In this document: positions 1 to 34,433 of the stretch, piece by piece
Layout of the letters: each line of letters opens with the position of its first letter
How positions within the stretch are numbered: position 1 is the first letter of the stretch
NCBI GenBank assembly: GCA_045614105.1
Contig: JAZLCF010000080.1
Location: 1-34,433, forward strand
From: Alphaproteobacteria bacterium
GTDB lineage: Bacteria; Pseudomonadota; Alphaproteobacteria; CAAHEQ01; UBA3637
DNA: 34,433 bases
Direction: 5' to 3'
Notes under the pieces: generated by a model
What the model saw: only the letters and a program-made list of their open reading frames with translations
What the model was told of the DNA's origin: nothing
Database searches by the model: none
Translations under genes and position numbers: made by a program

Positions 1-19
1 ACCGCTTGGCCTCCGACTT
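1..19. other. Sequencing adapter remnant (reverse complement of MGI/BGISEQ adapter AAGTCGGAGGCCAAGCGGT)
   Basis: Positions 1-19 ACCGCTTGGCCTCCGACTT are the exact reverse complement of the first 19 nt of the BGISEQ/MGI read adapter AAGTCGGAGGCCAAGCGGTCTTAGGAAGACAA. The mirror copy sits at the right end. Confidence 0.85.
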
Positions 20-1065
20 ACATCAATTCGCCGGTTCAGTTGGGCGTTGTCCTATATGAAAAACGAGCACTTTCTGGCGGCAAACGCGGGGCGAATGGCC
101 ATTGGGTGACGGATGTAAAAGCTCTGGAAAATTTGGCTGAACAAGGGGATGCTTTGGCAAAATTGGTTTTACAATATCGCTCCATCATGAAGTTAAAATC
201 CACCTATGTGGACGCATTTATAGAACTGATTCAGCAAGAACCACGCATTCACACAACTTTTTCTTTAACAGCAACTAACACAGGGCGTCTGGCCAGCTCT
301 AATCCCAACCTGCAAAACATTCCTGTCCGCACTGAAGAGGGCAAAGAAATTCGCCGCATTTTCATTGCCAAGCCTGGATACAAATTACTTTCCGCAGATT
401 ATTCTCAAATTGAACTACGCTTGATGGCCGAGGTGGCCAATGTGGCAAAATTAAAAGATTCCTTTATGAACAATGAAGATATTCATGCACGCACCGCAAG
501 TCAAGTCTTACACATTCCACTGGCGCAAATTACCGCCGATCAGCGTCGGCGCGCCAAGGCCATCAATTTTGGAATTATTTATGGCATTTCTGCCTTTGGC
601 TTAGCAGCGAATTTAGGTATTTCCAGAACAGAAGCCAAAGACTATATTGATACGTATTTTGCCGAATATCCTGAAATCAAAGAGTATATGACCAAAACCC
701 AACAATTTGCCGAGGCAAATGGCTATGTCACCACACCATTTGGACGCAAAATCTATATCACGGGGCTGGACAATCGCGCCACCAAAAACTTTGCTTTGCG
801 AGCGGCCATCAACGCCCCGATTCAAGGCGGCGCTGCTGACATTATTAAAATGGCCATGATTCGCGTGGATAAGGCTTTACAACAATCCAAATTGGACGCC
901 ACTTTATTGTTGCAAGTGCATGATGAGTTGGTCTTTGAAGTGGCCGATAAAGACGTGGATGCCGCCGCGAAATTGGTTAAAACTGCCATGGAGCAAGTGA
1001 TAGGACTTTCCCTGCCACTGATTGCGGAAGTCGGCATAGGCGATAATTGGAAGGACGCCCATTAA
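20..1065 (+). CDS. polA: DNA polymerase I, C-terminal polymerase domain (5' truncated by contig end)
   Basis: Frame 1 is open from the left edge (..YINSPVQLGVVLYEK..). Family A polymerase motifs are present: RRRAKAINFGIIYG (motif B) and LLLQVHDELVFEV (motif C). Stop at 1063-1065. Confidence 0.95.
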
Positions 1066-1066
1066 A

Positions 1067-1849
1067 ATGCGTTTAGACGTGGCCCTTGTTCAACAAAAGC
1101 TGATTGACACGCGCACAAAAGCAAAGGTGGCCATTGAAAAAGGCCTTGTTTTTTATGGGGGGCAAGCCGTCACAAAACCCAGCCAAGACATTCAAGAACC
1201 AGAAAAATTGGAAATACGGGGTACTTTGTGTCCTTATGTGTCGCGTGGTGGATTAAAATTAGAAAAAGCCCTGAACGAATTTAAAATCAACTTAAAAAAC
1301 ACCACTGTTCTAGATATAGGCTCGTCCACTGGCGGTTTTACAGATTGTGCCTTGCAACATGGCGCCAAGCAAGTGATTGCGGTTGATGTAGGTAAAGATC
1401 AGATGATTGAAAGTTTGCGCAAAAATCCTGATGTGATTTTGTATGAACAAACAGACTTTCGCGATATTGCAGTGGATAAAATTGCCCCCTGCTCCGTGGC
1501 TGTATCCGATGTCTCCTTTATTTCCATCATCAAGATGATTTCCAAATTGAAAGAAATGCCAACCCTCACCGATTTAATTTGTTTGATTAAACCACAATTT
1601 GAATGTGGCAAAGAAATTGCCGACAAATATCATGGCGTTATCAAAAACAAAAAAGTGCATGAGCAAGTTTTAAAACAGGTTTTAAGAACTTTTCAAGAAA
1701 ATGGTTTTTATCTTCAAAACCTGACTTTTTCGCCCATTCAAGGGGGCAGCGGCAACATTGAATATCTGGCTCATTTTATAAAAAACAAGTTCGATTTCAA
1801 ACCGGATTTGGTACAACTGATTGACGCCGCTTTTCACCAAGCCGCATAA
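1067..1849 (+). CDS. tlyA: TlyA-family rRNA 2'-O-methyltransferase (hemolysin A-like)
   Basis: 260 aa. S4-like N-terminus (MRLDVALVQQKLIDTRTKAK..) plus FtsJ-type SAM motif LDIGSSTGGFTD..VIAVDVG. Starts 1 nt after the polA stop. Confidence 0.85.
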   Translation: MRLDVALVQQKLIDTRTKAKVAIEKGLVFYGGQAVTKPSQDIQEPEKLEIRGTLCPYVSRGGLKLEKALNEFKINLKNTTVLDIGSSTGGFTDCALQHGAKQVIAVDVGKDQMIESLRKNPDVILYEQTDFRDIAVDKIAPCSVAVSDVSFISIIKMISKLKEMPTLTDLICLIKPQFECGKEIADKYHGVIKNKKVHEQVLKQVLRTFQENGFYLQNLTFSPIQGGSGNIEYLAHFIKNKFDFKPDLVQLIDAAFHQAA

Positions 1850-1910
1850 AAAACTTGCCTTTTTGATAAAAGCGTGCTAGCCTAAATCCATATTCAACAA
1901 AGGAGCTTTT

Positions 1911-2876
1911 ATGACAGATTTTTCAAAAATATCCGTAATTGGTTGTGGTCGCTGGGGTGGCTTTTTGGGGTGGTATGCTGCCACTTATAAAAAATCAGAT
2001 GTTTTGTTTTTGGGCGTACCTGGGGATCCCGCCTATGAATCTTTAATCAAAACAGGCTTTAATGGGTATTGTCAAATGCCTGAGAATGTATCCTACACCA
2101 CAGACATGGCCGAAACATTAAAAAATGATTTCATTATTGTGTCTATTGGTTGCCAAGGGTTCCGCGGACTATGCAAACAGCTGGCCGGCTATGATTTAAA
2201 AGGCAAAAAATTCTTGTTGGCTATGAAAGGTTTAGAGGCGGAATCTTCCAAGCGTATGACACAAATTTTTGCCGAGGAAATTACTGAGCCAGATGTGCAA
2301 GTGGCCGTCTTGGGTGGCCCAGGGCATCCGCAGGATTACCTAAAAGGCATTCCCAGCTGCGTCGTGGTCAGCTCAGCCGTTGAGGAAGCAAAATTAGCCA
2401 TTGCCGAATATATGAACAGCGAACTCATTCGCGCTTATTATGGCGCCGATTTAATCGGCAACGAAATTGCCGCCGCCTTAAAAAATGTGATTGGATTAGC
2501 CGCCGGCATTTTAGACGGCATGGGTTGGAGTTCCCTAAAAGGTGCTTTAATGGCGCGTGCCCCCGTTGAAGTGGGCCGCTTGATTGAATACTTTGGCGGG
2601 CAGGCCAAAACCGCTTATGGTTTAGCCCATTTAGGCGATTATGAAGCCACACTTTTTTCGCCGCATAGCCACAATCGCGCCTATGGGGAAGCATGGGCAA
2701 AAGGCGAAAAGTTTGAAAAACTGGCCGAGGGTGTCCCAACTTTAAAGGCTGTTTACGCTTTACGAGGCGAACTGGAAATTCCTTTGTGCACCGCCCTTTA
2801 TCATGTGATTTATGAGGGCGCCAATCCAAAAGAGGAGATTAAACAATTGTTCCATCGGCCCTTACGCACAGAGTGA
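1911..2876 (+). CDS. gpsA: NAD(P)H-dependent glycerol-3-phosphate dehydrogenase-like protein (divergent GpsA)
   Basis: 321 aa. Rossmann N-terminus ISVIGCGRWGG; central AAALKNVIGLAAGILDGMG..KGALMARAPVEVGRL resembles the GpsA substrate-binding region. AAGGAG RBS upstream. Confidence 0.7.
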   Translation: MTDFSKISVIGCGRWGGFLGWYAATYKKSDVLFLGVPGDPAYESLIKTGFNGYCQMPENVSYTTDMAETLKNDFIIVSIGCQGFRGLCKQLAGYDLKGKKFLLAMKGLEAESSKRMTQIFAEEITEPDVQVAVLGGPGHPQDYLKGIPSCVVVSSAVEEAKLAIAEYMNSELIRAYYGADLIGNEIAAALKNVIGLAAGILDGMGWSSLKGALMARAPVEVGRLIEYFGGQAKTAYGLAHLGDYEATLFSPHSHNRAYGEAWAKGEKFEKLAEGVPTLKAVYALRGELEIPLCTALYHVIYEGANPKEEIKQLFHRPLRTE

Positions 2877-2884
2877 CTTTTGCC

Positions 2885-2913
2885 TTGACTTTTGGGCAAA
2901 ATTTAAGTATAAT
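2885..2913 (+). promoter_or_regulatory. Near-perfect sigma70-type promoter TTGACT-N17-TATAAT for the SRP RNA
   Basis: TTGACT at 2885-2890, exact 17-nt spacer, TATAAT at 2908-2913. The predicted start (~2920) coincides with the 5' strand of the SRP RNA closing helix. Confidence 0.6.
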
Positions 2914-2917
2914 TATT

Positions 2918-3010
2918 CCCGCAAAGGTGTGGACGTTGACTTTGGGTCAGCGGGTCAGGTTCGGAAGAAAGCAGCCCAACCTTTTGATCTCGGGTCATAC
3001 CTTTGCACCC
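2918..3010 (+). ncRNA. ffs: Signal recognition particle RNA (small bacterial 4.5S type)
   Basis: Conserved helix-8 motif GGTCAGGTTCGGAAGAAAGCAGCC (2953-2976) with a GGAA tetraloop. Closing helix GCAAAGGTGTG (2921-2931) pairs with CATACCTTTGC (2996-3006). Classic position immediately upstream of dnaX. The ends are approximate. Confidence 0.8.
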
Positions 3011-3026
3011 TAACAAAAGGATTAAA

Positions 3027-4679
3027 ATGCCTACACAATCGCAGGTTTTAGCACGCAAATATCGTCCTCAGATTTTTGATGACTTGATTGGACAAGAAAC
3101 CCTTGTGCGCACGATTACGAATGCTATTTCCCAAAATCGTTTGGCGCAGGCCTATATGCTGACGGGTATTCGTGGTGTTGGGAAAACGACCTCTGCTCGT
3201 ATTATTGCAAAAGGGCTCAATTGCATTGGTGAAGATGGCAAAGGTGAGATGACACCAAATCCCTGCGGCAAATGCAAACACTGCCTAGATATTATGAATG
3301 ATTCGCACATTGATGTGATTGAAATTGACGCGGCCAGTAATACAGGTGTTGATAATGTGCGCGAAATTATTGAAGGAGCAAAATACAATCCCGTTTCGGC
3401 TCGTTATAAAATTTATATCATTGATGAAGTCCATATGTTGTCTAAAGCCGCCTTTAATGCGCTGTTGAAAACATTAGAAGAACCACCAGAACGTGTGAAA
3501 TTTATTTTTGCCACAACGGAAATTCGCAAAGTCCCCGTCACGATTTTGTCTCGCTGCCAACGCTTTGATTTAAAAAGAATTGAGGTCAAGACATTGGTCC
3601 AATATCTGACGACTATTTGCCAAAAAGAAGGAAAGCAATTTTCTGAAGAAGCCCTGCATCTTATTGCCAAAGCAGGGGATGGTTCTGTACGTGATTCTCT
3701 GTCTTTATTGGATCAAGCGATAACACAGCAGTCTTCCAATCCTAGCATTGATGAGGTGCGTCAAATGCTGGGGGTCGCAGACAAATCCAACCTGATCCAA
3801 CTGTATCAGTCCATTTTAAAGACCGATATGACACAGGCTTTTGAATTGATCAATCAACAATACACGGCTGGTACTAATATTTTAAATTTAGCTCAAGATA
3901 TGTTGGATTTAACTTATCAAGTCACCTGTTTGAAAACAGTCCCCAAACTAACAACTTTATTAGATTTTACACAAGACGAACAAAAAATTTTAAAAGAAAT
4001 GGCACAAACGGCCTCCATTCATACCTTGACAGCCAACTGGCAAATTTTGATGAAAGGTATTCCTGAAATCCGTTTAGCCTCTGCACCTTTACAAGCGCTG
4101 GAAATGTTGGCAATTCAAATGGCATACTTATCTGATATAGGCACTCCAGAACAATTGTTGTCTGAGATTAAAAACCAACAGGCAAATGCATCTAATACAC
4201 GCCCAGAAAAACTCCCCCAATCACAAGCAAGCAATTCCGTTTGTCCACCAAAAACGGACACATCAGCCCCTCAGATTTGCTTTCAAAACATTCAGGAATT
4301 AGTGGAATTTACACGCCAAAAAGGTGAACGCATTTTAGCCTTTAACTTGGAAAATTTTATGCGTCCTATTTCTTTTAGCTCTGGGGTGATTACCTGTTCT
4401 TTTGCTCCAAATACTCCTGCTAATTTTATGGTTAATCTAAGAAAATTTTTACACGATCAAACGGGTTCAGATTGGCAAATCAAAACGGAAAAAGACGGGG
4501 GGCAACCCACTATCAAGGAACAAAAAGAAAACTCTAAACAGCAGTTGATAAATGAAGTCAAAAAAGATCCAACCGTTGCCACTTTGGAGAAATTATTTGC
4601 AGGCGCCAAAATTGAAAAAATAAAACCTCTTAGCTACGAAGAAGAAGCCTCAGATGGCGCGACAGACGAAGAGACATAA
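3027..4679 (+). CDS. dnaX: DNA polymerase III subunit gamma/tau
   Basis: Walker A GIRGVGKTT, Zn module CGKCKHC, Walker B IIDEVHML, sensor SRCQRF. ATG at 3027 preceded by AAAGGA. The ORF-track TTG start at 3003 would overlap the SRP RNA. Confidence 0.93.
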   Translation: MPTQSQVLARKYRPQIFDDLIGQETLVRTITNAISQNRLAQAYMLTGIRGVGKTTSARIIAKGLNCIGEDGKGEMTPNPCGKCKHCLDIMNDSHIDVIEIDAASNTGVDNVREIIEGAKYNPVSARYKIYIIDEVHMLSKAAFNALLKTLEEPPERVKFIFATTEIRKVPVTILSRCQRFDLKRIEVKTLVQYLTTICQKEGKQFSEEALHLIAKAGDGSVRDSLSLLDQAITQQSSNPSIDEVRQMLGVADKSNLIQLYQSILKTDMTQAFELINQQYTAGTNILNLAQDMLDLTYQVTCLKTVPKLTTLLDFTQDEQKILKEMAQTASIHTLTANWQILMKGIPEIRLASAPLQALEMLAIQMAYLSDIGTPEQLLSEIKNQQANASNTRPEKLPQSQASNSVCPPKTDTSAPQICFQNIQELVEFTRQKGERILAFNLENFMRPISFSSGVITCSFAPNTPANFMVNLRKFLHDQTGSDWQIKTEKDGGQPTIKEQKENSKQQLINEVKKDPTVATLEKLFAGAKIEKIKPLSYEEEASDGATDEET

Positions 4680-4686
4680 AAACTGC

Positions 4687-4715
4687 TTGCAATTCCAACA
4701 GGCTCTTGATAGAAT
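4687..4715 (+). promoter_or_regulatory. Putative sigma70 promoter TTGCAA-N17-TAGAAT
   Basis: TTGCAA at 4687-4692, 17-nt spacer, TAGAAT at 4710-4715, about 25 nt upstream of the ABC transporter ATG. Confidence 0.4.
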
Positions 4716-4739
4716 GATTTATCAACTAAAGGAAGAAAA

Positions 4740-6518
4740 ATGTTTCGCAAACTTAAAAATATGAACTTTGTTGTCAATTATAAACGCATGTGGCCTTTTG
4801 TTCGGCCTTTTTGGTTTCGTGCGATACTCAGTCTTATTATTACGATTCCAATCGGATCCTTGGACGCTGTTATTGCCTTAGCGCTTAAACCCTTTATGGA
4901 TACAGTTGTCATTGAACAAAATGGGGCAACTCCATGGAATCTACCCCTTTACATCATTCCTATTTTAATTATTGGTTTTACCGTTGTACAAGGTATCCTA
5001 GAATACGGTTCGGCTTATTTAAACACGTGGGTTGGTGGAAAAATTACACAAGAATTACAACGCAAACTTTATGCCAAATTAATGCAAATGGAGCAAACTT
5101 TTTTTGATTCCAGAACATCTGGCGAGTTAGCACAACGCTTTCACGCAGATCCTGGCACAGCTTGTGCTGGTTTGCTCACAAATTTAAAAACATTTACAAC
5201 ACGCATTTTTTCGTCCATTACTTTAATTGGTGTTCTATTTTATACTTCGTGGCAACTCGCCATCATTGCTATTGTTGTTTTAGGTGGGGCTTTATGGCCT
5301 TTAGCAGGCATTCGTCGACGTATCAAAGACGTTGTAAAAAAATCAGTAGCCGTCGGTGCCGCAAGTTTTACTATTTTCAATGAAACACATGCTGGTGCTA
5401 AAACGATTGCCTCGTACAATTTACAAGAATATAAGCGTCGTCAATTTGGAGAAATTCTGCGTCAAGGTTTCAGATTAAGCATTAAAAACACTCAACGTAC
5501 GGCTTGGCTATCTCCCATGATGCACATCGTGATTTCTGTTGGAATTGCGGGGGCAATTTGGTATGGCTCGTATTTGATTACTTCAAAGCAAATGACAGCA
5601 GGTGATTTTGTAGCGTTTATGACCTCAATGCTGATGCTCTATACCCCCATTAAGAATATTGGAAAAAACTTCACACAAGTTCAATTTTCTTTTATGGCCA
5701 TTGAACGCGTTTTTGCCATATTGGATTATGACGTACCTATTAAAGATAAAAAGGATGCGGTGGAAATGCACACGATAAGACACAATATCGTTTTCCATGA
5801 TGTCTCCTTTGAATACAAGCCTCATACCCCCATTTTGAAGCACATCAATCTAACGATTGAAAAAGGTAAGACAGTGGCTTTTGTTGGTAATTCTGGGGGG
5901 GGAAAGAGCACGATTGTCAGTTTGATTCCACGTTTTTATGATGTTAAATCAGGATCTATCACCATTGATGAGACAGATGTACGTGATTTTACTCTACACT
6001 CTCTCAGGCAAAACATTGGCATGGTGTTTCAGGATAATTTTTTATTTTCTGGCACTATTCGGGACAACATTTTGCTGGGTAAATTTAATGCAACAGAAGC
6101 TGAAATCAACCGCGCAGTGAAATCTGCCTGTTTAGAAGAATTTATCCACGACCTGGAAAATGGTTTGGACACCCCTATTGGAGAACGTGGCACTTTGCTT
6201 TCAGGTGGTCAACGTCAACGTGTCGCCATTGCACGTGCCTTTTTGAAAGATGCGCCCATCGTCATTTTAGATGAAGCCACCTCTGCTTTAGATAACAAAT
6301 CCGAGGGCATTGTCCAACAGGCCATTGATAACCTGATGCAAGACAGAACAGTTCTCGTGATTGCACACCGTTTATCCACTATTCAAAATGCAGATAAAAT
6401 TGTTGTGATCAATGAGGGTGAGATTGTGGAAGAAGGCACACATGATCAACTTTTGCAAAAAAATGGCGCCTATGCAGCCCTTTATAATGCCCAATTTAAG
6501 AAAAAGGCAATCAGCTAA
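4740..6518 (+). CDS. ABC transporter, fused permease/ATP-binding protein (MsbA/lipid exporter-like)
   Basis: 592 aa. N-terminal 6-TM ABC exporter domain; NBD with Walker A GNSGGGKST, signature LSGGQRQR and Walker B IVILDEATSALD. Confidence 0.9.
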   Translation: MFRKLKNMNFVVNYKRMWPFVRPFWFRAILSLIITIPIGSLDAVIALALKPFMDTVVIEQNGATPWNLPLYIIPILIIGFTVVQGILEYGSAYLNTWVGGKITQELQRKLYAKLMQMEQTFFDSRTSGELAQRFHADPGTACAGLLTNLKTFTTRIFSSITLIGVLFYTSWQLAIIAIVVLGGALWPLAGIRRRIKDVVKKSVAVGAASFTIFNETHAGAKTIASYNLQEYKRRQFGEILRQGFRLSIKNTQRTAWLSPMMHIVISVGIAGAIWYGSYLITSKQMTAGDFVAFMTSMLMLYTPIKNIGKNFTQVQFSFMAIERVFAILDYDVPIKDKKDAVEMHTIRHNIVFHDVSFEYKPHTPILKHINLTIEKGKTVAFVGNSGGGKSTIVSLIPRFYDVKSGSITIDETDVRDFTLHSLRQNIGMVFQDNFLFSGTIRDNILLGKFNATEAEINRAVKSACLEEFIHDLENGLDTPIGERGTLLSGGQRQRVAIARAFLKDAPIVILDEATSALDNKSEGIVQQAIDNLMQDRTVLVIAHRLSTIQNADKIVVINEGEIVEEGTHDQLLQKNGAYAALYNAQFKKKAIS

Positions 6519-6577
6519 AATACATACAATTTTGAACGAATAAGCCAGAAAACTCTTTTCTTTTTTATTTTTTTAAG

Positions 6578-6606
6578 TTGCATTTTTAAACACGCTTTTA
6601 TATAAT
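6578..6606 (+). promoter_or_regulatory. Putative sigma70 promoter TTGCAT-N17-TATAAT
   Basis: TTGCAT at 6578-6583, 17-nt spacer, TATAAT at 6601-6606, directly in front of the Cys-rich ORF. Confidence 0.45.
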
Positions 6607-6611
6607 CGTTT

Positions 6612-7046
6612 TTGGATCAGGTGAATAATAGCTGTTATCTTGTAGGAACAAACCAACCTCATGGCAGAGGCATTCATGGTAACTGTGAATGTAAAAACAT
6701 GAAAAACAATCAATGTCTTTGTCCAGAAAATACGATGTGGAGTACGTCATGGCAACGATGTGAGGCATGCACGAATAGGGATACTTGGAGGGCAACAACA
6801 GAAATATATAAGCATAGTTGCTTGGAACAGATGTATTACTTGGATAGTGGAAGCTTATATGGCTGTCTTTCTTCTCCTAATACAGGTTCAGAAGCATCTG
6901 GTGCCGATGAGTTATCTTGCAAAGAATGCAAAAACAGTGAAGGCGTAAAGAATCGTTGTTTTGATGCGAACAACGACAATACCTGCCGCTTGGTTGGCAA
7001 TGGGTATGCTAGAGATAGTGAAGGCAACTGTGTCAGTACACAATAG
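6612..7046 (+). CDS. Hypothetical cysteine-rich protein (14 Cys in 144 aa; start codon uncertain, TTG 6612 / GTG 6621 / ATG 6699)
   Basis: Long ORF in an otherwise non-coding gap. CxC and CxxC pairs and a repeated C-x-LVG-x(8-12)-GNC unit. No recognisable Sec signal. Own promoter-like element. Confidence 0.5.
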   Translation: MDQVNNSCYLVGTNQPHGRGIHGNCECKNMKNNQCLCPENTMWSTSWQRCEACTNRDTWRATTEIYKHSCLEQMYYLDSGSLYGCLSSPNTGSEASGADELSCKECKNSEGVKNRCFDANNDNTCRLVGNGYARDSEGNCVSTQ

Positions 7047-7058
7047 TCCTTTTTTCAC

Positions 7059-7087
7059 TTGATTTTTGGCCTAAAATTTGGTATGCT
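7059..7087 (+). promoter_or_regulatory. Putative sigma70 promoter TTGATT-N17-TATGCT
   Basis: TTGATT at 7059-7064, 17-nt spacer, TATGCT at 7082-7087, upstream of dnaE. Confidence 0.4.
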
Positions 7088-7110
7088 TGCGGGCAAATAA
7101 AGGATGCCTG

Positions 7111-10100
7111 ATGTTAGAGCCAAAATTCATCCATTTACATGTGCATACTGCCTACTCATTGCTGGAAGGCGCGATTAAAATGCCGAAGTTAGCGGCGTGG
7201 GCAAAAGAGCACAAAATGCCAGCGATTGCCGCCACAGACACAGGCAACATTTGTGGGGCGATGGCAATGATGCATGAGATGCCACCGTTGGGTATTCAAC
7301 CGATTTTGGGCACACAGTTATTGGTCAAATCCCCGAAAAAAAACAAAAACCAATTTTCAGATGAAGCGGACACCTTTGATAAAGTGGTGTTTTTGGTGCA
7401 AAATGAAGCGGGATACAAAAACCTCCTCAAATACTTTTCCAAATACTATATGGACAAGACAAAACAAGGCACGCCGCACCTAACCTTTGACGAAATTTTG
7501 GAACATACAGAAGGACTGTTGTTGTTGACTGGTGGGGTGGAGGGTTTATTGGGCCGCCCGTTATTAGCTGGACAAAAAGAGTGGGCCGAAAAGATTACCG
7601 AAAAATTACAAGCGGCGTATCCGAATCGGTTGTATATTGAATTACAACGCCACGGCACCGAGCAAGAACAAGCCACCGAACAAGGCTTTATTGATTTGGC
7701 GTATAAATGCAATATTCCACTTGTGGCCACCAATGATGCCTATTTTTTAACGCCAGATATGTACGAAGCGCATGATGCATTATTGTGTATTGCAGATAAA
7801 ACTTTTGTAGCAGAGCAAAATCGCCGTCGTGTGACACCCGAACATTATTTGAAAACCGAGGAGGAAATGTGCACGCTGTTTGCCGATATTCCCGAGGCAT
7901 TACAAAATACTGTACAAATTGCGAAACGTTGTGCGTTTATGGCCGAAAAGAAAAAACCAGCCTTCCCGAACTTTGATTGTAAAGGCAAAACAGAAGATGA
8001 AGTGTTGGCTGAAATGGCCGAAAAAGGCTTTAAAGAGCGTATGAAAGGCCGTTCGCCCGAAGAACAAGAAAAATATCACAAACAGATGGAATTTGAGCTG
8101 GGCGTGATTAAGCAAATGGGCTTTCCAGGGTACTTTTTAATTGTGGCGGATTTTATTCAATGGTCCAAAGCTCATGGAGTTCCTGTTGGCCCCGGACGTG
8201 GATCAGGCGCTGGTTCGGTTGTGGCCTGGTGTTTGACAATCACAGATATTGACCCCATGCGTTTTGATTTAGTGTTTGAGAGATTCTTGAATCCAGAACG
8301 TGTGAATATGCCCGATATTGACGTGGATTTTTGTCAGGAAAAACGCGAAAAAACCATTGAATATGTGCAAAATCATTATGGCTTTGATCATGTGGCACAA
8401 ATCATTACCTTTGGTAAATTGCAGGCAAAAGCCGTGATTCGTGATGTGGGACGCGTACTTCAGATTCCTTATCCTGTAGTGGACAGACTGTCTAAACTGA
8501 TTCCAGCCGACCCAAAAATGACGCTGGAAAAAGCATTTGATCAAGAACCTAAAATCAAAGAGGAAATTGAAAAAGATGAAGCGGTGAAATACCTGTTTGA
8601 AATTGCCGTAAAATTGGAAGGGCTGTATCGCAACACTTCCACACACGCGGCGGGCGTTGTGATTGGCAATAAACCGTTGGACGAGATTGTCCCCGTTTAT
8701 AAAGACCCCTCCTCTGATATGCCGGTCACACAGTACGATATGAAATATGTGGAAGAGGCAAGTTTAATCAAGTTTGACTTTCTGGGTTTAAAGACTTTGA
8801 CCACCATTAAAAAGGCCATTGAACTCATCAACAAACGCGGCATTGAGGTGGATATTGACCACATTCCATTGGATGATGAGGAAACTTTTAAATTGTTGCG
8901 CAGAGCCGATACAACGGGTGTGTTCCAATTGGAATCAACAGGTATGAAAAAAATCTTGCACGATATGCAACCTGATAAAATTGAAGATATCGTCGCTTTG
9001 GTATCGCTGTATCGGCCGGGCCCAATGGATTCAATTCCAACCTATATTAAAGTGAAAAAAGGCGAGGAAAAACCCGATTATATGCACCCGATGTTAGAGC
9101 CGATTTTAAAGGAAACTTACGGCATTATGATTTATCAAGAACAGGTGATGCAAATTTCCCGTGTAATGGCCGATTTTACTTTGGGTGGCGCGGATTTATT
9201 ACGCCGGATTATGGGCAAGAAAAAGGCCGAGTTATTACCGCCTGAACGCGAAAAATTTATTAAGGGAGCCAAGGCCAAAGGCGTGGATGAAAAAGTGGCC
9301 AATGCTGTGTTTGATAAAATGGCCAAGTTTGCTGAATATGGCTTCAATAAAGCCCATGCAGCGGCATATGCCTTTATTGCCTATCAAACAGCATATTTAA
9401 AGGCACACTATCCTGTGGAATTTATGGCCGCCACGATGACGCTAGATAAAATCAACACGGACAAGTTGGCCTTTTTCAAAAACGATTTACACCAAAATGG
9501 ATTCAAAGTTTTGCCCCCAGACATCAACAAATCCGAGGTGGATTTTACCGTAGAAGATGGCGCTGTCAGATATGCCCTTTCTGCCGTTAAAAATGTGGGC
9601 GAAGATGGTATGAAAATGGTGGTAGAAGAACGAAATAAAAATGGCCTTTTTAAATCTATGGAGAACTTTTTACAACGTGTAGATGTCAAAGCTCTGAATA
9701 AACGCTATGTGGAAAATTTGGCAAAGTCGGGGGCATTTGAATGCTTGGAACCAAATCGTGCCTACCTATTCAATAATGTGGAAAAAATGGTGGCCTATGC
9801 CGCAGATCAAACAGCCACCAAAAATAGTGCACAGATGGGATTGTTTGGGGCGGATACTTCGGCAAACAAACTAAAACTGGACAAATGTCCAGAATGGCCC
9901 CAAATGGAAAAATTGGAACACGAAAAAGAGGCATTAGGCTTTTATTTATCCGCTCACCCACTGGATTCTTTCCAAGCGGTATTGGAGCGTATGCGCGTGG
10001 TGGATTACGCGGATATCCCCGCTATGGTAAAAGCGACAGGCGTCTTCAGAGGCAAGATTGCCGGCGTTGTTGCCAATGTGCGCGAACGAATCAGTCAAAA

Positions 10101-10542
10101 GGGAAACCGCTTTGCCTTTATATCTGCGAGTGATAAGTCTGGCAGTTATGAAGCCATTTGTTTTTCAGACACATTAGAATCTGCCCGTGAAAAATTGAAT
10201 TCCAATCAACCACTTTTGTTTACCGTACAAGCTGAAAAACGAGAGGGTGAAGAACAAATCAGCCTGCGCCTTTTAGAGGTAGAATTACTGTCTGAGATGA
10301 TGAGCAAAACCAGCACGACTTTAATTTTAAAATTAGATACTAAAAACAAAGCCAATACTTGTGTCAATGCGATTCAAAAAATATTGCTCGCAGACGGCAA
10401 AGGAAAAAGTCGCGTGTTTATTATATTAGTTGCAGGGGAGAATGAAGTTGAAATGGCCTTACCAAATTTATATGCATTACGTCCAGAAACATTGGCCACA
10501 CTTTCTCAAGTTGATGGAATATTAGAAATGAAGCAAGTTTAA
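7111..10542 (+). CDS. dnaE: DNA polymerase III alpha subunit
   Basis: 1143 aa. PHP domain FIHLHVHTAYSLLEG, GFPGYFLIVADFI, PDIDVDF. Start moved to ATG 7111 (AAAGGA RBS) rather than the ORF-track start at 7078. Confidence 0.95.
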   Translation: MLEPKFIHLHVHTAYSLLEGAIKMPKLAAWAKEHKMPAIAATDTGNICGAMAMMHEMPPLGIQPILGTQLLVKSPKKNKNQFSDEADTFDKVVFLVQNEAGYKNLLKYFSKYYMDKTKQGTPHLTFDEILEHTEGLLLLTGGVEGLLGRPLLAGQKEWAEKITEKLQAAYPNRLYIELQRHGTEQEQATEQGFIDLAYKCNIPLVATNDAYFLTPDMYEAHDALLCIADKTFVAEQNRRRVTPEHYLKTEEEMCTLFADIPEALQNTVQIAKRCAFMAEKKKPAFPNFDCKGKTEDEVLAEMAEKGFKERMKGRSPEEQEKYHKQMEFELGVIKQMGFPGYFLIVADFIQWSKAHGVPVGPGRGSGAGSVVAWCLTITDIDPMRFDLVFERFLNPERVNMPDIDVDFCQEKREKTIEYVQNHYGFDHVAQIITFGKLQAKAVIRDVGRVLQIPYPVVDRLSKLIPADPKMTLEKAFDQEPKIKEEIEKDEAVKYLFEIAVKLEGLYRNTSTHAAGVVIGNKPLDEIVPVYKDPSSDMPVTQYDMKYVEEASLIKFDFLGLKTLTTIKKAIELINKRGIEVDIDHIPLDDEETFKLLRRADTTGVFQLESTGMKKILHDMQPDKIEDIVALVSLYRPGPMDSIPTYIKVKKGEEKPDYMHPMLEPILKETYGIMIYQEQVMQISRVMADFTLGGADLLRRIMGKKKAELLPPEREKFIKGAKAKGVDEKVANAVFDKMAKFAEYGFNKAHAAAYAFIAYQTAYLKAHYPVEFMAATMTLDKINTDKLAFFKNDLHQNGFKVLPPDINKSEVDFTVEDGAVRYALSAVKNVGEDGMKMVVEERNKNGLFKSMENFLQRVDVKALNKRYVENLAKSGAFECLEPNRAYLFNNVEKMVAYAADQTATKNSAQMGLFGADTSANKLKLDKCPEWPQMEKLEHEKEALGFYLSAHPLDSFQAVLERMRVVDYADIPAMVKATGVFRGKIAGVVANVRERISQKGNRFAFISASDKSGSYEAICFSDTLESAREKLNSNQPLLFTVQAEKREGEEQISLRLLEVELLSEMMSKTSTTLILKLDTKNKANTCVNAIQKILLADGKGKSRVFIILVAGENEVEMALPNLYALRPETLATLSQVDGILEMKQV

Positions 10543-10602
10543 TTTTTACTTGATTTTATTACCTGTTTGTGCAAGAATTAAAAAAATAAAGAGGGGTTGT
10601 GA

Positions 10603-11751
10603 ATGGAATTACAAGAATACCATGTCAAACGTATTTTTAAAAAGGCCGGATTACCTGTTCTAAAAGGAGATGTGGCCTATTCTCCCAATGAAGCCACAAT
10701 GATTGCGGGAAAGATTGGGAAAGGGCCTTATTTTTTAAAAGCTCAAACAGTGGATGGGAACAATTGTTATGGCACATTATTGACGCCTGGCGCTCGTGTC
10801 AACGGATGCGCCTGCGTTCTGGATAAGTCAGAGGTGGCAGAAGTGGCTACTTCCTTTTTGGGGCATCCCGATTGGTTAAAAAATGCCTCACCTTTATTTG
10901 AGATTCAAAAACTGTACGTAGAAGAAGGACTGATGGAAGCACAAGTTCTGGGATCTCTTATTTTTCGGGTCAATTTTGAAAAACAATGTGCTTTTTTAAC
11001 CGTTGCACCCACCAACAAAAAGGAAATTTCTTTTGAACTCAAAAACGGTTTAACGCCCGATATTTTAACGAAAGCGGCCTCAGCTTTTAGCAAACAGGCG
11101 GCCACCGAAATGAAACACCTGATGGAACAAGCATATCGTTTATTTCAGCACTACAAGGCCGTTGCGGTGGAATTAAGGCCCATTGTTCAATTAAAAAACA
11201 AAGAGTTGCGCGTGTTGGATGGACGCTTGGTTTTTGATCCAAACACAATGCATTTGTTGCCTGAATTAGTGCCGCTGATTGAATCACGTGTTGGTAAAGA
11301 GCGCGAACAAATTGCGCGTCAAAATCATTTTCGTTATATGGGCTTAAAAGGAAATATCGCGTGTGTTGTCAATGGTATTGGATTGGGCTGGGCAACGGTA
11401 GATTTAATTCAGCGCAAGGGAGGCAAAGCGGGCGCCTTATTAGATATTGGCACATGGCCTACAAAGGAAACGGTGACAAAAGCATTACGGTTGGTTTTGT
11501 CCGAACCCAATACGGATGGAGTCTTAGTCAATATTTTTGGTGGCTCTACGCGTTGTGATTTAATCGCGGAAGGCTTGATTGCCGCCTCACCAGAAATTGC
11601 CGCAGGCTTACCTTTGGTCATCAGAATGGATGGGATGAACGCCGCGGATGGACAACGCTTATTGTTTGAATCCCATTTACCCTTTATTGTCAAAACAAAA
11701 ATGGATGAAGCGGTACGTGCTATTATCAAAGAAACAAAGGAGAGACGTTGA
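10603..11751 (+). CDS. Succinate-CoA ligase beta-subunit (SucC) family protein, divergent and probably non-catalytic
   Basis: 382 aa, colinear with SucC (MELQEYHVKRIFKKAGLP.., NGIGLGWATVD, VNIFGGSTRCDLIAEG). The ATP-grasp phosphate loop AGGRGKAGGV is replaced by DGNNCYGTLLTPGARVNGCA; EINPL becomes ELRPI; DVGGGA becomes DIGTWP. Confidence 0.75.
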   Translation: MELQEYHVKRIFKKAGLPVLKGDVAYSPNEATMIAGKIGKGPYFLKAQTVDGNNCYGTLLTPGARVNGCACVLDKSEVAEVATSFLGHPDWLKNASPLFEIQKLYVEEGLMEAQVLGSLIFRVNFEKQCAFLTVAPTNKKEISFELKNGLTPDILTKAASAFSKQAATEMKHLMEQAYRLFQHYKAVAVELRPIVQLKNKELRVLDGRLVFDPNTMHLLPELVPLIESRVGKEREQIARQNHFRYMGLKGNIACVVNGIGLGWATVDLIQRKGGKAGALLDIGTWPTKETVTKALRLVLSEPNTDGVLVNIFGGSTRCDLIAEGLIAASPEIAAGLPLVIRMDGMNAADGQRLLFESHLPFIVKTKMDEAVRAIIKETKERR

Positions 11752-12623
11752 TGTTTTTTTTGCCAACCAAGGAAACACCTATTTTATGTCAAGGAATTAC
11801 AAGCAATGCTGGTGCTATACACACCGAACTCGCTTTAGCATATGGCAGCAATATTGTTGCAGGAACCAGTGCGGACAAAAATGTCAAACAGTTTTTGGGT
11901 GTTCCTGTCTTTCAAACTGTGGCAGACACTGTGCGCGCCAAAGCACCTCAAGTCAGCGTTATTTTTTCCACACCTGTCCATGCTTTAAAAGATGTACAAG
12001 AAGCTATTTTAGCAGGTCTTAAAATGGTCGTTTGTATTACCGAACATGTCCCCATGCACGACGCACTAAAAATGAAGACTTTGGCCGAAGAAAAAGGCGT
12101 TTGTTTATTGGGGCCATCGTCCATGGGCATTGGTGTGATGGGGCAAACGATGATTGGCTCTATTCCCCTGCACCTATTTCCAAAAGGTAAAATCGGCCTA
12201 CTGGGTCGTTCAGGATCTTTGATGTGGGAGGCAGCAGAACAACTGGCCTCTGTCGGATTAGGTGTTTCTTGCATCATTTCTTTAGGTGCCGACCATTTAA
12301 TAGGCACTTCCTTCGTCCCCCCAGTCAAGGCTTTGTTGGCCGATAATCAAACACAAGGGATTTTGGTCATTGGACAAGTACATGGTGAGTTGGAATACGA
12401 ACTGGCACATTTTTATAAAAAACAAAAAAACAAAAAGCCCCTGTGGGTCTATATCCCAGGCCGCAGTTTGGAAAAATCAGAAAAACGTCCTTTATTAGGA
12501 ATGCAGACAGTCAAATTCGCAGATGTTATAGAAACTAAAAAAAATGCTCTGGCTGAAGCTGGTGCTCTTTGGATTGACAGTCCTGACACTTTTGGAAAAA
12601 CTTTAAAAAAGGATCAGAAATGA
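11751..12623 (+). CDS. Succinate-CoA ligase alpha-subunit (SucD) family protein lacking the catalytic histidine
   Basis: 290 aa, colinear with SucD (ILCQGITSNAG, GRSGSLMWE). The GHAGAI phosphohistidine segment reads LLGMQT (His to Leu). TGATG stop/start overlap with the SucC-like gene. Confidence 0.75.
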   Translation: MFFLPTKETPILCQGITSNAGAIHTELALAYGSNIVAGTSADKNVKQFLGVPVFQTVADTVRAKAPQVSVIFSTPVHALKDVQEAILAGLKMVVCITEHVPMHDALKMKTLAEEKGVCLLGPSSMGIGVMGQTMIGSIPLHLFPKGKIGLLGRSGSLMWEAAEQLASVGLGVSCIISLGADHLIGTSFVPPVKALLADNQTQGILVIGQVHGELEYELAHFYKKQKNKKPLWVYIPGRSLEKSEKRPLLGMQTVKFADVIETKKNALAEAGALWIDSPDTFGKTLKKDQK

Positions 12624-13156
12624 CTTTAACAGAGGCAATCATTGTCAGGATAAGCCACGATTTAGCAGGTGCTATAGGTGCTTTTGCCAATACGGTGGAT
12701 TTAATGAAAATGGATGCCTCTTTTATTGGAGAATCAATTGATTTACTAGATACAAGCGCTCATCAATTGACTGCTCGTTTGGCTTTTTTCCGCGCTTTAT
12801 TTGGTGCCGAAAGTAAGTCTATTGACACCAGTTTAATACATAATTATTTGGACACATTAGCGATTTCTGTGAACTTCCAAGGGGAACTGCAAACACGGCT
12901 TCAGTTAGCACTGGTTGCCGTTGGTCTGGAATTATTGGGAACAGGGGGTAGTTTACAGCTATCCGACAAAACATTATTGATAACCTGCCCTGATTTAAAT
13001 CCAAATCCTTTATTGGTCCAAGCCTTAATGGACACCAAGGTACCCTGTGATCCAAAACTTGTGACCACATTATGGTTGGTCCATCTTGCACAAGAAGCCC
13101 ATTTAAGTATTCATCTGGATACAAATGAAAACAAAATCACGCTTTCTTTAACTTAA
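12620..13156 (+). CDS. chpT: ChpT-type histidine phosphotransferase (CckA-ChpT-CtrA relay)
   Basis: 178 aa. ISHDLAGAIGAFANTVDLM ... SAHQLTARLAFFRALFGA matches the ChpT DHp-like helices including the phosphorylatable His. ATGA overlap with the SucD-like stop. Confidence 0.8.
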   Translation: MTLTEAIIVRISHDLAGAIGAFANTVDLMKMDASFIGESIDLLDTSAHQLTARLAFFRALFGAESKSIDTSLIHNYLDTLAISVNFQGELQTRLQLALVAVGLELLGTGGSLQLSDKTLLITCPDLNPNPLLVQALMDTKVPCDPKLVTTLWLVHLAQEAHLSIHLDTNENKITLSLT

Positions 13157-13162
13157 AATATC

Positions 13163-13191
13163 TTGATTTTTAATGAATTATTTGATAAAAT
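13163..13191 (+). promoter_or_regulatory. Putative sigma70 promoter TTGATT-N17-TAAAAT
   Basis: TTGATT at 13163-13168, 17-nt spacer, TAAAAT at 13186-13191, upstream of ileS. Confidence 0.4.
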
Positions 13192-13231
13192 GATTGCCAG
13201 TTTTTAATTTTATGTATCAAAGGATTTAATT

Positions 13232-13624
13232 ATGACTGACAAACAAAAGTATTACCCCGAATTAAACGGTAAATGTGATTTTCCCAAAATGGAAGAGGAA
13301 GTCTTAAAACATTGGGATGAAAATCATATTTTTGAAGCGGTAAAAGATGCACGCAAAAATGGAGATGAGTTTGTGTTTTATGATGGCCCGCCCTTTGCAA
13401 ACGGACAACCACATTATGGTCATATTTTTGTCTCATATGTTAAAGATGCCGTGGCTCGTTTTCAAACCATGTTGGGCAAGAAGGTGGAACGCCCCTATGG
13501 TTGGGATTGCCATGGTTTGCCAGCGGAAATGAATGCCGAAAAAGCCTTGGGTATCTCGGGACACAAAGCCATTAAGAATACGGTGTGGATAAGTTTAACA
13601 ATTTCTGCAAAGAATCGGTGTTAA
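13232..13624 (+). CDS. ileS: Isoleucine-tRNA ligase (type 2), N-terminal fragment up to the frameshift near 13576
   Basis: HIGH motif PHYGH and GWDCHGLPAE. Homology ends at ..GISGHKAIK (13574-13576); the remaining 16 codons are out of frame. Confidence 0.9.
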   Translation: MTDKQKYYPELNGKCDFPKMEEEVLKHWDENHIFEAVKDARKNGDEFVFYDGPPFANGQPHYGHIFVSYVKDAVARFQTMLGKKVERPYGWDCHGLPAEMNAEKALGISGHKAIKNTVWISLTISAKNRC

Positions 13625-16344
13625 AATATTCTGGTGATTTTGTGGATTTATTTCACCGAATGGGGCGTTGGATTGATCCAACTTTGGAATATCGAACCAT
13701 GGATTTACCCTTTATGGAATCGGTGATTCAAAACTTTAAGGCGTTGTATGACAAAGGTTTAATCTATCAAGATTACCGTGTGCAACCCTATTCTTGGGCA
13801 GCACAGACGGTATTGTCCAATTTTGAGGTGAATCAGCCTGGTTGCTATCGTGATAAAGTTGATACCGCTATCACGGTGATGTTCAAATTGGAAAATGGCA
13901 TGCATTTATTGGTATGGACGACAACACCATGGACGCTTTTTTCTAACCAAATGATTGCGGTTGGCGAGGATATTGATTATGCCGTGATGGAGGAAAACGG
14001 TGGAAAATATGTACTGGCCGAAGCTTTAAAAGGTAAATATGCCAAACAGTTAGAGAATGCCGTACAAGTGGCCACAATGAAGGGATCCGAATTGGTGGGC
14101 ATGTCCTATGAACCCATGTTTCCACATTTTGCCGCCCTAAAAGAAAAAGGTTGTTTTAAGGTCTTGGCTGGTGATTTCGTGTCTATTGAAGATGGTACTG
14201 GTATGGTCCATATTGCGCCAGGATTTGGTGCAGACGACTTTGATGTATGTCGTAAATATGATGCGCATTTCCCGATTGTTTGTCCAGTGGATGAGGCTGG
14301 GTGTTTTACTGCCGAGGTGCCAGAAGTTCAGGGAAAACAAGTATTTGATGCCAATGAATATGTGTTGAATTATTTAAAAGAACATCGTTTGTTGGTGAAA
14401 AAAGAGCAAATTACACATACTTATCCGTATTGTTGGAGAACAGATACACCATTGATTTATAAAGCCATGTCTGGTTGGTTTGTGGATGTACCGAAATTCC
14501 GTGAAGAATTGTGTCAGTTGAATCAAACGATTACATGGACACCGGAACACATTAAAGATGGCCGTTTCGGCAAGTGGTTAGAGGGTGCCCGTGAGTGGTC
14601 TATTTCCAGAACACGTTATTGGGGGGCGCCAATTCCTGTATGGCAATCGGACAACCCAAAATATCCGCGGACAGATGTGTTCGGTTCTGCCGCTGAAATC
14701 AAGAAAAAAACGGGGTGTGATGTGACAGATTTGCATCGTCCGCTCATTGATCAGGTGGTTTATCCGAATCCAGACGATCCCTCGGGTCAATCTATGATGC
14801 GTCGTGTGCCAGATGTGTTTGATTGTTGGTTTGAATCGGGTTCTATGCCGGAAGGTCAGATCCATTATCCGTTTGAGAAAAAAGAATGGTTTGATAATCA
14901 TTTTCCGGCCGATTTCATTGTGGAAGGCGTTGATCAAACACGCGGATGGTTCTATTCTTTACACGTGTTGGGAACGGCTTTGCATCATAAACCCGCATTT
15001 AAGCATTGTATGGTGACGGGCTTGGTAATGGCCGAAGGTGGCGTCAAAATGTCCAAAAAATTGGGCAATTACCCAGATCCTTACATTATCTTGAATTCTT
15101 CCGGTTCGGACGCAATGAGATGGTTTTTGTTGTCCTCATCCATTGTCCATGGCGGCAATGTGTATATGGATGCACAGGGGAAAGAGGTCTCCAAGGCTAT
15201 GCGTAAAGCTGTGTTGCCCTTTTGGAATGCCTATTATTTCTTCTGTCTGTATGCTAATGCAGAAGGTGTCAAAGCCAATATGACAACATCCGCTACGGAC
15301 GTATTGGATCGGTATATTTTGGGTAAATTAAAGAATTTAACACAAAAGGTTAAAGCCGAAATGGCGGATTATGACATGCCGGCTGCTGCTGAGAATTTGG
15401 CGGATTTCTTGGATATTTTAAACAACTGGTATATTCGTCGTTCACGTGAACGTTTCTGGGATGGTACCGATCAAAAGGCCTTTGATACATTGTACACAGT
15501 GTTGGTCACCTTGGCCAAGATTATGGCACCTTTGATGCCATTCTTGACAGAAACAGTTTATCGTGGCTTGACGGGTGAAAAATCTGTGCATTTAGCAGAT
15601 TGGCCCAATGTGAATGCATTGACAGATGAAGCCAAGTTGATTGAACAAATGGACTTTGTGCGGGCGATTTCTTCCACAGCAAAGGCTATTCGTGAGGAAA
15701 ATCATTTGCGCAATCGTTTGCCACTTTCTAAGATGACGATTGCAGGTGAACAAGCAAACACTTTGACTGATTTTGTGGAATTATTAAAAGACGAAGTCAA
15801 TGTCAAAGAGGTTATCTTTAATACAGATGTGGCTGCGGTGGCCGATAAATTCTTGTATTTGAAAACGCCTTTGATTGGTAAGCGTTTGGGATCTGCTATG
15901 GGAGCTATTATGACCGCCAGCAAGCAAAATCAATGGACCGTCAATTCCGATGGAACTTTGGCAATTGCAGGACAAACACTCAATGCTGATGAATTTGAAT
16001 TGCGCTTAAATATGAAAGAAGGATTCAAAGGTCAACCATTGTCAGATAACCGTGCTGTTGTGCAATTAGACGTTGAAGTCGTTCCCGAACTGGAACGCGA
16101 GGGTGTTGCCCGTGACTTTGTGCGTATGGTGCAACAACTGCGCAAAGACAAGGGATTTGATGTATCTGACAGAATCACACTGACTTGGACATCCGACTCT
16201 ACCTTGGTCAAGGAAGCGTTTAAAGAACATGCTGCTTATATTGCTGAACAAGTGTTGGCCACGACATTTGTTGAAGGCGCAGGTTCTGACAAAACCGAAG
16301 AACTAGGCGACAGACAAGTATCCTTTGCCATTCAAAAAGTATAA
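13585..16344 (+). CDS. ileS: Isoleucine-tRNA ligase (type 2), main body in the -1 frame (frame open from 13576)
   Basis: Continues EYGVDKFNNFCKESVLKY... with WCISRTRYWG-like WSISRTRYWGAPIP and KMSKKLGN (KMSKS). 919 aa as listed. Confidence 0.9.
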   Translation: MDKFNNFCKESVLKYSGDFVDLFHRMGRWIDPTLEYRTMDLPFMESVIQNFKALYDKGLIYQDYRVQPYSWAAQTVLSNFEVNQPGCYRDKVDTAITVMFKLENGMHLLVWTTTPWTLFSNQMIAVGEDIDYAVMEENGGKYVLAEALKGKYAKQLENAVQVATMKGSELVGMSYEPMFPHFAALKEKGCFKVLAGDFVSIEDGTGMVHIAPGFGADDFDVCRKYDAHFPIVCPVDEAGCFTAEVPEVQGKQVFDANEYVLNYLKEHRLLVKKEQITHTYPYCWRTDTPLIYKAMSGWFVDVPKFREELCQLNQTITWTPEHIKDGRFGKWLEGAREWSISRTRYWGAPIPVWQSDNPKYPRTDVFGSAAEIKKKTGCDVTDLHRPLIDQVVYPNPDDPSGQSMMRRVPDVFDCWFESGSMPEGQIHYPFEKKEWFDNHFPADFIVEGVDQTRGWFYSLHVLGTALHHKPAFKHCMVTGLVMAEGGVKMSKKLGNYPDPYIILNSSGSDAMRWFLLSSSIVHGGNVYMDAQGKEVSKAMRKAVLPFWNAYYFFCLYANAEGVKANMTTSATDVLDRYILGKLKNLTQKVKAEMADYDMPAAAENLADFLDILNNWYIRRSRERFWDGTDQKAFDTLYTVLVTLAKIMAPLMPFLTETVYRGLTGEKSVHLADWPNVNALTDEAKLIEQMDFVRAISSTAKAIREENHLRNRLPLSKMTIAGEQANTLTDFVELLKDEVNVKEVIFNTDVAAVADKFLYLKTPLIGKRLGSAMGAIMTASKQNQWTVNSDGTLAIAGQTLNADEFELRLNMKEGFKGQPLSDNRAVVQLDVEVVPELEREGVARDFVRMVQQLRKDKGFDVSDRITLTWTSDSTLVKEAFKEHAAYIAEQVLATTFVEGAGSDKTEELGDRQVSFAIQKV

Positions 16345-16355
16345 AATCCTACCAT

Positions 16356-16389
16356 AATCCCTGATTTCTCTTTATCAGGGATTTTTTTA
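16356..16389. terminator. Intrinsic terminator hairpin between convergent ileS and the pilus operon
   Basis: 10-bp stem AATCCCTGAT (16356-16365) / ATCAGGGATT (16374-16383), 8-nt loop, then a T7 run on the + strand. Strong for ileS. The T-run is weaker on the - strand. Confidence 0.7.
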
Positions 16390-16410
16390 TTGACTTATTT
16401 TGAAAGGCAA

Positions 16411-17538
16411 CTAACCTCCGCTACCCAGCCCCATACCTGCCGTCATTTGGTCTTGCATTTCAAAGGTACCCCAAACGGTCCATGCCAAGAATGCAGCAAT
16501 AAACAAAATAGCCGCACCATTTAAGATACCCGCAATAGACTCAATCTGACGAATAGAATTTTCCAACCAGCTATTGGCCAAATTTTCCAACGCCTCTGGG
16601 AAAGTATCCAATTCCGCATAAATACGCAAATCTCCAATAATTTCATCATCTGGAAATTTCAGGTGGGTATGATACAAAGCCTCGCCTAAGTTATCACCAT
16701 TATTGACGTACATTAAAGCTCGCACCACGCGGAATTTTAAATAAGGTGACGCACCCTCATCTGCCAAAGCACGCATAGCTTTGGACACAGGCATTCCTGC
16801 ACGCACCAAAGCCGACAAAGAAAGCAACCAGCTGACACCAATAAAAATACGATAAATTGACCACGGTGGAATATTATCCACTTTCGCCCGTGATTTACCA
16901 CTCCAATATGGAAAAGAAATCAAACAAACAATCACAAGGACTGGCACAATAGAAAAAAGCAGCAACGGATGATGATCCACAAATTCAGACAGATTAACCA
17001 ATGCTTTTGCATAACCGCGCCACACCAATCCTGGCACAGCTTCCACCATCGGTGGCACCATATATTTCGCCACAGCCCATACAAGCAATGTGGAGGCAAA
17101 AATCAAGAATAAAGGATAGGAAACAGCACCCCACACTAAAGAACGCATTTTATTCATTCCCTCCACCACACGAACTGTGTGTTGCAAAGCCAAATCCAAC
17201 GCTGCCACGTCACCCACGGACAACATCAAAATTTCGGTGTTTGGCACCCAGCCACTCAATGCCTCTGAAAACGTGCTACCATTTCGGATACTTTGCATCC
17301 AAAAAGCCGTTGCAATCGCTGTAGAATCATCTGGCTTTTGTCCATCCTTAGAGGCAATAGAATATAATCGCTCCAACGCATCCATCAAAGAAAAACGGTT
17401 TCTTAAAAGAGCCATCAATTTCCGATAAAGTTCCAACCGATCTGAGGCATAAATTCGCATTGAAAACCGTGCATACCAAATATTGATGATATTTGTTTTC
17501 AATGATTTTTCCATTGCTTGTTTAACATGATTATCCAT
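16411..17538 (-). CDS. Type IVb pilus/T2SS platform protein (GspF family; R64 PilR / TcpE / BfpE-like)
   Basis: 375 aa polytopic membrane protein with two GspF-like repeats and the size typical of T4b platform proteins. AGGAG RBS. 15 nt after the ATPase gene. Confidence 0.8.
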   Translation of the reverse strand: MDNHVKQAMEKSLKTNIINIWYARFSMRIYASDRLELYRKLMALLRNRFSLMDALERLYSIASKDGQKPDDSTAIATAFWMQSIRNGSTFSEALSGWVPNTEILMLSVGDVAALDLALQHTVRVVEGMNKMRSLVWGAVSYPLFLIFASTLLVWAVAKYMVPPMVEAVPGLVWRGYAKALVNLSEFVDHHPLLLFSIVPVLVIVCLISFPYWSGKSRAKVDNIPPWSIYRIFIGVSWLLSLSALVRAGMPVSKAMRALADEGASPYLKFRVVRALMYVNNGDNLGEALYHTHLKFPDDEIIGDLRIYAELDTFPEALENLANSWLENSIRQIESIAGILNGAAILFIAAFLAWTVWGTFEMQDQMTAGMGLGSGG

Positions 17539-17553
17539 TTTAAAACTCCTTGT

Positions 17554-19521
17554 TTAATTTAAATTCAATTGATCCAAAAATCCAGTCCATCTTTCAACTT
17601 CTTCTATATCAATCAATCCTTGGAACATTCGCGCCAAAGCGTTTTCTCTTAATGTACGCCCATTCAAGTCATTAATCCAATAGTTTTGAGCCTTTTGTAC
17701 CTCTCCTTTTAAAATAAGATTCAAAAAGGTCGAGTCAGGCAAAATAAACTCAGCCACAGCGGTACGCCCACTGACCCCTCTAAAATTACATTCTGCACAA
17801 CCAAGACCTCTTAAATAGGCATACTCCAGTCCCACATCCCCAAAGGCACTACGCAACCGTTGAACAGCAGGATTGTCCAAATGTTCCTTAGCCGGAATAC
17901 GACAAACAGGACACAGTTTTCTGAATAAACGTTGAGCCAACATGCCACGCATAATCGTTGGATCCTGCAACTTAAAATCTTCAACGCCCATATCCTTTAA
18001 ACGGAGTAAAATCGCGCTGGCTGTATTCGCGTGCAAAGTTGTCCACACATTATGCCCAGACAAGGCGCCACGGAAAGCCAAATCCGCTGCCGACAAGGTT
18101 CGAATTTCTCCGATCATCAACGAATCGGGGTCTGAACGCAAAGCTGCTGACAGGGCTTTGGTAAATTCCCTATCCTTTGCCTCTTCAATCCCTGCATTCG
18201 TCACAGGCATTTGCCGCGCCCCTGGAATCGGATATTCTGGCGGATCTTCCACGGTAATCAGGTTGGTCTCATAATTACGTTCTTTCAACATCGCAATCAT
18301 ATTGCGCTGTAAGGTCGTAGATTTCCCCGAACCCGTTGGCCCTGACACAATAATAATCCCAGTTGGAATTGCCCTTAATTGATAAAAAAGATCCGTATCC
18401 CTTTTGGAAAAACCAAGCTCTAACAATGCCGCTTCTGGATTAGAAGTTGATTCATCAGCATATAATAAACGCATCACCACATAACGTGTACCAAAGGCAA
18501 TCGGGTTAAATTGCAAACGAATACCCAAGATATTTTTTGGCAAAACCAAACGACCACCAGATCCACGCAATGGGGTACGCCCTAATTTTTGTGCCGCCTG
18601 ATACTCATTTTGAGCATAGTTTGAATCTGAAATATCCGATGACGCAAATGCTGCACGCACAAAACTTTCGCCCCATTCGCGATTATATTCCATTTCTGTT
18701 TGCATCAAACCATTCACACGAAACATAACGGTTGTATGATCCGCCACAACGATATGAATATCTGACACCTGATTCATTGCCGCCCGAGAAACAACTGTCA
18801 CAAAATCGCGCTGCATACGCGTTTGCTCTTGATTTTCCTCATCTGTAAAAGTTTGATCTGCCGCATGTAATTGGGAGGCATAATCATAAATATCTTTTAA
18901 AAGTTCTTTGGATACATATTCAGGTTGGCCTAATTGCAAACGCCGTTTTTTGGCCAAATATTCAAAACCCAACACACGCCCATCATATTTAGCATCTTCC
19001 ACAACAAAAAAACGACCATTGGAAAATAACGCCAATAATTCGCGCGTTTGATCACTGGCAGGAAATGCCCCAGAAGGCAAAGTTATACACTCATTACCAT
19101 TTGAATATAATTCTTTCAGCAAAGCCTTTCTAGAACGGTGTTCATCATCTTCCTCTTCTTCGGGAACTTGATTATTTGAAGAAGGCGTCTCTTGATGAGG
19201 CTCAGACGCCGGAATTTCTGACTTTTGCTCTGGCTGAGGCTGTTGCTCGGAAACAACCGACTCCTGCACAGGAACATCTGGAGCTCCTTCTTGATCTTGA
19301 TCCGTTACTTGTGCACCTTGTTTTGCAGGATAATCTTTTAAACTGGTCAAAACCTCGGATAAAGGAACCTGGGGACTTAAAATCTGATCCGCTGTGGCCA
19401 TATTATCAGGGGCAGAAGTTTCAGAATCTTCAACCAAATCCAAAGATTGGAAATCTTGATCCTTTGTATCTTCTGCCTCTTGTTCTTTTGGTGGCTCAAC
19501 AGGCTTCTCAGTAGTTTCCAT
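17554..19521 (-). CDS. Type IV pilus/T2SS assembly ATPase (GspE/PilB family; R64 PilQ-like) with acidic N-terminal extension
   Basis: 655 aa. Walker A GPTGSGKSTT, Walker B DSLMIGEIR, His box GHNVWTTLHAN, tetra-Cys motif CPVCRIP..GCAECNFRG. The first ~130 aa are E/D/Q/P-rich low complexity. Confidence 0.9.
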   Translation of the reverse strand: METTEKPVEPPKEQEAEDTKDQDFQSLDLVEDSETSAPDNMATADQILSPQVPLSEVLTSLKDYPAKQGAQVTDQDQEGAPDVPVQESVVSEQQPQPEQKSEIPASEPHQETPSSNNQVPEEEEDDEHRSRKALLKELYSNGNECITLPSGAFPASDQTRELLALFSNGRFFVVEDAKYDGRVLGFEYLAKKRRLQLGQPEYVSKELLKDIYDYASQLHAADQTFTDEENQEQTRMQRDFVTVVSRAAMNQVSDIHIVVADHTTVMFRVNGLMQTEMEYNREWGESFVRAAFASSDISDSNYAQNEYQAAQKLGRTPLRGSGGRLVLPKNILGIRLQFNPIAFGTRYVVMRLLYADESTSNPEAALLELGFSKRDTDLFYQLRAIPTGIIIVSGPTGSGKSTTLQRNMIAMLKERNYETNLITVEDPPEYPIPGARQMPVTNAGIEEAKDREFTKALSAALRSDPDSLMIGEIRTLSAADLAFRGALSGHNVWTTLHANTASAILLRLKDMGVEDFKLQDPTIMRGMLAQRLFRKLCPVCRIPAKEHLDNPAVQRLRSAFGDVGLEYAYLRGLGCAECNFRGVSGRTAVAEFILPDSTFLNLILKGEVQKAQNYWINDLNGRTLRENALARMFQGLIDIEEVERWTGFLDQLNLN

Positions 19522-19538
19522 ACATTCCTTCTTACAGA

Positions 19539-20384
19539 TTAAACATCATCAAAAATCAAAGCAATTTTCTGACCATCTTTATTCAAAATAACCTGTGTTG
19601 CAGAAATAGACTCTACACGACTTCCATCCGTCAACTCATCTCCAATCTGAACACTTGAAACACGGCCAGAATCAACACTTTTCAGGCGAGCATTGAGCAT
19701 ACCTCGTGTACCAGTTATATCTACAATTTCATAGTTCTTAACCACTTTATCGCTGGCAGCAGCATCCGCCTCAGATGCGCCTTCATCGGTATTCTCTGGC
19801 TCAATCACTGTGGCAGAAGTCCCTTGGCCAGCCTTAGCAGCCTCCAAAGCAGCCCGTTGTTTTTCCAAATCTTGGCGCACCTTTTCCTGTTCTTGCCACC
19901 ACTGAATACGGGTCCGAACCACATCTTCGCGCTTGGCAATTTCATCCAACCGATCTTGGCGGTATCTTGCCCGCAATTTTTCCAAATCATTTTTCATCGT
20001 TTCCTTTTGGATTTGCAACTTCAAAAAGGTATTATCACGCTCCAACTCAGCCATCTCCTTAAAGACTTCTGGCGTCAACATACCAATCAACCTTTCGCTA
20101 GGCATATCCTTGGCAGAAACAGAAGCCGCCAAAGGCAAAGGCCCATTGATATCTGTTTCATAAATTCCAGGCAATGGTGCCAATTCCAACGAATCTAGCG
20201 AGGTTCGCGCAGGGAAATCCACCGCTTGCTTATCCGACAAATCAGGCGTATTATCCATCTCCTGTCCAACAGCCATAGACTCCTCTTCTGGCAACAGGAA
20301 ATCCTCAGCCTCCTGTGCCTGAACGGCAACGGCCATCAACAGCCCACCTAAACACACAATTTGGTATAAAAATTTATTTTGCAT
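19539..20384 (-). CDS. PilP-family type IVb pilus biogenesis protein with long coiled-coil insert
   Basis: Start at ATG 20384 (GGGAGG RBS); signal peptide MQNKFLYQIVCLGGLLMAVAVQAQ. The C-terminal ..ARLKSVDSGRVSSVQIGDELTDGSRVESISATQVILNKDGQKIALIF resembles the PilP beta-domain. Central ELERDN..EAAKAG is coiled coil. Confidence 0.7.
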   Translation of the reverse strand: MQNKFLYQIVCLGGLLMAVAVQAQEAEDFLLPEEESMAVGQEMDNTPDLSDKQAVDFPARTSLDSLELAPLPGIYETDINGPLPLAASVSAKDMPSERLIGMLTPEVFKEMAELERDNTFLKLQIQKETMKNDLEKLRARYRQDRLDEIAKREDVVRTRIQWWQEQEKVRQDLEKQRAALEAAKAGQGTSATVIEPENTDEGASEADAAASDKVVKNYEIVDITGTRGMLNARLKSVDSGRVSSVQIGDELTDGSRVESISATQVILNKDGQKIALIFDDV

Positions 20385-21693
20385 AAATCCTCCCTTCATA
20401 TTTCCATTTTGTTGTTGTATCATTCGACGGATTATACTCTATTTTAGAGAGCTCAAATCCCGAAAATTTTTCGAAAAACTTTATCCACTCCCACGGCGTG
20501 TAATCAGAGTTTGTGGAAAACGAAAAATAGGTATATGTTTTTTGACTTGCGGGACGAGATCCATCTGGATTGGTCGGTGGATCCAACATCGTTTGTTGTG
20601 AAAATTGGAAGCCTAAGCCCGTCATTTGTTGAATCTCAGTCAAATCCTCTTGTAATTCTTTAACAGACAATGTGGGCATAGAAGCAATTGTCGGCAAATC
20701 TTTGAAAGTAATAGAAGCAGAGGCCGTTGACGGATTATTTGTATCCACAGTCAACTCAGTGAATTGGTACTCCTTGACACCAAAACGCAACCATGACAAC
20801 AAACCTTCCCGACCACTTTTTGTCCAATTCGTTTTGATTCCTTCCGAATTACAAGTAATCAACCCCAATCTCCAACCAGGAAATGACACCGATTTAATCT
20901 GATAAATATCATTCCAACAAGCGCGAATCAAAGCATTAACCTCTGTCAATTGTTCCCATGGCTTTGGCTTTTCTGGCTCTGGCGCAACAGGCTGAATAAC
21001 CTGAGGCGTTTGAACGGGCTGAATAACCTGCTTTGGCGTCAAATTCTTCCACAATCCTACCAAGGCATACACTAATGCAATCAAGGCAATGACAATAATG
21101 GCAGCAATAAAAATTAAGAAATAGGTTTTTCTGGCGGCATTGATATCCTGCAAACGCACCTTCATACCCTTGCGCGTCAAACTGGACAAAGAATCTTGCT
21201 GAGTTCCCTCCATGCCCCATTCTTCTGGCACAATCTTGACATCCCAATCTGGCACAGCCATCATAGAGGCATAGGCACGTCTGGCGTCCTCTTCTGTCTC
21301 AAACAAAACGTCCTCTTCTGCCAAAATCAAATTATTGCGGGCCGCAACAAACCACCAACCCTCTTTTACCTTGAAAACAGCACAAAAAGATTCATGTGCC
21401 GCCAAAGCTTCAGCCACAGATGCAGCCAAAGAAGGCATCCCATTACGATGACCCATAGAACTGTGCCCAATACCATACTGAGCGACACTTGTTTGTCGAT
21501 AACAATATAAATCAGCACCTGGCTCGCTGGCAACAGTTTCTTTAATTTCCGTTAAAGGATCATCCAAATTTTGAACAGGTTGCCACGTCAATCCAACGGC
21601 ATAACTTTGCCCATCAACGCCCACAACCCCACGTCTAATCGGTGGGGATTGTGTTTCATTGGATGTTGGAACCGTGTTCTCGTTGTCTGCCAT
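20374..21693 (-). CDS. PilO-family (PAP_PilO / PilO2-like) type IVb pilus accessory protein
   Basis: 439 aa. N-terminal cytoplasmic domain with ..GQSYAVGLTWQP.., a single central TM (TYFLIFIAAIIVIALIALVYALVGLW) and a periplasmic C-terminal domain. Position between the secretin and PilP as in R64. Confidence 0.65.
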   Translation of the reverse strand: MADNENTVPTSNETQSPPIRRGVVGVDGQSYAVGLTWQPVQNLDDPLTEIKETVASEPGADLYCYRQTSVAQYGIGHSSMGHRNGMPSLAASVAEALAAHESFCAVFKVKEGWWFVAARNNLILAEEDVLFETEEDARRAYASMMAVPDWDVKIVPEEWGMEGTQQDSLSSLTRKGMKVRLQDINAARKTYFLIFIAAIIVIALIALVYALVGLWKNLTPKQVIQPVQTPQVIQPVAPEPEKPKPWEQLTEVNALIRACWNDIYQIKSVSFPGWRLGLITCNSEGIKTNWTKSGREGLLSWLRFGVKEYQFTELTVDTNNPSTASASITFKDLPTIASMPTLSVKELQEDLTEIQQMTGLGFQFSQQTMLDPPTNPDGSRPASQKTYTYFSFSTNSDYTPWEWIKFFEKFSGFELSKIEYNPSNDTTTKWKYEGRIYAK

Positions 21694-21702
21694 ATTAAAC
21701 CT

Positions 21703-23328
21703 CTATTGTGAATTCATCAATGCCTCGGGGGACAAGGGGGATTGCAAAATCTCAGGTGTAATCAACACAACCAATACTTCGCGCGTATTCTCATTTTTAG
21801 ACTGACCACCCAATAAACCCATTTTTGCCTTTCCAATACCCGATGTTTGAGTTCTATCTGTCACTCTTTCAAATCCAGTTAAAACAAGCGTAGAACCAGA
21901 TTGCATAGCAACCTCTTGCATAAAGCCTCGCGCAGCCATCGTTGGTAACTGAAGTGTTGTCTTCTCTGTTTCCGCATCCGAATCTTCCTCCGAATCATCA
22001 CCCGAACTGGAAGCTCCACCATATGCAACCGTTTTCAGTTCTAACAAATCCGTTATACTCATTGAAAACATAAGAATTAAACGTCCATGATCCAGTATAC
22101 GAGGCAATACATCCACTGTAAAACCATATGTTAAAGTATCTGTCTGTACGTCCGTATCTGTTGTTCTATCCTCACCCGAACCCGAAGATGTAACACTTAT
22201 CTCTTTAATATAGTTCTGACTGGTTGTCACTTGAACAGGCGCAACCTTGTTATTCATTGTCGTCACACTTGCGCTCGTGATACTTCTTGTTTTTCCTTGA
22301 GATGAAAGCGCTTGGATAATAGCATTGGAACCATTAAATTTGCTACTTTTTTTAATAACCGCCATCGCTAATTGACCAACTCCTGCAGATGGCGTTGCAG
22401 CAACACTACTCGCACCAAATCCAGTTGGAGATAAAAATGAAGCCAAAAGGTTTTTACTACCAAAAACAACTCCAAGGTCTAATCCATAGTCATCACTATT
22501 CGTCAGACTGACGCCCAACACACGAACAGTTACAGCCACTTGACGCGACAATCTATCATTCCAAGAAGCCACATATCTGGCCACTTTTTGAATGACAAAG
22601 GGACTAGCGGTCACTGTAATAGTTCCCGTCACACGACTGAAAGATAATTGACCATTATCGCCAACAACTTGCTTCACACCTTCTTCAATGTTCTCCCATA
22701 AGCCCAAATTAGCCGAGGTAGATAAGCTAGAACTCGCACTTCCACTACCCTCTCCCATCGTGGAACCAGACATGCTGGCACTCATACTGGTTTCTGTTGG
22801 CAAGGCATAGATTGTAAAGATACGTGTTTCGTTGGCAAAAAAGCTGATTTCCTTATTACGATATTGCCAATAAACACCATAGCGATTGGACAGATAGTTC
22901 AAGAGGCCACTCAATTTACCCGAATAACGCACGGTAATGGCGTCCTCTGGCACAGCCTCATCCAGCTTCAAATCATCCAAGCGGACGGGAATGTTCGTCA
23001 AATCCGAAATTTGCTGAGCCAAATCAGGCAAAGTTGCATCCTCGGCAATGGAAATCGTGATACCATCTTCCTTTTCCAACCAAGCAGGCAGTGTTTCACC
23101 CTCCATAATCTTGATACTTTCATTACCCAACCAAATATCATTATGCATCCGAACTGTGTCGTTTTCTTCCGGCATCATAGGAATTTGAGCCTGTTGGTTG
23201 TATTCTTCAATCCGCTCCAACGTTGTTTCAATTTTTTTATCCGTTTGAGCCACATATTTATTGCATGCCGACATCAAAACACACCCTGCCAGCAAAGCCA
23301 TTAAAGAAAAGCTATATTTTTTACGCAT
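21703..23328 (-). CDS. Type IVb pilus secretin lipoprotein (R64 PilN / BfpB / TcpC-like)
   Basis: Lipobox MRKKYSFSLMALLAG-C. C-terminal secretin signature GSTLVLTGF..TSGIGKAKMGLLGG..REVLVVLITPEIL. ATG 23328 has AGGAGG 6 nt upstream (the ORF-track start at 23334 abuts the RBS). Confidence 0.85.
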   Translation of the reverse strand: MRKKYSFSLMALLAGCVLMSACNKYVAQTDKKIETTLERIEEYNQQAQIPMMPEENDTVRMHNDIWLGNESIKIMEGETLPAWLEKEDGITISIAEDATLPDLAQQISDLTNIPVRLDDLKLDEAVPEDAITVRYSGKLSGLLNYLSNRYGVYWQYRNKEISFFANETRIFTIYALPTETSMSASMSGSTMGEGSGSASSSLSTSANLGLWENIEEGVKQVVGDNGQLSFSRVTGTITVTASPFVIQKVARYVASWNDRLSRQVAVTVRVLGVSLTNSDDYGLDLGVVFGSKNLLASFLSPTGFGASSVAATPSAGVGQLAMAVIKKSSKFNGSNAIIQALSSQGKTRSITSASVTTMNNKVAPVQVTTSQNYIKEISVTSSGSGEDRTTDTDVQTDTLTYGFTVDVLPRILDHGRLILMFSMSITDLLELKTVAYGGASSSGDDSEEDSDAETEKTTLQLPTMAARGFMQEVAMQSGSTLVLTGFERVTDRTQTSGIGKAKMGLLGGQSKNENTREVLVVLITPEILQSPLSPEALMNSQ

Positions 23329-24160
23329 TATCATCCTCCTGTGTATTGATAACTAGCACACGGTTGCCCTTATAGAACGTGCCAATTGGTGCGGGTACAG
23401 CACGCGCAAAGGTGCGAATAATTGCGCTTGCCACTTCGACAAAGTTTCCACGGAACACAACGCCCGCCTCCAAAATGTAATCTCTGTCCAGTTTCCAAAC
23501 AACCGTCCAGCCGGACTTTTGCCCCCATTCAATCAGCAACGAACGCAAACTGTCGCCATTGTTGGCCTCCCAATCGTGAGCCGCTTCGCCATAGGCCAAC
23601 TTACCCCCGCGTTGATGCGCCGAAATAGACGGCATTTCCACATAAGGTGGTGTCACAGTTGTTTCTTTTCTGCGCGATGTTTTCACAATCGCCCCATCAG
23701 CCAATTGCTCTTGAGTGACATCACGTTCCATAATGAAGCTGCCCGTCTGAGTCTTATAAACAGCATATTCCGAGCCCAATTCCTCGTCATCATCCATTGG
23801 TTGAGTCACCGCCAACGGGGCAGCGGTATCACGCACAACAACTTGTTGCTGAGGCAACTCATAGCCCATACCAGGAACCACAAAATCTTGCCCAACCGTG
23901 GCTTGAATCGGCACATTTGGATTCATTGGATCAATATTGCCAGGATAAGCCGTGGGCACATAAGCACCTTGAGGATTGACTTGATAGTTCGCCCCACCAA
24001 GACCAGCGGATTGCTGAGCATACAAAGCAGCGCATTGCTCATTATTTGCATTCGGCCCTGTGCAATTGATAAAAATATCTTCAGCACGCACCTGTTCCGC
24101 CATCATCAGCGAAAAAGCAGCCACCAGTTGAATACCTAAATATAAATTTTGTTTCCCCAT
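23321..24160 (-). CDS. TcpQ-domain protein (PilL/TcpQ-like secretin-associated periplasmic protein)
   Basis: 279 aa. Signal peptide. C-terminal SLRSLLIEWGQKSGWTVVWKLDRDYILEAGVVFRGNFVEVASAIIRTF matches the TcpQ/PilL C-terminal domain pattern. Overlaps the secretin start by 8 nt. Confidence 0.7.
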   Translation of the reverse strand: MGKQNLYLGIQLVAAFSLMMAEQVRAEDIFINCTGPNANNEQCAALYAQQSAGLGGANYQVNPQGAYVPTAYPGNIDPMNPNVPIQATVGQDFVVPGMGYELPQQQVVVRDTAAPLAVTQPMDDDEELGSEYAVYKTQTGSFIMERDVTQEQLADGAIVKTSRRKETTVTPPYVEMPSISAHQRGGKLAYGEAAHDWEANNGDSLRSLLIEWGQKSGWTVVWKLDRDYILEAGVVFRGNFVEVASAIIRTFARAVPAPIGTFYKGNRVLVINTQEDDNA

Positions 24161-24216
24161 TTTTAACTCCTTTTTTTTAAACCTAACATAATTTTTAAGA
24201 ACTTACAACACTTTTT

Positions 24217-25056
24217 TTACCATATCAAACTTTTTTGATCTTTAATCACTCGTTTTGTCTCCATCGGCACTACAACTTGCGTCTGATTTGGATCTGTTTC
24301 TGCGCTTAGAATCATACTATTTACATCACGATTTGATTGATAAACACGTATTTGTTTTGCCGACAATCCTTTTTCAATAGCCAACCGCATAATCAGCCCC
24401 AAACGCGCCCGTTGCAGTGGCCAATTTTGGTTGCTGATCCGAATATTGAAAACTAAACGAGGATCTTTTTGAACATACAAAGAATACGCCTTTATCCATT
24501 TAACCACGGATTCAGATAAATGCGTTGAATTTTCATCAAAAATCAGACGCATTTCTTTGGGCACTTGAAACATTGCCTTTCCCTTCCCAATCGTTTCTTG
24601 AGCCAAAAACTTGGAGGCATAGGCTGACTTATATTGTGATTTTGTGGGCGGATCTGGGTTCGGCTCTGACACAGGCGGAATCGGATCTAGTGGCGTCAAC
24701 AAGGGCCCATTTGAGCTGGTCTGAATTTTGGGCGTAGGATAAAACATTTGACGCTTTCTAGTCCCAGTTGTCGCCTGTGGGGCTGGTGCTGTCACGTTTT
24801 TGTTCTCACCAAAAATTTCGTTTAAAATGTCCACATCCGAGGGAATAGATTGCGGCGCCCCTGAATCGGCAGGCTTTATCACCACTTGTTGAGACACAAC
24901 AGGTGCGGTTGGCGCATCAAAATATGAAGGCAACAAGAAATCATCCCCAGAACCATTAAAAACAGAAATATCCACATTCTGCGCCAACGCCGTCTGGGAG
25001 GTGATAACACATATCCCTATACACACTTTTTTAAGTATTTCCTTGCAATGACGCAT
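24217..25056 (-). CDS. Secreted proline-rich protein, first gene of the pilus-like operon; possible degenerate OmpA/MotB-like C-terminus
   Basis: 279 aa. Signal peptide ..VITSQTALAQ|N and a P-rich linker (PLDPIPPVSEPNPDPP). The C-terminal NQNWPLQRARLGLIMRLAIEKGLSAKQIRVYQSN loosely follows N-x2-L-S-x2-RA..G...I. Confidence 0.6.
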   Translation of the reverse strand: MRHCKEILKKVCIGICVITSQTALAQNVDISVFNGSGDDFLLPSYFDAPTAPVVSQQVVIKPADSGAPQSIPSDVDILNEIFGENKNVTAPAPQATTGTRKRQMFYPTPKIQTSSNGPLLTPLDPIPPVSEPNPDPPTKSQYKSAYASKFLAQETIGKGKAMFQVPKEMRLIFDENSTHLSESVVKWIKAYSLYVQKDPRLVFNIRISNQNWPLQRARLGLIMRLAIEKGLSAKQIRVYQSNRDVNSMILSAETDPNQTQVVVPMETKRVIKDQKSLIW

Positions 25057-25102
25057 CCGCGCCCCCTTTCAAACGATTGAATACATCATAAAATTTAAAA
25101 AG

Positions 25103-25117
25103 TTAATTTTTGATTAA
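25103..25117. promoter_or_regulatory. CtrA-type full binding motif TTAA-N7-TTAA
   Basis: TTAA (25103-25106) TTTTTGA TTAA (25114-25117), 47-61 nt upstream of the operon ATG at 25056. It is the only perfect TTAA-N7-TTAA I found in the intergenic regions of this window. Confidence 0.35.
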
Positions 25118-25164
25118 GAGAAATAAAAAAAATGCATCTTTTTGCAAAAAAAATAAAAAAGTGT

Positions 25165-25192
25165 TTGAATTTCGTTTAAAAAGGTGTATGAT
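25165..25192 (+). promoter_or_regulatory. Putative sigma70 promoter TTGAAT-N16-TATGAT
   Basis: TTGAAT at 25165-25170, 16-nt spacer, TATGAT at 25187-25192, upstream of the VirB2-like gene. Confidence 0.35.
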
Positions 25193-25249
25193 TAACTCAA
25201 GGTTGATGCAATTTCAATCTGTGTTTAATAAAAACAAGAAGGAGAACGA

Positions 25250-25588
25250 ATGAACAAAACATTAAAGATTATGCTTTCAGTGGCAATTGTTGCCCTTGTG
25301 TGTATGGCTTGTTCCGCTTATGCTGAAGGTTTTATACAAACTGCAGCCGATAAGTTAGGTGCATTATTTAAGGACGTGCGTAAAATCGTCTATATTCTGG
25401 GGGCTTTTGCCTTGGTTGGTTTTGCTTGGTTGGCCGTGATGGGACAATTGGCCTGGAAGAAAGTGGCCATTTTGGCCATCGGTTTGGCCGTATTAGCCAT
25501 TGCAGATCAAGTAATTAAATATGCTACAGATGCAACTGAGAAACCAGAAACCACGGTGACTTGGGATCCAGAAAATCTGAAAGGTTGA
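25250..25588 (+). CDS. VirB2/TrbC-like pilin family membrane protein (orphan)
   Basis: 112 aa. Long Sec signal ending AYA|E, then two hydrophobic helices (IVYILGAFALVGFAWLAVMG / VAILAIGLAVLAIADQVI) separated by the short basic loop QLAWKK. This is the T4SS pilin topology and size. AGGAG RBS and its own terminator. Confidence 0.5.
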   Translation: MNKTLKIMLSVAIVALVCMACSAYAEGFIQTAADKLGALFKDVRKIVYILGAFALVGFAWLAVMGQLAWKKVAILAIGLAVLAIADQVIKYATDATEKPETTVTWDPENLKG

Positions 25589-25604
25589 TACGCCTTAAGA
25601 GAGC

Positions 25605-25633
25605 AGCCCTGCCTTTGGCGGGGCTTTTTTTTT
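25605..25633 (+). terminator. Rho-independent terminator
   Basis: 9-bp GC-rich stem AGCCCTGCC / GGCGGGGCT with a TTT loop (25605-25625), followed by a T9 run. Confidence 0.8.
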
Positions 25634-25748
25634 ACAGCAACTCACAATCCATATATGTCCATTGTGCACAAAGTATCTTGAAAGATACCCTTACTGACCT
25701 TTGTCAAAAAATTTGCTTTGGCCCCAAAAGTTTAATAAAGAAAACAGC

Positions 25749-26060
25749 CTATTTCAATTTAACTGTTCTCTTATCTACTTTTTTTCTTTCGGTAATTGCC
25801 TGAACGGCTTCTTCAGCAGAAGCCTTATTATCCGACGCGATATCCTGCAAAAGCCAGTCTAACTCTTTAGAACCCGTTGACGAGGTACTTTTCGTTGTCC
25901 CAGTTTTCCCCGTCCCCGTGGCGATACCTTGCAACGTCTGTGTCAAGTTTGAATTTGATTCTGTCGAATTTTTCGTATTATTCGTGTTGTTGGCGGCACC
26001 AACTTGTGTGGCCACTAAAACAGATGCAACAATCATTAAAATCGGCAAAGAAAAGCGCAT
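25749..26060 (-). CDS. Small secreted Asn/Thr/Ser-rich protein, hypothetical
   Basis: 103 aa. AGGAGG RBS, signal peptide MRFSLPILMIVASVLVATQVGA, low-complexity NNTNNTKNSTESNSN..TGKTGTTKSTSSTGS, charged C-terminal helix. Confidence 0.65.
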   Translation of the reverse strand: MRFSLPILMIVASVLVATQVGAANNTNNTKNSTESNSNLTQTLQGIATGTGKTGTTKSTSSTGSKELDWLLQDIASDNKASAEEAVQAITERKKVDKRTVKLK

Positions 26061-26113
26061 TTATTCCTCCTTTTTCTTAAAAATGTATACAGATTTTCCT
26101 TTTTATGCAAGCA

Positions 26114-27454
26114 TTATTTCACCTTTTTGACCAAGGGCAAAATAACAATAACACGCAGGCCTCGCTGAGGGCTGTTATCCAAAACAATATCGCCCCCGTG
26201 CGACAACAAAATATCCCGTGAAATTGTTAAACCCAAGCCCACACCGCCTGTTTCAGGGTTGCGAGATTCTTCCAACCTGACGAAAGGCTTAAAAACCTCT
26301 TTGCGTTTTTCCTTGGGAATGCCAGAACCATTATCATCAATTAAAATCTGAACCGTATCTTGACGCTTGACAATTTTAATCCACGTTTGTGTGGCATAAC
26401 GGCTGGCATTTGACAACAAATTTCCGATGGCTCGCGACAGATCTGTTGGTCGTCCAATCACTGTCATATCTTGCTGAATTTTCAAATTGATATGATGATT
26501 GGTTCTGTTAAATTTATCCACCAGATTCGTCATAAACGGCCTTAGCGCAATTTCTTTGGCCTCCTCGCGCCCTTCCCCACTGGCAAATGTCAAATATCCA
26601 TTTAACATACTTTCCATATCGTCCACATCGTGCATCATTTCTTGGACAGATTCATTGTTGGGCAACATAGACAATTGCAACTTCAAGCGCGTCAAAGGCG
26701 TACGCAAATCATGAGAAACACCCGCCAACATGGCCGTACGTTCGGACAGATAGCGTTGCAATCTATTTTTCATCATTAAAAACGCGGTCCCAGCGTGACG
26801 CACTTCTGTTGCCCCCTCTGGCTTAAAATTATCTACATTTTTTCCAACACCAAACGCCTCGGCAGCGTGCGCCAAACGGATAATTGCACGCAGTTGGTTT
26901 TTCATAAAAATCAAGGCCACGCCAAACCAAAACAAAGATGACACCATCATCCACAAGAAAAAGACCCAAACAGTCGTGCTGAAAAAGCGTTTGCGCGCAA
27001 CAACCACCTGCAAAACACCTTGATCAAGTTGAATATGAATATGTTGTTGGCCATCGGTGGACGTACTTACTTGATAAGGGAAATTTAAATGCGTCAACTC
27101 TGTCGTCAAGGCCTGATTCATATCCAACAGGCGCTTTTTTTGTTTCATATTCAGGTTGGCCTCTGGATACCACGCCAAGTCCAAAAACAAATCATTTCCC
27201 GCTTTATCCAAAAACGCATTGATTTCTGAAGCTGGCCGCTCTGTTGTGTTCACAAAACTCGTCACAACCTCAATTTCCCCCACAATATCACGCGCTAAAC
27301 GATGACTAATTGTTTCCCAATGCCGATGATAGAAGATGACTCCCACTGAAAATTGCACGATAATCAAGGGCAACAAAATAATCAAGACAAAACGCCCCAA
27401 CAATCCATTGGGCAAAAATCTTTTTTTCATATTTCTAATCCAATAATGTGTCAT
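26114..27454 (-). CDS. EnvZ-like sensor histidine kinase
   Basis: 446 aa. Two TM segments, HAMP, H-box AGVSHDLRTPLTRLKL, N/G boxes (NLLSNASRYA, DDNGSGIP, GGVGLGLTISR). ATGA overlap with the response regulator gene. Confidence 0.9.
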   Translation of the reverse strand: MTHYWIRNMKKRFLPNGLLGRFVLIILLPLIIVQFSVGVIFYHRHWETISHRLARDIVGEIEVVTSFVNTTERPASEINAFLDKAGNDLFLDLAWYPEANLNMKQKKRLLDMNQALTTELTHLNFPYQVSTSTDGQQHIHIQLDQGVLQVVVARKRFFSTTVWVFFLWMMVSSLFWFGVALIFMKNQLRAIIRLAHAAEAFGVGKNVDNFKPEGATEVRHAGTAFLMMKNRLQRYLSERTAMLAGVSHDLRTPLTRLKLQLSMLPNNESVQEMMHDVDDMESMLNGYLTFASGEGREEAKEIALRPFMTNLVDKFNRTNHHINLKIQQDMTVIGRPTDLSRAIGNLLSNASRYATQTWIKIVKRQDTVQILIDDNGSGIPKEKRKEVFKPFVRLEESRNPETGGVGLGLTISRDILLSHGGDIVLDNSPQRGLRVIVILPLVKKVK

Positions 27455-28119
27455 GTACTCAGCAACCTATAACCCTTTCCTCTGATGGTTTGTATAAAAT
27501 GCTCGTTAGACGATGTTTCCAATTTTTTACGCAAGCGTGTAATTTGAACATCAACCGTGCGGATATTTTCTAAACTCAACTGGGCGGCTATTATTTCGCG
27601 CGAAACAATCTGATTATTTTGGCGCACTAAAAGCGTCAAGAGCGCCCGCTCAGCGGTGGTCAAAACAAGTTGTTCCTTGCCTTTTTTCAAAAGCCCCAAC
27701 TCTAAATTATAAACATAGGGTCCAAAAGTAAAAACTGTTTCATCCAACTGAGATTGCCGCTTCAGCAAGTTATTCAGACGCAAAACCAATTCTTTCGGCT
27801 CAAATGGCTTTGGCAAATAATCATCTGCGCCGGCCTCTAAACCTGAAATACGACTGGCCGAATCGCCTCGCGCCGTCAAAATCAAAATGGGAGTGATCAC
27901 CCCTTTTTGCCTTAATTCTTTGGTCAAAACATCTCCATTTTTGCGCGGCATCATAATATCCATCACAATGGCATCAGGCTTGACATAGCGCAACAAATCC
28001 TCTGCATCCAATGCATTGGGTGCTTCAGAAACGACAAAACCATTTTGCGCCAAATACTCTTTTAAAAGCTGACGCAATCGCTTATCATCATCTACAATCA
28101 AAACATGCTTGTCCAACAT
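27451..28119 (-). CDS. OmpR-family DNA-binding response regulator
   Basis: 222 aa. Receiver domain (VLIVDDD.., MDIMMP, LILTA, KPF) plus winged-helix C-terminus (..IRTVDVQITRLRKKLE..IQTIRGKGYRL). ATG 28119 preferred over TTG 28122. Confidence 0.9.
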   Translation of the reverse strand: MLDKHVLIVDDDKRLRQLLKEYLAQNGFVVSEAPNALDAEDLLRYVKPDAIVMDIMMPRKNGDVLTKELRQKGVITPILILTARGDSASRISGLEAGADDYLPKPFEPKELVLRLNNLLKRQSQLDETVFTFGPYVYNLELGLLKKGKEQLVLTTAERALLTLLVRQNNQIVSREIIAAQLSLENIRTVDVQITRLRKKLETSSNEHFIQTIRGKGYRLLST

Positions 28120-28122
28120 CAA

Positions 28123-28611
28123 CTATTTCAACGCCTCCAAGATTTGCGCGCCCTTCAATCCTCCGTCCCCCTTCAGCTTTTTCCACAACACCGTTTCCAT
28201 CATTTGTGTATCTTGCTTTAAAACAGCCAAATCCGTTGAACTATATTGTGTCTTTGTGGTAATCAGTCGGCACATATGCGAGGCGATATCTGTAATCAGA
28301 GGATAACCAAATGTTGCTCCCTGCCCCTTTAAATCGTGTGCTTTTGGATAAAACTTTTGACGAATGAGGGCGGCCCGTTCTTGATTAAACATACCAGAAG
28401 CCTCAACCAACAAATTTTTCATCTTTTGCACATCCCCACAAGCCCATGACGGAAATTTGTTTGTTAAATCCGCAATGGCTTCGTTGGCTTGCTTTTCTAA
28501 ATCCTCAGGTTGCACTGAGGATAAATCTACAGACGCTCTGACGTTTGTCGCCCGTCCTGCAGGCTTAATAGACTTTTTTTTCAAGGTTGTTGACAATTCA
28601 AAAATAGACAT
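28123..28611 (-). CDS. Stand-alone Hpt (histidine phosphotransfer) domain protein
   Basis: 162 aa. Hpt signature KAHDLKGQGATFGYPLITDIASHM. GGAGGG RBS. Its stop lies 3 nt before the response regulator ATG. Confidence 0.75.
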   Translation of the reverse strand: MSIFELSTTLKKKSIKPAGRATNVRASVDLSSVQPEDLEKQANEAIADLTNKFPSWACGDVQKMKNLLVEASGMFNQERAALIRQKFYPKAHDLKGQGATFGYPLITDIASHMCRLITTKTQYSSTDLAVLKQDTQMMETVLWKKLKGDGGLKGAQILEALK

Positions 28612-28790
28612 TTCTTAACCCTCCAAATCTATTATACCAAAAATCAAAAGAAGATGTCCATCTTTATTTTTATCCACAGGATTTTTCCAACATATTCAAC
28701 AAACCCAAACGCTGTTTTGTTTGTGTCATTTGATCCTTTGGAAATTTCTGATTGGTCAATCAAATCCCTTTGCTTACTAGGCTTTCCTAA

Positions 28791-28867
28791 TGGTCGGAGG
28801 GATCGGATTCGACCCCCCGACCCCTGCGTCCCGAACGCAGTGCTCTACCAGGCTGAGCCACCCTCCG
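28791..28867 (-). tRNA. tRNA-Pro (anticodon CGG), CCA encoded, non-canonical T-arm
   Basis: Reverse complement CGGAGGG TG GCTC AGCCTGGTA GAGC A CTGCG TTCGGGA CGCAG GGGTC GGGGG GTCGAAT CCGAT CCCTCCG ACCA, 77 nt. The acceptor, D and anticodon stems are perfect and closely resemble E. coli proK. The T-stem is poorly paired. Confidence 0.8.
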
Positions 28868-28879
28868 ATAACGCCAAAT

Positions 28880-28908
28880 AGTATACATGAAATTGAAATA
28901 AATTTCAA
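28880..28908 (-). promoter_or_regulatory. Putative sigma70 promoter TTGAAA-N17-TATACT for tRNA-Pro
   Basis: On the - strand: TTGAAA (28908-28903), 17-nt spacer, TATACT (28885-28880), 12 nt upstream of the tRNA 5' end. Confidence 0.5.
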
Positions 28909-28915
28909 GTTTTAT

Positions 28916-28952
28916 TTACAAAAAGTCCCTACACTTTTTCAGCATAGGGACT
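28916..28952 (-). terminator. Rho-independent terminator downstream of the antiporter gene
   Basis: 8-bp stem AGTCCCTA / TAGGGACT (28924-28931 and 28945-28952) with a 13-nt loop. The - strand RNA continues with TTTTTGT. Confidence 0.6.
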
Positions 28953-28969
28953 TTGTTTTGGGCTTTTCA

Positions 28970-30406
28970 TTAGGCTTTAATAATGCCGCGTGTAAAGGCA
29001 TAAATTGCAAACAACGCCACAGCCACCAAAACGCTGGCCAACACAGTGTCCGCAAAATTCATACGTCCTTTGTCTTTTTTAGCCCACAAGTAAATTGGCA
29101 ACCCTGCAGCAATAAAAATGACAGCCATCAGCATATAGTTCAAACCCGCCGCGTAAATCAGCCAAATCGCATAAACACTGCCCAAAATACCCGTCAATCT
29201 GGCCCACCAACGCGATACACCTGTCACTTGCTCATCTTCGCAAATTTTCCAAAGATATAGGCAGCTGAACAAGTATGCTGGCAGCACCATCACGCCTGTA
29301 ATGGATAACATCGTATTCCAGGCGTTATTGGAAAAATAGACAAGCAACATCGCTAACTGCATCAATGCTGAGGTAATCCACAATGAAAAACAAGGGGCAC
29401 CTTTATCATTTTCTTTTGAAAATCGATCAGGAAACGTGCCATTTTGAGCCATAGATTGAGGCATTTGAGCCGTAATCATGGTCCAACTGAGCCAACTGGC
29501 CAACACAGCAATCAACAAGCCGATATTCATCAACCAAGCTCCCCATGGCCCAACAACCGCTTGCAACACGCCAGCTGTGGATGGGTTAGCAATCCCCGCT
29601 AAACGAGCCTGCGTCATAAAACCAAAAGGCAAAACGGACAGCAGGACATAAATACCCAAACATCCCAAAAAGCCCATGACTGTTGCTTTACCAACATCAC
29701 TCTGGCTTTGAGCACGCCCCGATAAAACCACAGCGCCTTCTATACCAATAAAGGCCCACAAAGTGACCAACATTGAATTTTTAATTTGATCGCCAAGATC
29801 TCCCAGTTTTGCTTTGGCCAGTTCACCCCAAAAATCAAAGTCAAATTTATCTATGTTAAACACAGCCAGCATAATGATACAGAACAAAAACAGCGGAACT
29901 ATTTTCGCAATGGTGGCAATCAAGTTGATTTTTGTGGCCTCTTGTACACCGCGTAAAACCAAATAGTTAAAGCCCCAAATTAAAATAGAGCCACCAATAA
30001 TGCTGGGCAAATTATTACCGCCCTCAAAAACACCTGGGAAGAAATAATTCAGCGCATCCATGGTAATCACAGCATAGCCAACATTACCACAAATCTGGCA
30101 CAACCAATAACTCCACCCGATATTAAAACCCATATAGGGGCCAAAGCCTTCACGGGCATACATGTAAATACCAGCGGTTAAATCTGGCTTTAAATTGGCC
30201 AGCAGACGAAAAGTATTGGCGATAAACCAAATACCCAAACCTGTAATCAACCACGCCAGCAAGACACCACCCACACTAGCCGAGGCCGCCATATTTTGAG
30301 GCAGTGAAAAGATACCGCCGCCAATCATAGAACTGACAACAATGCCGGCCAAGCCAAAGACGCCCAATTTGCCGGCGGTTGTCGTTTTTATTGTTTCTTT
30401 TTTCAT
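28970..30406 (-). CDS. aaxC: APC-superfamily basic amino acid antiporter (ArcD/AaxC-like arginine:agmatine or arginine:ornithine exchanger)
   Basis: 478 aa, ~12 TM. The N-terminal VVSSMIGGGIFSLPQNMAASAS...YMYAREGFGPYMGFNIGWSYW is typical of ArcD-type antiporters. Directly downstream of a pyruvoyl arginine decarboxylase gene. Confidence 0.8.
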   Translation of the reverse strand: MKKETIKTTTAGKLGVFGLAGIVVSSMIGGGIFSLPQNMAASASVGGVLLAWLITGLGIWFIANTFRLLANLKPDLTAGIYMYAREGFGPYMGFNIGWSYWLCQICGNVGYAVITMDALNYFFPGVFEGGNNLPSIIGGSILIWGFNYLVLRGVQEATKINLIATIAKIVPLFLFCIIMLAVFNIDKFDFDFWGELAKAKLGDLGDQIKNSMLVTLWAFIGIEGAVVLSGRAQSQSDVGKATVMGFLGCLGIYVLLSVLPFGFMTQARLAGIANPSTAGVLQAVVGPWGAWLMNIGLLIAVLASWLSWTMITAQMPQSMAQNGTFPDRFSKENDKGAPCFSLWITSALMQLAMLLVYFSNNAWNTMLSITGVMVLPAYLFSCLYLWKICEDEQVTGVSRWWARLTGILGSVYAIWLIYAAGLNYMLMAVIFIAAGLPIYLWAKKDKGRMNFADTVLASVLVAVALFAIYAFTRGIIKA

Positions 30407-30465
30407 TTGAAAATCTCCCTTAAAAAAACAATTCCCCCTGGGAAATTAGAGGGAATTTTCTTTAT

Positions 30466-31065
30466 TTATTTTTTTCTTTTTCCATTGATATCCACAACGG
30501 GCGCATACTCAAAATTCAAGAATCCTAACGCTGTCAAACAATATCCAAAATTTTGTGTGATATTCACATAATTGTGGAAAAATTGGAAATCACTGTGTTG
30601 TTGACATCCACGCAATTGCAATTCATGATTCATGGACTTTGTCAACCACATCTCACAATGGGCTTTAGCAATATCATCGTCGATAAAGGTGTCAAAGTAT
30701 TCCACATACTCGGCCGCCCAGCCGCCCAAGAATTTACCTTTTTTATCTTTGCCCCACACAATGCCAATACCGGTTGCAATGGCTTTGTGCTCGGTGGATT
30801 TGGCGCCGTTGCCGGCCATAATCACTTCTAACACTGCGCCATGCTTAAAGGTATGAGCCACTTGGTCTACATGGACAATGTTGCCATACAATTCTGGTGG
30901 CAAAACAGATGTATAAGGCACAACATTGAAGTCCTGAATTTTGGCCTGCAACAAAGCCGAGTCGTAGCAGAATGTTTCAAATGGTTGAGGGGGAATACCG
31001 TCCTCTGCTTGACCGGCACCGCCTGTATAAAATCCCAATGTGGGATATCTGGTTCCTAATTCCAT
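30466..31065 (-). CDS. aaxB: Pyruvoyl-dependent arginine decarboxylase (AaxB/PvlArgDC family)
   Basis: 199 aa from ATG 31065 (AGGAG RBS). [42 protein letters not shown]|SVLPPE (self-cleavage Thr-Ser).. [37 protein letters not shown] closely resembles chlamydial AaxB as I recall it. Confidence 0.85.
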
Positions 31066-31225
31066 ATTTTCTCCTTTTGTTTCATGATTACGGTTGCTTT
31101 TCATAAGCAACCTGATGTTTATGTGGGCCACCCTCCAAAATCCTACAAGCCGCCCAAAAGTCTGCCTTGCAAAGCAAATCGTATGTCGCTATATCAAGCC
31201 TGTTATTAAAAAGGAGGAAAATAAC

Positions 31226-31567
31226 ATGAAGAAAACATTATTTTTAACAGTGGCAACCTTGGCTTTTAGCATTTTATCAGCGCATGCTGAAACAGCGATG
31301 GGCGAAGTTGTTTCCGTCACAGACGATATCATCACCGTCCAAAATCAAGAAGGCAAACAAATGTCCTTTAAAACAAATGATAATACAACTTATCGCAAAA
31401 AAGCTTTGCACAAACATCATAAAAAAAAGCGGGGCATGCGCGGACCAAGCGATTGGAGCTATGAACCCATCGTAGAAGAGGATGATTGGATTGAGGTTGT
31501 ATACGACCCTAAAACCGGCAACGGTGTTGCCTATGAGGTGGATACAATTACCGTCTATGATGATTAG
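31226..31567 (+). CDS. Small secreted protein with basic His/Lys patch, hypothetical
   Basis: 113 aa from ATG 31226 (AGGAGG RBS). Signal peptide MKKTLFLTVATLAFSILSAHA|E, beta-rich ends and a central KKALHKHHKKKRGMRG. The ORF-track start at 31094 is an unsupported 5' extension. Confidence 0.65.
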   Translation: MKKTLFLTVATLAFSILSAHAETAMGEVVSVTDDIITVQNQEGKQMSFKTNDNTTYRKKALHKHHKKKRGMRGPSDWSYEPIVEEDDWIEVVYDPKTGNGVAYEVDTITVYDD

Positions 31568-31583
31568 TAATGACGCCAATAAA

Positions 31584-31613
31584 ATACCCCGTCATTACGC
31601 GGGGTATTTTTTT
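31584..31613. terminator. Bidirectional intrinsic terminator between the convergent small-protein gene and ssb
   Basis: Stem ATACCCCG / CGGGGTAT (31584-31591 and 31600-31607), flanked by an A-run upstream and a T7 run downstream, so both transcripts end in a U-tract. Confidence 0.7.
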
Positions 31614-31635
31614 AACATAAATTTATGAAATCCAC

Positions 31636-32103
31636 TTAGAAGGGAATTTCGTCATTGAAAGATTCGTTGCCACCTGTGGGGGCAGAATCCCAACCGGCAT
31701 CACCCGATGCCTCAGGAGCCCCTTCAGCGGAATCCCCCGGCGCCGCATTATCGGCGCGACCTTCCAACACAACCAACTCACCACGATAAGAACCCAACAC
31801 AATCTCGGTTGAAAACTTATCCTGTCCGCTGGCATCTTGGAATTTCCGTGTTTGAATGGAACCTTCCACATAAACCTTAGAACCTTTTTTCAAATTACGT
31901 TCGGCAAAATCGGCCAAATTTGGATTAAAAATGACAACCCGATGCCATTCTGTTTTTTCCTGACGCTCACCATTTTTATCTTTCCAAACATCCGAGGTTG
32001 CCACGGACAAATGCACAATTTTTGCCCCTGCCGCTGTATGACGTACTTCTGGATCACGCCCTAAATTTCCGACTAAAATTACTTTGTTGATACTGCCTGC
32101 CAT
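31636..32103 (-). CDS. ssb: Single-stranded DNA-binding protein
   Basis: 155 aa. OB fold INKVILVGNLGRDPEVR..TEWHRVVIF, Gly/Pro/acidic tail ending DEIPF. Confidence 0.95.
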   Translation of the reverse strand: MAGSINKVILVGNLGRDPEVRHTAAGAKIVHLSVATSDVWKDKNGERQEKTEWHRVVIFNPNLADFAERNLKKGSKVYVEGSIQTRKFQDASGQDKFSTEIVLGSYRGELVVLEGRADNAAPGDSAEGAPEASGDAGWDSAPTGGNESFNDEIPF

Positions 32104-32181
32104 TTTAAATCCTTTCGTTGTATTTGCTTTATCTCGCTCATTTTAACTTTTTTAAAATGAAAAAGCAAGATTTTTTTCAGG

Positions 32182-32210
32182 TTGCCTTTTTTTTATTTTT
32201 GTTCTAATAT
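32182..32210 (+). promoter_or_regulatory. Putative sigma70 promoter TTGCCT-N17-TAATAT
   Basis: TTGCCT at 32182-32187, 17-nt spacer, TAATAT at 32205-32210, upstream of bamD. Confidence 0.4.
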
Positions 32211-32226
32211 GTAAAAAAAGAAAGGG

Positions 32227-32958
32227 ATGTCTATGAAACGATTATTTTCTTTAATTTTGTGTGGCGCCTTGGCGGCCTGTTCTTCCACAACGGTTCAAAC
32301 ATATGATACGGCAGAGGAAGCCTATTTGGCTGGCTATCGCGCTTTTGAAAAAACAGATTACGAGGCGGCCGCCAAAATCTTTGATCAGGTGGAACAAAAC
32401 TTCCCCTTTTCCGAGTGGGCTGATAAATCTCAGGTCATGATGGCCTATTCTCAATACAAACAAAACGAGTATAGCGAAGCCTTGTTGACGTTGGATCGCT
32501 TTATTCAACTGCACCCTGGCAACAAAAACACGCCCTATGCGCTCTATTTAAAAGGGCTGTGTTATTTTGAGCAGATGGCGGACACAACGCGCGAGCAGGA
32601 AATGACGGCCAATGCGGAACAAACTTTCCAAGAGCTGACCATTCGCTATCCCTCGTCCATTTACTATAATGATGCCAAGGCAAAGTTGGTGATGATTCAA
32701 AATCATTTGGCAGGCAAAGAAATGGAGATTGGTCGTTATTATCAAAAACGTGAAGATTTTACCGCCGCGATGAATCGTTTTCAAGCAGTTCTCATTAACT
32801 ATCCTGATTCTAATCAAGTGGCCGAGGCTTACTACCGTCTAGCCGCTTGTTATCAGGCATTGGGCATGACAAAACAAGCCAAAGATATCGCGAACAAGTT
32901 GGCTGAAAAATTTGAAAATTCCATTTGGACACAAAGGGCAAAAAAGATAACGGAGTAG
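32227..32958 (+). CDS. bamD: Outer membrane protein assembly factor BamD (YfiO-like TPR lipoprotein)
   Basis: 243 aa. Lipobox LCGALAA-C, TPR-like repeats (..AYLAGYRAFEKTDYEAAAKIF.., ..YALYLKGLCYFEQ.., ..EAYYRLAACYQALG). Followed by recN, as in many proteobacteria. Confidence 0.85.
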   Translation: MSMKRLFSLILCGALAACSSTTVQTYDTAEEAYLAGYRAFEKTDYEAAAKIFDQVEQNFPFSEWADKSQVMMAYSQYKQNEYSEALLTLDRFIQLHPGNKNTPYALYLKGLCYFEQMADTTREQEMTANAEQTFQELTIRYPSSIYYNDAKAKLVMIQNHLAGKEMEIGRYYQKREDFTAAMNRFQAVLINYPDSNQVAEAYYRLAACYQALGMTKQAKDIANKLAEKFENSIWTQRAKKITE

Positions 32959-32964
32959 CTTTAA

Positions 32965-34415
32965 ATGCTGACATCCCTTGCGATTCAACATTTTGTTTTG
33001 ATTGACAACTTAACCCTTGCTTTTGATAAGGGTTTAAGTGTTTTTACGGGCGAAACAGGCGCAGGAAAATCTATTCTTTTGGATGCTTTATCTTTGGTGT
33101 TAGGCGCGCGCTCAGAAGCTCGATTCGTTCAAAAGGGTGCGGAGCAAACTGTGGTGAGTGCTGCCTTTTCTTTACCCAAAAAACACCCCGCTTTTTTGCT
33201 GTTAGACGAACAAGGGCTTGCTCATGAAGATGAATTGATTTTGCGCCGCACTTTAACCAAAGACGGCAAGACAAAGGCCTTTATTTGTGATCAACCCGTC
33301 AGCGTGGGATTATTGAAATCCATTGGTGATACTTTGGTGGAAATCCATGGACAATTTGCCTCGTATAGTTTATTGAATCCTGCTACACATCTAGGAACTT
33401 TGGATGCCTATGGTAAGTTGCAAAAGCAAACACAAGAGGTGGCCACAGCTTGGGAAAAATATCAAGTGGCCAAGCAGGCCGCTTTGGATTTTGAACAAGA
33501 TTTGCAAAAGCAACTGGCTGAAGAGGATTTTTTGCGTGCGGATTTGGAGGCTTTGGACAAATTAAATCCAAAACCTGATGAGGAGGAAAATTTAACCAAA
33601 CGCCGGGCGGAATTGATGAATGCTGAACACATTGTGGAAAATATGCAAAATGCCTGCAATTTGTTGGGTGACGAGGAACAAGGCATTTTACGTCTCATCA
33701 ACAAAACGGAAAATCAACTGCTCAACGCAGATAAAATGACGAACGGCCGATTTGAAAACGAATTGAAATCTTTATCGGAGGCACAAAATATTTTAGCGGA
33801 TTTGTCCTCAGTATTAGAACATACTTTAAACGATTTGGGCGACACATCGGAACTGCCCGAAATTGATGATAGGCTTTTTGCCCTGCGTGACATGGCCAGA
33901 AAATACCGTATTTCCATTGCCGAATTGCCCGTTTTTCGTGAGGAAGTGCGGCAAAAATTGGCCACCGCCGAACATGGCACTCAAAAGCTGGCAGAGCTTA
34001 AAAAAGAAACAGAACAACTGCGTCAAACCTATGCACAGCTGGCCGAGGCATTATCCAAAGAGCGCCACAAAGCGGCCGAGGCATTGGACAAATCCGTGAT
34101 GAAAGAACTGCCCGAATTAAAATTGGAAAAAGCAACGTTCAAGACACAAGTGACAGATTTGTCTTTGGACGAAGGAAATACAACTGGACTCAATCAAGTT
34201 GTTTTTACGGCGGCCACCAACAAAGGCTCGGACTTAACGCCCATTCACAAATGTGCTTCCGGTGGTGAATTGGCTCGGTTCATGTTGGCACTCAAAGTCA
34301 ATTTGGCCGAAGACAATCAAACAACGCTTGTGTTTGATGAAATTGATACGGGTATTTCAGGGGCCACGGCAGCGGCGGTTGGGGAACGCTTAGCGCGTTT
34401 AGCCGAAAAGCATCA
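32965..34415 (+). CDS. recN: DNA repair protein RecN (3' truncated by contig end/adapter)
   Basis: Not in the ORF track because it has no stop. I translated by hand from ATG 32965: MLTSLAIQHFVLIDNL..FTGETGAGKSILLDAL (Walker A), a long coiled coil, ASGGELARFMLALK (signature) and LVFDEIDTGISG (Walker B). The frame is open to the adapter. Confidence 0.9.
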
Positions 34416-34433
34416 AAGTCGGAGGCCAAGCGG
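34416..34433. other. Sequencing adapter remnant (MGI/BGISEQ adapter AAGTCGGAGGCCAAGCGG)
   Basis: The last 18 nt are an exact match to the 5' end of AAGTCGGAGGCCAAGCGGTCTTAGGAAGACAA and an inverted copy of positions 1-18. Confidence 0.85.

Follow-up and report, generated by a model that had tools for sequence, protein, structure and literature searches.

A succinyl-CoA synthetase-like protein pair predicted to be non-catalytic is encoded with a ChpT-like phosphotransferase in uncultured Alphaproteobacteria

Why should genes resembling those for both subunits of a Krebs-cycle enzyme be chained to the gene of a cell-cycle phosphotransferase? The question is raised by three adjoining forward-strand genes in the window, i.e., the 34,433-nucleotide stretch of contig JAZLCF010000080.1 that was analyzed. 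The sucC-like gene (positions 10603 to 11751; 382 aa) encodes a succinyl-CoA synthetase (SCS) beta fold in which the C-terminal CoA-ligase domain is conserved and the nucleotide lid of the ATP-grasp has degenerated. It is followed by a sucD-like gene (11751 to 12623; 290 aa), encoding an SCS alpha fold without the phosphohistidine, and by chpT (12620 to 13156; 178 aa), encoding a short histidine phosphotransferase with the His box SHDLAG. The original prediction that the three open reading frames are chained by stop/start overlaps was borne out by direct reading of the sequence. In TGATG (11749 to 11753, forward strand), the sucC-like TGA (11749–11751) shares one nucleotide with the sucD-like ATG (11751), and a Shine-Dalgarno sequence AAGGAG lies inside the sucC-like gene. 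In ATGA (12620 to 12623, forward strand), the chpT ATG (12620) overlaps the sucD-like TGA (12621–12623). For the sucD-like gene the program listed a TTG start at 11748, which was rejected since homologues begin with MFFLPT. An overlap of 1 nt or 4 nt between the sucC-like and sucD-like genes, with AAGGAG upstream, was present in nearly all related loci, and the sucD-like/chpT ATGA was kept in 14 of the 17 loci measured; the overlap in locus L104 is also 4 nt. No CtrA box (TTAA-N7-TTAA) was found upstream of the operon, the two matches in the window being at chance level, and a scan for promoters and terminators returned a promoter-like site before ileS only. The adjoining ileS is frameshifted in this contig, which indicates at least one disrupted gene or a sequencing error.

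The SucD-like protein matched the SucD models of Pfam and NCBIfam over its full length, and the equivalog cut-offs were not reached (224.6 bits for NF004230, cut-off 336; 221.1 bits for TIGR01019, cut-off 353). Its AF2 model was confident (pLDDT 91.7) and superimposed on SucD chains with TM scores of 0.85–0.90. The catalytic histidine had been predicted to be missing, with LLGMQT in place of G-H246-AGAI, and HMM and structure-based comparison confirmed this. In phmmer alignments against the PDB, KRMGHAGAI of true SucD faced KRPLLGMQT, and the position of His246-alpha was occupied by Leu inside a conserved PLLGM loop. HMMER, MAFFT and Foldseek-consistent alignments all placed Leu here, and none of them revealed another conserved His in this loop. 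His was found at position 246 in none of the 116 members of the SucD-like clade versus 99% of 75 true SucD proteins. Glu208-alpha, which supports the phosphohistidine in site I, is replaced by Gln; this Gln is present in 94% of the clade, while 99% of true SucD proteins have Glu. The predicted change of GIGGDP to SLGADH was likewise recovered by alignment, and IGEIGG reads IGQVHG. Among the CoA contacts, the PGKGG loop, Val72/73-Pro73/74, Asn122/123 and Cys123 are lost, as are Gly18, Pro41, Gly42, Gly44 and Gly45; Gln14, Gly15, Thr17, Gly21, Thr97 and Glu98 of the CoA-binding Rossmann domain are kept, as is its fold. The contact motifs compared in this domain were QGxTGxxG, PGKGG, VP, ITEG and GPNC. 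At the phosphate/succinate site, Arg153-Ser154, Ser156 and Glu160 are retained. His103 (in TEHVPMHD), near-invariant and specific to the clade, was considered as a relocated catalytic His and rejected: it is located where a predicted helix begins and not on a mobile loop, and therefore would not substitute for the swinging loop.

The SucC-like protein matched NF001913 over its full length in two stretches with 226.2 bits, and the cut-off of 370 was not reached. Similarity to SucC in the PDB was concentrated in the C-terminal half (135 bits, versus 25 bits for the N-terminal part), where the CoA-ligase domain was recognized by PF00549 (E 1e-14). The two-domain fold is retained (AF2 pLDDT 88.6; TM 0.82–0.85 to SucC chains). 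The losses read earlier in this protein were reproduced by alignment: the lid AGGRGKAGGV is replaced by DGNNCYGTLLTPGARVNGC, an insert that is variable within the clade (21% mean identity), EINPL reads ELRPI, and DVGGGA reads DIGTWP. Arg54, Gly55, Lys56, Gly58, Glu107, Tyr109 and the Mg ligand Asn199 are lost; Asn199 is Arg in the window protein and is present in just 33% of the clade. The predicted loss of the ATP-grasp phosphate loop thus held for the GGRGK lid, although Lys46, Gln48, Glu99, Glu197 and the Mg ligand Asp213 are nonetheless kept. Since Lys46, Glu99, Glu197 and Asp213 remain, the nucleotide site is, as judged from its residues, eroded rather than erased. In the C-terminal domain, Asn264, Gly265, Gly267, Asp274, Asn317, Gly320, Gly321 and Arg348 are kept.

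In comparison with E. coli SucCD (2SCU/1JKJ), the pair shares both full-length folds (TM 0.82–0.90), the beta-then-alpha gene order with an overlapping stop/start, and the conserved beta C-terminal domain and interface residues. Unlike SucCD, it has no phosphohistidine, Glu208-alpha, GGRGK lid, Asn199-beta or CoA-binding PGKGG loop, and it scores far below the NF001913 and NF004230 equivalog cut-offs. Because His246 is absent, Glu208-alpha is Gln, the nucleotide lid and one Mg ligand are lost, and the loop for the 3'-phospho-ADP of CoA is gone, the pair is predicted to be unable to run the SCS reaction. CoA had been among the metabolites proposed to be sensed by the pair. This version was weakened: CoA sensing appears doubtful since the conserved CoA-contacting loop PGKGG and the contacts Val72-Pro73 and Asn122-Cys123 are lost. 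Residual or new chemistry may be possible, since Lys46, Glu99, Glu197, Asp213 and the glycines of the succinate/phosphate site are kept.

Such losses could also arise if the genes were decaying pseudogenes, or if a genuine SCS had been misaligned. The ileS frameshift next to the operon and the NCBI label 'succinate--CoA ligase subunit alpha' carried by some relatives point this way. However, the SucCD-like open reading frames were intact in every full-length locus (27 loci overall, several ending at contig ends), the AF2 models were confident, and Leu instead of His stood at position 246 in every alignment. Synonymous sites were saturated in every pair compared (dS not computable or at least about 0.9); dN was low (about 0.06–0.5), and the proteins were 50–90% identical. 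Since synonymous sites were saturated in all available pairs, dN/dS is given as upper bounds only, of about 0.04–0.33. The SucCD-like genes are under purifying selection and, as anticipated, retained rather than decaying. Intact reading frames, selection, folds and alignments effectively refute decay or misalignment, which we regard as extremely improbable. The same catalytic losses were shared by over 115 clusters of alpha-like proteins and about 80 clusters of beta-like proteins, which, where named, all belong to uncultured Alphaproteobacteria. The SucC-like family is discrete, with at least 231 bits inside versus at most 149 bits for true SucC outside, and residues invariant in the clade were gained (PLLG, Ser123, Ser156, Gln209 and beta Phe116). 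The lineages harboring the SucCD-like family are host-associated, uncultured and apparently anaerobic.

The third gene had been called chpT, with a conserved phospho-accepting His in ISHDLAG, and this identification was supported by alignment and profile matching. ISHDLAG aligned with ICHDIIS around the phospho-accepting His of Brucella ChpT (4qpj), and a profile of six orthologues covered 4qpj residues 46–238, i.e., its full length (E 7e-10). His13 was invariant in the family alignment. The N-terminal part matched NF046025 (E 3e-9) and NF046018 (E 6e-9), and the C-terminal part matched PF10090 (E 8e-4). The H-box of helix 1 carries a His, and a CA-like domain comes after it. As in ChpT of Brucella (4QPJ) and Caulobacter (4FPP/4FMT), the His box lies in the first helix and profile similarity extends over the full length (DHp-like and CA-like domains). 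Unlike curated ChpT, the window protein falls about 30 residues short of the models (204–211 residues), and its NCBIfam scores of 36.6 and 35.6 bits, which stem from the N-terminal part only, did not reach the equivalog cut-offs of 225 and 240. It also differs from known ChpT in being co-translated with a SucCD-like pair, an arrangement for which no description was found in the literature searched. Its membership of the CckA-ChpT-CtrA pathway, with phosphotransfer to CtrA and CpdR, is putative; the support is genomic, with ctrA adjoining chpT in relatives.

Linkage to chpT proved not to be unique to this contig: it was conserved over deep divergence and rearranged flanks. Among 16 loci found via the SucD-like protein, chpT was directly downstream in eight, a DivK orthologue was directly upstream in four, and neither was nearby in the remaining four (L004, L101, L103 and L105), which encode a His-less SucD-like protein. 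L003 to L005 came from a scan of genome contigs with the alpha-like alignment, among the matches listed; true SucD was matched everywhere. The DivK orthologue matched 1m5t (E 3.5e-40) and is joined to the pair by an ATGA or TGATG junction. In a metagenome scan with a four-sequence ChpT alignment, the pair was located upstream of chpT in 11 of 11 loci. A diadenylate cyclase gene lies ahead of the operon in L083, L086 and L097. ctrA adjoins chpT in two loci, L102 (344 bits) and L104 (353.6 bits, above the 350-bit cut-off). Thus, the predicted sucC-like/sucD-like/chpT arrangement recurs, and the divK and ctrA links reinforce it. Unlike SucCD, the pair lies beside chpT or divK and not in a TCA-cycle operon. 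The ChpT profile had no hit in the surroundings of true sucD (77 loci), a control set with few Alphaproteobacteria.

A shared operon can mean co-expression alone, and the pair may have a non-catalytic or unknown role outside the phosphorelay, its place beside chpT or divK being due only to gene order passed down in the lineage and to tight packing of operons. Both partners are absent at the four His-less loci named above, and all loci stem from one broad lineage. Several loci also share dnaE and ileS as conserved flanks, a sign that local gene order tends to be retained in general. Because the loci are phylogenetically related, part of the chpT/divK linkage is shared ancestry and not independent evidence. 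However, the trio stayed intact through at least six rearrangements of its flanks, ctrA joins it in two loci, and where chpT is not the neighbour, divK of the same pathway is found upstream with an overlapping stop/start. We therefore consider a mere neighbourhood of unrelated genes rather unlikely, though it retains appreciable weight.

The reading we prefer, to which we assign an even chance of being right, is that the three genes form one conserved, translationally coupled operon of uncultured Alphaproteobacteria, and that the SCS-derived pair works with the CckA-ChpT-CtrA/DivK relay as its non-catalytic partner. From gene linkage we infer a role as sensor or scaffold acting on this relay. 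In such a mechanism, the SucC-like and SucD-like proteins would form an SCS-descended heteromer that retains the fold of each subunit as well as the domain at the alpha/beta interface, and that would be produced at a fixed stoichiometry with ChpT. The heteromer would serve the phosphorelay as a non-catalytic scaffold or allosteric subunit and would set the amount of phosphate that ChpT hands to CtrA or CpdR. In the divK-linked subclade, it would set how DivK acts. A small ligand in the cleft of the remnant active site may be what the heteromer responds to.

Alternatively, the pair may be a neofunctionalised enzyme whose former site I would catalyse part of the old reaction or a new one, e.g., acyl-CoA + Pi <-> acyl-phosphate + CoA. 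The phosphoryl group would be exchanged in trans with the ChpT His or the DivK Asp, thereby feeding a metabolic phosphodonor into the relay or draining it. The phosphate/succinate site is largely kept (the alpha residues listed above, and beta Asn264, Gly265, Gly267 and Gly320-Gly321), the lost parts (His loop and nucleotide lid) are exactly those that carry phosphate between the two sites, and both linked partners, ChpT and DivK, are phosphoryl carriers. In eukaryotes, phosphohistidine transfer between NDPK and SCS or ATP-citrate lyase has been reported. However, the CoA-binding PGKGG, Val72-Pro73 and Asn122-Cys123 are lost, Glu208-alpha, the support of the site I phosphohistidine, is Gln, and the His of ChpT belongs to a helix bundle and not to a mobile loop. 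We judge this alternative improbable. A specific form of it would be a 'split' SCS with an outsourced mobile phosphohistidine: the remnant site I would interconvert acyl-CoA, or a related thioester, and phosphate with acyl-phosphate, and the phosphoryl group would pass directly to or from the ChpT His or, in the divK-linked subclade, the DivK Asp. If this were true, central-carbon status would load the CtrA relay with phosphate, or drain it, without involvement of the kinase CckA; we give it only a very slim chance.

For the preferred reading of a non-catalytic relay partner, the closest precedents would be the enzyme-derived cell-cycle regulators KidO, GdhZ and CitA, to which the pair is likened by analogy. 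KidO of Caulobacter crescentus, which resembles an oxidoreductase and binds NAD(H), regulates FtsZ and the CtrA pathway (PMC7083601, citing Radhakrishnan 2010). In the same genus, citrate synthase CitA and glutamate dehydrogenase GdhZ are central-metabolism proteins that control cell-cycle transitions, CitA independently of its catalysis (PMC7083601). The pair shows a retained fold, lost catalytic residues and purifying selection, and its function independent of catalysis is putative. KidO resembles the proposed relay partner in combining a metabolic-enzyme fold with the CtrA/DivK circuit and in regulating rather than catalysing. It differs in having an aldo-keto reductase-like fold and a single subunit, in having been found by genetics, and in having no operon link to chpT. 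Regulation by KidO has been demonstrated, while for the pair it is proposed from comparison. CitA and GdhZ, too, come from the Krebs cycle or central metabolism. They are active moonlighting enzymes, whereas the pair has lost catalytic residues and sits in an operon with relay components.

The coupling of central metabolism to the alphaproteobacterial CtrA/DivK circuit is incompletely understood, and the connectors known so far (KidO, GdhZ and CitA) were found singly, by Caulobacter genetics; here, comparative genomics alone pointed to a family of Krebs-cycle-derived pseudoenzymes in the operon of a relay phosphotransferase or of DivK. As the original prediction had supposed, the literature searched contained no description of a SucCD-like/ChpT module. 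An operon that joins genes of an SCS without its catalytic residues to phosphorelay genes suggests that metabolism-derived proteins and cell-cycle control are connected in a way not yet described. Public databases label relatives 'CoA-binding protein' or 'succinate--CoA ligase subunit alpha', names that would lead metabolic reconstruction of these MAGs astray. If the link is functional, the pair would be, as far as found, the first SCS-derived pseudoenzyme, and the three proteins of the operon would allow metabolic control of a His-Asp phosphorelay to be tested directly.

The sucC-like (10603–11751, + strand, 382 aa), sucD-like (11751–12623, +, 290 aa) and chpT-like (12620–13156, +, 178 aa) genes, placed by ORF listing and direct sequence reading, lie in the same direction. 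Both approaches confirmed the original prediction that the three ORFs are chained. In the first junction, TGATG, the beta TGA (11749–11751) and the alpha ATG have the A in common, and a Shine-Dalgarno sequence (AAGGAG) is found 8 nt before this ATG; in the second, ATGA (12620–12623), the sucD-like stop codon overlaps the chpT start. The TTG at 11748, given in the ORF listing as the sucD-like start, was rejected because all homologues begin with MFFLPT at the ATG.

The window has a G+C content of about 42%. On the 5′ side of the trio, it carries polA′, tlyA, gpsA, dnaX, msbA, a 144-aa ORF (6612–7046, +) without a Pfam or NCBIfam match, and dnaE. On the 3′ side, ileS is followed by a type IV pilus cluster on the opposite strand and, beyond it, by an EnvZ/OmpR-like two-component pair and an arginine/ornithine-type antiporter gene. 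The cluster (16411–24160, −), of type IV pilus or type II secretion-like character, includes GspF/PilC-like, GspE/PilB-like ATPase, PilP-family and PilN-family type IVB secretin genes, while several of its ORFs had no family match. The sign of the GC skew switches at about 16 kb, coinciding with the change of gene strand. ileS (13232–16344) is present as two overlapping ORFs (13232–13624 and 13585–16344) due to a 1-nt frameshift near 13574–13585, at '...gccattaagaatacggtg...'; its orthologue at L085, a related locus, is uninterrupted there (KAIDAYGVDKF). Either a short A-run was misread or misassembled, or an essential gene is disrupted.

The SucD-like protein contains the Pfam domains CoA_binding and Succ_CoA_lig, matches solved SucD chains at about 1e-51 and aligns end to end with the NCBIfam SucD equivalog, albeit at 225 bits, which is below the cut-off of 336. 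In the alignment to solved structures, GKRMGHAGAI of true SucD pairs with SEKRPLLGMQT. Positions conserved to at least 90% in 75 diverse true SucD sequences were then checked in 116 members of the His-less clade. The entire APxGxRMGHAGAI loop is replaced by L..S.K.PLLGM, and the His occurs in 0 of the 116 members, as had been anticipated for the window protein. Glu209 (mature Glu208) is Gln in 94% of the clade; Gly177, Gly180 and Pro182 of GIGGDP are lost, as are Gly155 and the CoA-contacting Gly18, Pro41-Gly42, Gly44-Gly45 and Val73-Pro74, while Thr156 is an invariant Ser and Asn123 is Ser. Gln14, Gly15, Thr17, Gly21, Thr97, Glu98, Arg153, Ser154, Glu160 and most structural glycines are retained. 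After the ITEG motif of the CoA loop, residue 103 is a near-invariant, clade-specific His (TEHVPMHD), where E. coli has Leu (TEGIPTLD).

The SucC-like protein (Pfam ATP-grasp_2 and Ligase_CoA) likewise aligns end to end with the NCBIfam SucC equivalog (226 bits; cut-off 370). Its match to solved SucC is strong in the C-terminal half only (135 bits), with 25 bits for the ATP-grasp N-terminus. The same audit, of 53 true SucC against 82 clade sequences, revealed a variable insert in place of Arg54, Gly55, Lys56 and Gly58 of the lid, the ATP-grasp GGRGK loop, and the loss of Glu107, Tyr109, Arg116, Ser126, Gly129, Gly130, Ile133, Glu134, Pro141 and Ile144. Asn199 is retained in just 33% of the clade and is Arg in the window protein. 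Lys46, Gln48, Glu197, Pro200, Asp213 and nearly every conserved residue of the C-terminal domain are retained. The residue-level losses predicted for both proteins were thus correct, with the qualification that the nucleotide site is eroded rather than erased. As is established for this enzyme family, the canonical succinyl-CoA synthetase cycle depends on His246 of the E. coli alpha subunit, which carries phosphate between the ATP-grasp and CoA/succinate sites. Since this His is absent, the canonical cycle would be impossible for the pair.

AlphaFold2 models, built with family alignments and without ligand information, reached pLDDT values of 88.6 (beta-like) and 91.7 (alpha-like), with low confidence limited to the former His loop, and Foldseek aligned them with SucC and SucD chains at TM 0.82–0.90. 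The protein database contains at least 120 cluster representatives with ≥51% identity to the alpha-like protein and about 85 for the beta-like protein, all named sources being uncultured 'Alphaproteobacteria bacterium' MAGs. The beta-like family (≥231 bits) is separated by a clean gap from the best true SucC (149 bits), and all aligned alpha-like members lack the phosphohistidine. In codon comparisons among the closest available loci, dS was 0.9 to >3 or not computable and dN was 0.06–0.5, so that omega is given as an upper bound of about 0.04–0.33 for all three genes. Decay of the pair was therefore rejected, in agreement with the original prediction: the pair are folded proteins under selection. 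Mean within-clade identity is 55–63% in the alpha domains and the beta C-terminal domain, 41% in the ATP-grasp domain and 21% in the former lid, so that constraint is relaxed precisely at the former nucleotide-binding part and persists in the rest.

Exhaustive profile searching across 1.84 billion representatives also recovered more distant His-less SucD-like groups with H→N (MGNIGA) or H→Y (MGYASD and GGYAGM). These too derive from Alphaproteobacteria MAGs, most have the beta-lid insertion, and some are named 'succinate--CoA ligase subunit alpha' at NCBI. Their pairs at L103 (3844–5873), L105 (3799–5876) and L104 (3841–5894) are less diverged and nearer true SucD (260–328 bits); linkage to chpT/ctrA is present in L104 and absent in L103 and L105. 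In this lineage, the catalytic His may have been lost gradually or more than once.

The third gene of the trio is assigned to ChpT on profile evidence. NCBIfam ChpT models match the N-terminal His-box region (E 3e-9 and 6e-9) and Pfam HPTransfase the C-terminal part (E 8e-4), all below cut-offs. A six-orthologue profile covered both domains of Brucella ChpT (4qpj; E 7e-10) and matched Caulobacter ChpT at about 1e-4. The phospho-accepting His noted originally, His13 of SHDLAG, is invariant and pairs with the H-box His.

Sixteen loci, including the window, were reached through the SucD-like protein and are thus unbiased as to neighbours. chpT lies directly 3′ of the pair in eight (window, L005, L083, L085, L086, L088, L102, L104), a 120–124-aa receiver protein is encoded directly 5′ in four (L003, L084, L087, L100), and neither was found in four (L004, L101, L103, L105); the loci have common ancestry, and these counts are not independent events. 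The L003 receiver matched Caulobacter DivK (1m5t) with E 3.5e-40 (next match PleD, ~2e-21), and those of L084 and L087 are 68–72% identical to it, which identifies the three as DivK orthologues. The sole scan of the L100 receiver, against NCBIfam, named no DivK family; its size and position, and where its locus falls, suggest that it is DivK-like. Among metagenome loci found via ChpT alignment, the SucD-like gene is directly upstream in 11/11, with the SucC-like gene present wherever the contig reaches. Linkage to chpT is therefore not unique to this contig. Of 17 loci measured, 14 have ATGA at the sucD-like/chpT junction, as does L104, and the others show gaps of 0–11 nt or a 14-nt overlap. 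The divK and sucC-like genes meet at ATGA in L003 and L084 and at TGATG in L087, and are separated by a small gap in L100. Thus, the pair is encoded next to ChpT or DivK with overlapping stop and start codons. Within about 6 kb, the ChpT profile matched near 0/77 true sucD genes versus 18/26 His-less loci plus the window, a weak control since few of the 77 are from Alphaproteobacteria.

The flanks of the trio differ among loci: dnaE/ileS (window, L085, L092), ileS downstream (L005), a diadenylate cyclase gene before the trio and either PFOR or an MCP-SpoIIE protein after it (L083, L097, L086), ankyrin protein and RNase D (L088), an APH-like kinase (L099) and RadC/ctrA (L102). The L102 operon runs on into ctrA (5529–6254), co-directional with chpT (344 bits; cut-off 350), and L104 has a bona fide ctrA (6436–7125, −; 353.6 bits) directly beside chpT in convergent orientation, each forming a compact cell-cycle locus together with the pair. 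The DAC/CdaA-like gene directly 5′ of the operon in one subclade (L083 3945–4811, L086 3945–4847, L097 8–640) hints at a c-di-AMP connection. In a neighbour-joining tree of alpha-like proteins, chpT-linked loci form the basal branches, and divK-linked loci group into one derived subclade, with the chpT- and ctrA-linked L102 as its sister. This placement fits an ancestral sucC-like/sucD-like/chpT operon with later re-association with divK.

The pair may act as a non-catalytic partner of the phosphorelay, as a scaffold or allosteric subunit, and might respond to a ligand. The sensor/scaffold idea of the original prediction may hold in this form, while the loss of several CoA contacts makes its CoA-sensor version less likely. 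A new binding surface might, speculatively, be provided by the PLLG loop, which is new and conserved, and by the intact alpha/beta cleft. Since phosphate- and succinate-site residues are kept, site I could conceivably still form an acyl-phosphate and swap phosphate with ChpT or DivK in trans; this is unlikely because CoA contacts are lost and Glu208 is replaced by Gln. A full-text literature search found no paper linking ChpT with succinyl-CoA synthetase and no description of a succinyl-CoA synthetase pseudoenzyme, in line with the original prediction, which knew of no such module; databases label the family 'CoA-binding protein', 'hypothetical protein' or 'succinate--CoA ligase subunit alpha'. 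Such a role would have parallels in Caulobacter, where the central-metabolism proteins GdhZ, CitA and KidO, the last a homologue of oxidoreductases that binds NAD(H), act on this cell-cycle circuit, the effect of CitA being independent of catalysis (PMC7083601). The pair would be grouped with the pseudoenzymes and regulators of enzyme origin that are tied to the cell-cycle circuit of Alphaproteobacteria, which are already known as a kind.

Follow-up and report, generated by a model that had tools for sequence, protein, structure and literature searches.

Does a type IVb pilus assembly operon that stands apart from any pilin gene still build a pilus, or has its machine been turned to another use? 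The question is raised by seven coupled minus-strand ORFs at positions 16411-25056 of contig JAZLCF010000080.1 from an Alphaproteobacteria bacterium (hereafter, the window is the whole 34,433-nucleotide stretch that was analysed). By ORF calling, they make up a type IVb pilus assembly operon that encodes a secreted protein of unknown family, a TcpQ protein, a PilN lipoprotein secretin, PilO2, PilP, a GspE-type ATPase and a GspF-type platform. The first-pass annotation had read the locus as colinear with R64 and had left two options for it, namely fibre subunits supplied in trans, or a pared-down T4b-derived machine without pilins. We consider it likely that the operon encodes the assembly machinery of an R64-type (PilO2-variant) type IVb pilus in an uncultured alphaproteobacterium of the gut or rumen, chromosomal and split, with the fibre genes encoded elsewhere. 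The pilus itself is of a known kind; what is new here is the predicted OmpA/MotB-like C-terminal domain of the first protein, g1, and a VirB2/TrbC neighbour, g0, that travels with the operon.

The coordinates of all features are collected in Table 1. When RBS-backed starts were used for the junctions (g3 at 23328, g5 at 20384), the genes were separated by gaps of 56, 9, 17 and 15 nt and overlapped by 8 and 11 nt. All seven starts were preceded by a GGAG-like RBS, and all ORFs were intact. The spacing and the RBS at every gene were thus as first annotated, and the hairpin said to be common to the operon end and ileS was located as well.

Table 1. Positions of the operon genes and flanking features in the window.
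Feature	Position	Strand	Description
Hairpin terminator between convergent ileS and g7	16356-16383		10-bp stem followed by a T-run
g7: PilR-type inner-membrane platform, GspF/PilC family	16411-17538	-	T2SSF PF00482, 78.5 bits
g6: PilQ-type assembly ATPase, GspE/PilB family	17554-19521	-	T2SSE PF00437, 230 bits
g5: PilP-like periplasmic connector	19539-20384	-	Sec signal, ~100-aa coiled coil, C-terminal beta domain; GGGAGG RBS
g4: PilO2, bitopic inner-membrane protein, cytoplasmic N-terminal domain	20374-21693	-	PAP_PilO PF06864
g3: PilN-type lipoprotein secretin, outer-membrane pore	21703-23328	-	PF00263; TIGR02520; LLAG↓C lipobox
g2: TcpQ-domain protein, TcpQ2/PilL-like secretin partner	23321-24160	-	PF10671, 64.9 bits (cutoff 27); Sec signal peptide
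g1: secreted accessory protein	24217-25056	-	Sec signal; disordered Pro-rich linker; predicted C-terminal OmpA/MotB/Pal-like domain
Divergent promoter region between g1 and g0	25057-25249		Conserved blocks; inverted repeat at ~25197-25221, imperfect in the window
g0: VirB2/TrbC-family type IV secretion pilin gene	25250-25588	+	Sec signal, two TM helices, KWKK loop; PF04956

In HMM searches, six recognizable proteins matched type IVb or type IV pilus families and g1 had no family. The proposed R64 colinearity was correct for the core TcpQ/PilL-N-O-P-Q-R. The most diagnostic matches were those of g4 to PilO2 (PF06864) and of g3 to PilN (TIGR02520); the PilP (TIGR03021), the TcpQ partner (PF10671), the ATPase (PF00437) and the platform (PF00482) belong to the same tightly coupled operon. 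The secretin scored 284.9 bits (E 1e-84) against TIGR02520, “PilN family type IVB”, which is 2.7 bits below the equivalog cutoff of 287.65, and the other secretin models lay far below this score (MshL, the next best, at 118 and GspD at 47). The match of g4 to PF06864 was full length (residues 32-438, 82.9 bits, cutoff 26.7), and the protein shares 24-26% identity with plasmid proteins annotated as “type 4b pilus protein PilO2”. The role of the PF06864 family, which is specific to the R64 thin-pilus variant and BfpC, has been described, and the N-domain of this family is actin-like (PMC3984277). The C-terminal 76 aa of g2 were 46% identical to the homolog from the Methylorubrum extorquens AM1 megaplasmid. 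The connector g5 reached 37.7 bits against TIGR03021 (above the cutoff of 34.65), with weak T2SSB, T2SSC and SctD C-terminal matches at residues 256-290. In g6, the N-terminal extension of ~130 aa is acidic and variable among relatives; the core is 56-87% identical among them, and the total length ranges from 550 to 1019 aa. Both this extension and the coiled coil of PilP, which had been singled out as atypical, are visible in the translations.

The first gene of the operon had been called unknown. With respect to families this held, since g1 gave no Pfam or NCBIfam family match and no sequence-profile match to OmpA; only 21 homologs were found, all within the same lineage. Nevertheless, a fold could be predicted. 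The C-terminal domain of the AF2 model (approximately residues 165-255, pLDDT 88-93) agreed with the beta-alpha-beta-alpha-beta-beta fold of peptidoglycan-binding domains and matched YiaD, MotB, OmpA-like and Pal structures in a Foldseek search of the PDB (E 4e-6 to 1e-4, prob 1.00, TM to target 0.5-0.64). The N-x2-L-S-x2-R-A motif is only partly retained, as NWPLQRAR; Arg218 is invariant. The linker carries the conserved motifs DFLLPSYFD and DVDILNEIFG. Judged by the predicted model, the C-terminal domain is probably OmpA/MotB-like and peptidoglycan-binding.

The statement that pilin, peptidase and retraction ATPase are missing in cis was borne out by every search of the window. Two motif scans in all six frames, which accepted ORFs of any length, returned no real class III prepilin match in the 34 kb (three chance matches), and tblastn with five family pilins as queries gave a best E of 0.18. 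Neither an A24 prepilin peptidase nor a second T2SSE ATPase was found in the window, which also contained no PilV-type minor pilin or adhesin; no shufflon was seen. In R64, the product of pilT is a lytic transglycosylase rather than a retraction ATPase.

We compared the window with 83 related loci retrieved from uncultured Alphaproteobacteria of the gut and rumen. The order g1-g7 was colinear wherever the contig covered these genes, and the loci occupy different housekeeping contexts. In the comparison of the window with L001, which likewise has no cis pilin, dN/dS ranged from 0.03 to 0.19 across every gene, with g1 at 0.19 and g7 (97% identical) at 0.03; all operon genes are under purifying selection. 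The layout without a cis pilin was found in 47 of the 83 loci. Together with the absence of pilin, peptidase and second ATPase from the window, such a recurrent layout of selected genes would suit a pilin-less, pared-down T4b-derived envelope machine, repurposed for example for secretion or export.

Several observations on the relatives make such a machine very unlikely. Directly after pilR, 27 of the 83 loci, mostly more distant relatives, carry 1-3 PilS/bundlin-type prepilin genes (G↓RSMVEMLGVLAIIG...), one product of which scored 53 bits against PilS PF08805 and 43 bits against Bundlin PF05307. A second T2SSE ATPase of ~320 aa follows the pilins in 22 loci (best model pilT_fam, 102 bits); deeper relatives encode the whole set of pilus genes in cis. 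In addition, L015, L037 and L048 encode large proteins (808, 901 and 472 aa, respectively) whose N-terminus is that of a pilin and which have no Pfam domain; these are candidates for PilV-type proteins. Within the subclade of the window, L051 and L091, whose ATPases are 75% and 78% identical, respectively, have a pilin just beyond g0, one gene away from the operon. Moreover, the seven proteins were of the same kind whether or not pilin genes were linked to the locus.

A close relative is MAG GCA_017412085.1, in which the ATPase is 80% identical and g0-g7 are laid out as in the window, without a cis pilin. It encodes three pilins in trans, one at 34646-35065 on the same contig as the operon (at about 60.7-69.4 kb, ~25 kb apart), and two further copies elsewhere in the genome. 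These proteins matched Pfam weakly and in the N-terminal methylation motif only; they are tied to the machine because their N-terminus is common to the cis pilins of relatives. The family N-terminus reads ...ES-G↓RSMVEMLGVLAIIGVLSVGG, of the short-leader type IV pilin kind, with Arg at the predicted +1 position, where this residue is unusual among type IV pilins. We infer that the genome of the window has such pilins, and a peptidase, in trans.

The cis pilins of relatives, the displaced pilins in L051 and L091 and the trans pilins of the MAG thus support the first of the two options, fibre subunits in trans. The second does not agree with relatives that pair this machine with canonical type IVb pilins. 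Since pilins of the relatives are in cis in 27 of 83 loci and displaced in the subclade of the window, the locus largely corresponds, as regards pilins, to the ordinary split type IVb pilus with which the first-pass annotation had contrasted its proposal. As for the peptidase, no A24 gene was found in 1.69 Mb of related loci (searched with one motif and one distant query). The lack of a cis peptidase in any relative matches the published situation in PAPI-1 and Burkholderia pseudomallei Tfp7, R64-variant operons from which the prepilin peptidase is absent, with TcpQ2 replacing PilL2 (PMC3984277). The T4bP peptidase is also treated as a “loner” gene in TFF models (PMC6668835).

With pilins and second ATPase gone from the locus and its closest annotated relatives plasmid-borne, the operon might also be a decaying, non-functional remnant of a mobile-element pilus locus. 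This is highly improbable given ORFs that are intact and have RBSs, the dN/dS values above, and an operon kept in the 83 loci across different housekeeping contexts. It is also hardly probable that the operon encodes a competence (DNA-uptake) pilus. In L085, L086 and L091, ComEC is encoded 5-8 kb from the operon, but housekeeping genes (those of TIM, SecG, DAHP synthase and enolase) separate the two, ComEC is absent from the window, and the protein families are of the R64 or bundle-forming-pilus type, not Com or T4a.

The neighbour g0 is divergent from the operon and upstream of g1 in 56 of the 83 loci. The window copy scored 23.9 bits against PF04956, below the cutoff of 27.9; the model was matched by all 26 aligned g0 family members (best E 1e-12). 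The gene has its own terminator at 25605-25625. In nine loci it is followed by virB3-like and virB4 genes (VirB4 PF03135 at 44.9 bits). Between g1 and g0, an alignment of seven relatives revealed invariant blocks, although synonymous sites on either side, in g1 and g0 themselves, approach saturation (dS 0.8-2.4); promoter-like hexamers are present on both strands.

Since g0 stayed with the operon through the rearrangement that split off the pilin, and the region between them is conserved, the T4b motor and secretin could in principle handle the VirB2/TrbC-like protein, instead of or besides type IV pilins. We know of no precedent for such a hybrid and regard it as extremely unlikely: g0 heads a virB2-virB3-virB4 string in nine loci and so belongs to a type IV secretion system, its signal peptide resembles those cleaved by signal peptidase I and not class III signals, and canonical pilins are present in the same genomes. 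Although linked to the operon, g0 probably belongs to a type IV secretion system (T4SS) distinct from it.

A closer partnership may be put forward tentatively, although we think it rather unlikely: the type IVb pilus operon and the VirB-type T4SS would be inherited vertically and regulated together as a single chromosomal contact apparatus, in which the pilus brings target cells to the T4SS. The conserved divergent promoter region is common to virB2 (g0) and the operon, several species show the layout virB4-virB3-virB2 next to g1...pilR-pilS, and linkage to the operon is more constant for virB2 than for the pilin genes. If true, the pilus would be a grappling device that presents bacterial or eukaryotic targets to a non-plasmid T4SS delivering DNA or effectors. 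Ankyrin-repeat proteins encoded nearby would be candidate effectors.

Returning to the split R64-type pilus, the family assignments of g1-g7 suggest how it may work. The PilQ ATPase (g6) would power the PilR platform (g7), and processed pilins would be lifted from the inner membrane. This motor would be connected to the PilN secretin (g3) through PilO2 (g4) and the coiled-coil PilP (g5); the TcpQ protein (g2) would support the secretin, while the OmpA-like g1 probably anchors the complex to peptidoglycan. In the branch of the window, local rearrangements would have split the pilin genes from the operon, leaving them elsewhere in the genome; deeper relatives retain them, with the second small ATPase, directly after pilR, and the prepilin peptidase would be encoded in trans throughout the family. 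The pilus likely serves in adhesion or cell-to-cell contact in the gut, and may bring target cells to the VirB-type T4SS whose pilin gene adjoins the operon.

Among known systems, the best annotated matches were on the M. extorquens AM1 megaplasmid (L089) and the Salmonella Macclesfield plasmid NZ_CP022118 (L090), with identities of 32/26% for PilN, 26/26% for PilO2, 37/34% for the ATPase and 33/33% for the platform, respectively. The order in L090 is that of the window (hypothetical protein-TcpQ-secretin-PilO2-PilP-ATPase-platform), but L090 additionally encodes in cis an A24 peptidase, a lytic transglycosylase, a major pilin, large pilin-like proteins and a PilT-like ATPase, and the 288-aa protein in the position of g1 is unrelated to g1. 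The IncI1 R64 thin pilus (pilI-pilV) has the core order L(TcpQ)-N-O-P-Q-R in common with the window (PMC3984277) and, like the deeper relatives, PilS-type pilins after pilR. R64 is, however, plasmid-borne and has in cis pilI, pilJ, pilK, pilM, pilT (lytic transglycosylase), the pilU peptidase and the pilV shufflon, none of which was found here. The pili of R64 and IncI2 TP114 are physically linked to a T4SS (PMC3984277; PMC9045228), and that of TP114 stabilises mating pairs in the gut (PMC9045228).

The PAPI-1/ICE type IVb pilus of Pseudomonas aeruginosa (pilL2 N2 O2 P2 Q2 R2 S2 T2 V2 M2) resembles our locus in having no cis prepilin peptidase and uses PilD encoded elsewhere (PMC3984277); it serves a conjugative T4SS (PMC5297154). 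It differs in lying on a mobile island and in keeping its pilins in the operon. Tfp7 of B. pseudomallei is a chromosomal R64-variant type IVb pilus (pilV2 M2 S2 R2 Q2 P2 O2 N2 with tcpQ2; PMC3984277). As described there, it is like the window in its chromosomal location, TcpQ in the place of PilL, the PilN/PilO2/PilP/PilQ/PilR core and an operon without a peptidase. The Tfp7 operon keeps pilS2, pilM2 and pilV2, whereas the window has none of these; compared with Tfp7, the window adds the predicted OmpA-like g1, the long acidic N-terminus of the ATPase and the long coiled coil of PilP.

The seven minus-strand ORFs proposed in the first-pass annotation were present, and all but the first of them, g1, matched named families in HMM scans, namely TcpQ, PilN secretin, PilO2, PilP, T2SSE and T2SSF for g2 to g7. 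For g1, the scans returned no family match. The top model for the g3 secretin was, by a wide margin, the type IVb PilN equivalog, and g4 matched PilO2 over its full length. With the RBS-supported starts taken for g3 (23328) and g5 (20384), the gene junctions were identical to the gaps and overlaps listed earlier. A GGAG-like RBS preceded every gene, and the predicted hairpin shared with the convergent ileS was found. The surroundings are housekeeping genes (polA, dnaX, dnaE, ileS, ssb, envZ/ompR) with G+C of ~42%, and no tRNA genes were detected within the window.

Features of the operon region, with assignments from ORF calls and HMM scans
Feature	Coordinates	Strand	Assignment
g1-g7	16411-25056	-	seven ORFs
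g2		-	TcpQ, PF10671, 64.9 bits
g3		-	secretin, TIGR02520, 284.9 bits (cutoff 287.65)
g4		-	PAP_PilO/PilO2, PF06864, 82.9 bits
g5		-	PilP, TIGR03021, 37.7 bits (over cutoff)
g6		-	GspE/PilB-family ATPase, PF00437, 230 bits
g7		-	GspF/PilC-family platform (pilR), PF00482, 78.5 bits
Hairpin	16356-16383		common to ileS and g7 ends
g0-g1 intergenic region	25057-25249		probable shared regulatory region
g0	25250-25588	+	Sec signal, two TM helices, basic loop
g0 terminator	25605-25625
ileS	13232-16344	+	130-aa and 919-aa ORFs, break near 13585-13600
Cys-rich ORF	6612-7046	+	144 aa, between ABC transporter gene and dnaE
Asn/Thr/Ser-rich protein	25749-26060	-	103 aa, small, secreted, between g0 and envZ

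Three neighboring features should be mentioned. The window ileS is interrupted where 1 nt is apparently missing (it reads AAGAATAC, but AAGGAATAC would be needed to stay in frame), and in relatives the gene is a single ORF of 1035-1037 aa; because ileS is essential, the break most probably reflects an error of sequencing or assembly. The Cys-rich ORF was considered as an adhesin fragment and rejected, having neither a Pfam match nor relatives among the fetched loci (denoted by L-numbers). The Asn/Thr/Ser-rich protein has a counterpart (38% identical) only in L001, the closest relative of the window; at the same position, L004 has a repetitive secreted protein of 415 aa and L011 a secreted protein of 345 aa.

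The reported absence of a pilin, a prepilin peptidase and a second ATPase from the window was fully borne out. Six-frame scans without an ORF-length limit gave three chance matches to [GAS]-x4-E with a hydrophobic stretch after it, the family-specific pilin motif had no match, and tblastn with five family pilins reached a best E of 0.18. Neither an A24 peptidase nor a second T2SSE ATPase was found in the window. Among plasmids, tblastn with PilO2 retrieved a full-length match of 24.5% identity on the M. extorquens AM1 megaplasmid, as well as enterobacterial genes annotated as "type 4b pilus protein PilO2". In the Salmonella plasmid locus, genes for an A24 peptidase, a lytic transglycosylase, a large pilin-like protein and the major pilin precede a hypothetical protein, TcpQ, secretin, PilO2, a hypothetical protein in the PilP position, ATPase, platform and a PilT-like ATPase. 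The core order is that of the window, and proteins of the annotated plasmid loci are 26-37% identical to ours. The R64-type order proposed earlier holds for the core.

More than 100 clusters are close to the window ATPase (64-87% identity), and every one comes from unnamed or "Alphaproteobacteria bacterium" MAGs. Scanning of GTDB species representatives yielded 80 loci from gut MAGs of rumen, human, rabbit, chicken and other origins, including Proteobacteria bacterium CAG:495 and Candidatus Scatocola, which NCBI files under Rhodospirillaceae incertae sedis. We take the operon-bearing MAGs to represent the GTDB order RF32; our literature search yielded no relevant account of such a pilus in RF32/CAG-239 gut Alphaproteobacteria. 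The g1-g7 genes were colinear in all loci wherever the contig extended far enough, and the flanks varied between ileS/Ank, enolase and prophage. In eleven species (L002:13040-21929, L003, L008-L010, L012, L013, L015-L018), a prophage-like block encoding terminase, head-tail connector, capsid, nozzle and cell-wall hydrolase directly adjoins pilR at its 3′ end. Between the window and L001, dS was 0.8-2.4, i.e. near saturation, and dN/dS was 0.03-0.19 for every gene. Judged by these comparisons, g1-g7 form a functional operon in varied chromosomal contexts, which suggests its vertical inheritance.

The pilin genes were located in the relatives. In 27 of the 83 related loci, one to three tandem genes directly after pilR encode pilins of 170-210 aa with the N-terminus ...EQS-G/RSMVEMLGVLAIIGVLSVGG; pilins of this family are of the G/RSMVE type. 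These loci belong mostly to distant relatives (ATPase 57-65% identical), together with one group at 67-72%. One such pilin matched two type IVb pilin families, PilS (PF08805, 53 bits) and bundlin (PF05307, 43 bits). In its clade, the product of the first gene 3′ of pilR also has this globular domain, here preceded by a TM segment that is not cleaved. A second T2SSE ATPase of ~320 aa follows the pilins in 22 loci, with pilT_fam as the top model (102 bits, under cutoff). With pilins and a second ATPase after pilR, the type IVb pilus locus is complete in the deeper relatives. Within ~0-4 kb 3′ of pilR in L052-L083 (e.g. L058:12725-16520), we observed a TM-anchored pilin-domain protein, one to three tandem PilS-type pilins and the ~320-aa ATPase (L058:15543-16520), often followed by a vWA protein, a PP2C phosphatase and a Ser/Thr kinase.

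Forty-seven of the 83 loci, including all those with 76% or more identity to the window, have no pilin within ~9-10 kb. The first-pass annotation offered two explanations for such a gap: fibre subunits supplied in trans, or a pared-down machine derived from a type IVb pilus. The former is supported by pilins lying away from the operon within the subclade. L051 and L091, whose ATPases are 75% and 78% identical to that of the window, have a pilin of 155-171 aa between enolase and g0, the divergent neighbor of g1, one gene off the operon. The MAG GCA_017412085.1, whose ATPase is 80% identical and whose g0-g7 arrangement equals that of the window, lacks a cis pilin and encodes three pilins with the same N-terminus. 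II938_00335 (34646-35065 of contig JAFPYS010000002.1) lies ~25 kb from the operon (~60.7-69.4 kb of the same contig) and adjoins a gene for a VirD4-like coupling protein; II938_00655 and II938_02900 have housekeeping genes around them, and one of the two follows a PvlArgDC-permease-GT2 block. Comparison of L091, L085 and the window indicates that the pilin was parted from the operon by surrounding inversions and translocations, with g0 remaining attached. A pared-down machine is unsupported, as subclade relatives still carry pilins and deeper relatives the full pilus locus. We therefore abandon the fibre-less new machine as a false lead. Rather, the synteny largely describes an ordinary split type IVb pilus whose subunit genes drifted from the assembly genes, an arrangement typical of type IVa pili and already partly known for type IVb. 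On sequence grounds, we regard the locus as a genuine assembly operon for a type IVb pilus of the R64 variant, with pilin genes in trans in the subclade of the window. Its lineage-specific traits are the OmpA-like g1, a variable acidic N-terminus of the ATPase, a long PilP coiled coil, the virB2 linkage and, as predicted, Arg at position +1 of the pilin. G/RSMVEMLGVLAIIG provides a usable pilin signature for annotating these MAGs. We must also note that the trans pilins of GCA_017412085.1 (L084:6528-13500, L088:6951-10381) adjoin GT2/GT8 glycosyltransferases, one also adjoining the VirD4-like protein; these neighbors may hint at glycosylation of the pilins and at a connection with the secretion system.

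No A24 peptidase was detected by the GGGDxK motif in all locus ORFs or by tblastn of the Salmonella plasmid enzyme against 1.69 Mb of related loci and the window, both being weak tests. Lack of a cis peptidase is not unusual, because PAPI-1 and B. pseudomallei Tfp7 (which has TcpQ2 in place of PilL2) also lack pilU2 and have the peptidase encoded elsewhere (PMC3984277). In TFF-superfamily models, the type IVb peptidase is treated as a loner gene, which different systems may share (PMC6668835).

The formerly blank g1 has only 21 homologs, all from this gut alphaproteobacterial lineage. They share a signal peptide, a Pro-rich disordered region with DFLLPSYFD and DVDILNEIFG motifs, and a C-terminal domain, modeled by AF2 as beta-alpha-beta-alpha-beta-beta with pLDDT ~90. 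Foldseek matched this domain to the peptidoglycan-binding domains of OmpA-like proteins, MotB, Pal and YiaD (E 4e-6 to 1e-4, prob 1.0). There was no similarity to the same-position proteins of the Salmonella plasmid and M. extorquens loci in profile comparison or, for the Salmonella protein alone, by BLASTP. With only part of the peptidoglycan-contact motif retained, binding to peptidoglycan is no more than plausible. In our reading, g1 is likely a lineage-specific cell-wall anchor of the secretin complex.

In 56 of the 83 loci, g0 is located upstream of g1 in divergent orientation, and it is often present in 2-4 copies. Each of the 26 aligned family members matched PF04956 (TrbC/VirB2; best E 1e-12, window copy 23.9 bits), and in nine loci g0 is followed by a virB3-like gene and VirB4 (PF03135). 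A profile search of g0 against the PDB gave chance matches only, and its single-sequence AF2 model (pLDDT 62) was left out of the fold search. Given the family matches, the virB3/virB4 genes downstream and the conserved place by the operon, g0 is best read as encoding the pilin of a VirB-type secretion system whose ancestral place was beside the pilus operon. Across seven relatives, the g0-g1 intergenic region contains invariant blocks, among others TTTCAAAC, GTTAATnAAAAATTAA and TTTTATGATG, even though synonymous sites of the flanking genes are near saturation. It also carries an inverted repeat, AAGATTG-N9-10-CAATCTT (imperfect in the window, ~25197-25221), and probably serves as a shared regulatory region. 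Upstream of g0 paralogs, L064:1-1718, L065:1-1344 and L082:1-1631 encode large secreted proteins (450-570 aa) with a long coiled coil fused to a VirB2/TrbC-like two-helix domain, for which we know of no described counterpart; in L058:1-1557 the protein is truncated at the locus end and the coiled-coil part alone is visible. Close relatives encode ankyrin-repeat proteins between the operon region and ileS (L001:13141-14037, L085:20244-21083); such proteins are frequent type IV secretion substrates in host-associated bacteria.

These uncultured gut and rumen Alphaproteobacteria keep a pilus under strong purifying selection beside a type IV secretion pilin gene, and they probably rely on contacting other cells or the host. 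By analogy, the pilus and the T4SS may cooperate here: the adjacency of g0 and the operon recalls R64, TP114 and PAPI-1, in which thin pili are paired with conjugative T4SSs (PMC3984277, PMC9045228, PMC5297154).
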